Source: a virus | Virus record (IMG/VR): IMGVR_UViG_3300033141_003735 | Length of the DNA stretch: 50,972 nucleotides | Reading direction: 5' to 3' (one strand) | Part shown: positions 1 to 50,972 of the stretch, piece after piece | Position numbering within the stretch: the first letter of the stretch is position 1 | How the letters are laid out: each line of letters begins with the position of its first letter | Position numbers and translations under genes: made by a program | Notes under the pieces: generated by a model | The model's input: only the letters and a program-made list of their open reading frames with translations | Told to the model about the DNA's origin: nothing | Databases searched by the model: none

Positions 1-111
1 CTCGTACCACCTTTTCGTAACTCCAGAGATCCTGCCACAGGGAGATACAAGAGAGTCCCCAGGTAGACAGTTCGGATGAACTGGAATTACCCCCTGTGCC
101 TCATCAATCGT
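1..111. repeat. Terminal redundancy copy 1, identical to 50862..50972. Indicates a circular or circularly permuted 50,861-bp genome, or an assembly overlap.
   Basis: Direct comparison: nt 1..111 (ctcgtaccacc...ctcatcaatcgt) match nt 50862..50972 base for base. Confidence 0.95.
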
Positions 112-906
112 ATATACTTGCCCGTCCTTTTCAGCACATAAATCACAGCACTCAGGGTCAGCGTTAAACCTAACTTTCTCAACCCCCATTTGTTTATAGC
201 CCTGGAGTTCCCCTTCACCCAGAGCCTTAGCGGTCTCAGTCCTGGCTATGCGTTCAGTCCGGTACTTTTGGAGTTTTTTTGCATATCTTTCCGCATGTCT
301 AAATCTCTGCTCTGCTGTATAATGACTATATTTGGGGAGGGTCTCAAGTTCGGTTAATCGTCTCCCCACTGCTAAAGCTAATCTATCTGTAAGCCCCACC
401 ACTGGTCTCAATTCCCGGCCTATATGATAAATAGATTTGCCCTCATTTATACCCCATCGAATATAACTCCTAATGCCTTTCATGGTCTCCTTGGTAATCC
501 CGACTACTAATTCTGCTGAGTGTTCTTTCACCCATTCCACAGCCCCTTCACCTAGGGGGTCAAACCTGTCCTGTTTCAGCACCTTTCTTTCTACAACAGC
601 CTTACCGGCCTCGGTAAGAATCTCATGGAGTACAGGCCGGAAAAGCTCCTCTCCTTTTTTTCTCACGTCATCCCAATCTATCATATTCCGGGTTATAGTA
701 TCAGGCGCCCTGCCTTTCAAGGTCTTAGCCCTATTATCCCTAATATAATCTAACCAGGCGTTAAATACCTTGGCCACCTTGTCTTTGTTCTGGGTAATAA
801 GCCTTTTGTGATTCATTCTGTTAAGCTCATCACGTCTGGACTTTTCCAAAAAAACTTTTAAGGCTTTCTGTATTCTTATGAGCGGTTCAGTTTGGATTTG
901 AGGCAA
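1..906 (-). CDS. Head morphogenesis protein, Mu F / SPP1 gp7 family. N-extein is 70..906 and the first 23 intein codons are 1..69. The ORF runs off the window edge and continues at 50930 via the terminal repeat.
   Basis: TTG start at 906 lies 6 nt after AGGAG. My translation gives ...IARTETAKALGEGELQGYKQMGVEKVRFNADPECCDLCAEKDGQVYTIDEAQGVIPVHPN|CLPGDSLV. The IARTE...C..C...HPNC pattern is the Mu F domain signature, and the gene sits just after portal. Confidence 0.8.
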   Translation of the reverse strand, partial: MPQIQTEPLIRIQKALKVFLEKSRRDELNRMNHKRLITQNKDKVAKVFNAWLDYIRDNRAKTLKGRAPDTITRNMIDWDDVRKKGEELFRPVLHEILTEAGKAVVERKVLKQDRFDPLGEGAVEWVKEHSAELVVGITKETMKGIRSYIRWGINEGKSIYHIGRELRPVVGLTDRLALAVGRRLTELETLPKYSHYTAEQRFRHAERYAKKLQKYRTERIARTETAKALGEGELQGYKQMGVEKVRFNADPECCDLCAEKDGQVYTIDEAQGVIPVHPNCLPGDSLVSPCGRISGVTKRWYE

Positions 907-926
907 CTCTGGCTCCTAATTTTTCT

Positions 927-1181
927 TTATGCTTTCTGTGCTATTCTTTCTCTTTCCATCTCCTCATACTCCTCTTCGCTTACCTCTTGGAGGAACGCTA
1001 TGTTCAAATCAGATATAGCCGGAATGACTATTCCTTTCCCTTTCACCGTCTTTGTAACAAGGGTTCCCCTTCCATACATCTCTTCATATTGCCTCACCAC
1101 ATCTTTATTCTCTGGATTGATGCTTCCCTCTATAGGCAGTACACGGGGAGGATTCTTAAGGTATATTAATATCGGCATCAC
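927..1181 (-). CDS. Hypothetical protein between portal and Mu F-like gene
   Basis: 84-aa ORF with 4-nt overlap with the portal stop; no recognisable motif. Confidence 0.4.
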   Translation of the reverse strand: MMPILIYLKNPPRVLPIEGSINPENKDVVRQYEEMYGRGTLVTKTVKGKGIVIPAISDLNIAFLQEVSEEEYEEMERERIAQKA

Positions 1182-2653
1182 TTGCCTCCTTTTATTGCAT
1201 CCTCGACTTCTTGTTTTAGGTCTTCTAAGTCCCCGATAATCCCAGCCTCCTTCTCAAATACTTGGTCAATAGCTCTGTATTTGCTGGATATAAAATACTG
1301 ATTGAGAAGCTCGTTTTCTTTTATCTTGTCATCTATTTGAATTCCTATAGCTTCCATGACTTGGATAGGTGTCATAGTCCCCATTTCAAATTTCTTCTGG
1401 TACTTTTCAAGTTCCCTGAGTTCATCTCTTATGTCCAGCTTTCTAAATACCAGGTCATAGGTCTCGTTTTTAAAGCACCCCCGGATTATTACCTTTGTAA
1501 ACAACCGCCCCATATCAGCTTTCAGCGGGTTTACAACTGAGTCAGCGTAAATCTCTGAACTTTCTTTTGCCGTGGAACCTCCCAGTGAGCCGACTTCAGC
1601 GATCCCGATTCTATAAGGAGGCATCCGGTATGGCACTAAGACCCGGTCTCTTAGCTTTTTATCCAGGTCTGCAAACGAACCCTCTTGGGTATTGCTCGAC
1701 TCCAACGGGACCCAAGTTATTTTCCCTTCTTTCGGGATCCTGAGGATTGCTACCTTGTGAGCATTTTCTGTGCCTTTTATGTTGGTATTCCAGAAATCAT
1801 TAAGTTTTTTCTCGGAATCTTTTTTCCATTTGCCCTCTAAGGCTATCCACCCTACGGGGATCCCGTAATTCTCAAAAAAGGACAGGTTATAATCCCTTAT
1901 ACCAACAAGTCCTCGGGCCGCTCCTACGGCAGGTAAGATGGGCGGTCTACCATAATAAGCCGACTGTTGGTAGTACTCCTTATAGAAGATAAGCTCATTT
2001 GCTGGATTGGAAACCTTTTTTTTCTCTTCTCCTGTATCCGCATCAACGTCCTTCTCATAGCCAAAAGTCTTAAACCATACTTTTTTATTCCTTCGCTCCT
2101 GGCAGTATTTATTACCGGATTTATGCACCCATAGAGTATGTGCCGGGACATTCCACATTCCTATAGGCTGGCTCTTGTCTCTAGCCAGCTCTATTCCCAT
2201 CCAGCCTATGCTCTCTAAATCTGTTATCGCATTCCTCACGATTTTATCAAAAGATTCGCCTTCGTTAAAATTAGGCTCTTCCAAAAACTTCTCTATCTTT
2301 TCTCTTTCCTTTTTACTCTCTTTTTTGCCTTCCCGGACTTTAAGCTCGTAGCCCTGGCTCACGATGTCTGTACCTATTTGATGAGCACAGGCATCGAAAT
2401 ACTCGCAATTATCCATAAGCCAGAGCAGACCTCTCACGTTAAAAGGGTGAGGAATAAGGTCTTTTTCGGTTAGGAATTTTATGTCTTCTTCTTTTATTTG
2501 TTTAGAGCTTTTTCCCCCCTGGTCTTTTTTTACTTTTATAGCCGACGGGTGGAACACTCCCTTTGTCGTCTTAAGGAAATAAACTTCCCCAATATCTTGT
2601 TCAGGTTTCAAAATAGATTTCTCCGTCCTCATCGTCTCCGTACTCATCATCAT
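1178..2653 (-). CDS. Portal protein
   Basis: 491 aa, immediately downstream of TerL and upstream of the Mu F-like gene. Call rests on size and synteny. Confidence 0.6.
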   Translation of the reverse strand: MMMSTETMRTEKSILKPEQDIGEVYFLKTTKGVFHPSAIKVKKDQGGKSSKQIKEEDIKFLTEKDLIPHPFNVRGLLWLMDNCEYFDACAHQIGTDIVSQGYELKVREGKKESKKEREKIEKFLEEPNFNEGESFDKIVRNAITDLESIGWMGIELARDKSQPIGMWNVPAHTLWVHKSGNKYCQERRNKKVWFKTFGYEKDVDADTGEEKKKVSNPANELIFYKEYYQQSAYYGRPPILPAVGAARGLVGIRDYNLSFFENYGIPVGWIALEGKWKKDSEKKLNDFWNTNIKGTENAHKVAILRIPKEGKITWVPLESSNTQEGSFADLDKKLRDRVLVPYRMPPYRIGIAEVGSLGGSTAKESSEIYADSVVNPLKADMGRLFTKVIIRGCFKNETYDLVFRKLDIRDELRELEKYQKKFEMGTMTPIQVMEAIGIQIDDKIKENELLNQYFISSKYRAIDQVFEKEAGIIGDLEDLKQEVEDAIKGGK

Positions 2654-3119
2654 ACTCCTGTCCTTTTATTTGCTCCCCCCTCTCTTCTTTTTCATCTTGG
2701 GGAGGAAGCCTTTTCCGTTTAAGGAACTTCTTAATCCGTTTATCTTTCTCCTCTTCAGTGAGGTCCCTAGCCTCTGTTTCAGGGCCAAAATACACCTGGC
2801 CTTCCTCTATCTCTTCCTCGGTCTGAGCCAAAGCATATATTACAGCTTCAGCATCATCCGGCGACCGACCCAACCTCTTTTTAATTTCAGGTTTGGGGAT
2901 GATTAGGATCTGGCCTGCTGAATTTATTTTATATTTGATTGAATTCAGTTGGCTTGCCAGCTCTGAGTCCTGGGGCAAATCAAGATAAGGGAGAATCTCC
3001 CGTAAGCCCCAGTGGATCTCCGAACGCAGGTTTTTGAATTTAATGGGGTCTCTGGGTTTTTTGGCTCCATTTATGCTTATAAGATTTATCTTTATCCTCA
3101 GCTTCCTCTGCCACTTGCT
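2601..3119 (-). CDS. terL: Terminase large subunit, C-terminal nuclease-domain fragment. The frame is open up to 3119, upstream of the annotated TTG at 2978.
   Basis: Translation ...LRIKINLISINGAKKPRDPIKFKNLRSEIHWGLREILPYLDLPQDSELASQLNSIKYKINSAGQILIIPKPEIKKRLGRSPDDAEAVIYA is a typical TerL C-terminal end. The frame is -1 relative to 3098..4060. Confidence 0.7.
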   Translation of the reverse strand, partial: SKWQRKLRIKINLISINGAKKPRDPIKFKNLRSEIHWGLREILPYLDLPQDSELASQLNSIKYKINSAGQILIIPKPEIKKRLGRSPDDAEAVIYALAQTEEEIEEGQVYFGPETEARDLTEEEKDKRIKKFLKRKRLPPQDEKEERGEQIKGQEYDDEYGDDEDGEIYFET

Positions 3120-4060
3120 TTAATCCGGTCTTTCCACTTCTTAGCCATTCTGTCAACTACTTTCCATACTTCCCCGGCTGTACGCATAGTATCATGGCCT
3201 TTGGCTCGATGGCGTATCCTTACAACAAGCCCTTCTCTTGTGGTTATTACCGTCGAGTCGTCTCCCTCTCTAGCCACGTCCACACCTAGCTCCACAGGAG
3301 GGGTGGGGTCTAGCTTTCTCTCTATGGCTTTCTTCACATCTGAGTAGGGGTAAACATTATCCGGGTCTCCTATGGCTTCCCAGTCTCCATCAAGCAGAGC
3401 CTGCTGCTGTTTAGGAGTCAGCATATCTTTCATCCTGTCTATGTAGCCAGCAGGAAGGTTTTTGGCATTATCCTGAGGCAGTGCTGGGATATATAAAAAA
3501 TCCTTCCCTGGTGCTTCTATGAACAGCTTCTTTAGCCAGCCTGGGTCTGGATTGCAAGACAGCAGAAACTTATATTTAACATCATAACCGGGAACGGTCA
3601 ATCTCAATGTCCGCGACAGCATTCTAAATTCATTTTCTGTAAAGTCCTCAGCCTGGTCTATAGCTATCCAGCCATATTCCCCAGACATCTTCTTTTTCCA
3701 GTCTTCTGGTCTTTCGCCAAGTCCCCCGTATCTAATTTTAGATTTATTAATTAGCCTTATAATCTTTTCGCTCTGGTTCCAGTCTGCCACTAAATCATCG
3801 GGTATGAACTTTTCCATCTGGGGTAAAACCGTATCCCTAAAAGACGGCCAGGTCTTTCGTATAAGCAGACCATCATTGCCGGGATAATCCAAAGAGAGCT
3901 GAAGCCCCTCGTTTATAAGAGCTGCTGTTTTGCCTCCAAATAAAGCCCCTCCGTATAAAATATAAGTAGCATCGGCTTTATGGAATTCCATTTGCTTAGG
4001 ATTCCGTGTAGGGTCATAAGGAAGCTCTATTTCCCTAACTCTTTTTGGTTGAGTTTGCAT
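3098..4060 (-). CDS. terL: Terminase large subunit, N-terminal ATPase plus start of nuclease domain (truncated by a frame break)
   Basis: Walker A-like YGGALFGGKTAA, Walker B-like GWIAIDQAEDF, and a nuclease-domain Asp cluster LGVDVAREGDDSTV. Confidence 0.8.
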   Translation of the reverse strand: MQTQPKRVREIELPYDPTRNPKQMEFHKADATYILYGGALFGGKTAALINEGLQLSLDYPGNDGLLIRKTWPSFRDTVLPQMEKFIPDDLVADWNQSEKIIRLINKSKIRYGGLGERPEDWKKKMSGEYGWIAIDQAEDFTENEFRMLSRTLRLTVPGYDVKYKFLLSCNPDPGWLKKLFIEAPGKDFLYIPALPQDNAKNLPAGYIDRMKDMLTPKQQQALLDGDWEAIGDPDNVYPYSDVKKAIERKLDPTPPVELGVDVAREGDDSTVITTREGLVVRIRHRAKGHDTMRTAGEVWKVVDRMAKKWKDRIKASGRGS

Positions 4061-4370
4061 TTTTCTTTTTTATAGGTCTTGGGACTTTTGAGATGACGTT
4101 TATGGTGATATTCCCCTTTGTGTCTATATCTACATTCGTTGGAAGCAATCGAGCTAATATTTGAATAAAAGTCGTTTCGTTTCTTTTGCTGGAATTAAGC
4201 CAGTCGAGAAGCCAGTCCTCTCCACCTTTACGCTTGAAGACATTGAGGAACGTTATTTTCATGTCTTGGGTAAATTTAGATTGCGCACCCTTGGGCTTGC
4301 CAGGGTTGCCTTTGGTAAACCTGCCTTTAGCGTCCCGTTTGCGTCCGTATTTTTCGGTTTTCTTATTCAT
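4035..4370 (-). CDS. terS: Putative terminase small subunit
   Basis: Basic N-terminus KGRFTKGNPGKPKGAQSKFT, directly upstream of and overlapping TerL. ATG at 4370 overlaps the previous stop. Confidence 0.45.
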   Translation of the reverse strand: MNKKTEKYGRKRDAKGRFTKGNPGKPKGAQSKFTQDMKITFLNVFKRKGGEDWLLDWLNSSKRNETTFIQILARLLPTNVDIDTKGNITINVISKVPRPIKKKNANSTKKS

Positions 4371-4545
4371 CGTTATCCACCAAAGCCACGCTAATGAACT
4401 CATCCGGCTTATGAATTCGGTTAATACTATCCACTGTTTTGATATCCAAGTCTTGAGTTTCTAAAGTTATCCGATAGCCCTTATCCCCGCTTACAAGAGA
4501 TTTAGCTTCAAACTTCTTTATTAAAGCCTGGAATATTGCTTTCAT
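4363..4545 (-). CDS. Hypothetical protein
   Basis: 60-aa ORF translationally coupled on both sides. Confidence 0.35.
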   Translation of the reverse strand: MKAIFQALIKKFEAKSLVSGDKGYRITLETQDLDIKTVDSINRIHKPDEFISVALVDNDE

Positions 4546-4856
4546 GTCTTCTTCTCAATCAGCTTATCCAGCTTATCAAATATTCTCTTATGGTCGTCCC
4601 GATTTTCCTCCTTCATACCATCCAGAGATTTGCAAACCGCATCTATGGCTTGCTTATTCAAGAGGCTTCGAGTCCGATTTTCCACAATCATGTGGTAATG
4701 ATTTTTATTATTGCTGTTTCCCTTTCCGTTATTTTTCTTCTTTGAGATTATGTTCATAGCCTTATCCAGAGCCACAAATGCTACTGTTATTCCCATCCCA
4801 ATATATAAATAAATCTGCCCTCCTGCCTGTGATATCTGCTCTTCCATTATTTGCAC
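4542..4856 (-). CDS. Membrane-anchored protein, possible i-spanin-like
   Basis: One N-terminal TM segment (IYLYIGMGITVAFVAL) followed by a charged helical region; adjacent to a lipoprotein gene and the lysis block. Confidence 0.35.
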   Translation of the reverse strand: MQIMEEQISQAGGQIYLYIGMGITVAFVALDKAMNIISKKKNNGKGNSNNKNHYHMIVENRTRSLLNKQAIDAVCKSLDGMKEENRDDHKRIFDKLDKLIEKKT

Positions 4857-5077
4857 TCCCTTCTTAATCTTCTTACTTCAAGCTGTAATTCTTTGACATA
4901 CCTCAGAAATTCGGGATTAACAATAAAATTCCCATCTTCTGTTATTCCCAATGGATTTGCTTTTATTATAGCAGGCGGATTCAAGACGTCATAACCTTGA
5001 TAAAGAGTAGGTGAATAGTTTGTGCAAGAACTAAAAAATAACAGCATTAAAAATATTAGAATTATTTTTTTTCTCAT
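4847..5077 (-). CDS. Small lipoprotein, either o-spanin-like or a superinfection-exclusion lipoprotein
   Basis: Signal peptide MRKKIILIFLMLLFFSSC with a lipobox-like Cys; mature part about 58 aa. Confidence 0.4.
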   Translation of the reverse strand: MRKKIILIFLMLLFFSSCTNYSPTLYQGYDVLNPPAIIKANPLGITEDGNFIVNPEFLRYVKELQLEVRRLRRECK

Positions 5078-5622
5078 CCAAATTTCCTTACAATATTCCT
5101 ACTATATTCAACAAATTCCTTATGAGTTCTCCCCCGTTTTGTACTATTGCATTCATGACAAATGATTTGAATATTATTTAAATTTATTTCATTACCATTG
5201 TTTATTCTATCTAATGATGGAGTGTTTCTATTAAGGCCTTTTCCATATTGGAAAATCAATTTTTTATTGCAATAAATACATTTCTTAGTTGTCTTTGCTA
5301 ATTTTTCCAAATCATCTGTTGATATATTTATTTTACAGCCTTTTTTCCTATGATTTGAAAGTGTAGTTATAACCCAAATACGATACGGGTTTTTATATCT
5401 AAATAATTTATCTTTATTTTCTCTATGCCATCGTCTATTACATTCAGCTGATTTTTCTGGGTTGTTTTTTCTCCATTTCCTTACCATTTCTCTACCTTTT
5501 TCTGGATCTGCTTGATATCTCAATCTTTTATTTTTAGCATATATAGGACGCAATTTTTTTTTATTTTTTTGATAATATTCTCGGTCATATTCTCTTTTTT
5601 TAACTGGATCCGCAAATGGCAT
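5074..5622 (-). CDS. HNH homing endonuclease-like protein
   Basis: C-terminal SLDRINNGNEINLNNIQIICHECNSTK (HNH/HNN motif) and a CxxC pair; AT-rich insert between the endolysin and lipoprotein genes. Confidence 0.7.
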   Translation of the reverse strand: MPFADPVKKREYDREYYQKNKKKLRPIYAKNKRLRYQADPEKGREMVRKWRKNNPEKSAECNRRWHRENKDKLFRYKNPYRIWVITTLSNHRKKGCKINISTDDLEKLAKTTKKCIYCNKKLIFQYGKGLNRNTPSLDRINNGNEINLNNIQIICHECNSTKRGRTHKEFVEYSRNIVRKFG

Positions 5623-5634
5623 TTATTCACTCCT

Positions 5635-5835
5635 TCATTTTTCCCACAACCATTTTCTTACTTTTTTAAGAGCCTTTTCTTGAGCTTTTTTTGTCTCTGC
5701 TTTCAGTGCTTTTGCTATGGCTCTTTTGACTCCCTTTCGCTGGCGGTTATCCCCTATGATATGCACCCAGTCTTCTATTTGCTCTTTCAGGTCGAATATC
5801 CGATTTAGCAGTGTTATTATTTCTTCAAAGTTCAT
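5635..5835 (-). CDS. Hypothetical protein
   Basis: 66-aa lysine-rich helical ORF. Confidence 0.35.
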   Translation of the reverse strand: MNFEEIITLLNRIFDLKEQIEDWVHIIGDNRQRKGVKRAIAKALKAETKKAQEKALKKVRKWLWEK

Positions 5836-5844
5836 GATTTTCTC

Positions 5845-6201
5845 TTAATATTCAAAATGATAAATATCATCCAGGCTTGCCCAGTCCCCTCCCCATCTGC
5901 CTCCAATCGATTTCCAGAATGCACCTAAGACATCATATTCGGGGATGTGATTCCAGGTCGGCTTATCGTTGGAATCGATTATGACAATATCTCTTGCCCT
6001 ATCCTTCTGGTGCATGCTTATCTTTTCATAACCATCACACTTGCTTTTGCCTTCATCAAAAAGTTTTTTCTGTTCTTTTGCTGTACGGGAATAAGAAAAA
6101 ACTATGAAATCTATACCCTGGGTTTTAGCATATAGAGTAAGAAGGGCAAACTTCTGATTGAAAATTGCCCGCTTGCGTGTATTGGTGTTATTTGCCATCA
6201 C
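5845..6201 (-). CDS. Endolysin, peptidase M15 (VanY / L-Ala-D-Glu peptidase-like)
   Basis: Motifs YSRTAKEQKKLF, SMHQKDRARD, GGRWGGDWASLDDIYHFEY match the M15 zinc peptidase pattern (H..D...H). Confidence 0.75.
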   Translation of the reverse strand: MMANNTNTRKRAIFNQKFALLTLYAKTQGIDFIVFSYSRTAKEQKKLFDEGKSKCDGYEKISMHQKDRARDIVIIDSNDKPTWNHIPEYDVLGAFWKSIGGRWGGDWASLDDIYHFEY

Positions 6202-6309
6202 CTATAAAAATAGGGACAAATAATAATAAATGCAAATATTTTTTAAAGGAAGGTTTGTTTTTAGGAAGGGTTTATATGGGGGAATTTTAAATATTTATTT
6301 TTTTTATTA

Positions 6310-6879
6310 TTACTTTTTTTTTGCCTGAGCATAACATGCTATAGAACAATATTTCCTAAGGCTTTGGGAGGGAAATACATAGAATATTTTCCCGCAAAAC
6401 TCACATTGCTTTCTTACCCTTGTCGCTGACTTTCTGCCTTTTTTGTAGAGTACATATTTATTTAACATCTCCTGCATATAAGTGTTTCTGTTTCTCTCTA
6501 TGTAAATTTTATGGATTTGGGCATCGCAGAATTCGCAGGCGGTTTTCTTCCTGCACTCCTCAATCCTGCGTTGTGCTTCTTTTTTCGTAGTGGGTAACCA
6601 CCTTGCCGAACCCCACTCACCCCAGACATATAAAGACCGGATGTCCATTTCATTATGCCATTTGTTTTCACTTCTTTTAATGAGTTCCTCCTTTATTTTA
6701 TAACCAAGTTTTATTAAAGCTTTATATTCTAATTGACGAACTCTTTCTTTGCTAACTTTAAAAACATCAGCTATTTCTTGTAAAGTTTGAATTGCTACAA
6801 CGTCTATCCCATATCTCATTTTTAAAATTTTTCTTTCCCTTTGAGTTAAACCACTAAGAACATAAACCACTAAGAACAT
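6310..6879 (-). CDS. Sigma-70 region 4-like HTH protein fused to zinc-ribbon modules
   Basis: LSGLTQRERKILKMRYGIDVVAIQTLQEIADVFKVSKERVRQLEYKALIKL matches sigma-70 region 4.2. Followed by CEFC...C and CEFCGKIFYV..RKYCSIAC. Confidence 0.7.
   Translation of the reverse strand: MFLVVYVLSGLTQRERKILKMRYGIDVVAIQTLQEIADVFKVSKERVRQLEYKALIKLGYKIKEELIKRSENKWHNEMDIRSLYVWGEWGSARWLPTTKKEAQRRIEECRKKTACEFCDAQIHKIYIERNRNTYMQEMLNKYVLYKKGRKSATRVRKQCEFCGKIFYVFPSQSLRKYCSIACYAQAKKK
6848..6879. repeat. Perfect 16-bp tandem duplication (aaaccactaagaacat x2) at the 5' end of the sigma region 4-like gene
   Basis: Read directly: 6848..6863 equals 6864..6879. Confidence 0.9.
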
Positions 6880-6941
6880 TTTTCCACAACCAGCTTGTTT
6901 TTGGTTTTGCCATTTTACTTTCCTTCGCTCACAAATTCCTC

Positions 6942-7025
6942 TTAATCTTCATAATCCCTACGGGTTACAAACGTCCCGATGATGATGGCAAAAGCCAGAA
7001 AGAAGAATACCTTTATCCAAATCAT
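6942..7025 (-). CDS. Small single-TM protein (27 aa)
   Basis: MIWIKVFFFLAFAIIIGTFVTRRDYED; ATGA overlap with the upstream small ORF. Confidence 0.3.
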   Translation of the reverse strand: MIWIKVFFFLAFAIIIGTFVTRRDYED

Positions 7026-7114
7026 TTATCCCTCCTGTGAGCTTTCTGCAGAAGCCAGACTCCCCATAAATACCCAGCAATTATGCCAAACACTATGAGT
7101 ATTTTTGATGACAT
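7022..7114 (-). CDS. Small single-TM protein (30 aa)
   Basis: MSSKILIVFGIIAGYLWGVWLLQKAHRRDK; lies in the lysis-region context. Confidence 0.3.
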   Translation of the reverse strand: MSSKILIVFGIIAGYLWGVWLLQKAHRRDK

Positions 7115-7163
7115 TACTACCCTCCTTTATTTTCCCGCCCCTTGCCCTTAATTGCCTGGATAG

Positions 7164-7439
7164 TTAAGTGCGATCTCTCGGAAATAGATAAATTCCGTTG
7201 GCTGCTAGCGTCACAAGTGCTGTGTAGACTAGGAACTTCCAAAGAACCCATCCAATAGGAATAAGATAAGCTAGGACTGCAGCTGCACTTACCAGTATCG
7301 AGATTGCGATAACTGCTATACCCTGAGCTTTTAACCACCGCTTAATGACACTAACCAGAGCAGTAACACTGAGACCACCGACACCGGTTAAAAAGATAGC
7401 TTCGGCTGCCGCCAAAATTGCTGTAACTTCAATTTCCAT
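7164..7439 (-). CDS. Holin-like multi-TM membrane protein
   Basis: 91 aa with about three hydrophobic segments and a charged C-terminus; near the endolysin. Confidence 0.4.
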   Translation of the reverse strand: MEIEVTAILAAAEAIFLTGVGGLSVTALVSVIKRWLKAQGIAVIAISILVSAAAVLAYLIPIGWVLWKFLVYTALVTLAANGIYLFPRDRT

Positions 7440-7503
7440 TTTTATGACCTCCTTTCTTTGATTTTTTTAAAGCTTCTTCTCATCCAGTTTTTCACATGTT
7501 TTT

Positions 7504-7794
7504 TTAATCTAATTCATTTAGGATATCATCCAATATTTTGTTTGTTCTTTTTAGAACTTTCGTTAAGTTGCTACTGTAGCTTTCTAACCTGCCTAAAAAA
7601 CCACCTTTCTCTATCCCTGTTTCTTCTTCATACTCATCGTTGACAACCGCTTCCCCAAGCAATAGTTCATGAATACGTTGCATTTTAACATTCACCTCTA
7701 ATGTTCTGAGTTCAACTAAATCCATCCCCTCCAGAATTAATCGTCTCCTTGATTTTTTTGAAGGAACCATTCCTTCGTTTGGGTCTTTTTGCAT
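7504..7794 (-). CDS. Hypothetical protein
   Basis: 96-aa ORF with no motif. Confidence 0.35.
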   Translation of the reverse strand: MQKDPNEGMVPSKKSRRRLILEGMDLVELRTLEVNVKMQRIHELLLGEAVVNDEYEEETGIEKGGFLGRLESYSSNLTKVLKRTNKILDDILNELD

Positions 7795-7811
7795 TTTTTA
7801 ATCTCCTTTGT

Positions 7812-8186
7812 TTAGTTTTTTTTCTCATCCAGAACATAAATAATTACTTCTGTCCTGGGATTTTTCTTGTCTATTTCTTGAAATACAGATAAAGATAAAT
7901 ATTCCGGACTATCCTCCCATATAAGTCCTGCTTCCTCTATCGCATCAAGAAGGAGTTTAACTGAACCCACAAGATTATCTGGATCTAGAAGTTGTTTGCG
8001 ATAAGAGAAAATCTCTACTTTTCTATATTCATACATATATTTAATTCTATGCTTGTCTTCTATAGCTGCCTTTAATAGATATCCATAATCTTTCTGTATT
8101 TTATATCGTTCAGTCCAGTGCATTCTGAGCATTTTATTTGGTGAATTTGTCACAATGGGGAGGGTGATCTTACAAAGGATCCTCAT
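7812..8186 (-). CDS. rusA: RusA-family Holliday junction resolvase
   Basis: 124 aa; LLDPDNLVGSVKLLLDAIEEAGLIWEDSPEYL matches the RusA D.DN..K...D pattern. Confidence 0.65.
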   Translation of the reverse strand: MRILCKITLPIVTNSPNKMLRMHWTERYKIQKDYGYLLKAAIEDKHRIKYMYEYRKVEIFSYRKQLLDPDNLVGSVKLLLDAIEEAGLIWEDSPEYLSLSVFQEIDKKNPRTEVIIYVLDEKKN

Positions 8187-8256
8187 AAAAATAACTCCAT
8201 ATGAGCGTTCTCTTTTCCTCTATGATATTTTTGATACAATTCAAGAATGCTTAGTC

Positions 8257-8535
8257 TCATTTATTACTCCTTGACGGCCTCTCAATATCAGGACTTGACT
8301 TAGGCGGAATATAATCATCTAATGCCTGCTGAAGTTGAATCAGCCTATCCACCATAGCCTCGTTTTCCTCTGTCAGGTCTTGAATCTGCTGGAGTTGGTC
8401 GTCATTCATAAAACCTGAATAAAAATCACAATTACGTTGTTGTATGAATGCTCCAGTCATAACGCCTAAAACAAAGCCTATAAATGCAGCTAAAGATACG
8501 TAACAGAAAGCTTTATTTTTTGTCATAAGTTTCAT
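8257..8535 (-). CDS. Membrane-anchored hypothetical protein
   Basis: N-terminal TM segment (CYVSLAAFIGFVLGVMTGAFI) followed by a coiled-coil-like region. Confidence 0.35.
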   Translation of the reverse strand: MKLMTKNKAFCYVSLAAFIGFVLGVMTGAFIQQRNCDFYSGFMNDDQLQQIQDLTEENEAMVDRLIQLQQALDDYIPPKSSPDIERPSRSNK

Positions 8536-8882
8536 TTGGATTGTTCCTTTTTGCTTTTCAGTTCTTGGTAAATCTCATCAACAGTCTTATTACAAATTTT
8601 ACAAATAACTTCTTGCCCTGGTTTTAAATGGTTCTGAATATGTTCAACAAACGTGTCTCCTTTTGATTTTTTCCCCCAGGCTTGAACAATTTTTTCGCAA
8701 TATTCTAATTTGATTTCTTCCCAATCCTCCCGTAGATGCCATTGCCCGTTCCCACGATTCCATTCATCAGTTATTATTTCTATCGCGTCTCCGTCCTTGT
8801 GTAATACTGCTCGAGCTCGAAAATATCCGTTAATTCCCTCGTCCCATTCTTCTAGCACAATCTCTTTTGGTTTATTTTTCAT
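8532..8882 (-). CDS. Hypothetical protein
   Basis: 116-aa ORF coupled to the downstream gene. Confidence 0.35.
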   Translation of the reverse strand: MKNKPKEIVLEEWDEGINGYFRARAVLHKDGDAIEIITDEWNRGNGQWHLREDWEEIKLEYCEKIVQAWGKKSKGDTFVEHIQNHLKPGQEVICKICNKTVDEIYQELKSKKEQSK

Positions 8883-8906
8883 TGGATTGCTCCTTCCTTA
8901 ATTTTG

Positions 8907-9059
8907 TTATCCCGATGAATCATAATGCCAAATTAACTTACATTTATGGCAAACAACTTCGTGATGTGACCCATACCAATTGTGGCTAATATCCATTAAT
9001 TCATGTTTAGCTGCTCGACACTTTTGGTATTCTATAGGGTCTTTTTTCCAGCCATTCAT
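8907..9059 (-). CDS. Small Cys/His-rich hypothetical protein (50 aa)
   Basis: My translation: MNGWKKDPIEYQKCRAAKHELMDISHNWYGSHHEVVCHKCKLIWHYDSSG. Below the ORF-track size cutoff. Confidence 0.3.
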   Translation of the reverse strand: MNGWKKDPIEYQKCRAAKHELMDISHNWYGSHHEVVCHKCKLIWHYDSSG

Positions 9060-9098
9060 CCAGCCTAAATCTTTATATGTGTTTTTTTTGCTCGTTTC

Positions 9099-9368
9099 TT
9101 ACCTCCTTTGTTGGATTGCTCCTTTTTTAGATTTGAGTTTTATAATAAATTCTTCTTGTAAATGTCCCCCAGACCCAAACTCATGAATCCATACAGGACG
9201 GTTCAAAACCACTTCAGTTGCCTTATGAAATATTTCAAATGGTATACAAAGCTTGCTTGTGAATAATTGTAATGCCACAATATCCTCATCCGTCCAATCT
9301 TCGTAAAATTTTGACTTGCTTAACAATATAGCTTGCTTCTTAGACATTGGGTTTAAATTTTCTCTCAT
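9099..9368 (-). CDS. Hypothetical protein
   Basis: 89-aa ORF. Confidence 0.35.
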   Translation of the reverse strand: MRENLNPMSKKQAILLSKSKFYEDWTDEDIVALQLFTSKLCIPFEIFHKATEVVLNRPVWIHEFGSGGHLQEEFIIKLKSKKGAIQQRR

Positions 9369-9384
9369 CCTTTACCTCCTTGAT

Positions 9385-9642
9385 TTAGGTTGCTCCTCTA
9401 TACTGCCTGGATTTCTTAATAATCTCATCTTGTGTTATTCGGCTGCAAGGATAAAATTTAATATCCTTATCCCATTCAACGCCCCGCTCATCAGCCAGAC
9501 GGGCAAAGCATCTCAAGCAAATAATGTCATTCTGTTGTGAGGCATGGACAGCCAGCTTCCATACTTCATCGGGGACTAGGAAACTTATTCGACTCACTTC
9601 GTGACAAAGCGAACAAATTTCTCTATGTGGTTTACGGTTCAT
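9385..9642 (-). CDS. Hypothetical Cys-rich protein (start moved to an internal ATG)
   Basis: MNRKPHREICSLCHEV...CLRC. The ATG at 9642 overlaps the stop of the Lar-like gene. Confidence 0.35.
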   Translation of the reverse strand: MNRKPHREICSLCHEVSRISFLVPDEVWKLAVHASQQNDIICLRCFARLADERGVEWDKDIKFYPCSRITQDEIIKKSRQYRGAT

Positions 9643-9841
9643 TCGTTCTTCCCTTGTTGGGTTGCTCCTTCTCAACCCTTTTATTCCATGCTTCGAATGC
9701 TTCTGCTTCGGTATTCTTCGGTGGCCCTGTTGCATTGCATTCAAAGCACAAAACCCAATAAACCTCTTGCATATCATCCTCAAGAATCACTTTCTCGCTC
9801 CCGCAAAACGGGCAAGGTTTAAGTTTGATTTGTTTAGTCAT
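9632..9841 (-). CDS. lar: Lar-family restriction alleviation-like zinc-ribbon protein
   Basis: LKPCPFCGSEKV...VLCFECNATGPPKNTEAEAFEAWNKR matches the Lar family pattern. Confidence 0.55.
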   Translation of the reverse strand: MTKQIKLKPCPFCGSEKVILEDDMQEVYWVLCFECNATGPPKNTEAEAFEAWNKRVEKEQPNKGRTNEP

Positions 9842-10695
9842 AACTTCCTCTCCCAGTATTTTTTAGACCATTTTGATATTTCTATTTGTATTTCGTTTTT
9901 GTTTAAGCCCTTTTTAGTCAATCCAGCAACCTTCTTTTCCCTGTCTTTCCAGTAATTCTGTTCTTTTTGGGTTTGCTTTGAAGTGCGTTGACCTGGCTCC
10001 TTATATTCAAAATTAATAAATTCCTTCCAACGGTTCTTGTTAAGGAATGTTTTCGGATACATCGGAGCCTGGTTAAAATTATTTTGAATCCGCTGGTATT
10101 TCAAAAACTTTAAATATCCCTTTAAAGCCTTGATGATATCAGAAGATAGTCCTTGCCGGCATCGCACCATAAAAGTTTCTTTAGCATCCTGTTTTTGTGT
10201 TTTTCGTGGATATAGATCCCAAAATTCTTTAAATTCTTTTTCAAAAAGAGAAGAATCTTTTTTGACCTTTTCTTTATTTAATTTTACTTTACTTTCTTTT
10301 ATTTTACTTGTGCTGGAGTTCTCCTGGAGTTCTCCTGGAGTTATTATAGAACCTTCTTTTGGAGATGGTATTTTTGAATCTGCTTCTCTGTCTTTTCTTA
10401 TTATTTGATGTTTTTCAAATACAGTAAATTCGAGATAATAATCCCCATCTGCTTCATATAATATAATAAGCCCTTTTTCAGCCATGTCCTGAAGGTATTC
10501 CCACACTTTCTTTTTTGTCATCTTTAGACGTGGAACTACATGACCTTTCACAACATCAGGATCTGCGGAAAACCTCCCTTCAACATCTAAATGGGGAATT
10601 AACCAGGTATATAAAAGACGTGCTGAATCTGATTTTAATTCAGGTAAAGTCCTGCTTATTGATATCTGTTTTTTTAGCATACGTCCCTCGGGCAT
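9838..10695 (-). CDS. Replisome organizer / replication initiator-like winged-helix protein
   Basis: N-terminus MLKKQISISRTLPELKSDSARLLYTWLIPHLDVEGRF...YLQDMAEKGLIILYE resembles the phage replisome-organizer N-domain. C-terminal FWDLYPRK motif is present. Confidence 0.5.
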   Translation of the reverse strand: MPEGRMLKKQISISRTLPELKSDSARLLYTWLIPHLDVEGRFSADPDVVKGHVVPRLKMTKKKVWEYLQDMAEKGLIILYEADGDYYLEFTVFEKHQIIRKDREADSKIPSPKEGSIITPGELQENSSTSKIKESKVKLNKEKVKKDSSLFEKEFKEFWDLYPRKTQKQDAKETFMVRCRQGLSSDIIKALKGYLKFLKYQRIQNNFNQAPMYPKTFLNKNRWKEFINFEYKEPGQRTSKQTQKEQNYWKDREKKVAGLTKKGLNKNEIQIEISKWSKKYWERKL

Positions 10696-10697
10696 TT

Positions 10698-11135
10698 TTA
10701 TATTTCTTCAAATTCTAAATCAAAATTTAAGAATTTTATTAGTTCGTTCTTATCAACAAATTTAATTTTTTTAGATATTAAACATTCTATTGCAGTTTTG
10801 CTATCGTAAGGATAATTTCCTCTTACTAAGAAAATATCAAATTTATAATCCATGATAACCGTCTTATTTAAAATTTTAAATAATTTTGGTAAAAAGTTAC
10901 GAAATAATCTTTCCTGTCCTCTTTTCATGGATTCGTTATAATTTTTAGATTCAATTAATCTTAATCTCTTAAGATAAACTTTTTGAATTATTAAATCTAC
11001 ATTTATAGCCGTCATTTTATGGTCACAATTTTTGTCAACAAATTTATTTAGAGCTGACCCATAATATTTAAGTTCATTTTCATTTTTATACCATTTTTTC
11101 TCTGGTACGCAATCTGGTAAATTTAGTTGACTCAT
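10698..11135 (-). CDS. Hypothetical protein, weak PD-(D/E)XK-like motif
   Basis: INVDLIIQKVYLKRLRLIESK gives a D-x15-E-x-K spacing; very AT-rich; directly downstream of the methyltransferase. Confidence 0.3.
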   Translation of the reverse strand: MSQLNLPDCVPEKKWYKNENELKYYGSALNKFVDKNCDHKMTAINVDLIIQKVYLKRLRLIESKNYNESMKRGQERLFRNFLPKLFKILNKTVIMDYKFDIFLVRGNYPYDSKTAIECLISKKIKFVDKNELIKFLNFDLEFEEI

Positions 11136-12115
11136 ATGCTTTTTAACCTTTTTGTTATGATTTTGATATTTTCTTCTTCATTGTCTATCGCTAAAACTTT
11201 TCTTTTTAATTCATGACAAGCAATTGGTATTGTCCCGCTACCTGCAAATGGATCTAAAATTAAATCATTTGGTTTGGTAAAGATTTTTATTAAAATTTTA
11301 ATCTCATCCTCTGCTTGTTGCCAGGGATGACCTTCTTTTTCTCTCCCCGTTCCTTTAATTACATCTTCAATTTGATTGTTTATTCTTTTAAATGGTTCTT
11401 TTTGATATATTAGAATTGGTTTATAACCACAAAAAATACTTCTTGGATTTATTAATTGTTTAACTCCAGTGTGTAATATTATAAATTGCCAGTAATAGAC
11501 GAGATTTTTTTCAAAGATCTTAAAAACTTTATTTAGATTTAAAATTCCACTATAGGTAATTAGAAAACCACTCGGTTTTAACACTTTTTTTGCAATTAAA
11601 GATAAATCTTTCCAATCTTTTAAATATTCTTTTGAATATGGGGGGTCTGTTATTATTGCATCAATAGAACCTGGAGGGATTTTTTTGGACTGGTTCTGGA
11701 ATTTTCCTTTCCAAATTTCAATGGTCTTAGGCAATGGAATGTTGTCAAACTCTTTTTCTTTTAACTTATTTTCAATTTTTAATTGAGTCTTTTTTTTCTC
11801 TTTTTTTATAATTCTTATCTCAGAAACCGCTGAATCTATTGAGGATACAGCCAAATCGGAATTCGAATTCCGATTTAATATTTTATGTTCTTTATAAATA
11901 TATTTATATTTCCGTGCTTGTCTTTCTCCAAAGTCTAAATTTTTATTAATCCAATCTATCCACTCGCCATGCTTTAATTTTGCTTTTTCTTGTGTTAATA
12001 AAAAACCTATTCTTTTCCCTTTATTCAAAGCGTTATAAAATCCTTGCTGGATTTCTTTGTGTAATTGATTAATTTCATGAACATTATCTTTAACCATTTC
12101 TGTCCTACTCATCAA
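11132..12115 (-). CDS. DNA methyltransferase (beta-class N6A/N4C, DPPY)
   Basis: Motif IV IITDPPYSKEY precedes motif I ILDPFAGSGT. N-terminal GEWIDWINKNLDFGERQARKY looks like DUF3102. Confidence 0.8.
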   Translation of the reverse strand: MMSRTEMVKDNVHEINQLHKEIQQGFYNALNKGKRIGFLLTQEKAKLKHGEWIDWINKNLDFGERQARKYKYIYKEHKILNRNSNSDLAVSSIDSAVSEIRIIKKEKKKTQLKIENKLKEKEFDNIPLPKTIEIWKGKFQNQSKKIPPGSIDAIITDPPYSKEYLKDWKDLSLIAKKVLKPSGFLITYSGILNLNKVFKIFEKNLVYYWQFIILHTGVKQLINPRSIFCGYKPILIYQKEPFKRINNQIEDVIKGTGREKEGHPWQQAEDEIKILIKIFTKPNDLILDPFAGSGTIPIACHELKRKVLAIDNEEENIKIITKRLKSI

Positions 12116-12254
12116 TCCTCCTGGTAAACTTAACCACGTCTGAAATGTTATGGATAATAATTTTTCCTGATTTTTCTTCCATAAGAAGAATTATTTTTCC
12201 CTTGTATTTAAGGGCAAAAAAATTTTCAATTCTAATTATCGTGAATTTTCTCAT
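12105..12254 (-). CDS. Small hypothetical protein (49 aa)
   Basis: My translation: MRKFTIIRIENFFALKYKGKIILLMEEKSGKIIIHNISDVVKFTRRIDE. ATGA overlap with the HNH stop. Confidence 0.3.
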   Translation of the reverse strand: MRKFTIIRIENFFALKYKGKIILLMEEKSGKIIIHNISDVVKFTRRIDE

Positions 12255-12955
12255 CTTGAAAATCCCCCTCTTAAATATAATTGATTATTTTCAATATCTT
12301 GCCGATAATCTGCAATTTTAATATGTTTCTCTAAATTACATTTAGCACAAAGTATTTGCAGATTATCATAATCATTAGAACCACCTTTAGAAATTGGGAT
12401 GATGTGATCCACATGAAATTTTGTCTCGCATTTTCTTTTACATTTTTCGCATGTAATAACCCCATAATGAAGAATATTATCATTTATAATTTGACTGATA
12501 ATGCCTTTTTTGATTGTTCCGTTAACTCTTCTTTTTAAATTGTCTCGTCTAATACATAATTTTCCCGCAAATGATTGACGGTATTTTTTACTATATATTT
12601 TTACCCTCGCTTTTATTCTATCCGAATTTTTTTTATAATATTCCTTAAGAATTTCTTTGCGTCCTTCATTATATTTTTTCATATATTTTAATTTTTTATT
12701 TCTTAGTTTTTTTGCATTTAATTTATATTTCTCTTTATTTTCTAATGCATAATTTTTATAATATTCTGGATTTTCTCTTTTCCATTTTCTCCAAATCTCT
12801 TTCTTTTTTTCTGAATTATTTAACGCCCATCTTTTCATGGCCAATCTCATTTTTTCTGGATTTTTTCTTCTCCATTCTTTCATATAGCATTTTTTACATA
12901 ATCCAAAAGCTTCATGTTCCTTAAATTCCCCACAATTTTTGCAAATTTTTTTCAT
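12251..12955 (-). CDS. HNH homing endonuclease-like protein
   Basis: FHVDHIIPISKGGSNDYDNLQILCAKCNLEKH is a canonical HNH motif, with N-terminal CxxC...CxxC. Confidence 0.8.
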   Translation of the reverse strand: MKKICKNCGEFKEHEAFGLCKKCYMKEWRRKNPEKMRLAMKRWALNNSEKKKEIWRKWKRENPEYYKNYALENKEKYKLNAKKLRNKKLKYMKKYNEGRKEILKEYYKKNSDRIKARVKIYSKKYRQSFAGKLCIRRDNLKRRVNGTIKKGIISQIINDNILHYGVITCEKCKRKCETKFHVDHIIPISKGGSNDYDNLQILCAKCNLEKHIKIADYRQDIENNQLYLRGGFSR

Positions 12956-12973
12956 AACTTATCCTAAGAAAAA

Positions 12974-13037
12974 GCCCGCCGGTAGCCAACATGAGGAACT
13001 GCCTTGGATAGGCAAATCGACAGACTAATCGGCGGGC
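12974..13037 (-). terminator. GC-rich 8-bp stem (gcccgccg / cggcgggc) followed by U5 on the minus strand. Terminator-like element in the leader of the HNH-methyltransferase unit.
   Basis: Stems read at 12974..12981 and 13030..13037; the minus-strand T-run is the plus-strand aaaaa at 12969..12973; the loop is 48 nt. Confidence 0.4.
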
Positions 13038-13080
13038 ATTTATTTGTTTTCATTTACCAAGTTCCTCATGTTATGTTTAT

Positions 13081-13108
13081 TTTATACCAAATCATTTTTT
13101 TATGTCAA
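13081..13108 (-). promoter_or_regulatory. Sigma-70-type promoter (TTGACA-16-TATAAA)
   Basis: Minus-strand TTGACA at 13108..13103 and TATAAA at 13086..13081. Confidence 0.5.
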
Positions 13109-13174
13109 GAAAAAAAAGCAGGCAGGAAAAAAAAGGATTTTTTAAAGGAGGGGTGAGAAAAAAACCTGCCTGCT
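13109..13174 (-). terminator. Intrinsic terminator candidate after gene 13181..13363
   Basis: 10-bp stem agcaggcagg / cctgcctgct (13117..13126 and 13165..13174) followed by U8 on the minus strand; the loop is unusually long at 38 nt. Confidence 0.45.
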
Positions 13175-13180
13175 GTAGCT

Positions 13181-13363
13181 TCATTTGTCTTGTACGTTTT
13201 CTAGCTTCTCCATAAATTCGATGATATACTTTCCAGTCAAGGCACAGCATCTCCATTTTTCCTTATCGTGTATCTTCTTTTTTTGCTCTGCTTCTTTAGA
13301 TAATTTTTCACATCGTTCCATGTCGGAACATATATACCCTTTTAGCTCTTCCCATTTACTCAT
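13181..13363 (-). CDS. Hypothetical protein
   Basis: 60-aa ORF. Confidence 0.35.
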   Translation of the reverse strand: MSKWEELKGYICSDMERCEKLSKEAEQKKKIHDKEKWRCCALTGKYIIEFMEKLENVQDK

Positions 13364-13459
13364 TTTCTTCTCCTTTGAATAGGCCTTTATAATCTCCTTT
13401 TTCCATTAAAAAGGAGGGTAAAGATGTTAAGCCTCTCCCAGGTTTCATTGTTTATCCTC

Positions 13460-15271
13460 TCATCCCCCTAGCCTTTCAATATTCACCTTGTAGTAAGTTT
13501 TGATTTCTAAATACTGTTTTTTGATTTCATCCGGAACTTTGTAAGATTTTCTTTCATATTCTTTTGACTCTATGAGAAAATCCCCTATGACAGCATTTTT
13601 GCCTTTCATCTGTTTTTTGATTTCATCATCAAGCTGTTTAAACTCTTTTGCAGATTCTTTCAGCTCTTCTCTCCTTAAAAGCTTAGCTTCCAGTTCTTCG
13701 TCAGAATAGATATCAAATCCAGGTCCATAATCTTGTCCAGGAAAACAGGATGTCTTACAGAAATCACAATTACGACATTCATCTGATTTTTCAATATCTG
13801 GCATTTCTTCTTTTTCTACATAGCTATTTACGACCTCAAGTTTTTTCAGGATTGATTCTGTATATTCTAAATGGTCATTGAGATTGAAATTCATCTGATA
13901 TTTTTCACCACTTCCTTTATTCTTGAATAGCAATATCCCTTCATCAGATCCATCCATAAGCATATATAAGAGTATCTGTGCGGGGTATTTCCGGATCCAG
14001 ATATATTTAGAGGTCAGCATTTCTTTTGGAGTTAATTTTTTAATAGCAGGGAAAATATTAGGTGAACAGCTCTTGATGTCTATAGGAATCAATTTCCCGT
14101 CTATTCTGATTTTCCCGTCAATATGTCCTGTAAGCTGAAATTTTTTCCATTCAAAAGAACGCTGCTGTTCAATGATGTCAAACCCAGCTTCTTCAAGTTC
14201 CCTTAATACCGCTTTTTCATGGAGGTTTCCTTCGTCAAATATCCTTTGGAGTCTTACGTCATGGAGCTGTTTTAATTCTGGCTTTAATCTGGACAGCACT
14301 AAAAACCTTACGCATGGATGCCCCGCTTCACTCGCTCTGTTATTGGGATGCGGATATTGTTTTATACGTTTTTCTGTTTCTTGATCTAATCTTTTTACGA
14401 TATCAAGCATTTTCTCGTTGCTTCCAATCCCATCAAAATCTTTTTTCACTTTACCGTATGTAGTCATGAGCCATTTTTCTGTCATTTTTGCAAGAGAATC
14501 GGCATAATGTTCTTTTCCGTCTTTGTCTTTCCATGCTGAATATTGTGCCAATAGTTCTTTAGCTCTTTTTTCATCATTGTTTGCCATCATTAAAAGCATA
14601 TCTCCAAGTTTCTTCTGGACCTCTTTTCCCTTCGCTGATAATCTGGCTTTAGCTTTCTGGCTTCCGGATTTATATTTAATGCCCTGGATCTTTCTGATAT
14701 CAAGCCCAGCTTCTTTCAGATCTTCTGTCGTAACGCTCATTAATCCTATGCACCTTTTTATAAGCCTGGAATAGAGGTTTGTCACAGCCTTTTTCCGGAT
14801 GTTTGCCATATCGATTTCATGGACTTCTTTCAGCTCTCCTCTTACCCAGCCAAAAAACTTATCACGCTGCGAACAGACTCCGATATCCTCAACATACCGC
14901 CCCAGTTTCTTTGAATAGGCTTTTCCAGTCGCTACATAAGAATAATATCTGCCCTTTTCATCCTCTGCCCATTCTTGTTTTAACCTCACTTCTGAAATAT
15001 CAATCCCCCAAGCTATGGCAATGTTCTCTGTCCCCCTATCCATAAGATAAGGTGAATCCTGCTGGAATACCCAGTCTTTTTCTTTTGTTAACCTCAGGGA
15101 AACGATTTTGATACGATTGAAAAACTCAATCTGTTTTTCTACTTTTTGGATCTCTTTTTCAATATCAATCATATCCTTAGAAACATTGATTATTGACATT
15201 TCATTGTCAGGGGCTTCGATTATTTCTTCCTCCCTGATTTCCCCATTTGTTACTTTTTCTTCATTACTCAT
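13460..15271 (-). CDS. Recombination protein: Rad52/ERF-like SSAP domain fused to a Cas4/RecB-like PD-(D/E)XK exonuclease
   Basis: N-terminal half has GVCSQRDKFFG...NIRKKAVTNLYSRLIKRCIGL, which is SSAP-like. C-terminal half has GHIDG...IDIKS plus the Cys cluster HPC...CRNCDFCKTSC. Confidence 0.5.
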   Translation of the reverse strand: MSNEEKVTNGEIREEEIIEAPDNEMSIINVSKDMIDIEKEIQKVEKQIEFFNRIKIVSLRLTKEKDWVFQQDSPYLMDRGTENIAIAWGIDISEVRLKQEWAEDEKGRYYSYVATGKAYSKKLGRYVEDIGVCSQRDKFFGWVRGELKEVHEIDMANIRKKAVTNLYSRLIKRCIGLMSVTTEDLKEAGLDIRKIQGIKYKSGSQKAKARLSAKGKEVQKKLGDMLLMMANNDEKRAKELLAQYSAWKDKDGKEHYADSLAKMTEKWLMTTYGKVKKDFDGIGSNEKMLDIVKRLDQETEKRIKQYPHPNNRASEAGHPCVRFLVLSRLKPELKQLHDVRLQRIFDEGNLHEKAVLRELEEAGFDIIEQQRSFEWKKFQLTGHIDGKIRIDGKLIPIDIKSCSPNIFPAIKKLTPKEMLTSKYIWIRKYPAQILLYMLMDGSDEGILLFKNKGSGEKYQMNFNLNDHLEYTESILKKLEVVNSYVEKEEMPDIEKSDECRNCDFCKTSCFPGQDYGPGFDIYSDEELEAKLLRREELKESAKEFKQLDDEIKKQMKGKNAVIGDFLIESKEYERKSYKVPDEIKKQYLEIKTYYKVNIERLGG

Positions 15272-15472
15272 TTACTTTTCCTCCTTTTCAATTTTTTCCA
15301 TCCAATCCCAGCATTTCTCACAAAATCCATGCTCTCTGATTTTGGAATCCTCATCGAAAAAATAGAACTCACCACAACAGGCACAGATCTGCCCTTCATG
15401 CCGGGGGCTGAACTCATCCAAAAGCTCTGAAAAATTTGCCGGATTGATTCTTTCAAACAATTCTTTTGTCAT
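15272..15472 (-). CDS. Small Cys-rich hypothetical protein
   Basis: 66 aa with CACC...CEKC. Confidence 0.4.
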   Translation of the reverse strand: MTKELFERINPANFSELLDEFSPRHEGQICACCGEFYFFDEDSKIREHGFCEKCWDWMEKIEKEEK

Positions 15473-15745
15473 TTACCCCTCCTTTTTTGCCTTATAACCA
15501 TCTCTGTCTACAGCAACGATTATGTCCCCAGAAACGAATTTTCCCGTAAGATGCACAACCTTATTGAGGTCATCTCTTTCTCTCTTGACATTAGAAATAA
15601 TTTCTAGGTCAACTAGCTCATTAAAAAAACCAAGCTCAAGATGAATATAACGACGGTCAATCGCAATAACAGGGCTTTTGCTATAAAGTTTGCTAAATTC
15701 CTTTCGTATTTTTATTGCTTCTTTTAATACTTGTAATTCATTCAT
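15473..15745 (-). CDS. Hypothetical protein
   Basis: 90-aa ORF. Confidence 0.4.
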   Translation of the reverse strand: MNELQVLKEAIKIRKEFSKLYSKSPVIAIDRRYIHLELGFFNELVDLEIISNVKRERDDLNKVVHLTGKFVSGDIIVAVDRDGYKAKKEG

Positions 15746-15761
15746 AATTCCCTCCCTTTCT

Positions 15762-16244
15762 TTAACCTATTCCTAAGCATTCATCAGAAACCACGGCTTC
15801 TTTTTGAACAGTTTCTTTCCATTCAATTTTACAGTTCGGCATAACTCCGGGGTTATACAACTTAACTCTAACACCAAAAGTAACTTTCTCTTTGGGGCAA
15901 TAGATATACCTTTCAGCTGAAAGATAGTAAATTTGATTTTTCTCGTTAACCCTTGCTTTTCTTTTTAGTTTGGGATTTTCTTCATATTCACTGAGAGCTT
16001 TTTCAATGATGTCACATACAAGTTTAAACTCACCAGGGTAAACTTTTTCTTTCTCTGGATTGTAAACATCCTTAAATTTGCCTTTGCTTATGTCAAAACA
16101 AGAAACTAATGCATTAAAATTAATTTCCCAACCATCAGGCAATGCTGGCTTAATTTTTTGTGCAATCTTGTTTTGAACATGAAGCTCTTTTAGCTTCTCA
16201 TCATACAAACGTTTTGCCTCTTTCCTGGCTTCTTGATAATTCAT
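15762..16244 (-). CDS. Hypothetical protein
   Basis: 160-aa ORF. Confidence 0.4.
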   Translation of the reverse strand: MNYQEARKEAKRLYDEKLKELHVQNKIAQKIKPALPDGWEINFNALVSCFDISKGKFKDVYNPEKEKVYPGEFKLVCDIIEKALSEYEENPKLKRKARVNEKNQIYYLSAERYIYCPKEKVTFGVRVKLYNPGVMPNCKIEWKETVQKEAVVSDECLGIG

Positions 16245-16405
16245 AATTCCCTCCTTTCTTTAAATTCTTTTATCCAGGCCTCATGATGCTCAAGCTGAGC
16301 AATAATGGTGGCCTTAAGATATCGCTTTATTTTTTCTTTTGGGTTCTCAACATCAGTCAACATAAGGATATTATCAACGTGTTCATCTAACTCAGACTCT
16401 TTCAT
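16241..16405 (-). CDS. Small hypothetical protein (54 aa)
   Basis: My translation: MKESELDEHVDNILMLTDVENPKEKIKRYLKATIIAQLEHHEAWIKEFKERREL. ATGA overlaps at both ends. Confidence 0.35.
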   Translation of the reverse strand: MKESELDEHVDNILMLTDVENPKEKIKRYLKATIIAQLEHHEAWIKEFKERREL

Positions 16406-16569
16406 TGATCCCCCTCCTTAAACGCATCCAGAAATGTGTTTTCAAATTCACCTTCGTTATTTACCAAGGCTAGGTCGTCTCCAGATCGATAGATAAAGTA
16501 GTCTGCAAAGCTTTGGTTTGTGTATGCCCAAATCCTTTTGCCTTTTTTAATTGTTTTTTTTGGTAACAT
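16402..16569 (-). CDS. Small hypothetical protein (55 aa)
   Basis: My translation: MLPKKTIKKGKRIWAYTNQSFADYFIYRSGDDLALVNNEGEFENTFLDAFKEGDQ. Confidence 0.35.
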   Translation of the reverse strand: MLPKKTIKKGKRIWAYTNQSFADYFIYRSGDDLALVNNEGEFENTFLDAFKEGDQ

Positions 16570-16632
16570 TTAGCTCCTCCTTTTTTTCTGGATTCAATAG
16601 GTATGTCCAAAATTGAATCCATTGTTTTTCAG

Positions 16633-16806
16633 TCATAATTTCTTTCTCTTATCTGGAATATCTCCGGTATAAATGTAATCCTCGCTGTCCCCTCCTCCTA
16701 AATCAAAACCAATATCAGTGGTTTCGTATGGATCCTCGTCATGTCTTTCGCAGAATTCCTTCCATTCGCCCCAATCATTCGTATAATGCGTCCGTCTTTT
16801 ATTCAA
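16633..16806 (-). CDS. Small acidic hypothetical protein (start revised to TTG after AGGAGG)
   Basis: AAAGGAGGGAAAAATTG precedes ...NKRRTHYTNDWGEWKEFCERHDEDPYE. Confidence 0.35.
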   Translation of the reverse strand: MNKRRTHYTNDWGEWKEFCERHDEDPYETTDIGFDLGGGDSEDYIYTGDIPDKRKKL

Positions 16807-16819
16807 TTTTTCCCTCCTT

Positions 16820-16999
16820 TTATTTTTTTGCCGGCAAAGGTGCAGGCTGATTTCCCAGCTGATAATGGAGTACGATTTTACCTGTGTCCTTATCCACCAG
16901 GATTCTCTCGCCCTCTCTGCCATAGATAGGATCCCAGGCAAAATATGATCCTGTGAACTTAAACCTTTTCCCTTTGTGATACTTGTATTGTTTTAGCAT
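16820..16999 (-). CDS. Small hypothetical protein (59 aa)
   Basis: ATG after AAAGGAG; translation MLKQYKYHKGKRFKFTGSYFAWDPIYGREGERILVDKDTGKIVLHYQLGNQPAPLPAKK. Confidence 0.35.
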   Translation of the reverse strand: MLKQYKYHKGKRFKFTGSYFAWDPIYGREGERILVDKDTGKIVLHYQLGNQPAPLPAKK

Positions 17000-17014
17000 A
17001 AGCTCTCCTTTGTT

Positions 17015-17548
17015 TTATTTAATGCCTAACTTTTCCTTGATTTGTTTTAGTTCTTCAGGTGATATTCTTGGATGTGTTTTTCTCCAAAATTCAGCACGAC
17101 ATATAGTTGAACAAAATTTTGAATGTGGTTTTTTTGCTATATATTTCTTTCCGCAATTTTTACATTTTTTAGAATAAAGTCTTAATTTCTTCTTTTTCTT
17201 TTTTTTAGGAAATTCATTTTTAATAACAGGGTTTGAAAAAGCTATTCTGAAAACTTTAGTAGGATACGTAATATTATACCCATTCTTTCCGGCAAAAGAT
17301 TTATAGTGACCTATCCATTTATTTTCCAATTTGTTTAATAATTTTAAATCTTCAGTTTTTTCAAGAATGCGAAACGAAAAGACTTCTTTGCCATATTTAT
17401 TATACGAATTCTGTAAATGTACATTGAAATGCTTATTATTTTTTAAAAGATATTTATGGTTTGAAAGCCTTTTGTCTAACTGCCTAGATTGCCCAATATA
17501 AATTTTATTGTTCAATTTGTTTTCTATACAGTAAATTCCCGCATTCAT
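17015..17548 (-). CDS. GIY-YIG homing endonuclease-like protein with C-terminal zinc ribbon
   Basis: GIYCIENKLNNKIYIGQSRQLDKRLSNH...NGYN is the GIY-YIG core. C-terminal CKNCGKKYIAKKPHSKFCSTIC. Confidence 0.8.
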   Translation of the reverse strand: MNAGIYCIENKLNNKIYIGQSRQLDKRLSNHKYLLKNNKHFNVHLQNSYNKYGKEVFSFRILEKTEDLKLLNKLENKWIGHYKSFAGKNGYNITYPTKVFRIAFSNPVIKNEFPKKKKKKKLRLYSKKCKNCGKKYIAKKPHSKFCSTICRAEFWRKTHPRISPEELKQIKEKLGIK

Positions 17549-17739
17549 TTTCTTTCCAATTTTTGTATCTTCTTTTCAAGCTCAATTACTTTTTGTCTCA
17601 AAGTATGATTTCCCTTTCTCATTTCATTCCAATAAGCTTTTTGGTGTTCAGGGCAACAGAATTTTTGCCAAAAAACTTTAGGCTCAAATTCCTTGCCACA
17701 ATAAGGACATTTCCTTTTTGAAAGGTTCTTGATGGTCAT
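17545..17739 (-). CDS. Zinc-ribbon protein
   Basis: CPYCGKEFEPKVFWQKFCCPEH followed by a coiled-coil tail. Confidence 0.45.
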   Translation of the reverse strand: MTIKNLSKRKCPYCGKEFEPKVFWQKFCCPEHQKAYWNEMRKGNHTLRQKVIELEKKIQKLERK

Positions 17740-17778
17740 TTTATTATGTCTCCTTGTGAATGCATTTTATACATCTAT

Positions 17779-17807
17779 AATATAACGATTAAACGTGCTC
17801 TTGTCAA
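17779..17807 (-). promoter_or_regulatory. Sigma-70-type promoter (TTGACA-17-TATATT)
   Basis: Minus-strand TTGACA at 17807..17802 and TATATT at 17784..17779; GGAG Shine-Dalgarno site and ATG at 17739 follow. Confidence 0.55.
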
Positions 17808-17825
17808 CCCCCAAAGCAAAATAAT

Positions 17826-18002
17826 TTATATTCCCCTTTTCTCTAGATACGCCCTAATCAGCATCAATGCCATTTGCCCAGGTTTATTCTGCCCCCATAG
17901 CCACCGGCGTATAGTCTGAGCACTGATCCCAATCTCTCTGGATATAGCCTCTACAGATACACCGGATTTATTGATTTTTCTCAATGCTTCGATTTCTTTC
18001 AT
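17826..18002 (-). CDS. Cro/XRE-like HTH DNA-binding protein (58 aa)
   Basis: My translation: MKEIEALRKINKSGVSVEAISREIGISAQTIRRWLWGQNKPGQMALMLIRAYLEKRGI. Confidence 0.5.
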   Translation of the reverse strand: MKEIEALRKINKSGVSVEAISREIGISAQTIRRWLWGQNKPGQMALMLIRAYLEKRGI

Positions 18003-18068
18003 GTTTTAACCTCTCCATTTTAATTTTACCATACGACCCAGAGCGCCAAAGACACTCTGAGTTTCTGC

Positions 18069-18299
18069 TTATGCTTCTTCAGGTATGGACTCGGTATCTT
18101 TTGCTATTACCGTTACTACTGTCTTGTGTAAATCAAAAATATGAGGACCTTCCTTTAAACATTGTTTCGCATCTTCTTCGGATAATCCCGCTTTCTTCGC
18201 TTCTTTTTGAAACTCTTCAAAGCTATCTGTAATTGTCGCAACGACCGGATTACCTTGATACAGGTGAAAGATTTTTCTTACTTCTTTTTTTGTTTTCAT
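18069..18299 (-). CDS. Hypothetical protein
   Basis: 76-aa ORF. Confidence 0.35.
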   Translation of the reverse strand: MKTKKEVRKIFHLYQGNPVVATITDSFEEFQKEAKKAGLSEEDAKQCLKEGPHIFDLHKTVVTVIAKDTESIPEEA

Positions 18300-18318
18300 T
18301 TTATCCTCCTATTTTAAT

Positions 18319-18519
18319 TTACCATTGACCGTTCTTTTTATCCGGCTCAAATTCTTCGCCAAATACTTTTTTGTGTCGGCTGCAATAGATGTTGTAAAAC
18401 TCCTGATGCGTGCACGGAGCTAAATCTTGGTGTAATATTTCCCTCAGTCCATCATCCATTAACATTACAGCCGCTTCAAAATCAATCATTTTGCCTTGTG
18501 ATGTTTTTACTTTAATCAT
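18319..18519 (-). CDS. Hypothetical protein
   Basis: 66-aa ORF. Confidence 0.35.
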   Translation of the reverse strand: MIKVKTSQGKMIDFEAAVMLMDDGLREILHQDLAPCTHQEFYNIYCSRHKKVFGEEFEPDKKNGQW

Positions 18520-18552
18520 TTTATCCTCCTGTTTTTAATTGCCAAAACCGGA

Positions 18553-18765
18553 TCACTCTCCTGTTCCAGAGCTTTCAAACCCTTTGACATATGCTTTTGC
18601 TTGTGCGTTTTTATCCATTATTGCTTTGCATCTTTTATATGTTTTCCACGCCCAAGCATCATTGTGCAGCCTATCAACGGCTCCCTGTTTCCAAGCCGCC
18701 TGTTCTTTTTCTGTTAATTCCATTTCCCTCTCCTTTGTTTGTTTTATTTCTTTTTTCTCTCTCAT
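18553..18765 (-). CDS. Hypothetical protein
   Basis: 70-aa ORF beginning 12 nt after a promoter -10 element. Confidence 0.35.
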   Translation of the reverse strand: MREKKEIKQTKEREMELTEKEQAAWKQGAVDRLHNDAWAWKTYKRCKAIMDKNAQAKAYVKGFESSGTGE

Positions 18766-18777
18766 TGTTCTATATAT

Positions 18778-18806
18778 AATATACTATTTGTATATACATT
18801 TGTCAA
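18778..18806 (-). promoter_or_regulatory. Sigma-70-type promoter (TTGACA-17-TATATT)
   Basis: Minus-strand TTGACA at 18806..18801 and TATATT at 18783..18778. Confidence 0.55.
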
Positions 18807-18906
18807 GTCTTTTTTACAAAAAAATAGGGAAAATATGAAAATAATTCCATCGTTAAATTGCTGAAAATACATAAGTTACAAAAAAAATATAAAAAAAATA
18901 AAAAAT

Positions 18907-19035
18907 TTATTTATTTTTTAGATAATTTTTTATAATTTTTCGCATTAATTGACCCAAAGACCATTCCTTTTTTTTAGATAATTTTTTTAAGTTTTTTAAG
19001 TCTTGTTCCTCAACCCAAAAACTAAATAATTTCAT
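18907..19035 (-). CDS. Ribbon-helix-helix (CopG/Arc-like) small protein, paralog of 44501..44644
   Basis: My translation: MKLFSFWVEEQDLKNLKKLSKKKEWSLGQLMRKIIKNYLKNK. ATGA overlap with the GIY-YIG stop. Confidence 0.5.
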   Translation of the reverse strand: MKLFSFWVEEQDLKNLKKLSKKKEWSLGQLMRKIIKNYLKNK

Positions 19036-19466
19036 TTAAATTTCTCCCATTTTATTCTATTTCTTTCATTAATTTCGGGTTTTATTTTTTCGATCAGTCT
19101 GGCTTCTAACATTTTTCTTTCAAACCTTCTTTTATCTTTCCTTACTTTTAAATTAATATTTTTATATCCCCAAAATTCTCCAGTGATTAAATATTTATTT
19201 AAATGACTTTTCAATCTATTTCCTATATTTTTAGATTCGCCTATATAAAGACATTTTTTCCCGGAAAATATAGCATACACACCACTAAAATTTAATTTAG
19301 TGAACTTAAATAATTTTCTAAATAAAAGTTTCTTGAATAATTCAAGATAAATTTTAGGTTTATATGTAATGATAAATCTTACCCATTTTCCAGGAACAAA
19401 ATTTTTATATCCTGAAAATAAAATTATTTTCACATTATTATAGTTATCGATTTTTTCTTTTTTCAT
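19032..19466 (-). CDS. GIY-YIG nuclease-domain protein (start revised to the ATG at 19466)
   Basis: FSGVYAIFSGKKCLYIGESKNIGNRLKSH is the GIY-YIG core. The upstream part of the tracked ORF covers the gene's own promoter. Confidence 0.65.
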   Translation of the reverse strand: MKKEKIDNYNNVKIILFSGYKNFVPGKWVRFIITYKPKIYLELFKKLLFRKLFKFTKLNFSGVYAIFSGKKCLYIGESKNIGNRLKSHLNKYLITGEFWGYKNINLKVRKDKRRFERKMLEARLIEKIKPEINERNRIKWEKFK

Positions 19467-19475
19467 AGTATTTAT

Positions 19476-19505
19476 ATTATAATACATTATATTATTTACT
19501 GTCAA
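19476..19505 (-). promoter_or_regulatory. Sigma-70-type promoter (TTGACA-18-TATAAT), 9 nt upstream of the GIY-YIG ATG
   Basis: Minus-strand TTGACA at 19505..19500 and TATAAT at 19481..19476. Confidence 0.55.
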
Positions 19506-19849
19506 TAAAAAATTTAAATTTTTTTACTTATGTTATCACCCCTGTTGACGGGGGGTGAGATGGTGAATTACAGGTTTAAATTTCCCGAATCTTCCCCAGA
19601 AAATAAAAGCCCCTGAATTGGCGTATGGTGCTGTTTATACATATGATTAATGCAAATATATACGTAAAAAATAAATCTTCGTGTACGGGCGTTTTTGGGG
19701 TTCATTAAGTTGCTGATATTATTATAATTACGGGGAATCTATCAAAAAAGGTTAAAAAATCCAAATTTGATATTTGAATATATTTGTAACTTGTTTATTT
19801 TTAGCTATTTACTATATAGGTAAAGTTGTCTATACAGATGACTTAATAA

Positions 19850-20812
19850 TCATTGTATTTCACCCACAAAATCCAATAACTTTTGAAAGTTACTTCCCTC
19901 ACCCCACCCAAAATTAAGAAGTGAATAGACCTGGATTCCCTCGGAATTCTGGTACATCATTTTCATGAAACTCTTTATCTGCTTAAGGTTATGGTCACGA
20001 GTATGAAGCTCATTACATATCAAGGGTTTCCCTGCTTCTCTGTCAATATCAATGCTGGTCTTTGTCCACTGCCTATGATGAGTCACTATCTGATACTTAC
20101 TGGTCGCTTGCTTCAATTCCTCTGCATATTCTTTCCCATGAGCTGAACTCCCCCACGCTCCAGCACCGATAAGTCCACCATGACTTGTAACATAGTTAAT
20201 AATAGCTACGACTTCATTCACATGGTATCGGTCACAAAACTCATTATGAGAATCAAAAAAAACAGGTAAATCTTTCAAAGCGTCAAAAGTATCCTTCCAA
20301 TGAGCCTGGTATGGTCTATTGGGGTATCCTGCATCAAATAGCTCAACCTCAACCACAATTCCTGATGCAAGATAATCCTTTATTTCTTGCTTTGCAAATG
20401 CAATATTTTTAGGGATAATAACCCGTATATAATTAGCCTTTGACTTCTTTATGGCTTGTTTAATCCAGGCGTAAGAATAGTCATGCTTAGGGTCGCTTAA
20501 ATCCCCAGAACCAACAGCAAGCATCTCTCGCTTTGAAATCCCAAGAAGCTTAGTCTCCTTACCGTTTACAGAGAACTTGCCATTTTTAATTTCTATGGAC
20601 TTTATAGCCTTATTATTAGGACTTGGCTGACCGTTCTTGCATTCCAAAAGCTCCCTTTTAAGACGGTTAATTTCAGTTTCTTGTCTTACAATTATTTTAT
20701 CTTTTTTTTCACATTGAGAATAACAGTCTTCAGCGTCTTGAGAGATGTTGTCATTGATTTTTTGCAGTTCTTTTATCTGCTCTTTATACTTCTTGCAAAG
20801 ATTAAAACACAT
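19850..20812 (-). CDS. Glycoside hydrolase-like TIM-barrel protein (clan GH-A/GH5-like) with N-terminal coiled coil
   Basis: FFDSHNEF is an acid/base NE-like motif and KPLICNELHT is a nucleophile E-like motif. It is the last gene of the tail operon. Confidence 0.45.
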   Translation of the reverse strand: MCFNLCKKYKEQIKELQKINDNISQDAEDCYSQCEKKDKIIVRQETEINRLKRELLECKNGQPSPNNKAIKSIEIKNGKFSVNGKETKLLGISKREMLAVGSGDLSDPKHDYSYAWIKQAIKKSKANYIRVIIPKNIAFAKQEIKDYLASGIVVEVELFDAGYPNRPYQAHWKDTFDALKDLPVFFDSHNEFCDRYHVNEVVAIINYVTSHGGLIGAGAWGSSAHGKEYAEELKQATSKYQIVTHHRQWTKTSIDIDREAGKPLICNELHTRDHNLKQIKSFMKMMYQNSEGIQVYSLLNFGWGEGSNFQKLLDFVGEIQ

Positions 20813-21066
20813 TATTTTCTCTCTTTAGGAGGCTTTTCTTTTGTTATTTTAAGCATCTTTTTCCGTATGAAATATCTTTCTAACTTATCAAATTCCCATT
20901 CGCTTAACTCTTTCCGAGGTATCCCTAGCTCCTCTTTCATCCTGGAAATCGTCTTGCTAAACTCAATCCTCATCCTATTTAACTGTTGCTGCACCTGATT
21001 GATTTGATTGACTTTGATATTCAAAAGTTCCCTTTGGCTTTCTAATAGTTCTTTTTTATTGCTCAT
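20812..21066 (-). CDS. Coiled-coil hypothetical protein
   Basis: 84-aa ORF. Confidence 0.35.
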   Translation of the reverse strand: MSNKKELLESQRELLNIKVNQINQVQQQLNRMRIEFSKTISRMKEELGIPRKELSEWEFDKLERYFIRKKMLKITKEKPPKERK

Positions 21067-21241
21067 CTAGCACCTCCAAAATATCTTCCAAAATCTCTTT
21101 TAATCCTGAATCCTTAACTTTTTTTAATCGATTTCTATCTTTCAGCCTTTCTATAGCCTGTCTTTTTCGCTCTTGTTTTTGCTTTAAGTCTGATAATTTA
21201 TTCTTTATAGCCATTCTTCTATCTCTTCTGGCGGTTGCCAT
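21056..21241 (-). CDS. Hypothetical basic helical protein
   Basis: 61-aa ORF. Confidence 0.3.
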   Translation of the reverse strand: MATARRDRRMAIKNKLSDLKQKQERKRQAIERLKDRNRLKKVKDSGLKEILEDILEVLDEQ

Positions 21242-21480
21242 TCTTTATTTTCTTCGGCTTCCTCTGTTTCAAGGTTAATATAATATTTCCCAAGTGAAGC
21301 GTTTTCTATAAAATCTTCAGGGAATTCCGAATCTGAAGCATAAAACAAATCCACGTTTTCCCATTTAATTCCGCTTCCTATTTCACAATCCCGTTCTTTA
21401 TTTATTGCCTGTTCAGAAGGTTGACCTGTTCTTATCGGTACGCTTATCTCACCTGTTTTTTTGTTATATAGAAAATACAT
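21205..21480 (-). CDS. Hypothetical protein downstream of the tail fibre (possible fibre assembly factor)
   Basis: 91 aa; call rests on position only. Confidence 0.3.
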   Translation of the reverse strand: MYFLYNKKTGEISVPIRTGQPSEQAINKERDCEIGSGIKWENVDLFYASDSEFPEDFIENASLGKYYINLETEEAEENKEWQPPEEIEEWL

Positions 21481-21492
21481 TTCATTATCTCC

Positions 21493-23919
21493 TTAATAAG
21501 CCGCCGCTTGGTCTGCACTGGCATTTCCTGCTGTGCCTGGGTCGCTGTGGTTACCAGATGAACCAGAACATTCAGTGCCTGAACATCTTATTTGACCTGA
21601 ATACTGAGCATAAGTTCCCCATATGCCATTGTTATCACCAAAACATGCATATATATAAGCAAAACCTCCGGACTCTACTAAGACGCCCCGTCTATTATTA
21701 TCACTAATTCCACAAGTATATACCCATAAATACTGATTAACTCGTGATAATATGCCCCCAAAGGCTGCATGATTGGAAGTATTATTATTGACGATACCAC
21801 AACTAGAAAATATGATATAATTATTATATAATAAAGTTAATCCTCTTCCTCCTGCGTAAAAACCACAATACTCAAAATGAATATCTTCATTTATTTGTAC
21901 ATTTAATATGGTTCCAGTTGCATCATTTAAGCCAGTCCCTCGGTGTATTATTTTTACACTATTATTAGAAAGAACAAGTGCTTTATCTCTTGTCGCTTCC
22001 CCATCAATTAAAGCCCCCACAATCAAATATCTACTGGTATTATCAGGCTGAGTTCCAGGCCATGAAGCTACTGTTATTGAAGTCGCATCAGAATCTGTAA
22101 TCTTCACAAATCCATTATCCGTTCCTGTCCCATCCACGATTAATACCCAGCAATCAATAAACCTATCAACCGCCCAAGATTGGCTTGAATCAACAAGAGT
22201 CGTTGCTGTCGCTGAAGAAGCTGTAGGCAATATACCGCTTTGAGGAAAATGTTCCTCAGCTTTGATGGTTATTTCGGCATCGCTTGTTAACCCATTTTTA
22301 TTCTTTAGTTCACAAGTCTCAGTTAATATCGTCCCCTTCTTAATTGTCACTGTTACCGCATGTGCAATCAAATCAGGCATATCGGCTATCATATCTGCCC
22401 AAGTTGCATAATCACCGCCAGAACCTATAGTCTTACTCCAGGCGGCTGTAGTCTTATTGGAAAGATTGGGCACGTCTTCTAAATCCTTGTTATTCCATGA
22501 AAACGCCGCCCCTGCCTGCCCAGAGAGGTCGGATAAGACATCAGTCGGACTTCTAAATTCCACAGCATCTGGAGTGGCATTGACTCGTAAGAAATATCCA
22601 GCACTTCCAGTATAATTGGCAGGCGTATCTGTTAATCCTAAAAATGTAGACACACCCCCACCGCCTGCCTCTGCTATCCACCTGCTTGTCCCCGCATCCC
22701 AGGATAATACATCATTGTCATTAGGGGTCTCTGCGTTCACGTCCACCAAATCGCTGAGCTTTGGCGGGAAAGTCGTAGGAAACAATTCCTTATAAGCTGA
22801 CTTAACAGTCAGCAGATTTGCCCCAGACTTTTGAACTACGATTTTAGCTGCCAAAACTCCAAAATCACTGACTAATTCCGGGACGCTGTCGGGAAGCACT
22901 GCGTTTTCAGCCTCTGCCAGCTTGTAATTTCCTTGCCCGTAGACCACGTTTATGTCGCTGTCAAAATGGATATAGACCCAGTGGACTCCATAACGGTTTG
23001 CTGTGAGCGTTGCAAGAGCCCCAGAACCATCATCATAGTGGGTATTATCGATTTGCTGTTGACCTGTGACTTTTGTCCAGCCCCCACCGCCGTCTCTATA
23101 CCAATAAGTGAATCTATCTGCCCCAGACGTATCCTGTGCCGAGGTTTCTATCTTGTTAAGCCCAAAATAAAAAACGCCCGCCCCAGAGGTCAGATACCTC
23201 TGTCCGGTCTCTGATATTTCCCCGCCTGAAGCACGCTCGAATCCTCTGACGCTTATCAGCCTTTCGTGTTCGTTATATGCTAATTCAGTTAACCTAATTC
23301 CAAAGCTTAAGATATGAAGCGTTGTCCCTTCCCTGTAGACTTTGCCGAGGATAAATTCTGTCCGCCCGTCAAGCGTAGTCCTATCAGTCGTTACCCCTAT
23401 AACAGGAGCTCCACCATTATAATCCATGTAAACATAATTTATCATATTATCAGTCAAGGCTATTCCGGTATCTGCATCCCAATCAAAAGATTTTGTGACC
23501 CCTGTAGCTGAATCAGTTGTCTTTATGAACCCAGTTCCAGCTGCTACGTCTATAGTCCCGTTATGTGCTGCATTCTCTGTTATCTCTCCGCCACAGATAC
23601 GTCCAGCAGATTGTATGATATCCAGCCAGTCCTGAAAGTCATCATAAGTCGGCGTCCCTATGCTTTCTATAGGGTGGTCATGAGCGCCCACATCAGTTAA
23701 TTCGGTATGGCTTACATAGCCGAATTCTATGCTGTCCTCATCGCTGTTTACTTTGGCTACCTTACCAGCACTCTCAGCAAAAGTGGAAGGCGTCCCTAGC
23801 AAATCAGTATAAACCGAAACACCCCTAGCTGCTTTAATTCGGACAGATTTGATTTGTCTTGAAAGCCTGTCTCCTAAAGCCTCAAGCTCATTGAAAGTCG
23901 CTGGTCTTTGTCCATGCAT
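21493..23919 (-). CDS. Tail fibre / receptor-binding protein with C-terminal beta-helix-like region
   Basis: 808 aa, rich in G/T/S/N. C-terminal repeats NNNTSNHAAFGG...DNNRRGVLVESGG...GDNNGIWG resemble pectate-lyase-fold turns. Located in the tail module. Confidence 0.55.
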   Translation of the reverse strand: MHGQRPATFNELEALGDRLSRQIKSVRIKAARGVSVYTDLLGTPSTFAESAGKVAKVNSDEDSIEFGYVSHTELTDVGAHDHPIESIGTPTYDDFQDWLDIIQSAGRICGGEITENAAHNGTIDVAAGTGFIKTTDSATGVTKSFDWDADTGIALTDNMINYVYMDYNGGAPVIGVTTDRTTLDGRTEFILGKVYREGTTLHILSFGIRLTELAYNEHERLISVRGFERASGGEISETGQRYLTSGAGVFYFGLNKIETSAQDTSGADRFTYWYRDGGGGWTKVTGQQQIDNTHYDDGSGALATLTANRYGVHWVYIHFDSDINVVYGQGNYKLAEAENAVLPDSVPELVSDFGVLAAKIVVQKSGANLLTVKSAYKELFPTTFPPKLSDLVDVNAETPNDNDVLSWDAGTSRWIAEAGGGGVSTFLGLTDTPANYTGSAGYFLRVNATPDAVEFRSPTDVLSDLSGQAGAAFSWNNKDLEDVPNLSNKTTAAWSKTIGSGGDYATWADMIADMPDLIAHAVTVTIKKGTILTETCELKNKNGLTSDAEITIKAEEHFPQSGILPTASSATATTLVDSSQSWAVDRFIDCWVLIVDGTGTDNGFVKITDSDATSITVASWPGTQPDNTSRYLIVGALIDGEATRDKALVLSNNSVKIIHRGTGLNDATGTILNVQINEDIHFEYCGFYAGGRGLTLLYNNYIIFSSCGIVNNNTSNHAAFGGILSRVNQYLWVYTCGISDNNRRGVLVESGGFAYIYACFGDNNGIWGTYAQYSGQIRCSGTECSGSSGNHSDPGTAGNASADQAAAY

Positions 23920-23934
23920 TTCTCAAGCCTCTAT

Positions 23935-25464
23935 TTAATACGATAGCTCATCCAGAAGAGCCACGCAATTTACCGTCCCTGTACTTATCCTTTTTGTCAA
24001 ACTTAGCTGCCGGAATATGACAGTGTCAAAAGCCCCAGTCGCTGAATCAGCCCTGTCACGTGATATAAGCACTTTTTCAGTAGGCAGAGCGTCAAAAGCA
24101 TAACCGCTTACTTCATAGCTTATTTTTTTCTGGGGAACTTCTATTAGAACCATATAAATATCAGCCAGGTTCTCAGCGTCTGAAGCGTCTTTAAGATAAG
24201 TCTCAATAGGTAAAGTGCTTTTCCGTTTATAGAGGTACTGGGCTATATCAGACGTTGATTCCCTTTTTTTGTATTTCATCGAGGACGGATCTTGATCATA
24301 AAGGATCTGAACCTTATAATAAATGCTTTTAGCATCTCTTATACAGCTAAATGCTAAAAAGTCCTCATTCTTAAGGTGTGTGGTCCCAGAGGGTACGCCA
24401 GCTTCATAGAAAGGCACAGCCCACTTTCCGTCTAGTTTCGGAAGGAATTTAAAAAGAGCTCCGGATTCCAGTCGGGTCAATATCGTCTGAAAGGATTCTT
24501 CTCTATTTAGGTATAGGTTTATGGATTCCGGATGTTCTGTTTCTAAATCATCAAAAGAAGAGATGTCTAGCAAATCAAGCGAGCGTCCCATAACAGTAAC
24601 CCAAAGATGCTTTAGGACTCCAGAGTGCGTATTAATGAGATTCCCAAAATTATCTACATATCCTTTAGCTCCCACTCTGACATCTGAATCGCTTGTGAAC
24701 TGATAATATTTATTTTGCAGGAGGGTTATCGTTGCATTAAAATCAGATACATCTTTCCGTTCAGTGAATCCCCCGACTCTTGTTTCCTGGTCATTTTCAT
24801 AAATAGAAAGCCGAAAATAATTTGTAGGGTTCCCGACTTTTTTGACCCATACGATGACTCTGGTTATATAGTAACTATCAGCCGGCATAAGAAAACTTTG
24901 TGCTATTTTTGTCCTTATCCCAGCATCCCTAAGAGGATAATCCGCATCATAATTAGATTTGTCATGCTCGACAACAATCTCTTCATCCCCGTCTAAAGTC
25001 TTTTTCCCGTAAATCTTAAAACACAAATCTACCCCAGCATCACCTACCCAATTACCAGCTCCGTCTATTTTGTAGTACTGACCATCTCCGTATCCAGCCC
25101 CAGAATCTCCGCCTATCTCCACATAATCAGTCCCGTTTATCCCAAAATCTCCCTGGAATACAATGATATAGTTTTGGTTTCCAGCACAATAAGGCATACC
25201 GTAGATCGTAAACTGAGCATTGGCTAAATCAGTCTCATAATTTTCATCTTCAGCAAGGTCAATTCCGTCTACTTCGACAGTGTCTATAGCCTTAATTTCA
25301 CGATAAGCTATTTGATATTTCATTACGGTCGTATCAATGCACACTGGTTCTATTCCATCTTTTTCACCATAAAACTCTGGGATTACGTAACCGTCTTTTC
25401 CAGAGTCTATATTCGGAAAATTAGATACCCAGAATTTATACTTAGGAAGCATCTCTGTAATCAT
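23935..25464 (-). CDS. Tail tip / baseplate-like structural protein
   Basis: 509 aa, tail module synteny. Confidence 0.45.
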   Translation of the reverse strand: MITEMLPKYKFWVSNFPNIDSGKDGYVIPEFYGEKDGIEPVCIDTTVMKYQIAYREIKAIDTVEVDGIDLAEDENYETDLANAQFTIYGMPYCAGNQNYIIVFQGDFGINGTDYVEIGGDSGAGYGDGQYYKIDGAGNWVGDAGVDLCFKIYGKKTLDGDEEIVVEHDKSNYDADYPLRDAGIRTKIAQSFLMPADSYYITRVIVWVKKVGNPTNYFRLSIYENDQETRVGGFTERKDVSDFNATITLLQNKYYQFTSDSDVRVGAKGYVDNFGNLINTHSGVLKHLWVTVMGRSLDLLDISSFDDLETEHPESINLYLNREESFQTILTRLESGALFKFLPKLDGKWAVPFYEAGVPSGTTHLKNEDFLAFSCIRDAKSIYYKVQILYDQDPSSMKYKKRESTSDIAQYLYKRKSTLPIETYLKDASDAENLADIYMVLIEVPQKKISYEVSGYAFDALPTEKVLISRDRADSATGAFDTVIFRQLSLTKRISTGTVNCVALLDELSY

Positions 25465-26138
25465 TGTTCCCTCGGATCTAATATTTCAAAAACCACTTCC
25501 TCGTCTGACCATTCAATGTTTCCTATGACGCCACGCCATAAAGTCGCCACGTCTCCAATCGGAGCTCCCAGCTTCGCCACTTTCAGAAGTATGCTTTTCC
25601 ACTCATAGACGTACGTTGAAAGCCGGGAGTCCCAGTAGCCGTCAGCATTTATTAACCTCACGTCTCCGAACCCCAGAGAAAACCCACCCTGGTAATAATC
25701 AGACACTGCCTGTTCTATATCCGGCAAGTCTTCGCTCCTAAGGTAGGGGAGATAATATTTTCCGTTATAAAGCACTGGTTCGTCTTCATCCTGGATATTG
25801 ACGTAATATTCCCAGTGGTAAGCGACAAGGAAAAGCGCTCCACTTGTGCCCGGGTCATCTGACTCACTGTTTCTGACCCAAAGATATTGATTATCTTCGT
25901 CATAGTAAAACCCCATACCACCTGATAAGTCATTAAGCGTTACAAGGTTTTCGCATTCTGTGTATTCTTGGCCTTCTTCTTCTACCTTAGACACCTCTGA
26001 TTCGTGGGTAATTCTCCAGCAGTTGGTATATACGCCATGCTGAATCCAGCTCTCTGTGTCTATCCTTAAGGCAGGCTCCATCTCCACCATGAATACCTTT
26101 TCCCAGTCAGCGGCAGAGACTATATCTTCAAAGCCCAT
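25461..26138 (-). CDS. Tail structural protein
   Basis: 225 aa, translationally coupled within the tail module. Confidence 0.4.
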   Translation of the reverse strand: MGFEDIVSAADWEKVFMVEMEPALRIDTESWIQHGVYTNCWRITHESEVSKVEEEGQEYTECENLVTLNDLSGGMGFYYDEDNQYLWVRNSESDDPGTSGALFLVAYHWEYYVNIQDEDEPVLYNGKYYLPYLRSEDLPDIEQAVSDYYQGGFSLGFGDVRLINADGYWDSRLSTYVYEWKSILLKVAKLGAPIGDVATLWRGVIGNIEWSDEEVVFEILDPREQ

Positions 26139-27169
26139 CAGCGAGTCTCCCTAAAATGAAGAATGGTATTGACCCGATTGTTTTCGTATTCGTATCTAAG
26201 CTCACTGCTGAAAGTCACATAATAGAGCATTTTCCACCAATATCGGTAATTTTCTAGAATATAGAAAGGCATACCCTTGCCTTTAGCTTCGTATATATCC
26301 AAGATAGTTTCATAATCGCTTGAGGCCAGACGCAGAAAATCATAAAAGAAATGTCTATGTCTCCAAGCGGGTCTGTCTGAAAGATAGCCCGTTCTATCAG
26401 CCCTGAATTCTTGGGATTCTTCTACAAAGTCTTTAGGCCGTCGTCTGAAGTTTTGTGTAACTTCAAAATAATCACCCAGGAATATACGCCCTATTTTAAA
26501 ATGCGGTTTGCAATATGGAACCATATCCCTATCCCCTCTAGTGCTTATGTCTTCTTCACCGTACAAGGCTCCTGAAAGCTCTGTAGTGTTCATAAGGATA
26601 CGCCAATATCTGTATGTCTTTTCCCCATTCCAGCATTTGACTATAGGCGTCTTATCGTCTACGATTTCAAGCTCATGGTCAACAGCCGGAGCTCCCCAGG
26701 CGTCTGCATCATTTGCCTGTATCTGTACAGTCGCCCCAGGATTAAACCAATGATTATCTATAACCAATGCTCTTACGGCTTTAGGCTCTCCAAAATCAGC
26801 CTTAAGCCATACGTCCTCTATCTTTCCTTGCCCGCTCCTCCAGCATCGGGAAAGCCAATGATGTTGAGTATGAGAAGCCGGAAACCTCAGTTGTTCACTG
26901 CTAGCTGTAATAGAGGCTTTATCCCAAAGATTATCCCACAAGAGCCTTAGTTTAGAGTCTTCTCTTTCTGCTGGAGTTATGCTGGAGTTCCTTATCGTAA
27001 ACCATAATTGGTGTCTGAATACCCCCAGGCAAAAGGGGACATATCTTATATGCTTTCTATAGACGCCCGTACACCAGGGAACGTATCTTATGGGATGTTC
27101 TATTTTAGGAAGGTCGTACACTGCCGAACGTATGAAAGAACCTCCGTTAAAATAATCATGTGTCATCAT
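26138..27169 (-). CDS. Tail tip protein with discoidin/galactose-binding-like domain, paralog of 28408..29178
   Basis: LRLLWDNLWDKASITASSEQLRFPASHTQHHWLSRCWRS...VRALVIDNH parallels MRVLWKNRWDDATLAATSEDPDFPVTNTQHRWHTRTYRS...VQALIIKNH in the paralog. Confidence 0.45.
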   Translation of the reverse strand: MMTHDYFNGGSFIRSAVYDLPKIEHPIRYVPWCTGVYRKHIRYVPFCLGVFRHQLWFTIRNSSITPAEREDSKLRLLWDNLWDKASITASSEQLRFPASHTQHHWLSRCWRSGQGKIEDVWLKADFGEPKAVRALVIDNHWFNPGATVQIQANDADAWGAPAVDHELEIVDDKTPIVKCWNGEKTYRYWRILMNTTELSGALYGEEDISTRGDRDMVPYCKPHFKIGRIFLGDYFEVTQNFRRRPKDFVEESQEFRADRTGYLSDRPAWRHRHFFYDFLRLASSDYETILDIYEAKGKGMPFYILENYRYWWKMLYYVTFSSELRYEYENNRVNTILHFRETR

Positions 27170-28408
27170 TTAACCTATTGTAAGCCTAAACCTTGCTATT
27201 TTTGCCTCTTGAGCCGCCCCTGTTGGGTCAGCCCGTAACCAAAAGGCTTTATATTCATTTTCAGTAAAAGAGCCTAAATTGACTGAATCGCCCCAAGCAC
27301 CAGGAGCGCCCGCCACATCTGGAGCTAATTCCAGAATATCCTCTGCATCTGTTCTATGGTCTGAAACAAAACCTATGGTAACATCTTCTGTCTCAGCTTC
27401 TAGTGCTTTAAGGTAATACTTTACAGGGGTAGAAGTCCTGTCTTTTGGAATAGAGCCTAAAGAAGCAGGCTCATATAACTCAATTCCGTTTGAGTCGCAA
27501 AAAATAAAACGAATTCTTGGAGTGTAAACTATCGAATGCTGGTCATCCAGCCCGTCACCAGGAAAAGTAACGTACGCTTCCCAGGCTTCATCAATCAGGT
27601 CAAATCTGTATATTCCATTATCATCATCCGTTATCCAAAATAAATATCTATCCCCGTCCCAAACAAGGGTATTTCCACCATAAGATGAGCCTAAATTAGC
27701 CGGCATAGAACCAATATTCGACCAGGAATTTGCAGCCACATCGTATTTATCAAATTTACTGTCATCACGAGTAAAATAAATATATTCTGGAGTCCCGCTT
27801 TCAGGCACTTGAGCCCACACCATGCCTCTAGCCTGTAAAGACCCATCAGTTCCCAAGGCATTATCTTTAACTGTCCAGCTCCCAGTAACGGGGTCAAACA
27901 TATAAAAATCTGTCGCATTGCGTATGGTTCTAATTACAAATATATTACCAGGTTGATTATTAGCCCAGGGAGGAACTACTGTAATTGCAGGGTCTGAAGA
28001 GGTTTGGACAGGAGGGTCTGGGGTTATAGACCAAACTTTTGTAGCATAAGAAAAGCACGATGGGCTATCATAGCTATTAAATACCACATATATTTTTCCC
28101 CCATAATCCTGAGCCATCATACCATGTTCAAATTGGTCTAGGATATCAGGGTCTTGGGGATAATCAGAAAGTTCAAGTGTATGGATATTTAACCTTTTTT
28201 TAACATAATCTACATCAGCTATCGCATCTTGAATATAAATCCAGATATAAAAACCCCCGTCCCATACTCCCATAGAATCAGCTTGGTCTTCAAAATCAGG
28301 GAGTTTCGCCACATCTGACCATTCACCAGTGGCAATATTATACCGTTTCAAATATCTATTAGCATTATTCTCGACCCAGCACCAAAGGCTTTCATCTATT
28401 GCAGCCAT
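27170..28408 (-). CDS. Kelch-like beta-propeller repeat protein in the tail module
   Basis: At least five repeats of the form (Y/F)(N/D)xxxxxW: RYNIATGEWSDV, ATKVWSITP, MFDPVTGSWTV, KYDVAANSWSNI, RFDLIDEAWEAY. Confidence 0.45.
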   Translation of the reverse strand: MAAIDESLWCWVENNANRYLKRYNIATGEWSDVAKLPDFEDQADSMGVWDGGFYIWIYIQDAIADVDYVKKRLNIHTLELSDYPQDPDILDQFEHGMMAQDYGGKIYVVFNSYDSPSCFSYATKVWSITPDPPVQTSSDPAITVVPPWANNQPGNIFVIRTIRNATDFYMFDPVTGSWTVKDNALGTDGSLQARGMVWAQVPESGTPEYIYFTRDDSKFDKYDVAANSWSNIGSMPANLGSSYGGNTLVWDGDRYLFWITDDDNGIYRFDLIDEAWEAYVTFPGDGLDDQHSIVYTPRIRFIFCDSNGIELYEPASLGSIPKDRTSTPVKYYLKALEAETEDVTIGFVSDHRTDAEDILELAPDVAGAPGAWGDSVNLGSFTENEYKAFWLRADPTGAAQEAKIARFRLTIG

Positions 28409-29178
28409 TACAAAAGCTCCTCTACTTCTAAACTAAAAGTGTAAAAACCTTTTTCTCTGGGGTCAAAACTCCAATCGCTTAAGTTTTGGACATACCAGGT
28501 GTCTTTATAAGCCAAGGCTGCATTAGCGTCATCACAGATAAAATAGTCCTTTGACTTACCCACTTCAAGCCAGATATCCCAAAGGCTTTCAAAATCATCT
28601 GCGTTTACAGCACTGAAACCGAAAGCCCATTCCTTGTACCTAGGCTTCTGGTCGCTTGATATCTGCCCGCCCGTCGAACGCTTAACCGTAGAGAGGTCTC
28701 TGAATACAGGCGACCGAGTCCTTATGTCATAATGGAACTCAAAAAAAGACCCTAAGTAGATACGCCCTATTTCTATGTACCCATCAGCATTTGCAGAATC
28801 GATTAGACATAGTCTCCAATATCTGTAATTTTTAACGCTCCCGAAAAATAGAATAATAAGTCCTGGGGTTACGGATATGACTACATCAATAGCCCCCCAA
28901 GGATCCGCATCACTTACTCTAGCCTGGAGCCTCAGTTCATCTCCTGAATTAGTCATGTCCAGGTTATGGTTTTTGATTATAAGGGCTTGCACGTCATAGT
29001 CGCTCCCTAAGTCTGCCTCTATGTCTATGCTTGCACCGCTTAGTCCGGCCTCGCTTCTGTAAGTTCGAGTATGCCAACGGTGCTGAGTGTTGGTTACGGG
29101 AAAGTCTGGATCCTCGCTTGTTGCAGCAAGCGTAGCATCATCCCAGCGGTTTTTCCAGAGTACTCTCATATTGCTCAT
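28408..29178 (-). CDS. Distal tail-like protein with discoidin/galactose-binding-like domain
   Basis: First gene after the tape measure; paralogous to 26138..27169. Confidence 0.45.
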   Translation of the reverse strand: MSNMRVLWKNRWDDATLAATSEDPDFPVTNTQHRWHTRTYRSEAGLSGASIDIEADLGSDYDVQALIIKNHNLDMTNSGDELRLQARVSDADPWGAIDVVISVTPGLIILFFGSVKNYRYWRLCLIDSANADGYIEIGRIYLGSFFEFHYDIRTRSPVFRDLSTVKRSTGGQISSDQKPRYKEWAFGFSAVNADDFESLWDIWLEVGKSKDYFICDDANAALAYKDTWYVQNLSDWSFDPREKGFYTFSLEVEELL

Positions 29179-32100
29179 AACGTACCCCTTACAGCACTCA
29201 AAGACACCGGTACCCTGCCTTTTGTGATTTTTTTCTCAAGGTAATTTACCTTTTCGACCACGAATTTAATGAGGTTGCCGTCATCTTTTGGTATGAGAAT
29301 AGGCTTTATTTGCACATTAACGTTTCCCGTCCCCCCAGCTTGAGCACCGGCAGCCGGAGGTGGGGCATGGTAAATATCCACCCGCTCTCCACGGTGTGCT
29401 TCAAATAGCTGTTCTTGACTTTTAACATACCAAGAACCTTCTTGTTGTGCACTTATAGCTAGAGTGTCTACGGTTGTCCCTATGTTAACTTTTGCCCCAA
29501 AACTTGTTCCTTTAATTTTTTTACTCAGCCGATCTATCTCTCCCATCGCTCCTTTTACGCCTGACTCAAAAGAGCCTTTGAAGGTTTCCCCCGCAGATAA
29601 TATGTCATTTGTCATAGAAGAAAACGCTTCTCTGCTTTTCCCTGAAATAGCATCAAAAGCAGCTCCTGATTTTTCCTCTAAATGCTTCTTAAATGCCTCC
29701 CCGATTTTAGCTGATTGCTCTTCTATGCCGTTGAAAGCTTGAACACCTTTTTCTTTTACCCTATCAAAACCTTTTCTGCCTCCGGATTCGACATTGTCCT
29801 CAATTGATTTTCCGGCTATCTCGGCTTCTCTGTTTAACTCATCAAATACTTCATCGCCCCTCTTGCCCATTGTAGAAAATCCTTCTACTCCTGCTTGGCC
29901 AATTCCTCTTGCAGCCTCTTGTCCCTCTTCTCCAAACTCCGCCATTTTTCCCATAGCTTTCTGCATGGCGGCTGGGATCTCTCCACCTAGGGCTTTTATG
30001 ATTTCACCAAAGCCGGCCAGCATGATGTCATTCGTTTCCATCTGCGCTTCTTTAATTAGACCTTGTTCTTCAGCTTGATTTATTAACTTCTGGGTATTAG
30101 CATCCAAAGACAATCCTTGTTCCTGGGAAAGGTAATTTAAACGTTCCAGGGTGGGAGCCATCTGAGCCAAAGCTTGATTCCCACTTAACCCTGCTTCTGT
30201 TAGTTGGTTATAGTAGTTGCCGGCTTCTTTAGCAGCGTTCGATAATGTCTCCTGGTTCAGGCTTCCTGTATTCCCAAGAGCATTGAGGACTGCTAAATTG
30301 CCTTCGATTGCACTCATTAACCCCTTGTTAGCTTCTGTAACTTCCCGTACTTTTAGAAGTTCCTGAATAGCCGCTGACGCTTGCGTCCCGTTCTCTTTGT
30401 GCTTCTCTGATATCTTATCCAGCACGCTATATACAGCTAAGGTCTGCGTCTCTAACCTGGCCATAGCTTCTTCATTGTTTCCTACGCCTTCAGCCATTGC
30501 GGCCAGGCCTTCGGCTGCGTTCATAGAGCTGCCCTGCACTACGCCAAGCTGGTCATTTATGTAGTCTGTAACCTCAGCAACTTCAACGCCGGAGGTTTTG
30601 ACCTGATTAATAAAATTGACCATAGAGGCAGAACCCTCAGTCCCAAAGTCTTGAGCACTCTCGAGAAGGGTGTTAAATGAACTGCCAAGAGTTTCTGCAC
30701 CCTCTGCTGCACTAATTTCTCCGGACGCTATTGCACCAAGTGTATTTGTTGCATCGCTCCAGAGCTGTTCTACATTGTCTTGTGTTATTTCTATATCTTC
30801 TAGAATTTCATCAAAATGCTTTGCCTCGGCAGCGGCTTGGCTCATACCATCCTTCATATCCGTTGCTATTGCTTTAGCCGTAGCCTCTGAAACTTTACCG
30901 TATCTCTCAAGGCTTTTTGTAACACTTTCAACCGAATCTGCAAATTTTTCTGCCTCTGTCTTAGGTTTCTTAAAGAGCCCTCCAAGTAAGCCTCCAACGA
31001 TTGAACCGACAGCACTGCCAATAGGGCCAAACATACCTCCAATTGACTGCCCAAGGCTTGCACCCATCCTTGCAAAAGTTTCTCGACCTTCTTTTGACGC
31101 ACCACTGATGGCCGAGCCTATCATGCCTCCGAGACCTCCTAACTGACCAGAAACAGAGCTAAGAGCACCTCCAACCCCACCCTCTAAATTATTAGATAAA
31201 TTGGAAACAAACTGATTGACAGTGCTTCCTAACTCTGAAAGTATGCCTCCCCAAGTTCCTCCTATTGATTCTCCAAGCCCAATAATACCAGTAGCAAGAG
31301 TTGCAAAGTTTTTTTCATTTTTAGAAATGAATTCAGCCCAAAAGGAAGCGGTCTTCTTGGAGGCTTCGAATGCTTTGATTTCTGCTTGTGTCAAACCTGG
31401 AATAGCGGATCCGCTGAGCTCATTTGTGGCCTCTATGGCTTCAGTCCTCAGCTTCTCTCCTAGTACCTCTGCGTCTTTAGCAGCTTTTTCAAAAAATTCC
31501 GCTGAGATTTCATCTGCGGTTTTAAGCCCTTCCTGCCAAATCCTTAAGTTTTCGGCTTCTAATAGCTCATTAAATTCTTCTTGTGAAGGTTTAAGATTAT
31601 CAAGGCTGGCCTTGAGCTCATCTATAGCCGGGATGGTAATAGTCTTTATGACCTCACCTTGAGTATGACTGCTTCCCGCAGCTTCCTCTGTTGCCTTCTT
31701 GAGTTCTTCTTTAGCTTTCTTTTCCTCAAGTTCCTTTTTAGTTAATAGTTCGGTTATATTTACATTATCTTCTATAACTTTGGCTGTTTCGCTTCCGGCT
31801 TCTTTTAATATTTGATAAGCTTCTTTTAGGCTGGTCATTTCGCGGCCGGCTATTTTGGATGCCTCGTTCATGGCCTCCATTCTTATAGAGCCCTCTCGAG
31901 TCCGATTCGCCACCTCGTCTAATTCTTCAGTCAAGTTATCATAAGCAATATCCAAGCCAAGTATCGATGCCGTTAAGCCCTGTATTTTTTCATCTAAACC
32001 AGGGATTTGCCTTAATAGGTTTCCTATAAATAAACCGCCTGCAAAAGCCGTTGCGACCATACCAACTGGGGATTTTAAAGCCGTAAAAGCAATTTTTAAC

Positions 32101-33005
32101 CCACCGACCCCTTTTATTAGAGTCGGTAGCATCATTGATATGGGCCCCAATGCAAGTAATAACCCACCAAGCCCAGATACTACTTTAGTTATCATCCCAG
32201 CTAATGCTTCGTGTTCTTTCCCCCAATCCTTAAATTTGGTAATGATACCAGATATTTTCTCGACAAATCCTGTTATGGCTGGGACGATATGGTCTGCAAT
32301 CAATATTGCCAGTCCAGATACGGCTTGCTTTAGAGTCGTCTGAGCATCAGCTAATCTGGCTGCCTTATTTGCTGCTTCTTGGTCAAAGACAATCCCCATC
32401 TCATGGGCTTTTTGTTTTAATTCTTCTAGTCCCTCAGCTCCGGCTGCAAATAGCGGGAGGAGCTTAGTCCCAGCCCTTCCAAATATATCTTGCGCAGTGG
32501 CCGCCCGAACAGTAGGGTCTTCTACGTTTGCAATTGCAGTTGCAATCTTATCAAACTGTTCTTCAGGCGAAAGTCCGATTAATTTTTCATAGTCAACATT
32601 GATTCGCTCAAAAGCTCTCTGGTACGTGGCCATTCCCTCACCAGCATCTACAATAGTTTTGGCCATACGCTTGACGCCTTTTTCTAGAGCACCTATATCC
32701 GCACCCGCTATTTGTGCTGCATACCGAAGTTCAGATAATCTTTCAGTTGAGAAGCCAGTCCTTAACGCCATCTTATGGACTTCATCGCCGGCCTTAACAT
32801 AGTTTTTTACCATTAGGCCAAGAGTACCAACAATTGCACCACCGGCAATGGTCGCAGCTTGACCAAATTGCCTAAACTTCTTGCTGTTCTTCTCTACAAA
32901 ACCACCAAAGCCTTGGACGTTTGTTTTAGCTGTCTTTATGGCTCTGGAAAAAGCAGACGTATCCAGTTCCAGCTTACTCTTTATTGCACCTGCTAAAAAT
33001 GCCAT
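29175..33005 (-). CDS. Tape measure protein
   Basis: 1276 aa, Ala/Gly/Glu-rich with hydrophobic glycine-zipper segments, immediately after the G/GT chaperones. Confidence 0.85.
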   Translation of the reverse strand: MAFLAGAIKSKLELDTSAFSRAIKTAKTNVQGFGGFVEKNSKKFRQFGQAATIAGGAIVGTLGLMVKNYVKAGDEVHKMALRTGFSTERLSELRYAAQIAGADIGALEKGVKRMAKTIVDAGEGMATYQRAFERINVDYEKLIGLSPEEQFDKIATAIANVEDPTVRAATAQDIFGRAGTKLLPLFAAGAEGLEELKQKAHEMGIVFDQEAANKAARLADAQTTLKQAVSGLAILIADHIVPAITGFVEKISGIITKFKDWGKEHEALAGMITKVVSGLGGLLLALGPISMMLPTLIKGVGGLKIAFTALKSPVGMVATAFAGGLFIGNLLRQIPGLDEKIQGLTASILGLDIAYDNLTEELDEVANRTREGSIRMEAMNEASKIAGREMTSLKEAYQILKEAGSETAKVIEDNVNITELLTKKELEEKKAKEELKKATEEAAGSSHTQGEVIKTITIPAIDELKASLDNLKPSQEEFNELLEAENLRIWQEGLKTADEISAEFFEKAAKDAEVLGEKLRTEAIEATNELSGSAIPGLTQAEIKAFEASKKTASFWAEFISKNEKNFATLATGIIGLGESIGGTWGGILSELGSTVNQFVSNLSNNLEGGVGGALSSVSGQLGGLGGMIGSAISGASKEGRETFARMGASLGQSIGGMFGPIGSAVGSIVGGLLGGLFKKPKTEAEKFADSVESVTKSLERYGKVSEATAKAIATDMKDGMSQAAAEAKHFDEILEDIEITQDNVEQLWSDATNTLGAIASGEISAAEGAETLGSSFNTLLESAQDFGTEGSASMVNFINQVKTSGVEVAEVTDYINDQLGVVQGSSMNAAEGLAAMAEGVGNNEEAMARLETQTLAVYSVLDKISEKHKENGTQASAAIQELLKVREVTEANKGLMSAIEGNLAVLNALGNTGSLNQETLSNAAKEAGNYYNQLTEAGLSGNQALAQMAPTLERLNYLSQEQGLSLDANTQKLINQAEEQGLIKEAQMETNDIMLAGFGEIIKALGGEIPAAMQKAMGKMAEFGEEGQEAARGIGQAGVEGFSTMGKRGDEVFDELNREAEIAGKSIEDNVESGGRKGFDRVKEKGVQAFNGIEEQSAKIGEAFKKHLEEKSGAAFDAISGKSREAFSSMTNDILSAGETFKGSFESGVKGAMGEIDRLSKKIKGTSFGAKVNIGTTVDTLAISAQQEGSWYVKSQEQLFEAHRGERVDIYHAPPPAAGAQAGGTGNVNVQIKPILIPKDDGNLIKFVVEKVNYLEKKITKGRVPVSLSAVRGTL

Positions 33006-33006
33006 A

Positions 33007-33315
33007 TTATTCCTCTAGCTCCTTTTCGATGAGCTCCATCTCTTCTTCTTCTTCTTTCTCAAGACTCTTAAAGCCCCACTTAATACTCATTAATTCTTGG
33101 TTTACAGCCTGCGATGACGCACCAAAAGCCAACCTCATGTTATAGAGTAATTCTCTTTTTTTAGTTAGACTATCCCTGTGTTTTTTTCTTTCTGCTTCCT
33201 CAAACCAGAATTCTTCATCCCGAAAATCCAAGTTAAGAAGCTCTTCATAGGTAAAGCCTGGAAACTCACTCCAAATAAACGCAAGCCGCTGTCCCCAGGC
33301 CCTGGTCAGTTTTTT
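33007..33315 (-). CDS. T-like extension of the tail assembly chaperone, reached by -1 frameshift from 33306..33647
   Basis: The -1 frame is open from the slippery site into tracked ORF 33007..33231 (...KKLTRAWGQRLAFIWSEFPGFTYEELLNLDFRDEEFW...). Confidence 0.65.
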   Translation of the reverse strand, partial: KKLTRAWGQRLAFIWSEFPGFTYEELLNLDFRDEEFWFEEAERKKHRDSLTKKRELLYNMRLAFGASSQAVNQELMSIKWGFKSLEKEEEEEMELIEKELEE

Positions 33316-33647
33316 GGGTTCTTAGGTATTTTCCTTTTCGGCTCCTTAGTATTTGTTCGCTTAGTAGGTGCAAAGAAAATTTCTCTTGAAATCTGATTCA
33401 GAATATGCTGAGCATCTCTATAGTCTATTCTCTCTACCTTCTTAACGGGTGCATTCAGCATCAAAGCCAGCTGTTTATATACAGCTTCCACCTGTTTCGG
33501 GAGGCTAGCGTCCTTTTTAGGCTCTAAGGGAATTATCTTTTTAAATAAACCCCGATCTACTTTCTCAATAGAGTAAATCTCTCCGTCTATTTCAATTTCA
33601 ATAGGTTCAAACAAACTCTTCTTTGTGCTAATTGTAATCTTTGGCAT
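33306..33647 (-). CDS. Tail assembly chaperone (gpG-like)
   Basis: 113 aa between the major tail protein and the tape measure; ends in a slippery heptamer adjacent to its stop. Confidence 0.65.
   Translation of the reverse strand: MPKITISTKKSLFEPIEIEIDGEIYSIEKVDRGLFKKIIPLEPKKDASLPKQVEAVYKQLALMLNAPVKKVERIDYRDAQHILNQISREIFFAPTKRTNTKEPKRKIPKNPKN
33309..33315 (-). promoter_or_regulatory. Programmed -1 frameshift slippery heptamer A_AAA_AAC
   Basis: The minus strand reads cc A AAA AAC TGA; the plus strand is gtttttt at 33309..33315. Confidence 0.6.
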
Positions 33648-33657
33648 CTACAGCTCC

Positions 33658-34179
33658 TTAGGCATTTTTCCCTACGGTTCCAAATTTCCCAACTTGACCT
33701 GAGACTTGAGATACGAAAACCCAGAATTCAACATTGAACACCTTTTGGGTCGACCTATCATAGGCTAGTTCAAAAGCTCTCCTGTAAGAACAGTGATAAA
33801 GAATTATCCATTGAGATGAAGTTTCATCCGGTGTTCCTTCTAACCTGCGTTTTATGGCAATCTCTTTTGCGTCCTCCCTCATTGCTTGACCTGCTAGATT
33901 CGGAATATCAATCTCGTCTCCATCAACCGTACCCCCCAGCACTACTGCTAATTGTTCTAGAGTAGATCGCGCCATAGGAACTGTAAGAAGTATTTTCATC
34001 CCTCCTCTAACAGCATCTACAGGGGCATCACCAAAGTCTTCTTCTTCCACGGGATTAATAGTTTCGTCGCCCGATAAACTAACTGTTCCATAGTGTGGGC
34101 TCAAGGAAATTTCATTAACTCCCCCATGATCCCATACTATCTCTGCCGCACTAATGTCTCCCATTGGTAATTGTGGCAT
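33658..34179 (-). CDS. Major tail (tube) protein
   Basis: 173 aa, strong GGAGG Shine-Dalgarno site, immediately upstream of the chaperone pair. No sheath gene is present, which implies a non-contractile tail. Confidence 0.6.
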   Translation of the reverse strand: MPQLPMGDISAAEIVWDHGGVNEISLSPHYGTVSLSGDETINPVEEEDFGDAPVDAVRGGMKILLTVPMARSTLEQLAVVLGGTVDGDEIDIPNLAGQAMREDAKEIAIKRRLEGTPDETSSQWIILYHCSYRRAFELAYDRSTQKVFNVEFWVFVSQVSGQVGKFGTVGKNA

Positions 34180-34295
34180 TTTTTTACCTCCATATTTTTA
34201 ATTTAGAGACTATTATATGTCTCCCAGTTTTATAAGAGCTAAGAAATTATCAACCTCCTCAGCTCTTTTTTTATGTTTCATTAAAGCCTCTCCTC

Positions 34296-34733
34296 TTATT
34301 CCTGCATGATTTTAAAAGTATAATTGGTCGAAAAAACATACAGTCCGTCATCGCCTGGATTAGCGATAGGCGTTGGTTTTGCGTCTGCCTGGACTACCAG
34401 CACAGTATATATGCCTTCTCCTAAATCTGGAAGATTGAACCATCCTGATACTTGGTCTAAAAAATGCAAAAAATTATACACCTCTAAAGCATCGCCTCGA
34501 GCTGTAAAATACGTTTTAGCTCGATTCCATATTTGTATAGGCTTGTCTATTCTATCTTTTAGGTACATATCAGTAGCCGGACTAGCGTTTTCCAGAACAG
34601 CCATAATCCTAGGCGGAGGCTTGACATCATTTATATTCCTTGCAGGGATATGACCCGCAAAGAAATTATCATCCCTTACCCAGGGCGGCCCCAGCCCTTC
34701 ATCAAGTATAAGAGTAGCTATTTCCTTAAGCAT
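34296..34733 (-). CDS. Tail terminator / tail completion-like protein
   Basis: 145 aa; call rests on position between the gp10-like gene and the major tail protein. Confidence 0.4.
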   Translation of the reverse strand: MLKEIATLILDEGLGPPWVRDDNFFAGHIPARNINDVKPPPRIMAVLENASPATDMYLKDRIDKPIQIWNRAKTYFTARGDALEVYNFLHFLDQVSGWFNLPDLGEGIYTVLVVQADAKPTPIANPGDDGLYVFSTNYTFKIMQE

Positions 34734-34734
34734 A

Positions 34735-35115
34735 TCATCCTCTTAACTCATCAGCCAGCATAGCTATATATTTATCCCTATTTTTTGTAATTTTACTCTC
34801 CAGAAATTTAGGCCCTGAACCCGGAAGGGTAAATTCATTGCTTGATGGCATCTCATGGACAAACGCTGCATATTCTGTGTTAAAACCTACTTCTAAAGTT
34901 AATTTATCCAGCCACTCGTTCACTACTTTACTTCTCCAAAGCAGCCCTGTTTTATGCGGAGCGTAAGGCTCCTCTTCTATAGCGTCAGCCATGATTTTGA
35001 TTCCTACTCTCCCCAAGGCTTTATGACCTTTTGAGGGGATTTGGCGTTTAGTGATATCGTCAAAATCCTTAATGAAATCTGAATAATCCACCTGGAACTT
35101 GCATTCGTTTTTCAT
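34735..35115 (-). CDS. HK97 gp10-family tail component
   Basis: ALGRVGIKIMADAIEEEPYAPHKTGLLWRS...EYAAFVHE matches the gp10-family pattern (P..tG.L..S ... YA..vE). Confidence 0.55.
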   Translation of the reverse strand: MKNECKFQVDYSDFIKDFDDITKRQIPSKGHKALGRVGIKIMADAIEEEPYAPHKTGLLWRSKVVNEWLDKLTLEVGFNTEYAAFVHEMPSSNEFTLPGSGPKFLESKITKNRDKYIAMLADELRG

Positions 35116-35414
35116 CTGATATCTACCTCTTGGTGATGTTCATTTTTCATGTCTTTAGGCTTAGCGATTTTTAGATGGTCGTAACTGTCCCCTGGTATCC
35201 TTATCTTTGTCGTCTGTTTTATAATCTGTTTAGGACTAAAAAATATAAGAGCAAAGCTTACCACTTGCTCACCCTCGGCATTTCTTACCAGCCGATTTCC
35301 GTATTCTATTCGGCAAGATACGTTTTTTTCTACACTCACCGAGGCTTCCCCCCAAGCACCTGGGGTTTCAAGCACCAAATCTACGTTATCCGGAAACAAA
35401 TGCGATATGTTCAT
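35112..35414 (-). CDS. Head-tail adaptor / head closure-like protein
   Basis: 100 aa; call rests on synteny. Confidence 0.4.
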   Translation of the reverse strand: MNISHLFPDNVDLVLETPGAWGEASVSVEKNVSCRIEYGNRLVRNAEGEQVVSFALIFFSPKQIIKQTTKIRIPGDSYDHLKIAKPKDMKNEHHQEVDIR

Positions 35415-35454
35415 AAGTCCTCCATAAAAATATTAAGTCCATTTGCTCGAAATG

Positions 35455-35757
35455 TCAAAATTTTAGCCCTCCTATCATCTCCATTTTATGCTTCAAATCG
35501 TAAACCATATCCTGTATTTCAGAACTAAATTCTTTCATTGAAGAGTATTTTTCTTTTTTAGTAGCATTTATTTTTGTGTTCAAAACTTCATCTGTTACTT
35601 CAACATCTTGAATTCCAAAATATTTAATGATTGAATCCAAGTGATCTTTATCTCTGACCATTTCCTTAAATGAAATGACCTTATACTCTTTCTTCATCGA
35701 ATAATAGAGAAGCTTGATTATACTTTTCTCAAGGTCTTCAAAGAATCCTAAACTCAT
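35455..35757 (-). CDS. Truncated sulfotransferase-like paralog (C-terminal half only)
   Basis: Starts at GFFEDLE, the same motif as residues around 40 of the neighbouring sulfotransferase. It has VISFKEMVRDKDHLDSIIKYFGI but no PAPS-binding loop. Confidence 0.4.
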   Translation of the reverse strand: MSLGFFEDLEKSIIKLLYYSMKKEYKVISFKEMVRDKDHLDSIIKYFGIQDVEVTDEVLNTKINATKKEKYSSMKEFSSEIQDMVYDLKHKMEMIGGLKF

Positions 35758-36407
35758 GATGACCTCCTATAATGCCAGAGATTAACATCTATAAAATGCA
35801 TCAAAGGATTCAGATTATTAGGTATATTCAAACCCAAAAACCCAGTTAAGGCCTTTAGCTCAGTAATCCAGTCAGGACTAAAGTAATCATGGAAAAAGGT
35901 TTGTACCCATTTTGTCTTATCCAAATTCTCATATAGAGTTTTGACGTATAACCAGGAAAGATTTAAGCCATCTGCTATTTTAATTCCATTTCGCTTCTCT
36001 AAGCTTTGTGCTATTTCCTCAAAAGGTCTTGAGACTATAACAACCTTTATCTCTTCAGGAGAGACTACTTTTTTCCATACAGGCAAAGTAAAACAAGTGC
36101 GAGGATCTTTCCATCCAACAATTTTATCTTCTGGCCATTTGTCAATAAATTGTTTCATCTGGGTTATAAGCTTATCTGGCAAAACCTTTATTTCCTTTGG
36201 AGGCTTGTGTCCTCCGCCTCCACCATTACTGTTTAATCGGAATATTTCTTTATTTATTGCAAGAAATTCTAAGTCCTCAAAAAACCCTCTAGGGTTGTCC
36301 TTTCTGGGTGGCTTTAGGTTATTTCCTAAATAGAGGCCACACTTTTGAAGTAATCCCGTTACCATCGATGTTCCTGATCTGTGCATCCCTGCTATAAATA
36401 CTTTCAT
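35754..36407 (-). CDS. Sulfotransferase
   Basis: The 5'-PSB-like loop IAGMHRSGTSMV, the 3'-PB-like VVIVSRPFEEIAQSL, and the C-terminal FLGL motif. Confidence 0.6.
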   Translation of the reverse strand: MKVFIAGMHRSGTSMVTGLLQKCGLYLGNNLKPPRKDNPRGFFEDLEFLAINKEIFRLNSNGGGGGHKPPKEIKVLPDKLITQMKQFIDKWPEDKIVGWKDPRTCFTLPVWKKVVSPEEIKVVIVSRPFEEIAQSLEKRNGIKIADGLNLSWLYVKTLYENLDKTKWVQTFFHDYFSPDWITELKALTGFLGLNIPNNLNPLMHFIDVNLWHYRRSS

Positions 36408-37252
36408 TTTTGATTTACCAATTCCAAAAATTGGTTCGCAATCATTTTACTGTTATTGTTCTCAGCAATAAGATTCCTATTGAGCACTCCTTGATTTTGG
36501 TTATACTTTTCTGTTTCTTTGAGGAATACATCAATAGACTTAACCTCTATATGCTTATGCCGACCACTTAAATTATTTTGTCTGAACTTGAAAAATGTTT
36601 CGTCATCGACAAAACCATCCATAAGTTCCGATTTAGATCTCCCGCTGTTATTGCCACTTACGATAACGTTCTTCCCCATCGCCATTGCTTCATAAGCTCC
36701 CCTGCCTCTTGCCACTACTAAATCAGCTTCCTCTAAATACCGCCATACATATACAACAGGTGGGTTGCCTATTTCGATGACCCTAAAACCTCTTTCTACT
36801 AATCCACTTTTAAACTTAAACTTTCTGCGTCTATCGAAAAAAGCAATGGTTTTTAATTCCTCGCTACATCCTGAAAACGGGAACTCATCTAGATCAATGG
36901 GGTTTCTTATTACCCGATCAACAGGAAAACCCTGAGCCTTGCAGTTATCAGCAACCTCCTCTGAAACAGCCACATAAATATCAGCTCCTTTTACAGGCTG
37001 TTCCAATTGAGGCAGTATCCCGTGAGATATAAAAATTTTTACTCCCTTAAACCTTCTTGTGTCATGAAGGGCGACATTAGAATTACATAAAATCAAGTCA
37101 AAATCACTATCACTAGGATTATATCCAGGACAATGAGTTAAGAAGTGAACATCATGCCCCATCTTTCTTAAAGCAAAATACATACCTTTAGCCCAAGTCT
37201 GAACTCCACCAAAGAAATTCTCAAGTTCATAGAGTGCAATTAGTATCTTCAT
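36404..37252 (-). CDS. Glycosyltransferase, GT-B fold (GT1/GT4-like)
   Basis: MKILIALYELENFFGGVQTWAKGMYFALRKMGHDVHFLTH is a typical GT4 N-terminus. Confidence 0.55.
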   Translation of the reverse strand: MKILIALYELENFFGGVQTWAKGMYFALRKMGHDVHFLTHCPGYNPSDSDFDLILCNSNVALHDTRRFKGVKIFISHGILPQLEQPVKGADIYVAVSEEVADNCKAQGFPVDRVIRNPIDLDEFPFSGCSEELKTIAFFDRRRKFKFKSGLVERGFRVIEIGNPPVVYVWRYLEEADLVVARGRGAYEAMAMGKNVIVSGNNSGRSKSELMDGFVDDETFFKFRQNNLSGRHKHIEVKSIDVFLKETEKYNQNQGVLNRNLIAENNNSKMIANQFLELVNQK

Positions 37253-37992
37253 ACTCTTCTCTCAGCCCTTTTCTTGAGGTATAAATCTAGATTCCTTTTT
37301 CTCGTTTTTTGGTCTAAAACCTTTCCTCTTGTGGCCTCATGCTCATGCCAGACGAAACAATCTAAGGCTATGATTGTCTTGAACCCAGCCAATCTTGCCC
37401 TATCGTTATAATCATCATCCTCGCCTCCATTCAGGAATTCCTCATCCAAGAGGCCGATTGTGTTTATTACCACTCTGCTTACTGCCGTACAGAAATAAGA
37501 GATATTTGAATTTATTGAAATCCTCTCGGGTTCCAAACTGCTAAAATATTTATCAGGCTCTTTGGGAATTGGCCGCCTCAAATATCTCATAAGCCTTCCG
37601 TATTGCTGATTAGAACCGCATTTATTTGTTACGGCTCCGATGATTCCGATTTTTTCGTTGACTCCAAAACCGTGTATCAACCTTCTCAACCATCCTTTGG
37701 TAACTACAACATCATTATTCAAAAATATGATCGGGTCTGACTCCGATATTTTAATCCCAATATTTATGGCTTTGGCAAATCCTTTGTTTTCTTCCGTTCG
37801 ATATGCCACATGGTCAATTCCCCATTCTTTTAATTCGCTTGAAACCTTTTGGTATTCGGGCGTCATCGATCCATCATCTATCCAGATTATCCGATAGGGA
37901 ACGACGGTATTCTTTTCAATGCTTCTCAGACATCGAATCGTGTAATCCGAATTGTTATAAGTCGGGATTATGATATCTATTAAATTAGGCAT
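37249..37992 (-). CDS. Glycosyltransferase family 2
   Basis: IDIIIPTYNNSDYTIRCLRSIEKNT...IIWIDDGS...GEDDD. Confidence 0.7.
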   Translation of the reverse strand: MPNLIDIIIPTYNNSDYTIRCLRSIEKNTVVPYRIIWIDDGSMTPEYQKVSSELKEWGIDHVAYRTEENKGFAKAINIGIKISESDPIIFLNNDVVVTKGWLRRLIHGFGVNEKIGIIGAVTNKCGSNQQYGRLMRYLRRPIPKEPDKYFSSLEPERISINSNISYFCTAVSRVVINTIGLLDEEFLNGGEDDDYNDRARLAGFKTIIALDCFVWHEHEATRGKVLDQKTRKRNLDLYLKKRAERRV

Positions 37993-38560
37993 GTTCCTTC
38001 TCTCCCTTACCTCGCCCCTGTTTCTTCTGTGTCTTAGCAACTACACGATCGAGCCAGAGGTGGTTTTTTGTCTTCTTATAGCATGCAGAAATAAAACTAA
38101 AATCCCCTCCCACTCCAGCCTGGGTAGGCTTTCCAAACTCATGAATATTAGCCATCCATACGTCTCTTCTTACCGCAAAGCAAAAGGATGCGATAAGAGC
38201 AAATTTAGGAGCCTTACCCCAAATATTTGGTTTTGGATAAATCCAATGTTCATTTATTATGCCTTTAAAAAAAACAATTTCAGGCTCAATCAATTCTGTT
38301 TCTTTCTTAATTGTCTTAACGAAATCTCGATCTATTAACATATCATCATCGTCAAGAACCATGACATATCGTGCTTCTATATGCTTAATTTTTTCCATTG
38401 CCAGATTAGCCCTCGGGACCCCATAACCTACTTCAGTCTTATCATCCCAATGGAGGATGTGGATATAATCATCACATGTTTGTTCTTTCACGGATTCTCT
38501 GCAGACTCTTAACATGTTTGGCCTTCTAGGGTGCACGCGAGTTATAAAAGCTATACCCAC
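37985..38560 (-). CDS. GT-A fold glycosyltransferase-like protein
   Basis: IAFITRVHPRRPNML...VMVLDDDDMLID contains a DxD motif. Confidence 0.5.
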   Translation of the reverse strand: MGIAFITRVHPRRPNMLRVCRESVKEQTCDDYIHILHWDDKTEVGYGVPRANLAMEKIKHIEARYVMVLDDDDMLIDRDFVKTIKKETELIEPEIVFFKGIINEHWIYPKPNIWGKAPKFALIASFCFAVRRDVWMANIHEFGKPTQAGVGGDFSFISACYKKTKNHLWLDRVVAKTQKKQGRGKGEKEHA

Positions 38561-39264
38561 CTCCGTTCTATTTCTGGTTGATGTCGTCTTTTTCTCTCGT
38601 TCCTAGTTCCTCTTGTATCATGTCTTATATATTCTTTAGGTTTTCCTTTCCAACCGAAGCCCTTGCCTGCTGTATGTCCTAATCCAGGGAACTCTTTTAA
38701 AATTTTATCCGATAGACCTCTCTTGTAAATATCACGCATTGTCAAATAGCAAGGAGCTCCATGATGCACATAAGGATGGTACTTTTTATAGTTCTGGATG
38801 TTTATCAGCTGAAAATAAGGGTGAAGATACGGCATTGATTCTTGTCCCTTGTGTTGAGGTTTCACCCCATAGTCATAGCCATCCAATGCAGTTCTTTGTA
38901 TAAAGCCAACGCCAAAAGTATCCTCTTCCATCATTTCAAGCATTCGACTGACAGGAGATTTTAACATCTCTATATCTGAATCGAATATCAAAGCATATTT
39001 CGTCTTGGCTTTTTTGATTCCCAAATCCATGCCTCTCCCATGACCGATATTATAGCCGAGTGAGATAACGGTCGTTTTACTGGAAGCAAGGGTCTTGACA
39101 TAAGAGGCACATGGATCCCCTGGGTCAGAACCGTCAATAATAATAATCGGCATGTCCGGATGGAATTTTCTTACGGAAGTGTAAGCCCGTTCTATTAGCC
39201 TCTTTGTATTATGGCAAACTGTAATTCCTGTTACATCAACCAAAGTAGTCCCCACAATTTTCAT
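38551..39264 (-). CDS. GT-A fold glycosyltransferase-like protein
   Basis: ITVCHNTKRLIERAYTSVRKFHPDMPIIIIDGSD...LIFDSDIEM. Confidence 0.5.
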   Translation of the reverse strand: MKIVGTTLVDVTGITVCHNTKRLIERAYTSVRKFHPDMPIIIIDGSDPGDPCASYVKTLASSKTTVISLGYNIGHGRGMDLGIKKAKTKYALIFDSDIEMLKSPVSRMLEMMEEDTFGVGFIQRTALDGYDYGVKPQHKGQESMPYLHPYFQLINIQNYKKYHPYVHHGAPCYLTMRDIYKRGLSDKILKEFPGLGHTAGKGFGWKGKPKEYIRHDTRGTRNERKRRHQPEIERRWV

Positions 39265-39961
39265 TTGTTAATTTACCTTCGATTATATCCATATAAATAC
39301 GATAGTCCTCGGGCACCCATTTCTTTAGCTTTAATCGAGACGTGTCAGGAGGGTATTTTTTATACAGTGACAAGTCATGACCTCTCCCAATACCCCTGCG
39401 CCCAGGCAACCCTTTTATTCCTAAGTATAATGGATTTTTATCAGAGTCAGTAAAGATAAATCCATTAGCCGCTCTCCACAAAAGAGTATCAATATATACA
39501 TTACCCTGACTTAGTAATCCCTTAAATTTTGGTAAAAAAGAACGCCTGAATCCTGTCTCAGCAAGCGAGGCGTGTCTCATATTCCCAATCGTAAAATTAC
39601 CACCAGACGGCAGATGGTAATATTTGCTGTTTCCAATGCCAACGACTTCGTGCCTTGAAAGATGTTTGGACATAACCTGAATATAATAGGGGCTATAATA
39701 CTCATCGTCCTCCATTATCAGAATCTTATCCCCTTTGATATGAGGTAAGGCACATTTAAGATTTTCTATAAGAGTAAATTGAGGGTCGCTTTTTTTTGGT
39801 TCTCTCCGAATATAATCAAAGCTTTTAGTTTTTGTTAAAGGTTTTATTCCATCATCGACAACGACCCATTGGTCTGCTTTTAGAACTTGATGTTTCATCC
39901 ATCGCCTGCATAAGGCAAATGCTAATGGTCTATCACCCGTAGGTGTAACTGCTGTTATCAT
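39236..39961 (-). CDS. GT-A fold glycosyltransferase-like protein
   Basis: ITAVTPTGDRPLAF...WVVVDDG...ILIMEDDEYY. Confidence 0.5.
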   Translation of the reverse strand: MITAVTPTGDRPLAFALCRRWMKHQVLKADQWVVVDDGIKPLTKTKSFDYIRREPKKSDPQFTLIENLKCALPHIKGDKILIMEDDEYYSPYYIQVMSKHLSRHEVVGIGNSKYYHLPSGGNFTIGNMRHASLAETGFRRSFLPKFKGLLSQGNVYIDTLLWRAANGFIFTDSDKNPLYLGIKGLPGRRGIGRGHDLSLYKKYPPDTSRLKLKKWVPEDYRIYMDIIEGKLTNENCGDYFG

Positions 39962-40721
39962 ATTCTAAATATTTCCTTTGCTGTTTTAATGGAATATGCC
40001 TTAAGGGCTGTCTGATCAGGACTCCGGACTACTACATTTATGACCTCGATTCCTAGCTTTTCGAGCTGAGGCTTAGCTTTCCCAAAACTTGCCCTGAAAT
40101 TAACAAGGACTTTAGCCGGCTGTTTTTTAGGATGCCCGCTATGAAAATGCCTTTTCCCGTCCGATTCTTTCAAATCAAACCCCAAAAGATAAATAGGATT
40201 GGCACCCAAGCATACAGCAATATTCATAGCCCCATAACCTGAATTATTCCCATGACCTATGCCTAGCTTTAGACTGGGGGATATAGCGTAATAAGCCTTT
40301 GAATAATTCTTATAATCTTTAACTATATAGACGTATGAGGGAAACGTCCGACCTGGAGTCCAGCGCCAGACCTTTAAAGCCTTACTGTTAAGGAATTTCT
40401 CTTTGGCCTGCTTCCCATAACTCTCCTCTATTACAGTCCACTTGAAAAACCTCTTATCCATTGAGTAGATGATATCAGGGTCATGCCATTCGTAAACACT
40501 CCAATGGTAAGCCTGCCATTAAGAAGATTCCAATCGAACTCCTCAAGACTTGGGCCTCCACCTATCACAACACAAGGATTTCCTTTCCAGCTTCCATCGG
40601 GTAATACTTCCCAAAGAAATTTGTTTTGAGGCTTATCGCTTTCCCTTTGAGATCTCATTCTCATGGCTTCCTGAGTAGCAAAAAACATCAGCCTAAGGGG
40701 ACAAAATGTCGAATCCGTCAT
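39958..40721 (-). pseudogene. DUF115 / Maf-like (MptE-like) glycosyltransferase gene split by a -1 frame break near 40491..40499
   Basis: N-terminal ORF has PCVVIGGGPSLEEFDWNLLNGRLTIGV. The -1 frame continues YEWHDPDIIYSMDKRFFKW...GHGNNSGYGAMNIAVCLGANPIYLLGFDL. Confidence 0.55.
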
Positions 40722-41331
40722 CTATATAGTGTTTGAGGATTATATCAGCTTCCATGACTCCTGAAAGCACGGGGATGGTCTCCTCTGTATCTCCTCTATC
40801 ATATGAGTATTTTCCAATTTTTTCGGATTTAAAGAGAGTCTTAGTGTAGGTGCCAGGATCATTTTCTTCTTCTATAAGAATTTTGCATGCTTTTTTTATG
40901 GGCTCTGGAACAGTTTGACCGTACTTCCCTGTAATACAGATATTATTCAGGCCTCGTGGGAAGAGATTATCGCCTAAAGAAGTCGTGGTTAGAATATAGG
41001 TAAGCTCTGGATCCCCCACTCCAGCCCCTGATACGCCACAATCCAGGTAGATCGAATGCTCATCATAAGTATAAAAATCCTCGGGCAGAGTGACCCCGCA
41101 AATCTTAACACTTGAGATGCTCAGGATACTCTCAGTTATGGGGGGGTGAATGCGATTTTTACCATTACCGTCCATACACAGGTCAAGGTCTTTTTCGTAG
41201 AAATGGGTATTAGTGACCTTTTCTATAATCTGTTCTTTCTCGGCTATTATAGCTTTCTTTTCTTCCTCAGTAGTCCCAGATGGCCAATCAATTTCTTCAG
41301 GTGTTATATAGTTTCCCATTTTGATTATCAT
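40693..41331 (-). CDS. Head-tail connector (gp6-like) protein
   Basis: YITPEEI...THFYEKDLDLCMDGNGKNRIHPPITESILSISSVKICGVTL resembles connector/adaptor family proteins; sits after the capsid genes. Confidence 0.45.
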   Translation of the reverse strand: MIIKMGNYITPEEIDWPSGTTEEEKKAIIAEKEQIIEKVTNTHFYEKDLDLCMDGNGKNRIHPPITESILSISSVKICGVTLPEDFYTYDEHSIYLDCGVSGAGVGDPELTYILTTTSLGDNLFPRGLNNICITGKYGQTVPEPIKKACKILIEEENDPGTYTKTLFKSEKIGKYSYDRGDTEETIPVLSGVMEADIILKHYIDDGFDILSP

Positions 41332-41335
41332 GAAA

Positions 41336-41371
41336 GTCAGAGCAGACCGTGTGTAACCAGTCTGCTCTGAC
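41336..41371 (-). terminator. Perfect 12-bp hairpin (gtcagagcagac / gtctgctctgac, 12-nt loop) between the capsid block and the connector gene
   Basis: Arms read at 41336..41347 and 41360..41371. Only U3 follows on the minus strand. The hairpin ends 4 nt before the ATG at 41331. Confidence 0.45.
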
Positions 41372-41395
41372 CCTATCTAGCCTAGACCTTTGGTT

Positions 41396-42178
41396 CTATT
41401 CGATAACTCTTTTTTGTGATATCTTAACGTAATCAACGCTTAGGGTTTTAGCCTTAGCCTCTCCAGCTCGGATACCGAATCCGAGCGTAAGTTCTTCGTC
41501 TTGGACTATGTAAGTCGTCACCGTGCCTGTTGCTAGAATCGTCTGTGGAAAGTCTCCGTCTTCTATTACAAACCAGCGGATATTGCCCTTGCCATCCCAG
41601 TGTATACCCAGCCTATACCAGGTATCATCGACCAAGTCTTGTGTCGTGTCCGTATCATTCCCGGCACCATTAAGAGCATTTGCAAAGTCAAGATTGTTAT
41701 CCCCATCATCCTTTTTGAACACAACATAATCATTAGGCGGCCCCGCAAAGTATCCGGCTGTTCCGGTTATTAAGCCAAACCAGAAATCGGTTTCCTTTGC
41801 ATCAGAGAGCTTGAATCTTAGTTCAGCATAAAGCGGATAGTTATCTACCAGCTTCCAGCATTCGCATTGCTGCACCAATTCACCGCTGTCATCATCATCG
41901 CCCTCAGTCACGATCTGCAAAATACCGTTTACCTTATCTGCACAAGCAAGGGTTTCAACACCAGAATCACTTGGCGACTGAATCAGATCCCAGCTGTAAG
42001 TTACATCAGGAAGGCTGCAGAAATCTTCAGCAAACCTATGTGCGTCTATGACATCAATGACGTCCTTAAGAAAAACCATCTTATCATGCTGGATGTGAAG
42101 GTTATGGGTGAGGAAATCACGCCATAACAACTCAGGCTGATGGGCATCATCGTTATCTAATACTTTAGGATATTCCAT
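41396..42178 (-). CDS. Capsid-associated protein with concanavalin-A/LamG-like jelly-roll features (decoration candidate)
   Basis: 260 aa downstream of the major capsid gene; segments PLYAELRFKLSD...FWFGL...DTWYRLGIHWDGKGNIRWFV. Confidence 0.4.
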   Translation of the reverse strand: MEYPKVLDNDDAHQPELLWRDFLTHNLHIQHDKMVFLKDVIDVIDAHRFAEDFCSLPDVTYSWDLIQSPSDSGVETLACADKVNGILQIVTEGDDDDSGELVQQCECWKLVDNYPLYAELRFKLSDAKETDFWFGLITGTAGYFAGPPNDYVVFKKDDGDNNLDFANALNGAGNDTDTTQDLVDDTWYRLGIHWDGKGNIRWFVIEDGDFPQTILATGTVTTYIVQDEELTLGFGIRAGEAKAKTLSVDYVKISQKRVIE

Positions 42179-42180
42179 TT

Positions 42181-42393
42181 TTATTCCTCCAATTTTTTGA
42201 CGAGCTCAGACTTTTTCATTTTACCAAAGCCAACTTCTTCTTTGATTTCTATAAACGGGTAAGCCCGAATAGCTTTGACTACCTCTTCATCGTTTATGGA
42301 AACAGGCCTGCCCTTTGGGAGAGAAACCTCTCCTAGAGGCGTAGGAATAGCTCGTCTAAATCCATGATTTATTACAACGGTCATTTTTAGCAT
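42181..42393 (-). CDS. Small head-module protein
   Basis: 70 aa, overlaps the capsid gene stop; C-terminal KMKKSELVKKLEE is HeH-like. Confidence 0.35.
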   Translation of the reverse strand: MLKMTVVINHGFRRAIPTPLGEVSLPKGRPVSINDEEVVKAIRAYPFIEIKEEVGFGKMKKSELVKKLEE

Positions 42394-43484
42394 CCGTGCT
42401 CAAGGCATCTCAACAACACGCAAGCATTTACATTCTCTATGGTGCATCCAGTTTTAATAGAATAGAACACGTAGGTGGCTTCATCGGCTGCTTCTCTCTG
42501 GCTCTCAATTCTTATCTCTCTCTGCATTCCGATAATAAGATTATCCTTAGGGGTCAGAAGAACATCCGTGTACTCACCAGCTCCAACTTTACCGTCTTCA
42601 CCTGCATCAGGGTCTCCAAGAGTAGTGGGCATGAGCGGCACGTCAATAATTCCAACTTTGCCATAGGAGGTTGGGACTTTCCCTTGTAGTACCGCATCGC
42701 CAAGAGCAGTGCCTCTGCTCTGCAAGGCTTCAATGTAATCCTGGGACACTAGGTCTGAGTTCAGAAACCTCATCTTCTCAAGGCCATTATTAGCCTTGTA
42801 TATAGAAGGCATGTTCTTGACCATCTGATGATACTTGAACTCCCATCTATACTCATCCTTTAGATACTCAGCGATCTCTCCAGCCTTTTCAAATTCTGAT
42901 CCAGATTCACCACCATCACAGGCATCCTTTATGTGAGCTCCACCCGATACGTCGTTGTAATACTGCTCTCCTGCTTGGGAGTGGGTGATTATGTACCGCC
43001 AGCCATCGAACAGGCTCTTGATATCATCAGCAGGCCAGTTGTTATTTCCGCCGCTTGACTCAGCCATGTAATAAGCCAACTCCAACTGATTAGCTATTTT
43101 AGCTGTGACTATCTTCATAAGATGGTCTTTAAACTTAGCACCCTCAATATTTTCTTCTAAGTCATCATCAAATACAACGACTGCACCTCTCATCTTGTGG
43201 GTATCCAGCGTAATTTTATTCTGGCCGAATTTCTTTTTGTATTTACTCTCATTAAAAACTCCTGCGGGGTAGAGGAAATCTCCATCACCAAAACCAATAG
43301 CTCTTATGAAAGCAGAAGGCTTATTCATTTTTTTAACTCGAGCAAAGTTCTTCATGGCAGTTTGGTCGACCACATAATCTATGAACTGGTCTGATTCCTC
43401 CGGAGTCAAGTCTATACCCGGCATGCTGATAAGATTGTATTTGTTAACCCTGATTCTTTCTAATAGTTTTTTACTGTCCTTCAT
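42387..43484 (-). CDS. Major capsid protein
   Basis: 365 aa, directly after the scaffold gene; call rests on size and position. Confidence 0.6.
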   Translation of the reverse strand: MKDSKKLLERIRVNKYNLISMPGIDLTPEESDQFIDYVVDQTAMKNFARVKKMNKPSAFIRAIGFGDGDFLYPAGVFNESKYKKKFGQNKITLDTHKMRGAVVVFDDDLEENIEGAKFKDHLMKIVTAKIANQLELAYYMAESSGGNNNWPADDIKSLFDGWRYIITHSQAGEQYYNDVSGGAHIKDACDGGESGSEFEKAGEIAEYLKDEYRWEFKYHQMVKNMPSIYKANNGLEKMRFLNSDLVSQDYIEALQSRGTALGDAVLQGKVPTSYGKVGIIDVPLMPTTLGDPDAGEDGKVGAGEYTDVLLTPKDNLIIGMQREIRIESQREAADEATYVFYSIKTGCTIENVNACVLLRCLEHGC

Positions 43485-43506
43485 TTTAAGTTTCTCCTTT
43501 TTAACT

Positions 43507-44239
43507 TCATCCTAAAGAAGGCCATTTATCCCCTTCGTTTTTTTTCATGTCATCATCATCGTCATTATCTTGGTCGTCTAAGGATTTCTTTTTAGCCAAT
43601 TTCTTTTTAAGCTGAGCATTTTCTTCTTCCAGTTTTTCTACTCTCTTTTTTTCTTCCTCTTCCTTTTCCTTTTTGAGCTTCTCATATTCATCCAGTTTCT
43701 TTTTTATGTCTTCAGGGAGCTTATCTCTGCCGTCAGCTTTTTCTTTTTTCTCCTTGGTTCCAATAAGATTATCTATCATTTCTCTAATCTTTTGTAGCTG
43801 AGCTATTGTGGCTTTAGAAAGTGCCCTTCCGGCTTTTTCGATCGCCTCTTTTGTTAGGTTCTCCATATCAAATTTAGCTACTTTTCCAGTATCTGATTTT
43901 TCCGGATATCCATAAGAGACGTATTTGGAATTCAATGCCCCTTTAAGCTCAGCAGTGAAATCATCCTTGTATTTGGATAATATCTTATAAGCCCCTTTAA
44001 GAGCTGTCATAGCTTTCTCCGGGAGCTTCTCTGCTTTCTCCAGCATAGCCAGGATCTCTTCATCTTCTTCAAGTGCTTCTTTTATCTCCTCGTCTTCCAT
44101 AAACTTTTTAAGGTCTACCTTGTTAGAACCAGCCTTCTCCTCAAAAAACTTTTGAATTACTTCGATACTTTTTTTTATTGGCGGGCTTATCCACAATGCT
44201 TATTTCGTCTATCGAAATATTTTTAATCCAGCGTGGCAT
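43507..44239 (-). CDS. Scaffolding protein. The N-terminus is encoded from ATG 44239 in another frame and joins across an 8-nt homopolymer.
   Basis: K/E-rich coiled coil. GGAGG-ATG at 44239 gives MPRWIKNISIDEISIVDKPANKK, which continues as SIEVIQKFFEEK only after a +1 shift in the run at 44169..44176. Confidence 0.6.
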
Positions 44240-44451
44240 AATAACCTCCAATAAAAAAGTTCCAGTCTTTAAATATTGTTAGGGATCTCTGGTAGGAGCA
44301 TCCAAAACTTAAGGGCATCGAACAGCCTTGGACGCCTGAGCGTGATTAAACACTAATCACCTCAACCTTCAAGCTGAGGATCCATTTATCACTAATAAAA
44401 TATAAAATCTATAATCAAATGTCAAGTTTATTAAAATCAAAAAAATAATTT

Positions 44452-44481
44452 TTGACATAGCCTAGTGATATGTAATATAAT
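44452..44481 (+). promoter_or_regulatory. Sigma-70-type promoter (TTGACA-18-TATAAT) for the plus-strand cassette
   Basis: TTGACA at 44452..44457 and TATAAT at 44476..44481. Confidence 0.6.
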
Positions 44482-44500
44482 GTAATATGGTGATAAAAAA

Positions 44501-44644
44501 ATGAAAAAAATTATTTTTAATTTCCGTATTGAGGTAGATGTATTAAACAAATTAAAAAAGCTAGGCAAGGAAAAAGACAGAAGCATAGGTTATTTAATAA
44601 GGAAAGCTGTTCATGAATACCTCAAAGAGAATAGAAAAGTATAA
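44501..44644 (+). CDS. Ribbon-helix-helix (CopG/Arc-like) small protein
   Basis: My translation: MKKIIFNFRIEVDVLNKLKKLGKEKDRSIGYLIRKAVHEYLKENRKV. Confidence 0.55.
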   Translation: MKKIIFNFRIEVDVLNKLKKLGKEKDRSIGYLIRKAVHEYLKENRKV

Positions 44645-45640
44645 AAATAGAGACTGGTTATATAAGAAGTATGTCATAGAAAAACTTTCTGCATGTGAGA
44701 TTCAAAGGATCTGTTCAGTCGGAAACGGTACAATAGAAAGGTGGCTGAGAAAGTTTGGCATTGAAATCAGAAGTTACAGCGAAGCAATTAAGCTAATAAG
44801 GAAAAATAAATATTGGCATAGTGGTAATTTATCAAAACAAAAGATACAAAAGTACAGGAATAAGAATTGGCTATACCAGAAATATTGGGTAGAAGGCTTA
44901 GACTCGGTGCAGATGGCCAAAATTGTGGGAACCCAATCTAATGTAATTATGAGCTGGATTAGGGCTTTTAATATAAAAGTAAAGCCCAAAGGTGAAAACC
45001 AAAGAGGGCGAAAACATTATATCAGAAGAGTCTAAGCTCTTGATTTCTATAAAAGCCAAGAAAAGATGGCAAAGTAAATCATACCGAAAGAAGATGTCAC
45101 TTGTATTAAAAGGTCTTCAAGCAGGAAAAAATAATCCTAATTACGGGGGAGTTTATTCGAGGAAGAGATCGGTTAAAGAAAAAATTAGCAAAGCAAATAA
45201 AGGAAGAAAGATTAGTGAAGAAGAAATGGCTAGGCGTATTCAGTCATGGAAAACAAGGCCTTCTAAATTAGAGAAGATGTTTGATGATATTACTCCTCCT
45301 GAAATTAGATATACAGGAGATGGAGCCTGGTGGAGAAAACTAGATGAATGGGCATTATCATAATCCAGATTTTAAAGTCACTGGCCAGAATAAAGTAATA
45401 GAAATTTGGGGTTCGCATTGGCATAAAAACGATGATGGGTATTATCTGATTAATTTATATAGAAGAGCTGGGTTAGATTGCTTAATCATAAAAGAGTCTG
45501 AATTCTATCCTTTGACTAATTCTCCCTCTAAAAGGATTTTAAATAAAAATAGAAGGCTTAAAATACAAAGGAAGGTAAGGGCGTTTGTGAATGATAGCCC
45601 TAGCCAGTTGTTGCTGTCCCCCCCATTGAAAATCCGTTGA
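44613..45640 (+). pseudogene. Free-standing homing endonuclease gene (HTH repeats, NUMOD3-like, Vsr/DUF559-like PD-(D/E)XK) broken into three frames
   Basis: There are two copies of the HTH module: WLYKKY..IQRICSV..GTIERWLRKFGIEIRSYSEA and WLYQKY..MAKIVGT... NUMOD3-like motifs GKNNPNYGG and ISKANKGRKISEE follow. The nuclease core is PSKLEKMF...YTGDG / HYHNPDFKV..KVIEIWGSHWH. Frame changes occur near 44990..45005 and 45340..45350. Confidence 0.6.
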
Positions 45641-48335
45641 ATTTGCCTTCAATTATATCATTCCAGATTTCTTTCTCGTCTCCCAAATAGACGGAGATAT
45701 ACCAATCACCAGATTTGACCAGGTGGTTGTCCCCAGTGCCTCCCTTGTGATGGTCTTCTTCGGCCTGGTAGCATTCAATGATTTTAGCTTTAATAGGTTT
45801 TCCCTCGTGCATCAGCTTGATTTTTCCGCCCTTTATCATAAACTTTTTTAACGCCTTCCATATCTCTGAAGCAGAAGCCGCATCTCCCTGGGTATCTACG
45901 TCGTTTGCTGAGTACACAATACCACCTACGATATACTCTTTTTTGTTCACCTTAAGGAATCTAAAATAAGGAGAATCATCTTTTTTTATTATTCTTTCCA
46001 GGGCTTTTTTTATTTTCTCAGCTAGGCTACTCCACCACTCTTCCCAGTTTTTCTCCCCATAGGACGTTTTGCCAGCCACTACGATTCTAGGTCTGTTCTC
46101 AGTCCCTATATCTGAGATAGAAAACAACCCTTCTGATTTATCGATTTCCTCGCTTACTTTTTCAGCAAGAGAATCTAGGTTCTGGTCTCTCATGCGAAAC
46201 ACCACAAAGGCTACACGGTCTTTATCTTTACCCTCATCTGTGCTTCTTATCTCTACATGTGCTAAAGAATTTAAGCCCTCAAGCCAGGCATCTTTAATGT
46301 GTTTATCCACCATCAGGCCTTTCCAATTTTTTTTAGGTGAATCAGTTCGACCGCTTAAGGGCTTGGAAGGAACGACACCATAAACAGCTTTATATGCAAG
46401 CGTTGGGGAGTTTATACGTTCTTGCTTATCAACCTCTTTTTTATGGTCATCGTCGTCTAGTTTTCTCATCATCCAAATGCGCTTACCTTCCTCTGTTGGC
46501 ACATACGCCATAAGCCAGTTGCCGTCAAAGTGCCGGCTATTGGTAACGTGGAACTTCTTGGCATGCTCGTCAGCCTGGTAAAGAGACCAATTAAACTTAT
46601 CGATTCTTAACATAGCCGCATACATGTTTGCAGTTGCACCAACTTCCCCAGGCTCAAATATCTCTAGTTTGTTAACACCTGCTTTAAACCAACTCATAGG
46701 GCCTCGAATTATATCGATTTTAGTTTCGCCTTTTCTGGGAACCTTCCACCCAAATCTCAAGCTCTGACCTTTTTTGTACCCATAAATTTTATTCAGCCCT
46801 GAGAGGTTGCCTATCATAATCTCTCCACCCTCCCAATATTTATCTTTCTTTCTATGGAACCGTATATCTATATGGGCGCCCTGCTCTCCGATTTTATTCT
46901 TTAAGAGCTTCTCAAGATTCCTAAGGTCACCTCTGGCTACTATAGCTCGGTCTTTAATGTCCAGAAGGCTCTCGAGTTCTTTTTCCTCTATGCCCATTAT
47001 ATGAAGCTGAGCTACAGCATCACCTGAGTCGCCTTCTTCAAAATCTATGTTTCCCTCTACACTAGCCGCACCCTCTTCGTCCTTTACCTTTTTGAATTTG
47101 ACATTACGGATTACAGTCTGGACTCCCTGGGGGTACTCGTACTCTTTGGGCAGTTTGTACTTATCTACCCAGTCGAATTCGTAAGACCAAAGACTTTTCT
47201 CTTTATCGAAGCCCCAGTCCTTAGCCTCCTTATCAGTTATCTTATGTTTTTCTTTAAGGTCTTGGAATTCTTTTTGAGTAATCTTTATGGGCTTGTGGAA
47301 TTTAACCTCTCCATAGCACAAATCTCCACTGCATAGGAAAACAGTTTTCTCAACATACTCATCTGGGAGCTTCTTAATCTTAATAACTAGGTTCTTATCC
47401 CCATCAAACATGTACTTGCCATGAGGTTCCTGAAGATATATTCCCCGTCCGGAACCAATTGCTTTCTGTAGGATATTAGCCTTCTCTGCGATTTGTACAA
47501 CCTGGTTAGCATAATAAGGCTCTTTCCTCGCCTCGTCTTTATCAATCACCCTTGGGCCTAGCCAATCCAGTTTATTCTCGCTTGGGATAATCTCCTCAAT
47601 GCCTATAGTCAAAATATCCCCTGGGCTAGCATTTATCTTTGTGTTAAATGTCTTGCCTAGGTTCACTAGCTCCATATCACCAACACGGGTTATGTTTTGG
47701 TAGGGGCTATCTCCTTTCAATACCCCGCAGGTGTAGTTGTAATTGCCTCCTTTTACACTGTGCTTCTCTATGACCATTACTTTTATCTCAGCCTCTATTT
47801 TAAGCTTAGCCCAGCCTTCTATGCTTCCATCTACATCCCATATGCTTTCGATATCCTTGACCACAATCCCTTCAGACTGGGGATATTTAGCAAACTTTTT
47901 AAACGCTTTTTCTAGCTCGCTTTTATTGTTTACGACCTGGGTCTCTGTTATTTTAAAATTTTTAGATGACTTAAGATATTTATTATAGAACTCCTCAAGT
48001 TTTTTTCTTCTTTCACTAAAAGGCAATAGGTGTAGGTCTTTTTTCCAGAAAGGCAAATCGAAAACGGTACAGACTATTATTTCTCCTTCCGTAAGCTCTG
48101 GTTTATCAGCCATTAAAGTCATAAGCTTAATTCGAGGCAAAGGCTTCCCGTTCTTTTCTATACCCACTCCCCCGTCAAGAATGTAATCATCAGGTATCTT
48201 AGCTAAAACCTCCGTCAATGAAGCAAACTCTTTTGTTCTATCCTTACCACCTTCAGTCTTTATGCGGAATCTATCTCCTAATTTTTCAGCTATGCATCTA
48301 AAAGAATTAAGCTTTGGCTCAGCCACAAGTCCCAT
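45600..48335 (-). CDS. Multidomain head-module protein: ATP-dependent ligase-like NTase plus OB domains (N-terminally truncated), central domains (possible ASCH-like and LigD phosphoesterase-like), and a C-terminal XkdF-type prohead protease
   Basis: Ligase motifs are I KLNSFR (variant), III ILDGGV (variant), IIIa FDLPFW...PFSERRKKLEEF, IV SEGIVVKD and V GWAKLK. The C-terminus YIVGGIVYSANDVDTQGDAASASEIWKALKKFM...SGDWYISVYLGDEKEIWNDIIEGKFNGFSMGGTA matches XkdF. Confidence 0.6.
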   Translation of the reverse strand: MGLVAEPKLNSFRCIAEKLGDRFRIKTEGGKDRTKEFASLTEVLAKIPDDYILDGGVGIEKNGKPLPRIKLMTLMADKPELTEGEIIVCTVFDLPFWKKDLHLLPFSERRKKLEEFYNKYLKSSKNFKITETQVVNNKSELEKAFKKFAKYPQSEGIVVKDIESIWDVDGSIEGWAKLKIEAEIKVMVIEKHSVKGGNYNYTCGVLKGDSPYQNITRVGDMELVNLGKTFNTKINASPGDILTIGIEEIIPSENKLDWLGPRVIDKDEARKEPYYANQVVQIAEKANILQKAIGSGRGIYLQEPHGKYMFDGDKNLVIKIKKLPDEYVEKTVFLCSGDLCYGEVKFHKPIKITQKEFQDLKEKHKITDKEAKDWGFDKEKSLWSYEFDWVDKYKLPKEYEYPQGVQTVIRNVKFKKVKDEEGAASVEGNIDFEEGDSGDAVAQLHIMGIEEKELESLLDIKDRAIVARGDLRNLEKLLKNKIGEQGAHIDIRFHRKKDKYWEGGEIMIGNLSGLNKIYGYKKGQSLRFGWKVPRKGETKIDIIRGPMSWFKAGVNKLEIFEPGEVGATANMYAAMLRIDKFNWSLYQADEHAKKFHVTNSRHFDGNWLMAYVPTEEGKRIWMMRKLDDDDHKKEVDKQERINSPTLAYKAVYGVVPSKPLSGRTDSPKKNWKGLMVDKHIKDAWLEGLNSLAHVEIRSTDEGKDKDRVAFVVFRMRDQNLDSLAEKVSEEIDKSEGLFSISDIGTENRPRIVVAGKTSYGEKNWEEWWSSLAEKIKKALERIIKKDDSPYFRFLKVNKKEYIVGGIVYSANDVDTQGDAASASEIWKALKKFMIKGGKIKLMHEGKPIKAKIIECYQAEEDHHKGGTGDNHLVKSGDWYISVYLGDEKEIWNDIIEGKFNGFSMGGTATTG

Positions 48336-48885
48336 CGTCTTTTACCTCTAATTTTCCTAATAATAATTGATTTTCATATTCTAAAATTGAAATCCTTTCC
48401 TCTAATTCTTTAATCTTTTTCTTCATTGTGTTTATTTGGACATGATTGGCTTGGTTAGGTAATAACTCAAGATTTTCTATTCTATTATCATCTTTAATTC
48501 CATTTTTATGATGAACTACTTCCCAGGTTTCGAGACACCTTCCTAAATACTTTGCCATAACCAAACGATGTTCTCTGATATAACCATGATGATCAGCCAT
48601 TGGATAGAAAGGACTTTCTTCTTTTAGATTAATATATATATAACCTTCTTTTGTTTTAAGCTTCCCGCCTTTCCACCTTGGGTGGTCTTCTCGTTTATAG
48701 CCTATATTATTAAAAAGTTTTCTGCTACACTTAGCACAATGACCAGTATAATTAGGTCGATTCATTTTATTTAATTGAACCCATCGTTTCGAACCACAAT
48801 TTGGGCATATTACTAATCCATATTTATTCGAACCCTTTTTTCCTATTTCAAAGGGTCTCTTAACGTCTATAATTTCATTGTTCAT
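48319..48885 (-). CDS. HNH homing endonuclease inserted within the ligase-like coding region
   Basis: HHGYIREHRLVMAKYLGRCLETWEVVHHKNGIKDDNRIENLELLPNQANH is the HNH motif, with an N-terminal CPNC...CAKC zinc finger. The ORF starts 1 nt after the upstream stop and overlaps the downstream ATG by 17 nt. Confidence 0.8.
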   Translation of the reverse strand: MNNEIIDVKRPFEIGKKGSNKYGLVICPNCGSKRWVQLNKMNRPNYTGHCAKCSRKLFNNIGYKREDHPRWKGGKLKTKEGYIYINLKEESPFYPMADHHGYIREHRLVMAKYLGRCLETWEVVHHKNGIKDDNRIENLELLPNQANHVQINTMKKKIKELEERISILEYENQLLLGKLEVKDDGTCG

Positions 48886-48886
48886 T

Positions 48887-50089
48887 TCAAATCCTTTCTT
48901 TAGCCCAGTCCCATATCTGCTCTACTGTAAACGCCTCCGTATGAGTTAGAAAGCCGCTCATAGCAGGCTTAGGTGGAACAAACTCCCCAAACGGGGTAAG
49001 CTCTTTTTCCTTTTTAACCTTTGTCATCACGGCCAATGCTGTGTTTGAGGATTTTATAAGCTGAGACGACCAGCCCTTGCTTAGAATCTTTTTAAATTCA
49101 GTTAGGTTCTTGTACTCATGTTTATGGGTGGGGTCTTGTCTTTCGCCCAGAGGTACTATGACTATAGCTTTTTTCCTAGCCACTCTCTCCATTTCTTTAG
49201 CCAAAGACTTTGGATTGGTTACGTGTTCCAGCACATGGACTGCTGTCACGTTGTCAAATGAGTTATCTTCAAAAGGGATTCCTTTGTCTAAGTCATGCTC
49301 TTTGATATCGAGCTTCTTACCCCTTGCCATTTTAATAGCAGTTCTATCTACATCCACTCCCAGGACGTCCCTTCCATCTCCTTCCAGGAGCTTAAGAAGT
49401 TTTCCCGAACCGCAGCCTATGTCCAGAACCGAGCCTTTGCTTAGATTCTCAAGCACATGAGCATTGTCACAAAGAAGGCCTACATCCCAACTCTCTAATC
49501 CCTCATAATAATCCGCTGCTCTTTTAAGTTTAGCCTGTACGCTTTCCTTAACGTAAACTCTCTTAAGATTAGGTTTGACCCGAGCTACTAAATCAAAGAC
49601 AGGAATATAAGTGCTGTGAGGCCCACGAGGTGCATATACAAAATGCAAGTCTTTCTTTATTTGCCTCTTCAAGACCCTGCCTATTTTAAGCTCAAGGCCT
49701 TCGTCTCTATTTCTTGCATACTCCCGGATTATGATATCTAGGTCATTAGCTTCTCTCGGTCTCTTGACAAACGACCCCCCAATAGAAATATAGTCGTTTA
49801 CTATTACCTGGTCTCCTATGCTTTTAATATCAATTCCCGTCATGGCTTTTCTGAACGCCTCAATGTCCAAATCAGTTGTAGTGTGATGAGTGAGATTCCT
49901 CTTGTTCATCTCTCTTATGAGGATTTGATACTTGTCTATAAATTCAAAGCGGTCTAGTCCGCCGACCTCCCCACCTTCTCGGCCCTTGAGGTTCTTGTTA
50001 TAGAGCTGTATAAATCTAAGGCGCATGTTATATAGTTCTTTATCATTCTCCTTTTTGATTGATTTTGCTGTAATATTCTCTATTTCCAT
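48887..50089 (-). CDS. Pol-beta-type nucleotidyltransferase plus class I SAM methyltransferase protein, ending in the N-terminal segment of the ligase-like domain (start revised to MEIEN at 50089)
   Basis: ISIGGSFVKRPREANDLDIIIRE fits the GS-x10-DxD NTase motif. VLDIGCGSGKLLKLLEGDGRDVLGVDVD...VHVLEHV is the SAM MTase. The C-terminus is FVPPKPAMSGFLTHTEAFTVEQIWDWAKERI. Confidence 0.55.
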   Translation of the reverse strand: MEIENITAKSIKKENDKELYNMRLRFIQLYNKNLKGREGGEVGGLDRFEFIDKYQILIREMNKRNLTHHTTTDLDIEAFRKAMTGIDIKSIGDQVIVNDYISIGGSFVKRPREANDLDIIIREYARNRDEGLELKIGRVLKRQIKKDLHFVYAPRGPHSTYIPVFDLVARVKPNLKRVYVKESVQAKLKRAADYYEGLESWDVGLLCDNAHVLENLSKGSVLDIGCGSGKLLKLLEGDGRDVLGVDVDRTAIKMARGKKLDIKEHDLDKGIPFEDNSFDNVTAVHVLEHVTNPKSLAKEMERVARKKAIVIVPLGERQDPTHKHEYKNLTEFKKILSKGWSSQLIKSSNTALAVMTKVKKEKELTPFGEFVPPKPAMSGFLTHTEAFTVEQIWDWAKERI

Positions 50090-50090
50090 T

Positions 50091-50972
50091 TTACACCACC
50101 GCTGTGAACGTACATTCGCAGTTATGACTTGCAATATTATTAGCAATGTACCAATGGTTTTTGGTTTGCAAATTATATACATATCCGGTATAATATTCAG
50201 TATGGACACTAATGACTTTATCGAACTTTATAGGAAAGGGTTGTCCATTTATAAAATTGCTAATATCTATGGAGTTAGCCCCTCTTGGGTCTATTTCGTA
50301 GTTAAAAGAGCTGGGGTTAATAGGACACGCTCCGAGGCTTTGCGTCTCCAACCTAGGGAAAGATTTGTTGCCATGTCTAAAAAAGCAGTAATTGCTCGTC
50401 AAGGACGCGGACGGGAAATTACTTTTGCCGAACGGTTGCGTAGAGCCAAAACCCGTGAACTTAGACAATCCGCCACCGGCCCCACTGAAAAATTGGTTGT
50501 CATTGCTCTTAGCAAAAAAGGAATTCATGGTGTAGCCCAAAAGGCTATTGGTCCCTATAATTGCGACTTGGCCGTCGGGACTAACATCGCCGTGGAAATC
50601 CTCAGCACTTATTTTCGTTTTTACGGTAAGCGTAGACTTAGAGAGGAAAAACGACTCCGCAATTTGCTCAATTGGGGCTGGAATATAATTTATATTCTTC
50701 TTAATCCGCGAAATCCAGTTATAACCAACGTCCAAAGAGATAACGTAGTCTCCAAGATTCAAGAAATTAATAGGCACCCAACCGAAATTACTCAATACTG
50801 GATGATTGGGAGTAGCGGTCAGATTCTTGCCAGTGGTGGTTTTAATGATGATAACATCTCCCTCGTACCACCTTTTCGTAACTCCAGAGATCCTGCCACA
50901 GGGAGATACAAGAGAGTCCCCAGGTAGACAGTTCGGATGAACTGGAATTACCCCCTGTGCCTCATCAATCGT
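50091..50972 (-). CDS. Mu F/SPP1 gp7-like head morphogenesis protein, 3' portion: end of N-extein, 270-aa intein and 9-aa C-extein (CECTFTAVV)
   Basis: Continuous minus-strand frame ...TIDEAQGVIPVHPN|CLPGDSLV...NIASHN|CECTFTAVV*. Joins 1..906 through the terminal repeat. Confidence 0.8.
   Translation of the reverse strand, partial: TIDEAQGVIPVHPNCLPGDSLVSPCGRISGVTKRWYEGDVIIIKTTTGKNLTATPNHPVLSNFGWVPINFLNLGDYVISLDVGYNWISRIKKNINYIPAPIEQIAESFFLSKSTLTVKTKISAEDFHGDVSPDGQVAIIGTNSLLGYTMNSFFAKSNDNQFFSGAGGGLSKFTGFGSTQPFGKSNFPSASLTSNYCFFRHGNKSFPRLETQSLGACPINPSSFNYEIDPRGANSIDISNFINGQPFPIKFDKVISVHTEYYTGYVYNLQTKNHWYIANNIASHNCECTFTAVV
50166..50194 (+). promoter_or_regulatory. Sigma-70-type promoter (TTGCAA-17-TATAAT) antisense to intein block F, 7 nt upstream of the plus-strand ATG
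   Basis: TTGCAA at 50166..50171 and TATAAT at 50189..50194. ATG at 50202 with no Shine-Dalgarno site, implying a leaderless mRNA. Confidence 0.55.
50202..50927 (+). CDS. HTH plus Vsr/DUF559-like PD-(D/E)XK homing endonuclease encoded antisense, entirely within the intein
   Basis: The HTH is MDTNDFIELYRKGLSIYKIANIYGVSPSWVYFVVKRAGVNRTRSEA. The nuclease core is TGPTEKLVVIALSKKGIHGVAQKAIGPYNCDLAVGTNIAVEILSTYFRFYGKRRLREEKRLRNLLNWGWNIIYI. It shares the module family of 44613..45640. Confidence 0.65.
   Translation: MDTNDFIELYRKGLSIYKIANIYGVSPSWVYFVVKRAGVNRTRSEALRLQPRERFVAMSKKAVIARQGRGREITFAERLRRAKTRELRQSATGPTEKLVVIALSKKGIHGVAQKAIGPYNCDLAVGTNIAVEILSTYFRFYGKRRLREEKRLRNLLNWGWNIIYILLNPRNPVITNVQRDNVVSKIQEINRHPTEITQYWMIGSSGQILASGGFNDDNISLVPPFRNSRDPATGRYKRVPR

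Follow-up and report, generated by a model that had tools for sequence, protein, structure and literature searches.

The stretch of DNA analysed here (the window, 50,972 nucleotides) is a complete genome with a 111-nt terminal repeat. At 35455-40721, its minus strand carries nine tightly packed ORFs that make up eight genes, an island placed between the head-tail adaptor and head-closure genes. The preliminary description had listed eight co-oriented, mostly overlapping genes between a connector gene and the head-closure and tail-completion genes. All of the ORFs were found on the minus strand at the coordinates given there, and matches to phrog_442, phrog_3881 and phrog_5 identify the flanks. 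The genes of the island and its surroundings are as follows.

41396..42178, minus strand: 260-aa protein, encoded between capsid and adaptor (weak PF22237 match, 2e-4)
40693..41331, minus strand: head-tail adaptor, upstream boundary of the island (phrog_442, 1.7e-9)
39958..40721, minus strand: DUF115/MptE-like gene, predicted sialyltransferase-like fold (ORFs 40431-40721 and 39958-40461)
39236..39961, minus strand: GT2a, GT-A-like with an EDDE motif (PF00535 borderline)
38551..39264, minus strand: GT2b, family-2 glycosyltransferase (PF00535, 2.9e-15)
37985..38560, minus strand: 191-aa GT-A-like enzyme (profile match to TarP)
37249..37992, minus strand: GT2c, family-2 glycosyltransferase (PF00535, 5.5e-26; PF13641, 2e-12)
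36404..37252, minus strand: short GT-B-like enzyme of GT4 type, 282 aa (PF13439, 3.9e-8)
35754..36407, minus strand: predicted PAPS-dependent sulfotransferase, 217 aa (TPST1/2 profile, motifs, model)
35455..35757, minus strand: truncated second sulfotransferase-like gene, 100 aa (61% identity to a protein of related locus L002)
35112..35414, minus strand: head-closure/connector, downstream boundary of the island (phrog_3881, 5e-7)
34735-35115: tail completion (phrog_5 match)
34296-34733: tail terminator family match
33658-34179: tube-like

The junctions between island ORFs overlap by 4-56 nt, with overlapping stop and start codons, and the sole gap is one of 40 nt ahead of the head-closure gene. 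Promoters and terminators are no commoner in the island than in shuffled sequence, and it has neither a promoter nor a terminator to itself. Its place inside the late structural operon, also claimed earlier, is confirmed. The GC content of the island (0.387) equals the genome average (0.389), so it was not imported recently. None of the nine ORFs contains a hydrophobic stretch of transmembrane length. The island of the window also holds no flippase, polymerase, GtrA/B/C-like protein or initiating phosphoglycosyl transferase, and no genes for nucleotide-sugar synthesis, CMP-sugar ones included. Among the ORFs scanned there is no integrase or repressor and no hydroxymethylase or other base-modifying gene.

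The first gene of the island, DUF115, is universally conserved. In relatives it is intact and in a single frame; in the window, where the preliminary description counted one enzyme, it is split into two ORFs by a 7-nt deletion (CAATCGA, at ~40498 in the alignment with related contig L013), which shifts the frame and takes out an Asn that is invariant in the motif GVNRVY. L013, whose aligned parts are 99.75% identical to the window, has an intact 245-aa DUF115 gene. An alternative start lies at 40688. PF01973 matches both fragments weakly, and phrog_4603, 'alpha-2,3-sialyltransferase', matches the gene at 5e-17. The model of an ortholog (pLDDT 93.1) retrieves a Pasteurella sialyltransferase (9c08) and MptE (8sd5) in Foldseek, both with probability 1.0 and a TM of only 0.45-0.49. 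In addition, the GGGPSL...N motif aligns with the N-terminal GxGPSL...N of Campylobacter Cst-II (GT42), a weak match in sequence (E 0.08). The assignment to DUF115 holds, but the likeness to Maf had been overstated. The Maf flagellin glycosyltransferases of the PF01973 superfamily are ~600 aa long, whereas the island protein is a minimal 240-aa domain that lacks their N- and C-terminal domains. Maf enzymes carry out cytoplasmic glycosylation of a self-assembling structural protein.

The call of four GT-A/GT2-like enzymes is mostly supported by sequence comparison: GT2b and GT2c are firm, GT2a is borderline, and the 191-aa enzyme is placed by its TarP profile match only. GT2a reaches 9e-5 and 22.9 bits against PF00535, whose cut-off is 23.3. 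Its family comprises 1668 representatives, carries a fused PF00535 GT2 domain in 44 of 48 long members, and as an HMM finds relatives in most islands. For GT2b, TuaG and PgaC are the only NCBIfam matches, both sub-threshold, and orthologs occur in L002, L019, L022, L047, L059 and L090. The 191-aa ORF is matched by phrog_14775 at 8e-4, and a 34-sequence profile of its family matches the GT-A enzyme TarP (6h1j) at 7.9e-5. DDD is invariant in this enzyme and reads DDDD in the window. The ORF starts with GTG, since the ATG kept in L013 and in a second related locus, L014, was lost with 15 nt deleted at 38555. GT2c is 247 aa long when started at ATG 37992, as in the gene call on L013 (the longest ORF begins at 38040), and its ortholog was found in L063 only, among the island genes searched. 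The single GT-B enzyme described earlier is borne out as a short GT-B-like protein: PF13439 (Glyco_transf_4) scores 34 bits, over its cut-off, with a match of only 0.06 to the C-terminal GT1 domain, and an ortholog in L090 is 63% identical. The enzyme classes named earlier are mostly supported; the Pfam search of each ORF, proposed as a check, gave no match for the 191-aa ORF and weak ones for the DUF115 fragments.

The 217-aa sulfotransferase with its PAPS loops stands, though PF13469 matches it with only 14 bits: the motifs RSGTS, KDP and R127...S135 are invariant, its profile matches TPST1/2 at 6e-12 to 1e-8, and its model (pLDDT 93.7) has a TM of 0.60 to TPST2. Homologs have Pfam matches that support the assignment, and orthologs are present in 9 of 24 complete islands. 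Among solved structures, the enzyme is closest to tyrosylprotein sulfotransferases. KDP and the 3'-PB R-x7-S align with those of TPST1/2, and the 5'-PSB loop is RSGTT in TPST1/2 and RSGTS in the island, but identity is only ~17%. PF13469 also includes small-molecule and sugar sulfotransferases, and Stf1 and the CurM ST match the island model too. Since the nearest solved relatives are protein-tyrosine sulfotransferases, the sulfated glycan suggested earlier is only one of two options. The 100-aa ORF had been described as a truncated paralog of this enzyme; it is truncated, but a close paralogy is rejected (BLAST E 0.3). Instead, it is the C-terminal half of another sulfotransferase-like family, one of 198 aa, aligning with residues 101-196 of the L002 protein, which has a GRSGTKF loop and matches PF13469 at 0.014. 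The stump has neither PAPS-binding motif, has the lowest GC in the island (0.29) and recurs in L013.

Islands of this kind occur throughout a lineage of uncultured phages. An adaptor-protein profile retrieved 58 related loci, and a head-closure family HMM marks the end of the island in 33. The DUF115 gene begins right after the adaptor in 55 of 64 related loci (~47 of 56 distinct contigs). Islands range from 4.1 to 8.9 kb, and the 24 complete ones contain 49 gene families; the variable downstream enzymes are other GTs, methyltransferases, cupin and PLP enzymes, and sulfotransferases. Fusions tie the enzymes of the island together: DUF115, GT2a, GT2b and the 191-aa family, the last as the C-terminal domain, form one 956-aa protein in L090, GT2a is fused with GT2b in L047 and DUF115 with GT9 in L066, and L075 has a 779-aa GT9-containing protein at the matching position. 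Stretches of transmembrane length are found in very few island ORFs of relatives. All close relatives keep the island at the adaptor/head-closure junction, and L024, with different head genes, shows the same arrangement upstream of head-closure. In three distant relatives (L081, L092 and L094), the adaptor directly abuts head-closure, which is the island-less state with conserved flanks that had been sought; the island is thus an insertion that has since been retained. Glycan-structure loci show this pattern of hypervariable content around a conserved core, and O-antigen and capsule clusters and flagellin glycosylation islands likewise join a conserved core to rapidly exchanged GTs and modifiers. 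Unlike these clusters and islands, the phage island lacks the initiating transferase, flippase and polymerase and sits in a phage structural operon.

We see about an even chance that the island is a module for glycan assembly, expressed late and working wholly in the cytoplasm, that decorates a virion protein. An oligosaccharide would be built on the protein during head/neck assembly and, in many relatives, would be sulfated or methylated too. The gene packing suggests that the island would be co-transcribed and co-translated with the low-copy connector genes. DUF115, GT2a, GT2b and the 191-aa enzyme may act as the core, probably starting the glycan from a host-supplied CMP- or NDP-sugar. The downstream enzymes, whose turnover is observed, could then elaborate it into a sublineage-specific structure. 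The glycan would reside on an exposed virion protein, and the best acceptor candidate is the 260-aa protein, encoded by the capsid gene's neighbour and possibly a decoration protein. Its PF22237 match is to SO2946-like_C, and it has no PDB or PHROG match. It occurs in all loci that have DUF115 and in none of the seven island-less ones; phylogeny confounds this co-occurrence, since the island-less loci are all the most distant relatives. Neither the capsid, the tube nor other structural proteins contain Ser/Thr-rich or C-terminal acceptor tails. In this uncultured lineage as a whole, the genes lying between the head-completion genes change fast and encode enzymes that add sugars, sulfate and methyl groups.

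The enzymes could instead act late in infection on glycans of the host envelope (LPS, capsule, EPS or glycoprotein precursors), using host lipid carriers and export machinery, a reading that we consider unlikely but a serious rival. The purpose could be receptor masking, which would keep progeny from being trapped on debris, or exclusion of competitor phages. GT2 and GT4 enzymes and sulfotransferases of PF13469 are characteristic of loci for cell-surface polysaccharides, and in PHROGs the GT2 matches are labelled as O-antigen conversion or moron genes. TarP, the closest solved relative of the 191-aa enzyme, is a wall-teichoic-acid glycosyltransferase encoded by a prophage. One distant relative, in an Aminicenantes contig of 189 kb, is possibly a prophage. 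However, the absence of membrane proteins, of integrase and repressor among the ORFs scanned and of extra promoters and terminators speaks more for a target inside the infected cell than for classical lysogenic surface conversion. The lack of membrane segments is still compatible with an envelope target, because soluble GT2 and GT4 enzymes also use lipid-linked acceptors at the membrane. That the site stays fixed between the two head-completion genes, even in phages that have diverged widely, is hard to reconcile with host-directed cargo. Glycosylation of hydroxymethylated bases in the phage's own DNA, as hypermodification against restriction, is highly improbable. DNA glucosylation is the best-known role of phage glycosyltransferases (PMC12619734), but the island lies in the virion module, not in the DNA-metabolism module, of a genome without base-modifying genes among the ORFs scanned. 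We know of no sulfotransferase or DUF115 protein in a DNA-modification pathway.

Whatever its role in relatives, the island of this genome might be a decaying, non-functional remnant, a reading we hold to be improbable. Two deletions set the window apart from L013 and L014, one of 7 nt in DUF115 and one of 15 nt where the 191-aa gene starts. With its first enzyme frameshifted, this copy may make an altered glycan or none at all, and with a second gene reduced to a stump, low in GC and shared with L013, it may be inactive. However, the other six genes are whole and 100% identical to L013, whose DUF115 is intact, and the 191-aa ORF retains its GTG start. The window and L013 differ by 0-1 substitutions over 11.8 kb and the three assemblies by indels of 6-67 nt only, a pattern that also fits assembly artefacts or a minority variant.

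Glycan coating of virion proteins, the role we favour, has so far been demonstrated for mycobacteriophages only. Their glycosyltransferases modify capsid and tail-tube subunits (Freeman et al. 2023, as summarised in PMC11600133 and PMC11256854), as in Che8 (cluster F1) and the cluster O phages Idergollasper, FoulBall and Schuy. Like the island, these phages encode tandem glycosyltransferases, sometimes with a methyltransferase, although of other families; the two summaries, as far as consulted, do not mention DUF115 or sulfotransferases. The island is much larger and hypervariable, and it keeps to one site, between adaptor and head-closure; the F1 genes lie near the 3' end of the genome. Mycobacteriophage acceptors have C-terminal Ser/Thr tails, of which the structural proteins of the island phage show none. 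In addition, the island phages are uncultured and are not actinophages, and for them virion modification is a prediction.

A parallel to the first island gene is orf7 of Pseudomonas phage D3 (annotated 'alpha-2;3-sialyltransferase'), which, with its D3-like homologs, is a minimal DUF115 protein sharing the motifs ASGPSL, NSGGG, LLGYD and HWHGDHP, albeit at only 26% identity. D3 orf7 lies in an HK97-like siphophage head module between the major head protein and adaptor Ad1, upstream of the adaptor, whereas the island DUF115 lies downstream. It also stands alone, while the island gene has glycosyltransferases and a sulfotransferase alongside. D3 has a methyltransferase gene between head-closure and a gp10-like gene. 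Head modules contain further modifying domains, which fits the favoured reading: a conserved head-module protein has a SAM methyltransferase domain fused to it, and L015 carries an extra sulfotransferase-like gene between the protease and a scaffold-like gene.

The enzyme genes at 35455-40721 form nine ORFs, all on the minus strand, whose junctions overlap by 4-56 nt; the sole gap, of 40 nt, lies ahead of the next gene, head-closure. Pfam scores in the following list, given in minus-strand order with the upstream neighbour, are to be read against cut-offs of 23.3 bits for PF00535 (gathering cut-off), 28.5 for Glyco_transf_4, 34.6 for PF01973 and 27 for the sulfotransferase model.

40693-41331, minus strand: head-tail adaptor family match, upstream neighbour of the island
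40431-40721 and 39958-40461, minus strand: the two ORFs of the DUF115 gene
39236-39961, minus strand: GT2a, GT-A candidate; PF00535 at 22.9 bits, slightly below the cut-off
38551-39264, minus strand: GT2b, GT-A enzyme; PF00535 at 3e-15, 57.1 bits
37985-38560, minus strand: 191-aa ORF, GT-A candidate; no Pfam match, 34-homolog profile matching TarP (6h1j) at 7.9e-5
37249-37992, minus strand: GT2c, GT-A enzyme; PF00535 at 5.5e-26, 91.9 bits
36404-37252, minus strand: 282-aa ORF, GT-B candidate; N-terminal Glyco_transf_4 at 34 bits, above the cut-off
35754-36407, minus strand: PAPS-dependent sulfotransferase of 217 aa, from Pfam matches of homologs, profile, motifs and model
35455-35757, minus strand: 100-aa ORF, C-terminal half of another, 198-aa sulfotransferase-like family (full length in the related contig L002)

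Downstream of the island follow family matches to connector/head-closure, tail-completion, tail-terminator and tube proteins, and then a 1276-aa tape-measure-like gene. The packed minus-strand ORFs between the adaptor and connector/head-closure matches bear out the preliminary description, which had placed the island inside the virion structural operon, and the original observation is confirmed, with corrections. The window ends carry a 111-nt direct repeat (1-111 and 50862-50972), so the window represents a complete genome of ~50.9 kb. Reading the minus strand, the terminase and portal genes (4060 to 1178) lead over the genome junction to the head genes, and the junction itself lies within the gene for a 558-aa head protein (906 wrapping to 50091, minus strand). 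That gene is missed when ORFs are listed from the linear sequence; because it occupies this stretch, the plus-strand ORF 50025-50927 was dismissed as spurious. The GC content of the island equals the genome mean, and promoter-like and terminator-like sites in its region are no commoner than in shuffled sequence.

Four GT-A/GT2-like enzymes had been proposed. GT2b and GT2c are above the PF00535 cut-off, GT2a falls just below it, and the 191-aa ORF has the TarP profile match in place of a Pfam match. The GT2a family comprises 1668 representatives at 50% clustering; PF00535 was found in 44 of 48 long members, and other long members carry DUF115, TOD1/MUCI70 or methyltransferase domains. Acidic DxD-type motifs can be read in the translations of GT2a (EDDE), GT2b (DSD) and GT2c (NND and EDDD), and the 191-aa ORF reads DDDD in the window, with DDD invariant in its 34 homologs. 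Shallow profiles of GT2a and the 191-aa ORF gave weak GT-A hints in the PDB (SpsA 0.087, vaccinia H3 0.53). In profile-profile comparison with GT2c, the 191-aa and GT2a families reached probabilities of 0.7% and 4.3% from alignments too shallow to inform. For the proposed GT-B enzyme, the N-terminal domain clears its cut-off; the C-terminal Glycos_transf_1 domain was matched at E 0.06 only, and the protein is short (282 aa).

The first gene of the island had been called DUF115/Maf-like, of which the DUF115 part stands and the Maf layout does not. In Maf flagellin glycosyltransferases, of ~600 aa, substrate-binding domains flank the DUF115 core at either end, whereas the island orthologs, the intact copies in relatives, have a minimal core of 229-260 aa without such flanking domains. 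PF01973 scores 13.8 and 18.6 bits for the two window fragments and 30.5 bits for the intact L002 ortholog, and it exceeds the cut-off in relatives with fused genes (41.3 bits in L088, 40.0 bits in L066); a precomputed match is present in most of the 120 DUF115 homologs listed. The AF2 model of the ortholog (pLDDT 93.1) matched Pasteurella sialyltransferase 9c08 and archaeal MptE 8sd5 in Foldseek (probability 1.0, TM 0.44-0.49), and phage DUF115 proteins in BFVD matched it with TM up to 0.82. The GGGPSL...N motif of the intact ortholog aligns to Cst-II sialyltransferase, and PHROGs labels the family of the gene alpha-2,3-sialyltransferase. As single-sequence queries against the PDB, the DUF115 ortholog and the sulfotransferase gave only noise, and profiles were needed.

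Invariant loop residues, a profile match and a fold match uphold the sulfotransferase with PAPS-binding loops. By itself the 217-aa ORF scores 14 bits against Pfam, below the cut-off, and many of its homologs match PF13469 or PF00685. A 50-sequence profile of the family matches tyrosylprotein sulfotransferases (TPST) at 6e-12 to 1e-8. The RSGTS, KDP and R-x7-S motifs align to the PAPS-binding and catalytic motifs of TPST, and R10-S14, R127 and S135 do not vary across 50 homologs. The best Foldseek matches of its model (pLDDT 93.7) are TPST2, Stf1 and the CurM sulfotransferase. The supposed truncated paralog is indeed truncated, with no PAPS-binding motif remaining, but it comes from the different, 198-aa family. 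The two sulfotransferase genes share a GFFEDLE peptide, but recent recombination between them at this point was rejected, because the DNA there differs at many positions. In some relatives the head module holds a further sulfotransferase-like gene, of 217 aa, outside the island (L015 5082-5735, and also L064 and L065); in L015 it lies between the protease and a scaffold-like gene.

IMG/VR searches with the capsid and adaptor proteins yielded 12 loci at first and 58 via an adaptor profile, and the loci were mapped with HMMs. The DUF115 gene directly follows the adaptor in 55 of the 64 loci having sequence downstream of the adaptor (~47 of 56 contigs once duplicates are removed). The preliminary description had raised the question of whether relatives lack the island with flanks otherwise conserved, and the three most distant relatives having both flanks do: their adaptor directly abuts head-closure. 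In L024 the head genes differ, yet a DUF115-led island lies just upstream of head-closure. The adaptor-to-head-closure distance ranges from 4.1 to 8.9 kb, and 49 gene families occur across 24 distinct complete islands. By HMM, DUF115 is present in all islands and GT2a-family relatives in most, and other components vary; these include a cupin, GT1-like and GT9 enzymes, SAM methyltransferases, a sugar C-methyltransferase, a PLP enzyme and several sulfotransferase families. BLAST clustering divides the GT2a relatives into the window-type family (window/L013, L002, L047, L059 and L090) and a second, more distant GT-A-like family of 214-254 aa in 13 islands. Several islands carry fusions. A single 956-aa ORF in L090 joins DUF115, GT2a, GT2b and the 191-aa protein in the order of the first four genes of the window, L047 fuses GT2a to GT2b, and L066 fuses DUF115 to a GT9 domain; at the same position L075 encodes a GT9-containing protein of 779 aa. 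Searched against GenBank phages at the nucleotide level, the 11-kb region gave no match.

The window copy itself may be a damaged one. Its DUF115 gene consists of two ORFs, whereas every relative has one ORF. L013, an assembly from another sample, is 99.75-100% identical to the window over three aligned blocks (16.4 kb in total, a single mismatch) and has an intact DUF115 gene of 245 aa; within the gene the two differ only by the loss of 7 nt (CAATCGA) from the window at position 40498. The deletion shifts the frame and takes out the Asn that is invariant in the GVNRVY motif (N62 of alignment A1), so that the window keeps GGGPSL in ORF 40431-40721 and lacks the Asn, both being present in L013. 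Programmed frameshifting was rejected, as the lesion is a deletion relative to identical sequence with no slippery site. It is conceivable, then, that this particular copy is inactive, and the broken gene favours this, but we consider it quite improbable. The window, L013 and the near-identical L014 represent one phage from different samples and differ almost entirely by indels of 6-67 nt, several of which break or trim genes; across 11.8 kb, the window and L013 show 0-1 substitutions. Also missing from the window are 15 nt at 38555, and with them the ATG of the 191-aa gene, 6 nt in head-closure and 54 nt in the tape measure, and L014 is short of 35 nt in head-closure and of 32 nt in the neck gene. 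Indel sites relative to L013 and L014 were noted at window positions 40498, 38555, 35174, 30429 and 26226. These indels may be real slippage variants or assembly artefacts.

As to function, the island could modify the host envelope or the virion. A Gtr-type or O-antigen-moron system would be expected to have a membrane flippase or transferase, a prophage setting and its own promoter. However, the nine island ORFs contain no transmembrane-length stretch (19-aa hydrophobic window, threshold 1.6), such stretches are rare in the islands of relatives, and the ORFs scanned included no integrase or repressor; promoters and terminators show no excess. We judge modification of the host envelope unlikely. 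The same features, with the genome-like GC content, fit a late-expressed cytoplasmic glycan-assembly line, which would act on something made at the same time. This reading gains from the island's constant position between two head-completion genes, kept even in very divergent phages. The simplest candidate for the acceptor would be a virion protein. Glycan assembly on the virion is the best-supported reading, and we give it about an even chance of being correct. A bolder version is a long shot: widespread uncultured siphophages, possibly infecting Acidobacteriota, would keep an O-antigen-like, fast-diversifying cluster that coats the particle, a virion serotype locus, and sulfation of the glycan, or directly of tyrosines of a virion protein, would fall to the TPST-like enzymes, including the extra head-module copy found in some relatives. 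Several homing endonucleases and a sigma-like factor suggest a lytic phage; the following list gives these genes, the endonucleases being many in this genome, together with a Cas4-like one.

48319-48885, 12251-12955, 5074-5622 and 17015-17548: homing-type endonucleases (HNH, endonuclease VII-like, GIY-YIG)
13460-15271: Cas4-like exonuclease domain protein
6310-6879: sigma-factor-like protein

One candidate acceptor is a 260-aa protein encoded between capsid and adaptor (41396-42178, minus strand). It occurs in every island-bearing locus and in none of seven island-less loci, a distribution confounded by phylogeny, and it has no match in the PDB or PHROG. Its identity is mosaic, being 52% to L001 (capsid 92%) and 82% to L002 (capsid 79%), which suggests that the gene has been exchanged horizontally, as expected for an exposed protein. 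Among 17 structural proteins no Ser/Thr-rich window or tail of the kind expected of a C-terminal acceptor was found; the best 20-aa window, with 9 Ser/Thr, is in a putative fibre protein. This absence counts against the virion-glycan reading.

The first demonstration of phage particle glycosylation, to our knowledge, dates from 2023 and is confined to actinobacteriophages, whose virion glycans shield the particles from antibodies. We know of no cultured phage of the island lineage. For mycobacteriophages, virion glycosylation by phage glycosyltransferases has been established (Freeman et al. 2023, as cited in later papers); cluster O phages carry, downstream of an O-methyltransferase, three tandem glycosyltransferases that modify capsid and tail tube. 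If the virion-glycan reading is right, the present island differs in being far larger, cassette-like, fixed in a head-completion operon and equipped for sulfation, with sulfo- and methyltransferases. A full-text literature search did not turn up any DUF115-led island, or one containing a sulfotransferase, described from a phage structural operon. Glycan assembly on these virions would make a second, unrelated lineage and sugar-coated particles a general phage strategy. Particle surfaces would also gain a new level of diversity, with a bearing on host recognition, stability, environmental adsorption and phage therapy. Were the serotype-locus version true, these would be the first sulfated phage particles, with a surface that evolves by gene-cassette exchange and not by capsid mutation.

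In Pseudomonas phage D3 and its relatives, a DUF115 homolog of 198 aa is encoded between the genes for the major head protein and adaptor Ad1, and D3 has a methyltransferase gene between head-closure and a gp10-like gene. The literature search found no reported function for the D3 homolog. Since D3 is a cultured phage with a DUF115 gene in its head module, the idea is directly testable. In the D3 genome (NC_002484.2) the 198-aa ORF runs from a GTG at 5813 to 6409, includes the complete DUF115 core and overlaps the annotated orf6.5; the annotated start of orf7 (5951) excludes the conserved ASGPSL nucleotide-binding motif.

The host assignment, to Acidobacteriota, is tentative because MAG bins scatter widely. 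The bin of an Acidobacteriota MAG contains the closest relatives (capsid 92% identical), and one distant relative lies within a 189-kb Aminicenantes contig. Other bins, mostly of short contigs, include Acidobacteriota, archaea, Deltaproteobacteria, Omnitrophota and others.

Elsewhere in the head module, a 440-aa protein (48887-50209, minus strand) has a C-terminal SAM methyltransferase domain (PF08241, 8e-20) shared with only some relatives, which could be another virion- or glycan-modifying activity. Its N-terminal residues 41-220 are conserved across the lineage and in L015 are part of the protease protein. A 911-aa ORF (45600-48335, minus strand) is an odd head-module fusion of an N-terminal ATP-dependent DNA ligase adenylation domain (PF01068, 9.6e-18) and a C-terminal XkdF-type prohead protease domain (PF14550, 1.8e-16); the match to it splits into two pieces in L003. 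A promoter-like site at 35430-35458 (minus strand; TTGACA, 17-nt spacer, TAATAT), a consensus match only at 10 of 12 positions, occupies the only intergenic gap of the island region, just upstream of the head-closure gene. The only plus-strand block of the genome, 44386-45640, lies between the protease gene and the scaffold-like gene, where GC skew changes sign. In this block a perfect (12/12) sigma-70 consensus at 44452-44481 precedes an HNH endonuclease gene (44613-45035), and the whole looks like a homing-endonuclease cassette.

Follow-up and report, generated by a model that had tools for sequence, protein, structure and literature searches.

The head module of IMG/VR virus record IMGVR_UViG_3300033141_003735 (the window, 50,972 nt, is the whole stretch of DNA that was analysed) contains a locus which we take, with a probability of about one half, to be one copy, split in two, of a cargo-protease polyprotein that is conserved among phages and would deliver end-repair enzymes. 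The ancestral ORF would have encoded, in order, a Pol-beta-like nucleotidyltransferase (NTase), a class-I methyltransferase, a LigD-type ligase with an "OB" region, optional inserts (represented here by ASCH and one further domain), a phosphoesterase (PE)-like domain and an XkdF prohead protease. The features of the window are, with the basis of each assignment:

50091..50972, minus: 3' part of the intein-bearing MuF-like head gene (phrog_15127 head protein, Pfam Intein_splicing)
49520..50089, minus: Pol-beta-superfamily-like NTase, aa 1-190 (motif and weak matches)
49004..49522, minus: class-I SAM-dependent methyltransferase, aa ~190-362 (Pfam Methyltransf_11)
48890..49003, minus: first ~38 residues of the ligase adenylation domain (..FVPPKPAMSG..WAKERI-stop), on the methyltransferase protein (homologue alignment)
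48319..48885, minus: free-standing HNH homing endonuclease gene inside the ligase coding sequence (Pfam HNH_3, phrog_20891)
47790..48335, minus: ligase nucleotidyltransferase (adenylation) domain, motif I to motif V (Pfam PF01068)
47460..47789, minus: conserved region after the adenylation domain, "OB-fold" by position only (conservation)
47061..47459, minus: ASCH (PUA-like) domain, residues 293-425, optional module (AF2, Foldseek)
46428..47060, minus: divergent LigD-3'-phosphoesterase-like domain with a ~34-residue helical insertion (profile-profile comparison)
45981..46418, minus: alpha/beta domain, aa 640-785, rare optional module (AF2 model)
45603..45959, minus: XkdF-type prohead (head-maturation) serine protease, C-terminus (Pfam, phrog)
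44613..45640, plus: homing-endonuclease-like ORFs of 140, 123 and 98 aa, between the protease and scaffold genes (phrog_8446/7545)
43507..44196, minus: probable scaffolding protein, 229 aa, charged, lysine/glutamate-rich (position and composition)
42387..43484, minus: major capsid / virion structural protein (phrog_1623 virion structural protein, E 1.4e-47)

The gene split and the HNH homing endonuclease

On the minus strand, 50089..45600 holds tightly packed ORFs of 400, 188 and 911 aa (48887..50209, the full open frame of the first, 48319..48885 and 45600..48335). Met41 of the first frame aligns to residue 1 of the homologues, which places the start at 50089 and confirms the length of 400 aa given by the sequence-only reading. 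The stop of ORF1 and the ATG of ORF2 are separated by 1 nt, and ORF2 and ORF3 overlap by 17 nt; by their sequence, these junctions are arranged for translational coupling. Among the translated motifs were ISIGGSFVKRPREANDLDIII (GS...DxD), LDIGCGSG, GAHIDIRFHR, FGWKVPR and EPGEVGAT. The three ORFs had been described as one enzyme array, and all three are present, but the middle one is a homing endonuclease outside the array (HNH_3, E 2.6e-12; phrog_20891, E 3.5e-23). It was missing in 19 of the 19 unsplit homologues displayed, its GC content is 0.32 against 0.39-0.45 in the flanks, and no Rfam intron was found.

In over 40 homologues the full set of array domains lies within a single protein of 1000-1400 aa, in which residues 1 to ~400 correspond to residues 41-440 of ORF1. 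Their segment WAKDR-E-LVAEPKLNGIR aligns across the junction of the split genes (WAKERI-stop, then MGLVAEPKLNSFR), and the ORF1 tail is colinear with the segment preceding motif I. Because of this colinearity, the HNH gene lies 5 residues before the ligase active-site (motif-I) lysine. The adenylation domain is shared out between ORF1 (last ~38 aa) and ORF3, and the DNA_ligase_A_M match on the 911-aa protein begins at profile position 22 of 204. As shown by the homologues, the ancestral state was one ORF, later split by the HNH insertion. As a result of the insertion the array is made as two proteins, a 400-aa one that stops ~38 aa into the ligase, after NTase and methyltransferase, and a 911-aa one with the remainder. 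The NTase-methyltransferase half is therefore not covalently joined to the protease in this genome, so that the enzyme-protease attachment proposed earlier holds for the 911-aa ligase half and fails for the other. Ligase activity, as well as packaging of the first half, would need non-covalent reassembly of both pieces. The same half is likewise a separate polypeptide in the relative L011, and its separation in both genomes speaks against the cargo-protease view.

In a second sample, a ligase gene of 99.6% identity has a 38-aa gene fragment upstream, whose 17-nt overlap with the ligase start mirrors that of the HNH gene here, and downstream lie the same three opposite-strand ORFs; judged by this trace of the junction, it is possible that the split persists. 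We consider it improbable that the array is a casualty in this genome, in which the HNH insertion inactivated the ligase and uncoupled the N-terminal half, leaving only the protease under selection. The insertion does fall within the adenylation domain just ahead of the catalytic lysine, and the genome is heavily colonised by homing endonucleases. However, both reading frames are intact, the signature residues of ligase, PE-like domain, methyltransferase and NTase are all kept except for a motif-I Gly-to-Ser change (also in the relative P0015), and both the coupled junctions and the near-identical locus of the second sample, with its upstream overlap and downstream ORFs, argue for retention. 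Genes split by homing endonucleases can also stay functional, as with NrdA of Aeromonas phage Aeh1: in nrdA-a/mobE/nrdA-b the endonuclease ORF lies in a highly conserved catalytic region, the pieces are translationally coupled and their products must reassemble. The present case differs from Aeh1 in its target, a ligase domain in a head-module polyprotein.

Domains of the array and their possible substrates

First, the Pol-beta-type NTase of the sequence-only reading was borne out at the level of its motif. Across 28 homologues G105, D116, D118, R122 and G156 are invariant, including the GS...DxD motif, and H149, H158, P163, D166 and R170 nearly so. The profile and structure matches were all weak, however: the family profile retrieved only DNA polymerase beta from PDB sequences (E 0.08-0.3, over the GSF...DMDVL palm segment), the AF2 model (pLDDT 83.6) gave weak Foldseek matches to MNT antitoxins (E 0.05-0.3), and nothing in Pfam reached threshold. 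The adjoining methyltransferase is a solid assignment, as its Methyltransf_11 match (E 8e-20) exceeds the Pfam cut-off. Its family profile retrieved generic class-I methyltransferases from the PDB (3cc8, E 8e-17), with Hen1 near rank 20. The (D/N/S)PP(Y/F/W) motif of DNA-amino-methyltransferases was looked for in this domain and not found, and on its sequence the domain is not a recognisable DNA methyltransferase.

Second, the ATP-dependent ligase-like domain is equally solid, with DNA_ligase_A_M (PF01068) matching residues 3-179 of the 911-aa protein at E 1e-17; the closest NCBIfam models were DNA ligase D (TIGR02776, E 9.7e-19) and NHEJ_ligase_lig (E 1.8e-17), both under their cut-offs. In 54 sequences E6, K8, N10 and R13 (ExKxNxxR), D54, G58, F92-D93, SEG of SEGIVVK and W..K.K are conserved at ≥80-95%. 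We read these positions as motifs I, III, IIIa, IV and V, and their conservation suggests that the ligase is under purifying selection. Asn replaces Asp in motif I across the family, and here the motif also carries the Gly-to-Ser change. In 57 homologues the region that follows is conserved and adjoins the adenylation domain without a break. Since NHEJ_ligase_lig covers only query residues 5-219, most of region 183-292 is unmatched, and the OB-fold label is provisionally retained from its position in ligase-family proteins.

Two further domains of the 911-aa protein, the ASCH domain and that at residues 640-785, had both been overlooked. The AF2 model of the former (pLDDT >90) matched 2dp9 (E 5.8e-5, TMt 0.67) and ZmASCH (E 7e-4) in the PDB, and in BFVD several proteins named as ASCH-domain (E 1e-7 to 2e-3; ranks 3, 7 and 10), the two best BFVD matches being an uncharacterised Mimivirus protein (E 8e-12) and a DUF72 protein (E 2e-10). 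It occurs in only ~10 of the first 58 homologues, in some of them at a different position. The 640-785 domain (pLDDT ~80-90) gave only weak YbjN/AmyR-like Foldseek matches (E 0.014-0.04), and is present in few relatives, lying ahead of the PE-like domain in P0007.

Third, the resemblance of the next region to the LigD 3'-phosphoesterase, noticed from an H-x-D-x-R segment, was upheld by profile-profile comparison. Its invariant residues include H445, H488, D490 and R492 (QxH...HxDxR; protein numbering). With the insertion removed, hhalign against six real LigD PE domains gave a probability of 80% and P 1.5e-5 over 133 columns, pairing QxH/HxDxR with FVIQKH/HYDFRLE of LigD PE, and the score of 39.7 compares with ≤24 for shuffled controls. 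In addition, cross-matches between this domain and canonical LigD_N were found in the relatives P0107 and P0193. The domain stayed under Pfam and NCBIfam thresholds, HMMER against the PDB found nothing, and LigD PE was not among its best 50 Foldseek matches. It also has no equivalent of LigD His84, which is aligned to Gly. The missing His84 equivalent and the Foldseek result weigh against the end-repair view, as do the motif-I Asp-to-Asn replacement and a methyltransferase that is not recognisably DNA-directed.

The PE-like domain was found in at least 523 protein clusters (50% identity), nearly all multidomain and mostly XkdF-ended, and in most members a LigD-type ligase stands immediately before it. 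There are 28 members that are NTase-PE-XkdF or PE-XkdF without any ligase, and sealing is therefore not the invariant function. Extra modules in relatives are Lactamase_B_2 (12 of 38), UDG (9 of 38), 2H phosphoesterase (6 of 38), Dam (3 of 38), LigD_N (2 of 38) and Acb1 (1 of 38, E 2e-29).

Such an enzyme set could instead repair RNA, particularly tRNA, by healing and sealing host or phage RNAs that were cut by anticodon nucleases or other RNase defences, a reading we regard as unlikely. In such a scheme RNA would be bound by ASCH, 2',3'-cyclic or 3'-phosphates would be stripped by the PE-like domain, the RNA ends would be sealed by the ligase, and, as in Pnkp/Hen1, 2'-O-methylation of the junction would fall to the methyltransferase. 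Where DNA ligases typically have KxDG, motif I here is KxNG, which occurs in tRNA ligases; an association with RNA is known for ASCH domains (ZmASCH ribonuclease, YqfB ac4C amidohydrolase); the methyltransferase is of the class-I O/N type with invariant H..EH and DPTH motifs and matches bacterial Hen1 (E 5e-8; TIGR04074, E 1e-5); and six of 38 relatives carry 2H/LigT phosphoesterases. Nevertheless, the ligase is nearest to LigD/NHEJ ligases and Pfam DNA_ligase_A_M, Hen1 lies far below the best methyltransferase match, a 5'-kinase domain was found in none of the architectures, and the UDG and Dam modules of relatives indicate DNA.

It is also very doubtful that the cargo acts against signalling, in which case the invariant NTase and PE-like pair, instead of working on polynucleotide ends, would destroy or sequester the nucleotide second messengers used by CBASS, Pycsar or type III CRISPR systems, with ligase and methyltransferase as add-ons. 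The ligase-free minimal members agree with this, as do Acb1, the 2H phosphodiesterases and Lactamase_B_2, whose fold is shared by the anti-Pycsar enzyme Apyc1. Against it, the PE-like domain aligns with the metal- and phosphate-binding residues of the DNA-end phosphoesterase, stands in tandem with canonical LigD_N in relatives and follows a LigD-type ligase in most members, and HMMER against the PDB and Foldseek gave no resemblance to known ring nucleases.

The head module and proposed delivery of the cargo

The C-terminal XkdF-type prohead protease stands firm, with Peptidase_S78_2 (XkdF) at E 1.8e-16 over residues 793-909 and phrog_3017 head maturation protease at E 8e-19; its D, H, E and the Ser of GFSMGG are nearly invariant. 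Upstream of the array, the MuF-like gene runs over the circular junction to about window position 1170, as the window ends overlap by 111 nt and the MuF frame is open across the joined ends, and portal and terminase lie at 1178-4060 of the circular genome. The MuF gene of one relative carries an intein as well. Downstream, the opposite-strand ORFs match phrog_8446/7545 HNH endonuclease-associated HTH repeats (E 6e-20; NUMOD3 weak), and GC and AT skew change sign exactly at 44613..45640. The probable scaffold gene stands directly ahead of the capsid gene; as no Pfam or phrog family matched it, its assignment depends on position and composition. A pair of genes for 203-240 aa and ~367 aa comes after the polyprotein in relatives, as here, and the order terminase-portal-MuF-...-polyprotein-scaffold-capsid recurs in L001, L002 and L011, in agreement with the reported placement of the array between the MuF and scaffold/capsid genes.

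In the cargo-protease reading, the protease moiety would enter the procapsid with the scaffold and bring the enzyme array along; the protease would then cleave array and scaffold, and the released enzymes would remain in the head, exit with the DNA at the next infection, and heal and seal nucleic-acid ends ahead of any phage gene expression. The likeliest substrate would be the phage's own DNA, through circularisation or repair of nicks, damaged ends and restriction breaks, with cleaning of 3' ends assigned to the phosphoesterase, nucleotide addition to the NTase and sealing to a possibly pre-adenylylated ligase. UDG, Dam, MBL-fold, 2H/Acb1 and canonical LigD_N of relatives might be further repair or anti-defence cargo.

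Packaging into the virion and co-injection are plausible. Cargo loading is favoured by the conserved terminase-portal-MuF-(array)-scaffold-capsid order and by related arrays being joined to three different prohead-protease families. Among 196 proteins, XkdF closes the dominant architectures; for P0107 and P0193, models of HK97-type prohead protease (TIGR01543, E 9e-4 and 1.9e-3) and of a prohead protease/MCP fusion were matched weakly, under threshold, and one member carries Peptidase_S78. With XkdF as its last domain, the protein has no obvious C-terminal tail for capsid targeting, which counts against the cargo-protease view. Members that run counter to the cargo-protease view are P0055, whose Mu-like_Pro protease lies near the N-terminus, and ~25 in which a protease was not detectable.

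Alternatively, the enzymes may act during assembly on the DNA being packaged, either tethered at or in the procapsid or co-expressed late, sealing nicks, trimming or modifying ends, or methylating, and may then be degraded or expelled undelivered. The array does lie in the late head module, the window protein is without recognisable ejection-protein features, and in the best-studied heads prohead proteases and scaffolds depart after maturation. We nevertheless hold this to be quite unlikely, as the supply of ATP and SAM within a procapsid is doubtful, and the Acb1, MBL-fold and Dam modules of relatives would be most useful early in the next host cell. Furthermore, the published logic of polyvalent proteins favours delivery (PMC5512222).

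Comparison with known systems

Polyvalent proteins are multidomain proteins of phages and conjugative elements (Iyer, Burroughs, Anand, de Souza, Aravind 2017; PMC5512222). Like the array, they join several unrelated catalytic domains in one polypeptide of a phage virion module, may end in an assemblin-like prohead peptidase proposed to process the protein during assembly, and vary in modules that include methylases, Pol-beta NTases, 2H phosphoesterases and ARTs, their proposed role being delivery with DNA (PMC5512222). Their commonest peptidase, a zincin-like metallopeptidase, and their hallmark DarB-type DNA methylase-helicase dyad are both absent here, whereas ATP-dependent DNA ligase, LigD phosphoesterase, ASCH and XkdF are absent from the text of that paper (PMC5512222). 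Thus the combination, put forward as undescribed, appears so in its particulars, but its general class is known (PMC5512222). The architecture fits the polyvalent-protein concept, and one BFVD structural neighbour is annotated as ART-PolyVal-like. No description of this LigD-like combination was found in the literature, and none of the deposited phage genomes had the architecture.

Bacterial LigD comprises polymerase, 3'-phosphoesterase and ligase domains for NHEJ. The ligase here has its best NCBIfam matches in the LigD and NHEJ models, the adjacent domain is a remote LigD PE homologue with the His-His-Asp-Arg signature kept, and a nucleotide-adding domain belongs to the same polypeptide. In contrast to LigD, the scores lie far under equivalog cut-offs, the nucleotide-adding domain is Pol-beta-like and not of the archaeo-eukaryotic primase type, a helical insertion of 34 residues interrupts the PE-like domain, which has no His84, motif I has Asn for Asp, and the array, located in a phage head module, is joined to a methyltransferase and a capsid protease. 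An 866-aa "ATP-dependent DNA ligase" of the ANME-1 archaeal virus ANMV-1 (KP703175) carries the same NTase family (GG..GDIDVFIR..HILY..LFDL) and the same ligase and PE-like segment (LHIHGRGKSVHGDLMF...QPGEVGAT) in one protein. However, its ligase identity is only 26%, it lacks methyltransferase and protease, and its gene adjoins a MutT-like hydrolase gene and does not lie between portal and capsid genes.

Procapsid-loaded enzymes and anti-restriction proteins that are trimmed by the head protease and injected with DNA include the IPs and Alt of T4 (gp21 protease) and the Dar proteins of P1. Those are separate cargos with short targeting peptides or partner proteins, whereas the cargo here was ancestrally fused to the protease. 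Protease-scaffold proteins of the Lactococcus P335 group (ul36-type) have a homologous XkdF (~30% identity) whose gene occupies the same place, between portal/minor head genes and the capsid gene, but there the protease is N-terminal, followed by what we read as a scaffold-like C-terminal region, and carries no enzyme cargo. Both phrog_1530 and these P335-group genes (e.g. phage 56701 gp35) are labelled "DNA methyltransferase", apparently by mis-annotation.

An ancestral single gene split by a homing endonuclease gene

The enzyme array is encoded on the minus strand by two protein genes with a third gene between them:

48887-50089, minus strand: 400-aa protein (nucleotidyltransferase, methyltransferase, ligase start), within an open frame of 48887-50209
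48319-48885, minus strand: HNH_3 homing endonuclease gene
45600-48335, minus strand: 911-aa protein, carrying the remaining array

BLAST alignments with 58 homologues paired residue 1 of the homologues with Met41 of the first open frame; therefore, the real start lies at 50089, which bears out the 400-aa length proposed in the earlier sequence-only reading. The motifs quoted in that reading were likewise all found in the translations (IGGSFVKRPREANDLDIII; LDIGCGSG; GAHIDIRFHR, FGWKVPR and EPGEVGAT). The middle frame had been left uncharacterised there and the splitting of the gene was missed: it matched the HNH_3 homing endonuclease family (Pfam, 46.6 bits against a cut-off of 24.8, E 2.6e-12) as well as phrog_20891 (E 3.5e-23).

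A total of 58 relatives were recovered from 5.8 billion proteins, and most were 1000-1400 aa long with methyltransferase, ligase and XkdF domains in one protein. Residues 41-440 of the first open frame matched residues 1 to about 400 of the long homologues, and the multiple alignment passed without gaps from the end of the first protein (..WAKERI*) to the start of the 911-aa protein (MGLVAEPKLNSFR..), where homologues read ..WAKDR-E-LVAEPKLNGIR..; all 19 unsplit homologues displayed were colinear across the insertion site. Because this alignment is gapless, the HNH gene lies inside the ligase adenylation domain, five residues ahead of the motif-I lysine. The preceding stop codon is 1 nt away from this gene, which overlaps the start of the following gene by 17 nt and has a GC content of 0.32 compared with 0.39-0.45 in its flanks. 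Such findings showed that the array descends from a single gene into which the HNH gene was later inserted. A group I intron or an intein as carrier of the endonuclease was rejected, since the frame fills the whole gap, is preceded by a stop and overlaps the next start, and an Rfam search detected no intron RNA at the site. Decay of the array following the split was placed last of the five readings considered. The HNH-split ligase offers a natural case for testing fragment complementation in a nucleotidyltransferase.

A second metagenome contains a ligase gene 99.6% identical to that of the window, with the same downstream frames. Ahead of it lies a 38-aa gene fragment whose 17-nt overlap with the ligase start matches that of the HNH gene here; the contig is too short to include the HNH gene completely. 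In addition, one relative (contig L011, 249-4039) carries the array as two genes of 579 aa (nucleotidyltransferase-methyltransferase) and 684 aa (ligase-phosphoesterase-like-XkdF) that overlap by 4 nt and lack an intervening endonuclease gene; a natural split, a programmed frameshift and an assembly error are all possible causes.

Domains of the 400-aa and 911-aa proteins

The N-terminal domain had been read as a Pol-beta-type nucleotidyltransferase. The motif behind this claim holds, as hG[GS]-x9-13-Dh[DE]h is matched by IGGS-x9-DLDIII, the GS...DxD signature is invariant in the family (G105, D116, D118), and the nearly invariant D166 is a candidate third carboxylate. Profile and fold matches were weak, however: the family profile matched DNA polymerase beta alone in the PDB (E 0.08-0.3), Foldseek returned minimal nucleotidyltransferases, the MNT antitoxins (E 0.05-0.3, probability 0.35-0.8), and Pfam gave no match for this domain. 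Assignment to the Pol-beta superfamily is therefore best regarded as plausible.

The class I SAM methyltransferase that follows was confirmed by Methyltransf_11 (71.7 bits against a cut-off of 21.2, E 8e-20) and the SAM motif LDIGCGSG. The DNA N6A/N4C motif (D/N/S)PP(Y/F/W) was absent from both proteins, and the best structural relatives by sequence were small-molecule or RNA-type methyltransferases; the enzyme is of a generic class-I type. A Hen1-type enzyme found no support as a specific family, with Hen1 around rank 20 in the profile search. A separate N6/N4 DNA methylase is encoded in the early region, at 11132-12115 on the minus strand (Pfam E 4e-16).

The 911-aa protein was mapped by BLAST segment mapping, an AlphaFold2 model of residues 285-800 (pLDDT 87.6) and Foldseek. 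The multiple alignment of its middle region was built from trimmed segments.

Domain map of the 911-aa protein
aa 1-182: ligase adenylation domain
aa 183-292: conserved region called OB by position only
aa 293-425: ASCH
aa 426-636: phosphoesterase-like
aa 640-785: unassigned alpha/beta domain
aa 793-911: XkdF protease

First, the ligase part of the earlier ligase-plus-OB claim was upheld by DNA_ligase_A_M (PF01068, 65 bits against a cut-off of 26.2, E 1e-17, residues 3-179). The match begins at profile position 22 of 204, and the adenylation domain is not contiguous, its first ~38 residues being on the 400-aa protein and the remainder on the 911-aa protein, with the HNH gene between. K8, R13, D54, F92-D93, the SEG of SEGIVVK and W..K.K were conserved at a level of at least 80-95% in 54 sequences, and we read these positions as putative ligase motifs I, III, IIIa, IV and V including the catalytic Lys. 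Motif I is ExKxNGxR across the family, with Asn where the usual KxDGxR has Asp, and in the window Ser replaces its Gly. The best-scoring NCBIfam model was DNA ligase D (TIGR02776, 67.6 bits against a cut-off of 373, E 9.7e-19); next came NHEJ_ligase_lig (TIGR02779, 63.5 bits against 228, E 1.8e-17), and both scores are far under the equivalog cut-offs. Because the NHEJ_ligase_lig match extends no further than residue 219, most of the region behind the adenylation domain lacks model support as an OB fold, and OB is a label by position. Pfam scans of the two proteins found no AEP (primase-type polymerase) domain. By its sequence, the enzyme is predicted to be a LigD-like ligase by type, not a LigD orthologue.

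Second, the ASCH region matched 2dp9 in the PDB (Foldseek, E 5.8e-5) and ZmASCH; several BFVD matches at E 1e-7 to 2e-3 are named ASCH-domain proteins, a name that the top two BFVD matches (E 8e-12 and 2e-10) do not bear. The alpha/beta domain at 640-785 gave weak YbjN-like Foldseek matches and nothing stronger. Both domains are optional, mobile modules within the family.

Third, the resemblance of the following region to the LigD 3'-phosphoesterase survived as remote homology. The domain was recognised by neither Pfam nor NCBIfam: the window protein gave no match to LigD_N (PF13298) even at E up to 10, and the PF13298 and TIGR02777 thresholds were not reached. Searching PDB sequences with the family profile (HMMER) returned chance matches only and no phosphoesterase structures, and LigD phosphoesterases were absent among the best 50 Foldseek PDB matches of a three-domain model, in which this domain is beta-rich with pLDDT above 90. 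The family alignment was compared by hhalign with six genuine LigD phosphoesterase domains from annotated plasmid ligD genes. The C-terminal half aligned with the alignment unmodified (P 2.5e-4), and removal of a 34-column helical insertion defined from the model extended this to 133 columns (Prob 80%, P 1.5e-5), pairing the invariant QxH...HxDxR with FVIQKH...HYDFRLE of LigD; the score was 39.7, against at most 23.8 for 30 column-shuffled controls and 14.4 for an unrelated profile. In addition, the domain stands in tandem with a canonical Pfam LigD_N (E 2e-15) in two family members, P0107 and P0193, and LigD profiles, including the LigD-PE HMM, matched the family domain in register. The LigD catalytic residues, which we take to be His42, His48, Asp50, Arg52, His84 and Tyr88 (P. 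aeruginosa numbering), are partly replaced: the His84 column holds the Gly of RGPxxW, so that an equivalent of this residue is missing from the resemblance, and the Tyr88 column holds Trp. Another invariant His occurs within EHAKKF. The domain is probably a divergent relative of the LigD phosphoesterase superfamily, with putative phosphoesterase activity.

An mRNA-capping apparatus, composed of the methyltransferase, a GTase-like NTase/OB and a triphosphatase-like barrel, was also considered and rejected: the nucleotidyltransferase falls among DNA ligases and LigD in Pfam and NCBIfam, and the barrel aligns with LigD phosphoesterase, not with TTM enzymes.

Finally, the C-terminal XkdF-type protease was corroborated by Peptidase_S78_2 (PF14550, 60.7 bits against a cut-off of 24, E 1.8e-16, residues 793-909), by the nearly invariant H and GFSMGG Ser as candidate catalytic residues, and by its position, as the XkdF-bearing gene lies between MuF and the scaffold/capsid genes in the window and in relatives alike. 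Residues 26-151 of the 349-aa DS56701_35 of Lactococcus phage 56701 (contig L009, 4926-5975) also matched this XkdF domain; the protein showed no methyltransferase similarity, and its remainder is scaffold-like by eye. The "DNA methyltransferase" label of phrog_1530 and of the Lactococcus genes in GenBank thus seems wrong, the protein being an XkdF protease with a scaffold-like region and no methyltransferase.

Recurrent fusion to prohead proteases in the head module

The phosphoesterase-like profile recovered at least 523 clusters at 50% identity among 1.84 billion representatives, 191 of them at E up to 1e-30, and nearly all members are 600-2000 aa long.

Architectures in a local domain census (196 members)
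NTase-MTase-Lig-OB-PE-XkdF: 41
NTase-Lig-OB-PE-XkdF: 27
NTase-PE-XkdF: 20
PE-XkdF: 8

Additional modules in a Pfam scan of 38 members with unassigned stretches
Lactamase_B_2: 12
UDG: 9
2H phosphoesterases: 6
Dam: 3
LigD_N: 2
Mu-like_Pro: 2
Acb1 (E 2e-29): 1
Peptidase_S78: 1

According to these counts, the nucleotidyltransferase, the phosphoesterase-like domain and the protease are the constant parts, and the ligase is frequent, not universal. Fusion to prohead proteases is recurrent; the partner is mostly XkdF, with other protease families in a small number of members. In P0107 and P0193, HK97-type prohead-protease models (TIGR01543, E 9e-4 and 1.9e-3) and a model of a prohead protease/capsid fusion matched weakly, below threshold.

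The window begins and ends with the same 111 nt (1-111 and 50862-50972), and the MuF frame continues across the join; the genome is therefore complete and circular, or circularly assembled, with a length of 50,861 bp. Relatives share the gene order terminase-portal-MuF-...-polyprotein-scaffold-capsid, the architectures and synteny that the sequence-only reading had proposed to look for; with portal and terminase at 1178-4060 on a circular genome, the same order holds here, placing the array in the head module. In two relatives (L001, 13123-16063; L002, 11640-14580), three metabolic-looking genes lie between polyprotein and scaffold/capsid inside the head module, encoding a zinc alcohol dehydrogenase, an E1 dehydrogenase component and a short-chain dehydrogenase.

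The full architecture was found in no phage genome of the INPHARED collection; with at least 523 clusters, the family therefore marks an unexplored phage group. PADLOC gave no informative matches. The best INPHARED match, an 866-aa ligase of the archaeal virus ANMV-1, has nucleotidyltransferase, ligase and phosphoesterase-like domains in common with the array but lacks its methyltransferase and protease. That the combination is not a described system holds in part: targeted literature searches gave no description of a ligase/prohead-protease fusion, but the general concept is known. Our interpretation matches that of polyvalent proteins, defined by at least two domains of disparate activity in a single phage or conjugative-element polypeptide with a virion or transfer context (Iyer et al. 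2017), as unsplit homologues have five to eight domains with head-module synteny; where polyvalent proteins have an assemblin-like peptidase, its position is always C-terminal, and it probably processes the protein in the course of assembly (PMC5512222). The text of that paper contains no ATP-dependent DNA ligase, LigD phosphoesterase, ASCH or XkdF (PMC5512222).

Most domain calls of the sequence-only reading thus proved right, and its suggestion that the enzymes may travel in the virion is a reasonable one. From these features we infer that the protease would carry the array into the procapsid and cleave it, and that the enzymes would leave with the DNA to act on nucleic-acid ends early in infection. 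That they act during assembly only was ranked third of the five readings, ahead of degradation of nucleotide signals in fourth place. RNA repair came second: the KxNG motif I, the ASCH domain, the type of methyltransferase and the 2H modules all speak for it, but no kinase is present. DNA end repair or circularisation was ranked first. In its most specific form, to which we give a probability of roughly 0.3, the array would be a protease-fused phage analogue of LigD, a virion-delivered and host-independent kit made up of the Pol-beta-like nucleotidyltransferase, the divergent phosphoesterase domain and the LigD-type ligase. Covalent fusion to the prohead protease would load the kit into the capsid and the same protease would release it before injection; within seconds of entry the ligase, possibly pre-adenylylated, might then repair the incoming genome or close it into a circle.

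To our knowledge, no encapsidated DNA ligase or NHEJ-like system has been known in any phage before, and the virion cargo we are aware of consists of RNA polymerases, ADP-ribosyltransferases and anti-restriction proteins. If packaged, a ligase-centred end-healing and end-sealing toolkit would be a new kind of cargo, permitting phage DNA repair or circularisation, or the undoing of nuclease-based defences, ahead of any gene expression; such a kit would then be widespread among phages not yet cultured, many of which come from samples of subsurface and sediment type. Furthermore, the modules that the family joins to a common delivery handle (Acb1, MBL-fold, 2H, UDG, Dam) form a natural catalogue of anti-defence candidates, and the protease fusion suggests a route to load engineered cargo into capsids.

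Homing endonucleases and other genes of the genome

At least seven homing-endonuclease-like genes, including three near the array, are present in this 51-kb genome, an unusually heavy load. The MuF-like head gene (50091-50972, minus strand, continuing to about 1170 across the junction) carries an intein (CLPGDSLV...IASHN|CECTFTAVV). Antisense inside the intein, at 50202-50927 on the plus strand, lies a 241-aa gene with an HTH and a Vsr-like endonuclease region and with homologues down to E 1e-37, one named very-short-patch-repair endonuclease. This gene uses zero TTA, CTA and TCA codons (P about 6e-6 given the codon usage of the genome), and therefore the intein frame stays open through it; the other two minus frames contain 22 and 13 stops. 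The locus resembles an intein with an antisense-encoded homing endonuclease, an arrangement of which a limited literature search found no description.

The remaining homing-endonuclease-like features are as follows:

44613-45640, plus strand: three overlapping ORFs (140, 123 and 98 aa) between the protease and scaffold genes
5074-5622, 6310-6879, 12251-12955 and 17015-17548, all minus strand: four further genes

The three overlapping ORFs contain repeated HTH modules of HNH-endonuclease families with a weak NUMOD3 match, and GC and AT skew change sign exactly at this segment. Since a second sample contains them as well, sequencing errors are not the cause; the three may be fragments of a single homing endonuclease. 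Two of the four further genes are HNH/endonuclease VII-like and a third is of GIY-YIG type; the fourth has a sigma-like HTH and matches an HNH family more weakly. In addition, a Cas4-domain exonuclease is part of a 603-aa protein encoded in the early region (13460-15271, minus strand; phrog_1990, E 2e-24).

Follow-up and report, generated by a model that had tools for sequence, protein, structure and literature searches.

We found that the gene for a phage head-associated polyprotein is interrupted by an HNH gene just before the catalytic lysine of its ligase-like domain, and the explanation we consider probable is that a free-standing HNH homing endonuclease inserted there, giving genes in pieces whose products would reassemble. 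The locus lies on the minus strand of IMG/VR record IMGVR_UViG_3300033141_003735, a stretch of 50,972 nt that is referred to below as the window.

Translation signals are present at both junctions of the split locus, and the HNH ORF is in a frame that differs from those of both neighbours (Table 1). The upstream ORF ends in ...FVPPKPAMSGFLTHTEAFTVEQIWDWAKERI, and only one base (position 48886) separates its stop from the HNH start codon; this TGA-A-ATG arrangement is close enough that translation of the two ORFs could be coupled, and the AAGGA Shine-Dalgarno sequence of the HNH gene lies within the 3' end of the upstream ORF, six bases before the HNH ATG. At the other junction the HNH ORF overlaps the downstream ORF by 17 nt, and the GAGGT Shine-Dalgarno sequence, the equivalent of which is AAGGAGG in the related locus L098, is embedded in the HNH 3' end 8 nt before the downstream ATG. 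The downstream protein begins MGLVAEPK, with seven residues preceding the motif I lysine, and its ATG-GGA restart is kept in all three split alleles (window, L098 and L002). Both junctions of the window have their own stop, Shine-Dalgarno and ATG signals, and this layout is far beyond chance. A preliminary description of the window had reported a complete HNH gene with these spacings between two halves of a ligase-like domain, the second beginning seven residues before motif I; both points were borne out, Lys8 of the downstream piece aligning to the motif I lysine of DNA ligases in the PDB.

Table 1 Features of the split locus in the window.
Feature	Position	Strand	Basis or boundaries
Upstream piece, 400 aa	48887..50089	-	ATG at 50089, stop TGA 48889..48887
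Last 38 codons of upstream piece (LTPFGEFVPPKPAMSGFLTHTEAFTVEQIWDWAKERI)	48890..49003	-	Alignments and AF2 model
AAGGA Shine-Dalgarno of HNH gene	48892..48896	-	Read from sequence
HNH_3 gene, 188 aa	48319..48885	-	ATG at 48885, stop 48321..48319
GAGGT Shine-Dalgarno of downstream piece	48344..48348	-	Read from sequence
Downstream piece, 911 aa	45600..48335	-	ATG at 48335
Motif I lysine codon (Lys8 of downstream piece)	48312..48314	-	phmmer alignment to PDB 3rr5, 2cfm; family alignment
Recombination/co-conversion tract	48165..48930	-	Informative-site mosaic and nucleotide identities

The HNH protein has a zinc ribbon, an HNH domain and a C-terminal coiled coil, and it matches Pfam HNH_3 (PF13392, E = 2.6e-12, residues 106-148) with its catalytic motif intact (VVHHKNG...NRIENLELL...NH). 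It falls in PHROG HNH endonuclease families and has 3,774 homologs, and an ortholog with 74% amino acid identity is found at the same codon and in the same orientation in L098/L099. The gene is free-standing, borne by neither an intron nor an intein, and encodes a putative homing endonuclease that is probably of the nicking type, as assumed from its family.

In uninterrupted relatives, full-length examples of the host gene encode a single polyprotein of ~1,100 aa (1,113 aa in both L004 and L005) composed of an NTase, a methyltransferase, the ligase-like domain and an XkdF protease. The upstream piece in the window contains a nucleotidyltransferase-like N-terminus, a SAM methyltransferase (Methyltransf_11, E = 7e-20) and the strand and helix that open the ligase-like fold; it aligns with the N-terminal part of the continuous polyproteins in L004, L006 and L007. 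In the downstream piece, the rest of the ligase-like NTase and the OB domain (~47460..48335; PF01068, E = 1e-17, profile positions 22-204) are followed by a middle region and, at the C-terminus, by an XkdF-type prohead protease domain (PF14550, E = 2e-16). Pfam by itself did not confirm the tail of the upstream piece as a ligase N-terminus; the assignment comes from alignment, in which the segment PPKPTM..TEAF..DI..W.KD[KR]WPVDVEEKLNGFR runs unbroken in uninterrupted homologs and the C-terminal 30 aa of the upstream ORF align to ligase N-termini, in agreement with the preliminary suggestion that this tail is the segment before motif I. Rejoined, the sequence matches PF01068 at E = 5.5e-19, and the two pieces summed exceed continuous homologs by just 1-2 residues.

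An AF2 model of the rejoined domain (pLDDT 87.5) has a strand at residues 9-15, a helix at 27-35 and a strand at 41-47, with the break in the loop at residue 38/39. Both the model and the alignment with uninterrupted homologs place the insertion within one fold, between the first helix and the strand bearing the motif I lysine, such that the N-terminal strand and helix of the NTase domain are severed from the remainder; this detached tail was modelled with moderate confidence (pLDDT 56-74). Foldseek matched the model to LIG1, LIG4 and archaeal ligases with a probability of 1.00 (TM 0.66-0.72 to LIG1). The domain is a putative ligase-like NTase plus OB domain that shares its fold, motif I lysine and motifs III, IV and V with the core of ATP-dependent DNA ligases (PF01068; human LIG1, archaeal and T4 enzymes). 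It differs from them in its setting, a phage polyprotein that also contains a methyltransferase and an XkdF protease, and in motif I, which reads K[LY]NG[FI]R in the clade consensus and KLNSFR in the window instead of KxDGxR, with the lysine present and aligned. The ligase motifs K, FDLP, SEGIVVK and WAKLK are intact in the alignment of split alleles.

We compared the site across related loci, 89 of which (78 distinct) read straight through it, among them the closest relatives of the window (L007, 77% identity; L008, 73%). The gene is split at this site only in the window, L098/L099 and L002, and a neighbour-joining tree of the ligase domain places these three split alleles in three different clades of uninterrupted genes. 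They share the ends RI-stop / MG[LI], the junction in L002 being RI-stop / MGL as in the window, and the site in L002 holds an unrelated HNH gene on the opposite strand, which indicates either that an older split site was reused or that independent hits occurred at the same position. A second split site, at motif III of the same gene, was found in L023, L001 and P0006; in L023 a NUMOD3-HNH gene lies between the motif III halves, and in L001 the split is kept with only ~115 nt between them. Some relatives have inserted sequences at further positions of the polyprotein gene. The adjacent MuF gene carries an intein, with a conserved homing endonuclease encoded on the antisense strand of the intein.

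The ancestry of the region around the insertion differs from that of the remainder of the gene. Over most of the protein the window shares 80-92% identity with the uninterrupted L007, but at residues -3 to +56 around the junction 27 of 29 informative sites match L098, compared to 17 of 171 outside the tract (Fisher p = 1e-19). The reciprocal pattern was found in L098, which has an L010-like backbone and yet matches the window at 24 of 25 sites between -13 and +56 (p = 2e-19). Nucleotide identity between the window and L098 is 75.5% in the HNH gene, 76-77% in the near flanks and 57-61% in the far flanks, so that the near flanks are as diverged as the HNH gene itself. Besides the HNH gene, the tract takes in at most ~40 nt of the upstream flank and ~170 nt of the downstream flank, motif I included. 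This mosaic proves recombination of the cassette together with its flanks, and is the co-conversion pattern expected from homing, with the endonuclease as the presumed cause.

Under the proposed explanation, the endonuclease would nick or cut uninterrupted alleles of co-infecting relatives, and repair would copy the HNH gene together with short flanks, such that the same cassette would come to lie in two different phage backbones. The cassette supplies the upstream part with a stop codon, brings its own ribosome-binding site and a start near that stop, which could permit translational coupling, and carries within its 3' end the ribosome-binding site and ATG from which the downstream part would be translated. 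Through these signals the gene would be expressed as three cistrons on one late transcript, encoding the 400-aa N-piece, the endonuclease and the 911-aa C-piece, and the 38-residue strand-helix tail of the N-piece may dock non-covalently on the C-piece to give a working ligase-like domain. A tentative possibility, in which three parts are taken jointly, is that the mobile unit is more than the HNH gene, being a cassette of ~770 bp that includes the split junction and the 57 codons bearing catalytic motif I. Crossovers within the conserved PPKP and GKPLPRIKLMTLMADKP stretches would move this cassette between phage lineages, the split site would remain as a landing pad for unrelated HNH genes in either orientation (window and L098 vs. 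L002), and the two-piece domain would keep its activity through complementation of the catalytic body in trans by the 38-residue strand-helix tail of the methyltransferase protein.

The preliminary description had left two readings, of which production as two polypeptides after invasion by an endonuclease gene is well supported by the continuous relatives, the scattered split alleles, the co-converted patch and the separate translation signals of each piece. The other placed the HNH ORF in a self-splicing intron. This would be a group I intron, as for I-HmuI in the SPO1 DNA polymerase gene, and a spliced RNA would join ...AAAGAAAGGATT to GGACTTGTGGCT and restore one protein. HNH_3 endonucleases do occur in phage group I introns, e.g. 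I-HmuI and I-HmuII (PMC2988022), the insertion adjoins a conserved active-site motif, and the last base would be U for a hypothetical 5' exon and G for the insert. However, covariance-model searches returned no Rfam intron family, group I or II, in 47800..49400 at E <= 10 and none in L002, L098, L023 or L001 at E <= 1, and the fold energy of the insert RNA was no better than that of shuffled sequence (MFE z = 0.16), giving no excess of RNA structure. The ~557-nt insert is wholly ORF, with 1 nt before it, the 17-nt overlap after it and no non-coding sequence, and the downstream ribosome-binding site and ATG and the immediate upstream stop are conserved in three diverged alleles. Since the HNH gene in L002 is unrelated and on the opposite strand, there is also no shared sequence usable as a common ribozyme core, and we regard an intron as very unlikely. 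Rejoining at the protein level, in a fractured gene where split-intein halves flank an endonuclease gene and restore the protein by trans-splicing, has a precedent in environmental phage-like sequences (PMC2677866), and the same genome has an intein in an adjacent gene. We give it next to no probability: no Hint or intein signal was detected in either piece using Pfam, no Hint-domain blocks occur at the break, and an N-intein of ~100 aa plus a C-intein of ~35 aa could not fit into only 1-2 extra residues.

Intergenic spacers are the landing place of most free-standing phage homing endonucleases, and the HNH gene could merely have landed in a spacer between two ancestral genes, as the ends shared by L002, L098 and the window would allow and as the L003 polyprotein might suggest, being divided into a methyltransferase-ART gene and a ligase-protease gene at a boundary ~30 aa further upstream. 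An ancestral two-gene arrangement is nonetheless extremely improbable given that 78 distinct relatives, the nearest included, are continuous at the site, that the split alleles branch within different clades of continuous genes, and that the boundary lies inside one fold; nor was there, among the related loci examined, any in which one gene stops and another begins here with no endonuclease present. A different question is whether the insertion left a ligase-like domain that is dead, with the methyltransferase and protease pieces working alone as two polypeptides. Translation of the downstream ORF is needed anyway for the XkdF protease domain, so its intactness does not show an active ligase domain; motif I is degenerate relative to KxDGxR, the tail was modelled at moderate confidence only, and dispensability of the domain could be all that allows the split to be tolerated. 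Against this, the window, L098 and L002, which since the split or splits have drifted apart to 60-70% identity, all retain motifs I, III, IV and V and the OB domain, and the upstream tail is likewise conserved. The uninterrupted L044 has KLNSFR as well, and the clade as a rule has KxNG (K[LY]NGFR in 66 of 78 distinct sequences). We consider loss of the domain's function rather unlikely.

Insertion of a free-standing endonuclease into a polyprotein gene, as favoured here, most resembles mobE in nrdA of Aeromonas phage Aeh1, summarized as a ribonucleotide reductase of the genes-in-pieces type with a functional split product (Friedrich et al. 2007, via PMC2988022 and PMC10448857). In both, a free-standing HNH gene lies in a functionally critical region of a coding sequence and divides the host gene into two ORFs, the endonuclease start is coupled to or overlaps the upstream stop, and relatives are uninterrupted. 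The host gene here encodes a ligase-like domain of a head-associated polyprotein rather than a ribonucleotide reductase, the endonuclease is of the HNH_3 type with a zinc ribbon, and function of the split product, putative here, was shown for Aeh1. In addition, the same cassette is present here in two backbones, its co-conversion tract has been mapped, and the L002 site holds an unrelated HNH gene. Endonuclease genes also part the two halves of enzymes that are single polypeptides in relatives in the case of mobA in T4 topoisomerase gene 39/60 and a seg-like gene in gene 43 of Aeromonas phage 25, the halves of which are thought to reassemble (PMC2988022); the enzymes and endonuclease families differ from those described here, and in gene 43, as in L002, the endonuclease is only a possible cause of the split. 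Intron-borne phage HNH endonucleases likewise lie beside conserved catalytic motifs and co-convert flanking markers, but within a self-splicing ribozyme, whereas none is detectable here and each piece is equipped with translation signals of its own. Fractured genes in environmental phage-like DNA (Dassa et al. 2009, PMC2677866) are arranged in the same way, as two neighbouring half-genes that flank an endonuclease gene, but no intein halves occur at the break here and thus there is no covalent rejoining of the protein.

Genes in pieces created by a homing endonuclease are already known, and the ligase-like polyprotein adds another example, one in which an enzyme fold is divided right at its active site. 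Alleles of both donor-like and recipient-like form are available, so that direct sequence comparison reveals the co-conversion tract. For annotation, the two ORFs should be treated as halves of one gene, with no intron annotated. The polyprotein, combining an NTase, a methyltransferase, a KxNG ligase-like domain and an XkdF protease, is widespread but undescribed in phages, and mobile elements have invaded its gene repeatedly, the two split sites lying ahead of motif I and at motif III. The locus provides a natural setting in which to examine fragment complementation in the ligase/capping-enzyme fold, where a 38-residue strand-helix would be supplied in trans.

All genes in the part of the window that holds the split gene lie on the minus strand, where an HNH endonuclease gene stands between a methyltransferase-bearing ORF and an ORF that carries a ligase-like domain and, as its C-terminus, an XkdF-type prohead protease (PF14550). 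The product of the upstream ORF ends in ...FVPPKPAMSGFLTHTEAFTVEQIWDWAKERI, and its stop codon (TGA, 48889..48887) is followed, after one spacer base, by the HNH ORF. The ATG of the HNH ORF is preceded by AAGGA at a distance of six bases, and over 3,700 proteins of about 180 aa are homologous to its product. The ATG of the downstream ORF lies 17 nt ahead of the HNH stop and 8 nt past GAGGT. The product of the downstream ORF begins with MGLVAEPKLNSFRC, its match to the ATP-dependent DNA ligase domain (PF01068) starts at profile position 22, and alignment with archaeal ligases of solved structure places its Lys8 at their motif I lysine (EPKLNSFR vs EIKYDGAR). We rechecked the ORF ends, stop/start spacing, AAGGA site and 17-nt overlap reported in the preliminary description, and all its coordinates and numbers were correct.

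Coordinates of features in the window and in related loci (L-numbers).
Feature	Sequence	Position	Strand	Assignment
Upstream ORF, 400 aa	Window	48887..50089	-	Nucleotidyltransferase-like N-terminus and SAM methyltransferase (Pfam Methyltransf_11, E = 7e-20)
HNH ORF, 188 aa	Window	48319..48885	-	Pfam HNH_3, E = 2.6e-12; PHROG HNH families match
Downstream ORF, 911 aa	Window	45600..48335	-	PF01068 at residues 3-179; C-terminal PF14550
Motif I	Window	48297..48314	-	KLNSFR
Putative MuF-type head protein, C-terminal part	Window	50091..>50972	-	Analogy with L001 gene matching Pfam Phage_Mu_F
Antisense ORF within intein, 240 aa	Window	50205..50927	+	HTH matches and weak MTES_1575 (Vsr-like nuclease)
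Endonuclease-like region	Window	44613..45640	+	Three consecutive ORFs, three different frames
Two-strand intein arrangement	L007	42..983
Two-strand intein arrangement	L041	497..1525
Two-strand intein arrangement	L017	2..1066
Two-strand intein arrangement	L096	155..1894
Two-strand intein arrangement	L104	1692..4238
Two-strand intein arrangement	L105	2866..3819
Two-strand intein arrangement	L107	1140..2117
Split at motif III	L023	863..1531
Split at motif III	L001	3957..4072
Methyltransferase gene	L003	249..1988		ADP-ribosyltransferase-like end (by eye)
ORF, 244 aa	L014	1657..2388		PP-loop-like (by eye)
In-frame insert, ~610 nt	L079	about 2445..3058		No Pfam match

The preliminary description had noted that the tail of the upstream ORF looks like the segment that precedes motif I in ligases. 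Pfam analysis of the rejoined junction did not extend PF01068 into this tail (profile start 20 vs 22), and since only two profile positions were gained, the identity of the tail had to rest on alignment with homologs. These bear the assignment out, showing both halves as one continuous chain. Two related proteins found with the rejoined junction (P0009 and P0001) read ...PPKPTMA.ITEAF.F.DI..WIKDKWPV.VEEKLNGFRCIAEK... without a break, and of 97 loci identified by scanning IMG/VR and JGI metagenome contigs, 89 (78 distinct sequences) had a reading frame unbroken across the site. An uninterrupted allele of the type in L007 reads …TGGGCTAAGGATAGAAAGCTCATGGCTGAGCCAAAGCTAAACGG… at the insertion region, and in L004 and L005 a nucleotidyltransferase, methyltransferase, ligase-like domain, middle region and XkdF protease form a single polyprotein of 1,113 aa. 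Even the distant clade L024-L032, with the canonical KYDGxR, keeps a PP.KP...E.F segment ahead of motif I. Compared with the continuous relatives, the two pieces in the window are longer by only one or two residues, which are the restart Met or Met-Gly. AlphaFold2 modelled the 330 residues of the rejoined sequence (mean pLDDT 87.5, pTM 0.80) with a strand at residues 9-15 and a helix at 27-35, and with the break (38/39) in a short loop ahead of the strand (41-47) that bears Lys46. Foldseek matched this model to the nucleotidyltransferase and OB core of LIG1, LIG4, archaeal and T4 ligases (probability 1.00, TM <=0.72). The HNH gene therefore interrupts one fold, some 8 codons ahead of the catalytic lysine. 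When 45600..50089 was compared by megablast with 50,697 GenBank phage records, no match was returned, and thus none of these annotated phages is a close relative at the DNA level.

The gene was split at this point in only four loci, the window, L098, L099 and L002, with L098 and L099 identical in sequence and from two samples. The HNH gene of L098/L099 is an ortholog of that in the window (74% amino acid identity, same orientation); the ends at the split are ...CKERI followed by a stop and MGIVVEPKLNSFRC, with AAGGAGG ahead of the restart. In L002 the ends are ...AKDRI followed by a stop and MGLEVEQKLNGFRC, and between them lies a classical HNH gene (143 aa; PF01844 / HNH_5) that is unrelated to the one in the window and stands on the opposite strand. 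A neighbour-joining tree of 290 residues from motif I on placed the three split alleles in three different clades, each otherwise composed of uninterrupted genes, with L007, L008 and L033 as neighbours of the window.

Sliding comparison showed the window to be a mosaic sequence. Identity with L007 was 80-92% over nearly the whole protein, except from about -6 to +60 relative to the split, where it dropped to 35-52% while identity with L098 climbed to 82-90%. At sites that differ between L007 and L098, the window agreed with L098 at 27/29 within -3..+56 and at 17/171 elsewhere (Fisher p = 1.2e-19). L098 itself has a backbone like that of L010, and 24 of 25 sites in -13..+56 were as in the window (p = 1.8e-19). 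At the nucleotide level, the window and L098 were 75.5% identical over the HNH gene and 76-77% identical over its near flanks, against 57-61% in the far flanks. Together, the mosaic sites and segment identities show that the HNH gene, with ~40 nt upstream and ~170 nt downstream, has a common history distinct from that of both host genomes. The tract ends fall at PPKP and GKPLPRIKLMTLMADKP, two highly conserved stretches that are natural crossover points, and the patch is the co-conversion signature expected of endonuclease-driven homing. The cassette pattern agrees with the general location of phage nuclease genes at genetic-exchange boundaries (PMC10448857). The asymmetry of the tract predicts an HNH cut site downstream of the insertion point.

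Two explanations of the split had been proposed in the preliminary description, invasion by a homing endonuclease that leaves the domain as two polypeptides, or an HNH ORF within a self-splicing intron. The continuous relatives, the mosaic tract and the scattered split alleles support invasion. Splicing of an intron would join ...AAGGATT to GGACTTGTG..., but this reading is unsupported. The insert consists entirely of ORF, and in L002 it sits on the other strand. A covariance-model search with Rfam found no group I or II intron in 47800..49400 at E <= 10 or in L002, L098, L023 and L001 at E <= 1, the sole matches in permissive scans (snoR127, HOTAIR_2, Tombus_3_III) being plainly due to chance, and the 621-nt region folded no better than shuffled sequences (z = 0.16). 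We also rejected a split intein, as the extra length is too small to hold intein halves, and read-through of the TGA, as the same frame meets another stop three codons on. All three diverged alleles retain the immediate stop and an ATG-GGA restart, and the best-supported mechanism would be a single late transcript with three cistrons whose translation is linked.

We infer that the split enzyme probably still works. The three split alleles are mutually only 60-70% identical, and motifs I, III (FDLP), IV (SEGIVVK) and V (WAKLK) are conserved in them, as are the OB domain and the detached tail; the gene also withstands being split at another place, motif III (L023, L001 and the related protein P0006). 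On the other hand, the protease domain alone would require the downstream ORF to be kept, the detached tail was modelled at moderate confidence only (pLDDT 56-74), and motif I is non-canonical. Its clade consensus, in 66 of 78 distinct sequences (L003-L092), is K[LY]NGFR, in which Asn replaces the canonical Asp; KLNSFR occurs in the window, in L098 and in L044, which is uninterrupted, and KYDGxR is retained in a distant sister clade (L024-L032, L093-L095). Some Trl1-type RNA ligases use a KxNG motif I, so Asn for Asp need not mean an inactive domain.

The second split lies at ligase motif III (FDLPY|W). In L023 a NUMOD3-HNH gene stands between the motif III halves, and in L001 the halves (tail FSGEIPQ... 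to a stop, head MPKLTNPDLH) are separate and only ~115 nt apart, as though loss of the endonuclease had left the split in place. The polyprotein is strongly modular across relatives. The methyltransferase gene of L003 ends in an ADP-ribosyltransferase-like domain and its ligase-protease gene begins about 30 aa ahead of PPKP; L014 has its PP-loop-like ORF between nucleotidyltransferase and methyltransferase, L079 its insert near motif III, and L004 a Cys-rich (Zn-ribbon) insert ahead of the ligase domain.

The gene just upstream of the split gene, by analogy a MuF-type head protein gene, contains an intein (PF14890; CLPGDSLV ... SHN|CECTF) whose homing endonuclease is encoded by an ORF on its antisense strand. 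This ORF had 14 homologs, one labelled very-short-patch-repair endonuclease, and its AlphaFold2 model (pLDDT 87.2) had the catalytic domain of the homing endonuclease I-Bth0305I as top PDB match (3r3p, probability 1.00, TM 0.63 on target); the nuclease domain is Vsr/EDxHD-like and accompanies the HTH. The two-strand arrangement occurred in eight loci of 43-64% GC, with the intein frame open throughout the antisense gene (~720 nt) and the two frames codon-on-codon. TTA, CTA and TCA codons, each of which would place a stop on the intein strand, were absent from all 8 endonuclease ORFs (background frequency 4.4%; P of about 2e-5 per locus). In less saturated pairs, substitutions were highest at the endonuclease third codon position and endonuclease amino acid identity exceeded sense-frame identity (e.g. 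0.75 vs 0.64), which shows that the antisense protein is the selected one and that the intein strand is merely held open. Full-text literature searches returned no description of an intein with an antisense-encoded endonuclease, and this arrangement is perhaps more novel than the ligase split. Another endonuclease-like region, antisense between the protease-bearing and scaffold-like genes, shares 41 nt with the 3' end of the downstream ORF (911 aa); of its three ORFs, one (140 aa) has two HTH-like repeats, one (123 aa) is NUMOD-like by eye and has no Pfam match, and one (98 aa) contains a nuclease-like EIWGSHWH motif. The region resembles a third homing endonuclease that has either decayed through two frameshifts or is expressed as pieces.

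Passages in PMC2988022 and PMC10448857 describe the same split-gene pattern for mobE in Aeh1 nrdA, and mobA in T4 gene 39/60 and a seg-like gene in gene 43 of phage 25 also follow it (PMC2988022). The polyprotein architecture is absent from a survey of polyvalent proteins, which leaves XkdF unmentioned and whose only ligases are ATP-grasp RNA ligases with no relation to the ligase-like domain of the polyprotein (PMC5512222). The window adds a further case of a known phenomenon, in which a free-standing homing endonuclease makes a genes-in-pieces enzyme. What is new is that the host gene is the ligase-like domain of a head-associated polyprotein, that the catalytic lysine lies just 8 codons from the break, that the cassette is clearly mapped in two backbones, and that an unrelated second HNH gene occupies the same junction in opposite orientation in L002.

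Follow-up and report, generated by a model that had tools for sequence, protein, structure and literature searches.

An intein of an uncultivated phage has on its opposite strand a selected gene of an endonuclease family, and the intein frame that faces this gene is mostly a tether that is kept open. The antisense, two-strand coding arrangement is real; this core idea rests on the polarity of substitutions in the two frames, on AlphaFold models and Foldseek searches, on the family-wide co-occurrence of both frames, and on a swap of the cassette between near-identical phages. We consider it very probable that the element is a two-strand mobile cassette, seated at the conserved HPN↓C(E/R)C motif (↓, splice junction) of a Mu F-like gene and composed of an intein on the minus strand and an antisense EDxHD/Vsr-like gene on the plus strand, the nuclease of the window (the whole stretch of 50,972 nucleotides analyzed here, IMG/VR record IMGVR_UViG_3300033141_003735) being probably weak or inactive. 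The arrangement is of an already known type, which is now seen to be very widespread.

A sequence-only reading of this DNA had placed a homing endonuclease gene in the endonuclease slot of a mini-intein. An antisense gene does lie inside the intein, but it spans the region from block F to intein codon 2, and the N-terminal splicing domain is encoded in the same DNA as its last 65 codons.

The intein and its host gene

The minus frame is free of stops from position 50972 to the stop codon at 50093..50091, and its translation reads ...HPN↓CLPGD...TPNHPV...VYNLQT...ASHN↓CECTFTAVV, followed by the stop. It contains a class-1 intein of 270 residues (50121..50930, minus strand), which splits a Mu F-like head-morphogenesis gene at HPN↓CEC and has the complete class-1 signature (C1, T40-P-N-H43 and ASHN270↓C, the last being the +1 Cys). 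The intein matches Pfam Intein_splicing with 50 bits (cut-off 35.8). AlphaFold pLDDT exceeds 90 at residues 1-67 and 230-271, and Foldseek searches with the model returned only HINT domains and mini-inteins, the best being the RadA and Mtu RecA mini-inteins (probability 1.0, as for the GyrA and DnaB inteins). Judging from the sequence and the model, excision from the head protein should be carried out by the two HINT halves (approx. residues 1-70 and 232-270).

The C-extein, CECTFTAVV plus stop, lies at 50091..50120 and the last 14 codons of the N-extein at 50931..50972 (both minus strand). Positions 1-111 of the window repeat 50862-50972; the contig represents a circular genome of 50,861 bp, in which the host gene runs on at 915..112 (minus strand), so that the rest of the N-extein occupies 112..915. 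The extein spliced in silico aligned to positions 3-111 of the 112 of Pfam Phage_Mu_F, across the junction (42.4 bits, cut-off 29.6), which indicates that removal of the intein restores the host protein. The HPN↓C insertion site is common to most of the 82 loci described below.

Two open frames in antiparallel register

The plus-strand ORF (50202..50927; P0001, called by JGI on the contig) comprises 241 codons and a TAG stop, and belongs to the EDxHD/Vsr-like homing-endonuclease family. Translation of both strands confirmed that it lies wholly inside the minus-strand intein, in exact antiparallel codon register, and that its TAG (50925-50927) is antisense to CTA, codon 2 of the intein. The codon counts of the sequence-only reading were also reproduced: the ORF has 18 Leu codons (CTT 7, TTG 6, CTC 5) and 14 Ser codons, none of them TCA. 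The 14 Leu and 28 Ser codons of the intein frame likewise include no TTA, CTA or TCA. TTA is indeed common elsewhere in this genome of 38.9% GC, accounting for 29% of Leu codons in the other genes, in which CTA makes up 12% of Leu codons and TCA 22% of Ser codons; together the three represent 4.4% of the codons of the genome.

Given the plus protein and the synonymous usage of the genome, the probability that the intein frame is open is 2.4e-6, and that of an open plus frame given the intein protein is 6.2e-7. Among 11,419 other codons the longest run without TTA, CTA or TCA was 124. The longest plus-strand stretch without a stop in the window (307 codons) is the one at this ORF, followed by one of 163 codons. 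With P of about 1e-6 for either frame, a chance origin of the two open frames is excluded.

The plus-strand protein has a Vsr-like nuclease fold

The AlphaFold model of the plus-strand protein has a mean pLDDT of 91.3, and its top Foldseek match is I-Bth0305I, an EDxHD/Vsr-like enzyme (PDB 3r3p; probability 1.0, TMt 0.63). The profile matches of the family (3r3p, 9e-4; 3hrl, 4e-3) agree with this result. The nuclease fold, whose absence would have spoken against the sequence-only reading, was thus found, and the proposed HTH and Vsr/DUF559-type core were borne out by profiles and structure, the Pfam matches of the single sequence being below threshold (HTH_23, 4e-4; MTES_1575, 1e-3). Single-sequence searches of the PDB with either frame gave nothing beyond HTH or mini-intein matches; the nuclease assignment needed profiles and structure prediction, as the sequence-only Pfam and PDB matches were weak (1e-3 to 1e-2).

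The protein begins with an HTH DNA-binding module (residues 1-45; 50202..50336, plus strand) with predicted helices at 3-11, 16-23 and 27-36, followed by a helical linker (46-95). Profile searches also matched resolvase HTH domains and 2lvs. The HTH_23/HTH_7 matches, about 5e-4 for the window copy, reach 8e-15 in family members, and some relatives have tandem HTH repeats (2-5 copies). The Vsr-like/EDxHD nuclease core, delimited in a 78-locus alignment, occupies residues 96-176 (50487..50729, plus strand) and retains E96, D122 and E132, of which D122 (Vsr D51) and E132 (the position of Vsr F62) are invariant in the family. The C-terminal domain (residues 177-241; 50730..50924, plus strand), dual-coding with intein residues 3-67 (splicing blocks A and B), is modeled as a helix (176-191) and four strands, with pLDDT of about 81-98 over residues 177-240.

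Distribution and mobility of the cassette

Both frames were open in all 82 loci found with the plus protein. This set was collected by full-length tblastn, which favors intact plus ORFs, a bias that a second set, retrieved via the intein frame, removes. In each of the 58 distinct inteins collected by means of the intein frame only, the antisense ORF was open to at least codon 241 and matched the endonuclease HMM at E ≤ 1.6e-60.

The family extends to at least 546 IMG/VR stretches and 1,852 clusters at 50% identity, and is present in phages of Salmonella, Escherichia, Pantoea, Pseudomonas, Vibrio and Haemophilus; the tblastn matches include the Gordonia phages Angelicage, Fosterous and Sampson, in MuF-like minor capsid genes. 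The endonuclease-family ORF is present but unannotated in at least 108 sequenced phages, among them Jerseyvirus and Kagunavirus therapy candidates. In GenBank phages the region is annotated as a head-morphogenesis gene only, whereas JGI called the ORF on the window contig. A blastn search of 48000-50972 against GenBank phages revealed no relatives save for a short HNH stretch.

Comparison of the window with a near-identical phage contig (L012, IMGVR_UViG_3300033148_007580) revealed a swapped segment (50155..50858), approx. 50% identical in its interior and bordered by flanks of 91-100% identity, the breakpoints falling within the ends of the intein. In the L012 allele GGGWHFTGRH is intact and there is an SD-like AAGG.

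A free-standing gene of the same superfamily, in three broken frames, lies at 44601..45640 (plus strand) and contains two HTH copies and the string VIEIWGSHWH. The earlier assignment of 44613..45640 to the same family, as a decayed member, is supported weakly, by colinear matches of the family HMM to the three frames at 44601..45637 (two HTHs, 7e-5; linker, 0.45; core, 9e-3). The first fragment matches PHROG "HNH endonuclease" and DNA-binding families. A promoter sequence with 12 of 12 consensus positions is located at 44452-44481.

Expression signals

A candidate sigma-70-like promoter, TTGCAA-17-TATAAT (50166..50194, plus strand; 10 of 12 consensus positions), ends 7 nt before the ATG, as had been described, but such sites are no more frequent in the window than by chance (15, against 15.9 ± 4.4 in shuffled sequences). 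Its -35 hexamer is the antisense of block F Leu-Gln codons, and the site lies within the segment that differs from L012. Across 64 distinct loci we found no recurrent promoter-like sites upstream of the ORF, the best scores being like those of control positions. No SD-like sequence precedes the ATG, in agreement with the sequence-only reading, and it is possible that the gene is expressed from this promoter as a leaderless mRNA.

Most family members take an SD and an ATG from the antisense of block F; these are lost in the window copy, whose start lies 7 codons downstream of the family position. In 36 of 63 distinct loci the ATG faces the codon that precedes VYNL, and 30 of these 36 have an SD-like site; the stop faces intein codon 2 in 52 of the 63.

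Loss of the catalytic motif in the window copy

In the 78-locus alignment the family motif GGxWHxxGxH is replaced in the window protein by LSTYFRFYGKR. F138-R139 stand where 62 of the 66 distinct rows have W-H (the catalytic His column being H in the same number), and the GG before the pair (G135/G136) is also lost. Following the residue correspondences in Dassa et al. 2009 and Taylor et al. 2011, the Trp-His pair corresponds to Vsr W68/H69, and the His to H213 of I-Bth0305I; the His general base with a preceding Trp that characterizes EDxHD enzymes is present in the family, but not in the window copy. Owing to the absence of this motif, the homing activity of the window protein is doubtful, and its sequence suggests that it is probably a weak or inactive nuclease, yet one maintained as a protein.

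This copy might instead be a dead relic, facing a fixed intein and still open for want of time. We regard this as unlikely, although the replaced motif, the absent SD, the displaced start and the non-significant promoter match would all fit, as would the decay after fixation predicted by the homing-cycle model in the introduction of a preprint (bioRxiv 10.1101/2025.01.02.630785). An open plus frame opposite this intein protein has a probability of 6e-7, with the three forbidden codons at 4.4% of genome codons, and none of the 58 inteins collected without recourse to the plus frame had a disrupted ORF. Moreover, the single changes that separate the window from its nearest relative (L003), which also lacks the His, comprise 47 plus-synonymous and 18 minus-synonymous ones; for another His-less pair, Snoke and a Salmonella phage, the numbers are 42 and 25.

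It is less likely still that the His-less variants have been repurposed as a DNA-binding factor (a repressor, a target-site protector, or a helper of recombination or splicing). The idea is pure inference, and E96, D122 and E132 are still in place, which leaves room for residual or altered catalysis. What speaks for it is that the ORF and HTH have been kept despite loss of the motif in at least two separate lineages (window/L003, and Salmonella and Escherichia phages), and that at one locus (P0136) with an intein shortened to 195 residues, in which FHGD (see below) is kept, the antisense ORF is still open and has an HTH, without GGxWH.

Selection on the two frames

We counted single-nucleotide differences that are synonymous in one frame or the other across the 78 loci; the counts are pairwise, and thus not phylogenetically independent. 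The ratio of plus-synonymous to minus-synonymous differences was 7033:2281 in the HTH, 7399:2463 in the linker and 13512:4259 in the nuclease core. It was 7556:8995 (approx. 1:1.2) in the tail, and in the N-extein, used as a control, the polarity was opposite (258:1209, i.e. 1:4.7). The plus frame is the selected frame over its first 176 codons, by approx. 3:1, which runs counter to conservation of the central region in the intein frame rather than the antisense one, the outcome that the sequence-only reading had named as fatal to it. A per-codon profile showed that plus-synonymous sites are free over plus residues 1-127.

The tail behaves differently. Some of its residues are conserved in the plus frame only (Y199, G206, R229, G234, Y236) and others in the intein frame only (G50, H43, N42, T40, T31, G24). 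Over the final 65 codons of the endonuclease gene the DNA truly codes twice, as it also specifies the N-terminal splicing domain of the intein, and the constraints of the two proteins are interleaved.

The center of the intein had been read as filler that is kept open. This holds for the tether, residues 117-243 (50202..50582, minus strand), in which the plus strand dictates the sequence and no separate constraint was detected: plus-synonymous relative entropy is approx. 0.8-1.0 (free), the intein-frame amino acids are poorly conserved, and pLDDT is below 50 over residues 133-163 and 167-221 (disordered at approx. 133-221). It does not hold for FHGD and the helix residues I87, A91 and F94, which are under selection of their own in the intein frame. 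The motif E-D-F-H-G-D-V (intein residues 110-116; 50583..50603, minus strand) is antisense to endonuclease N128-IAVEI-L134, and all three codon positions are frozen at this site across the family (GTC in 58, GCC in 62, GTG in 62 and GAA in 65 of 66 distinct rows). FHGD (112-115) is present in all 58 inteins retrieved via the intein frame. At intein residues 76-130, part of the AlphaFold confidence could reflect covariation that stems from the opposite strand. Among the same 58 inteins we sought, as a natural experiment, a decayed antisense ORF with FHGD kept, and found no disrupted ORF (0/58). A literature search for the string DFHGD gave no match.

The resemblance of EDFHGD to a nuclease motif was considered and rejected: EDxHD denotes dispersed residues, the nuclease fold and profile matches are in the plus frame, and the intein model is matched by HINT structures only.

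Could the plus ORF be a by-product, the mirror image between phages of a real central domain in the intein frame? Antisense translations of a conserved protein do look alike (TGRY, for example, mirrors block A), the intein frame matches phrog_15127 over residues 14-168, and FHGD is invariant. This is nevertheless very improbable, being contradicted by the 3:1 polarity over 176 codons and its reversal in the extein, by invariant plus residues with free synonymous codon use whose paired intein residues vary, by the duplication of HTH repeats in the plus frame of relatives, and by the models (pLDDT 91 and a nuclease fold match for the plus protein, against values below 50 for intein residues 133-221).

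A model of the element

In the two-strand cassette that we favor, the minus strand encodes the 270-residue class-1 intein, whose excision should restore the head protein, and most of the stretch between the HINT halves (the tether, residues 117-243) only has to stay stop-free. The plus strand encodes the 241-residue protein, in which an N-terminal HTH and a helical linker precede the nuclease core, and a beta-rich domain forms the C-terminus; the codons of this last domain are the ones that, read from the minus strand, give splicing blocks A and B. The family start codon is provided by the antisense of a block F His codon, the SD by that of the block F Asn-Leu-Gln/Glu codons, and the stop by that of intein Leu2. 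We infer from I-Bth0305I and canonical inteins that the endonuclease would cut intein-less Mu F alleles of co-infecting phages, upon which repair would copy the intein and the endonuclease gene together.

A bolder proposal, which we put forward tentatively and hold to be somewhat less probable than its opposite, is that the cassette is an old, obligately two-stranded mobile element and not the chance backward landing of a free-standing gene in a mini-intein. Both ORFs are kept in every member retrieved, and blocks F and A supply the SD, start and stop of the endonuclease gene. On this reading approx. 65 codons would specify two folded domains, each selected in its own right, one site (VAVE on the plus strand, FHGD on the minus strand) would be indispensable to both proteins, and His-less lineages such as that of the window would keep the protein for a non-nuclease role.

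Significance

Routine annotation suppresses an antisense gene of an endonuclease family here. The pair is a rare and statistically strong case of antiparallel overlap (approx. 240 codons) with both strands under selection, useful as a benchmark for the detection of overlapping genes and for work on the limits that the genetic code sets to dual coding. It is also relevant to the acquisition of endonucleases by inteins (the "splicing first" model) and to the relation of contiguous inteins to the split ones of fractured genes; for protein engineering, the kept-open tether indicates that a HINT domain tolerates approx. 125 arbitrary residues between its halves. If the obligately two-stranded reading is true, few antiparallel overlapping gene pairs of phages would be as long and as well supported as this one, and it would have escaped annotation in Salmonella and E. 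coli phages that are well studied.

Comparison with known systems

In collaborative homing of introns with free-standing endonucleases, and in the Didymium group I intron with its antisense endonuclease gene, a self-splicing element and an endonuclease gene are expressed as distinct units and travel together, as proposed here. The splicing elements of those systems act at the RNA level and, unlike the present case, involve no dual coding in codon register.

I-Bth0305I, the prototype EDxHD homing endonuclease, is encoded in a group I intron of recA (Taylor et al. 2011, PMC3239194; PDB 3r3p). Its active site includes Asp196 and His213, and EDxHD is a composite of dispersed residues (PMC3239194). 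The window protein shares with it an N-terminal HTH/NUMOD DNA-binding region before the Vsr-like nuclease domain, but has the Asp and not the His, possesses an extra C-terminal domain, and is encoded antisense in an intein rather than in an intron.

In fractured genes, a free-standing Vsr-like endonuclease gene lies between the halves of a split intein (Dassa et al. 2009, PMC2677866), with the residue pattern Asp51, Glu at the Phe62 position, and Trp68-His69 (PMC2677866). The endonuclease family is the same, the setting is again phages, and in both cases the endonuclease gene has expression signals of its own and an overlap with neighboring coding sequence. In fractured genes, however, the gene is on the same strand and the intein is split by stop and start codons, whereas the window has an antisense gene in a contiguous intein. 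Despite the shared nuclease family and phage setting, we give practically no credence to the window locus being such a split intein and reject it, since the intein frame runs from block B to block F without a stop, and the endonuclease gene occupies the other strand over the same extent as the intein.

The sequence-only reading knew of no description of such an arrangement, and in this it was wrong. Antisense LAGLIDADG endonuclease genes in inteins, such as that of Synechocystis DnaX, have been described since 1998 (Gorbalenya 1998 and Gogarten 2002, as cited in bioRxiv 10.1101/2025.01.02.630785). As they are described there, the endonuclease ORF lies opposite an intein that is open in its own frame, as in the window; the nuclease family differs, being EDxHD/Vsr-like here.

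The closest description is that of anti-sense VSR-like (EDxHD) endonucleases in full inteins of actinophages (Gosselin, Arsenault & Gogarten 2025, bioRxiv 10.1101/2025.01.02.630785). Minor capsid proteins are among the four hosts of non-canonical endonucleases given in that preprint, which does not state the type that each carries. The window locus has the defining features of the type, namely an antisense endonuclease ORF in a contiguous intein whose own frame is without an endonuclease fold. It differs from the actinophage inteins in that it comes from an uncultivated phage of 39% GC, in that the family described here reaches phages of Salmonella, Escherichia, Pantoea, Pseudomonas, Vibrio and Haemophilus, in that the ORF starts in block F and has a 65-codon overlap with blocks A and B, and in that the window copy is without the catalytic His.

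Organization of the intein-bearing gene

Translated from 50972, where the window ends, the minus strand meets no stop before a TAA at 50093..50091; it reads ...TIDEAQGVIPVHPN followed by CLPGDSLV...TATPNHPVL...GYVYNLQTKNHWYIANNIASHN and then CECTFTAVV before the stop. Judged by its hallmarks (Cys1, TxxH, and HN then Cys), the element at 50930..50121 (minus strand, 270 residues) is a class-1 intein, and it matches Pfam Intein_splicing with 50 bits (cut-off, 35.8). Window bases 1-111 are identical to 50862-50972, which makes the window a closed circular phage genome of 50,861 bp. The Mu F-like host gene, intein included, spans the genome junction, with its remainder at 915..112 (minus strand); the extein spliced in silico aligns across the splice junction to positions 3-111 of the 112 of Phage_Mu_F (42.4 bits; cut-off, 29.6).

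The Mu F-like gene is followed directly by a gene (48887-50089, minus strand) whose 400-residue product has a SAM-methyltransferase domain, and then by an HNH_3 endonuclease gene (48319-48885, minus strand). The final 17 bases of the latter overlap the start of a 911-residue ORF (45600-48335, minus strand), in which an N-terminal ATP-dependent DNA ligase domain and a C-terminal XkdF-like prohead protease domain are oddly paired, with approx. 600 residues without assignment between them.

An endonuclease-family gene antisense to the intein

The antisense ORF (50202..50927, plus strand, 241 codons) pairs with the intein codon for codon and ends in a TAG that, on the other strand, is intein codon 2 (CTA). 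JGI gene calling on the source contig gave exactly this plus protein. The open double frame is more than chance. TTA, CTA and TCA, which are stops when read from the opposite strand, make up 4.4% of the 11,419 codons of the window's other genes (TTA 29% and CTA 12% of Leu codons; TCA 22% of Ser codons). None occurs in the plus ORF, among 18 Leu and 14 Ser codons (a recount that agreed throughout with the sequence-only reading), or in the intein frame, among 14 Leu and 28 Ser codons. Under the synonymous usage of the genome, the probability of an open intein frame given the plus protein is 2.4e-6, and that of an open plus frame given the intein protein is 6.2e-7; outside this locus, the longest run that the genome contains without any of the three is 124 codons.

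Pfam searches with the single plus sequence gave only sub-threshold matches (HTH_23, HTH_7, MTES_1575). Among its relatives the HTH is matched at E values down to 8e-15, and some carry 2-5 tandem HTH repeats. The family profile matched two PDB entries, 3r3p (the nuclease domain of I-Bth0305I; 9e-4) and 3hrl (deposited as "endonuclease-like protein"; 4e-3). An AlphaFold model built with 119 homologues (mean pLDDT 91.3, pTM 0.71) had 3r3p as its best PDB match in Foldseek (probability 1.0, target-normalised TM 0.63). The profile matches and the predicted fold place the plus protein in the EDxHD/Vsr-like homing endonuclease family (Dassa 2009, PMC2677866; Taylor 2011, PMC3239194).

The sole other sizeable plus-strand coding region in this otherwise minus-strand genome, at 44601-45640, is a broken free-standing gene in three overlapping frames. 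It encodes two copies of the HTH and, with VIEIWGSHWH, a core resembling EDxHD; decay, a frameshift or a sequencing error could account for its broken state. Upstream, at 44452-44481, is a promoter-like site with a perfect TTGACA-18-TATAAT.

Distribution of the family and direction of selection

In tblastn searches the plus protein matched 108 GenBank phages (63 of Salmonella, 15 of Pseudomonas, 11 of Gordonia and 6 of Escherichia, with Vibrio, Haemophilus and Pantoea among others). At Snoke and SaI_NFG_5577, the two loci opened, the match is antisense to an annotated head-morphogenesis gene, and the Snoke annotation already marks a 273-residue intein there; in the other records listed, the annotation over the match is head-morphogenesis, minor-capsid or hypothetical protein. 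Relatives are encoded on at least 546 IMG/VR stretches, and 1,852 representatives of 50%-identity clusters match the family at E ≤ 1e-30. Most family proteins in the homologue list come from contigs of approx. 1 kb, which we take to mean that gene callers choose the antisense ORF mainly where a contig end cuts the longer Mu F ORF.

In all 82 IMG/VR loci examined, the minus frame in exact register is open together with the plus ORF, which has no stop over 247 codons or more. Since these had been selected through the plus protein, a second set was retrieved through the intein frame only. The antisense ORF of each of its 58 distinct inteins runs without a stop to codon 241 or beyond and is matched by the endonuclease HMM (E ≤ 1.6e-60); no decayed antisense ORF was found among them.

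The direction of selection was determined from a codon alignment of 78 loci, in which single-nucleotide differences synonymous in either frame were counted over 777 phylogenetically non-independent pairs. Differences synonymous in the plus and minus frames numbered, respectively, 7033 and 2281 in the HTH (residues 1-45), 7399 and 2463 in the linker (46-95), 13512 and 4259 in the nuclease core (96-176), 7556 and 8995 in the tail (177-241), and 258 and 1209 in the N-extein control. The counts are thus plus-heavy over residues 1-176 and minus-heavy in the control, and the polarity of purifying selection flips within the intein. The per-codon profile agrees with these counts: at the invariant plus residues E96, Y119, N120, D122, R151 and G159 synonymous codons are free and the paired intein residues variable. 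Selection polarity, fold and the two open frames confirm that a gene of a homing endonuclease family lies antisense within the intein, and the sequence-only interpretation was right in essence.

The intein-frame centre and dual coding

The AlphaFold model of the intein frame (32 homologues) has pLDDT >90 at residues 1-67 and 230-271 and <50 at 133-163 and 167-221, and Foldseek returned mini-inteins and HINT domains, nothing else. The centre had been described as filler, which is therefore correct for about residues 117-243, but not for two other parts.

The first is the FHGD site (EDFHGDV, intein residues 110-116; 50583-50603, minus strand), antisense to the endonuclease strand P-V-A-V-E-V. 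FHGD itself is kept in 58 of 58 inteins retrieved through the intein frame, and all three codon positions are frozen (GTC in 58, GCC in 62, GTG in 62 and GAA in 65 of 66 distinct rows), which is seen at no other invariant endonuclease residue. In addition, I87, A91 and F94 are selected in the intein frame and share one face of a predicted helix. The frozen codons and these residues argue that a short part of the insert is functional, either through the intein frame or as nucleotide sequence. No paper on the string DFHGD was found in the literature.

The second is the endonuclease tail (residues 177-241), which overlaps intein residues 3-67, blocks A and B included. Y199, G206, R229, G234 and Y236 are conserved in the plus frame only, and G50, H43, N42, T40, T31 and G24 in the intein frame only, so that the constraints of both frames interleave across the overlap. 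In the AlphaFold model the tail forms a helix and four strands, predicted with high confidence. The overlap is true dual coding, and not an ORF running on to the next stop.

A shorter, 195-residue intein (L083 1501-2907, P0136), whose host protein is encoded beside a portal gene, has retained DFHGD as well as the helix; its antisense ORF is shortened to approx. 170 codons, still open, with the HTH and without the GGxWH motif. The cassette seems to be miniaturised here. Related inteins with FH(G/N)D (P0150 and P0152; 24-27% identity) occur in proteins for which Pfam gives a dCMP/cytidine deaminase domain, and the intein family therefore extends beyond Mu F-like hosts.

Expression signals and catalytic motif of the window copy

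The complement of the His codon before V-Y-N-L (block F) provides the endonuclease ATG in 36 of 63 distinct loci, and in 30 of these 36 a GGAGG or GAGG, derived from the antisense of Asn-Leu-Gln/Glu codons, lies 8 nt upstream. Intein codon 2, read in antisense, gives the stop in 52 of the 63 loci. In the window Tyr replaces the block F His and Asn-Leu-Gln is encoded by AAT-TTG-CAA, so that both the family ATG and the SD sequence are lost; the ATG lies 7 codons downstream of the family start, with no SD-like sequence before it. The promoter proposed earlier is present as a site, composed of a palindromic TTGCAA from Leu-Gln codons and a TATAAT from Tyr-Tyr-Thr codons (10/12 match), but does not stand out from chance: the window holds 15 sites of this quality, against 15.9 +/- 4.4 in shuffled sequence.

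The family motif VEV(F/W)GGxWHxxGxH, whose Trp-His pair corresponds to Vsr W68/H69, the His being the proposed general base (Dassa 2009, PMC2677866), is lost in the window copy, where it reads VEILSTYFRFYGKR; the activity that had been implied for this copy is thereby undermined. The His is kept in 62 of 66 rows. It is likewise missing from the nearest relative of the window copy (L003) and from a Salmonella/Escherichia phage lineage, both of which are still under plus-frame purifying selection (synonymous changes, plus vs minus: 47 vs 18 and 42 vs 25, respectively). The window copy thus appears to be maintained as a protein whose nuclease activity is doubtful.

Allelic difference between closely related phages

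A near-identical sister phage contig (IMGVR_UViG_3300033148_007580) is 91-100% identical to the window in the flanks (49008-50193 and 50859-50972) and only approx. 50% identical across 50155-50858, with breakpoints inside the conserved intein ends. The two phages, though close relatives, thus differ at this site in their endonuclease and intein-core alleles, which is evidence for mobility. The sister allele has an intact GGGWH motif and an SD-like site.

Comparison with known systems

A survey of actinophage inteins (Gosselin, Arsenault & Gogarten, bioRxiv 10.1101/2025.01.02.630785, October 2025 version) describes 63 inteins with non-canonical endonucleases, among them antisense-strand endonucleases of the VSR-like type, with 3R3P and 1CW0 as their matches. 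The intein-frame centres of these are reported to have no recognisable fold, the hosts include minor capsid proteins, and the authors expect elements of this kind to be under-annotated. Antisense LAGLIDADG cases described earlier (Gorbalenya 1998; Gogarten 2002) are cited there as well. In their text we found no mention of a spread far beyond actinophages, of an exact codon register in which blocks F and A supply SD, start and stop, of the frozen VAVE/FHGD site, or of the absence of decayed members in an intein-anchored sample.

Novelty thus joins promoter significance, a pure-filler intein frame and the implied activity of the copy as the four claims of the sequence-only reading that fail. 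Given this survey and the LAGLIDADG cases, the antisense-endonuclease intein is a known arrangement, described only recently, to which the window adds a member. The fractured genes of Dassa (PMC2677866) have the endonuclease family in common with the window, but are split and encoded on the same strand.
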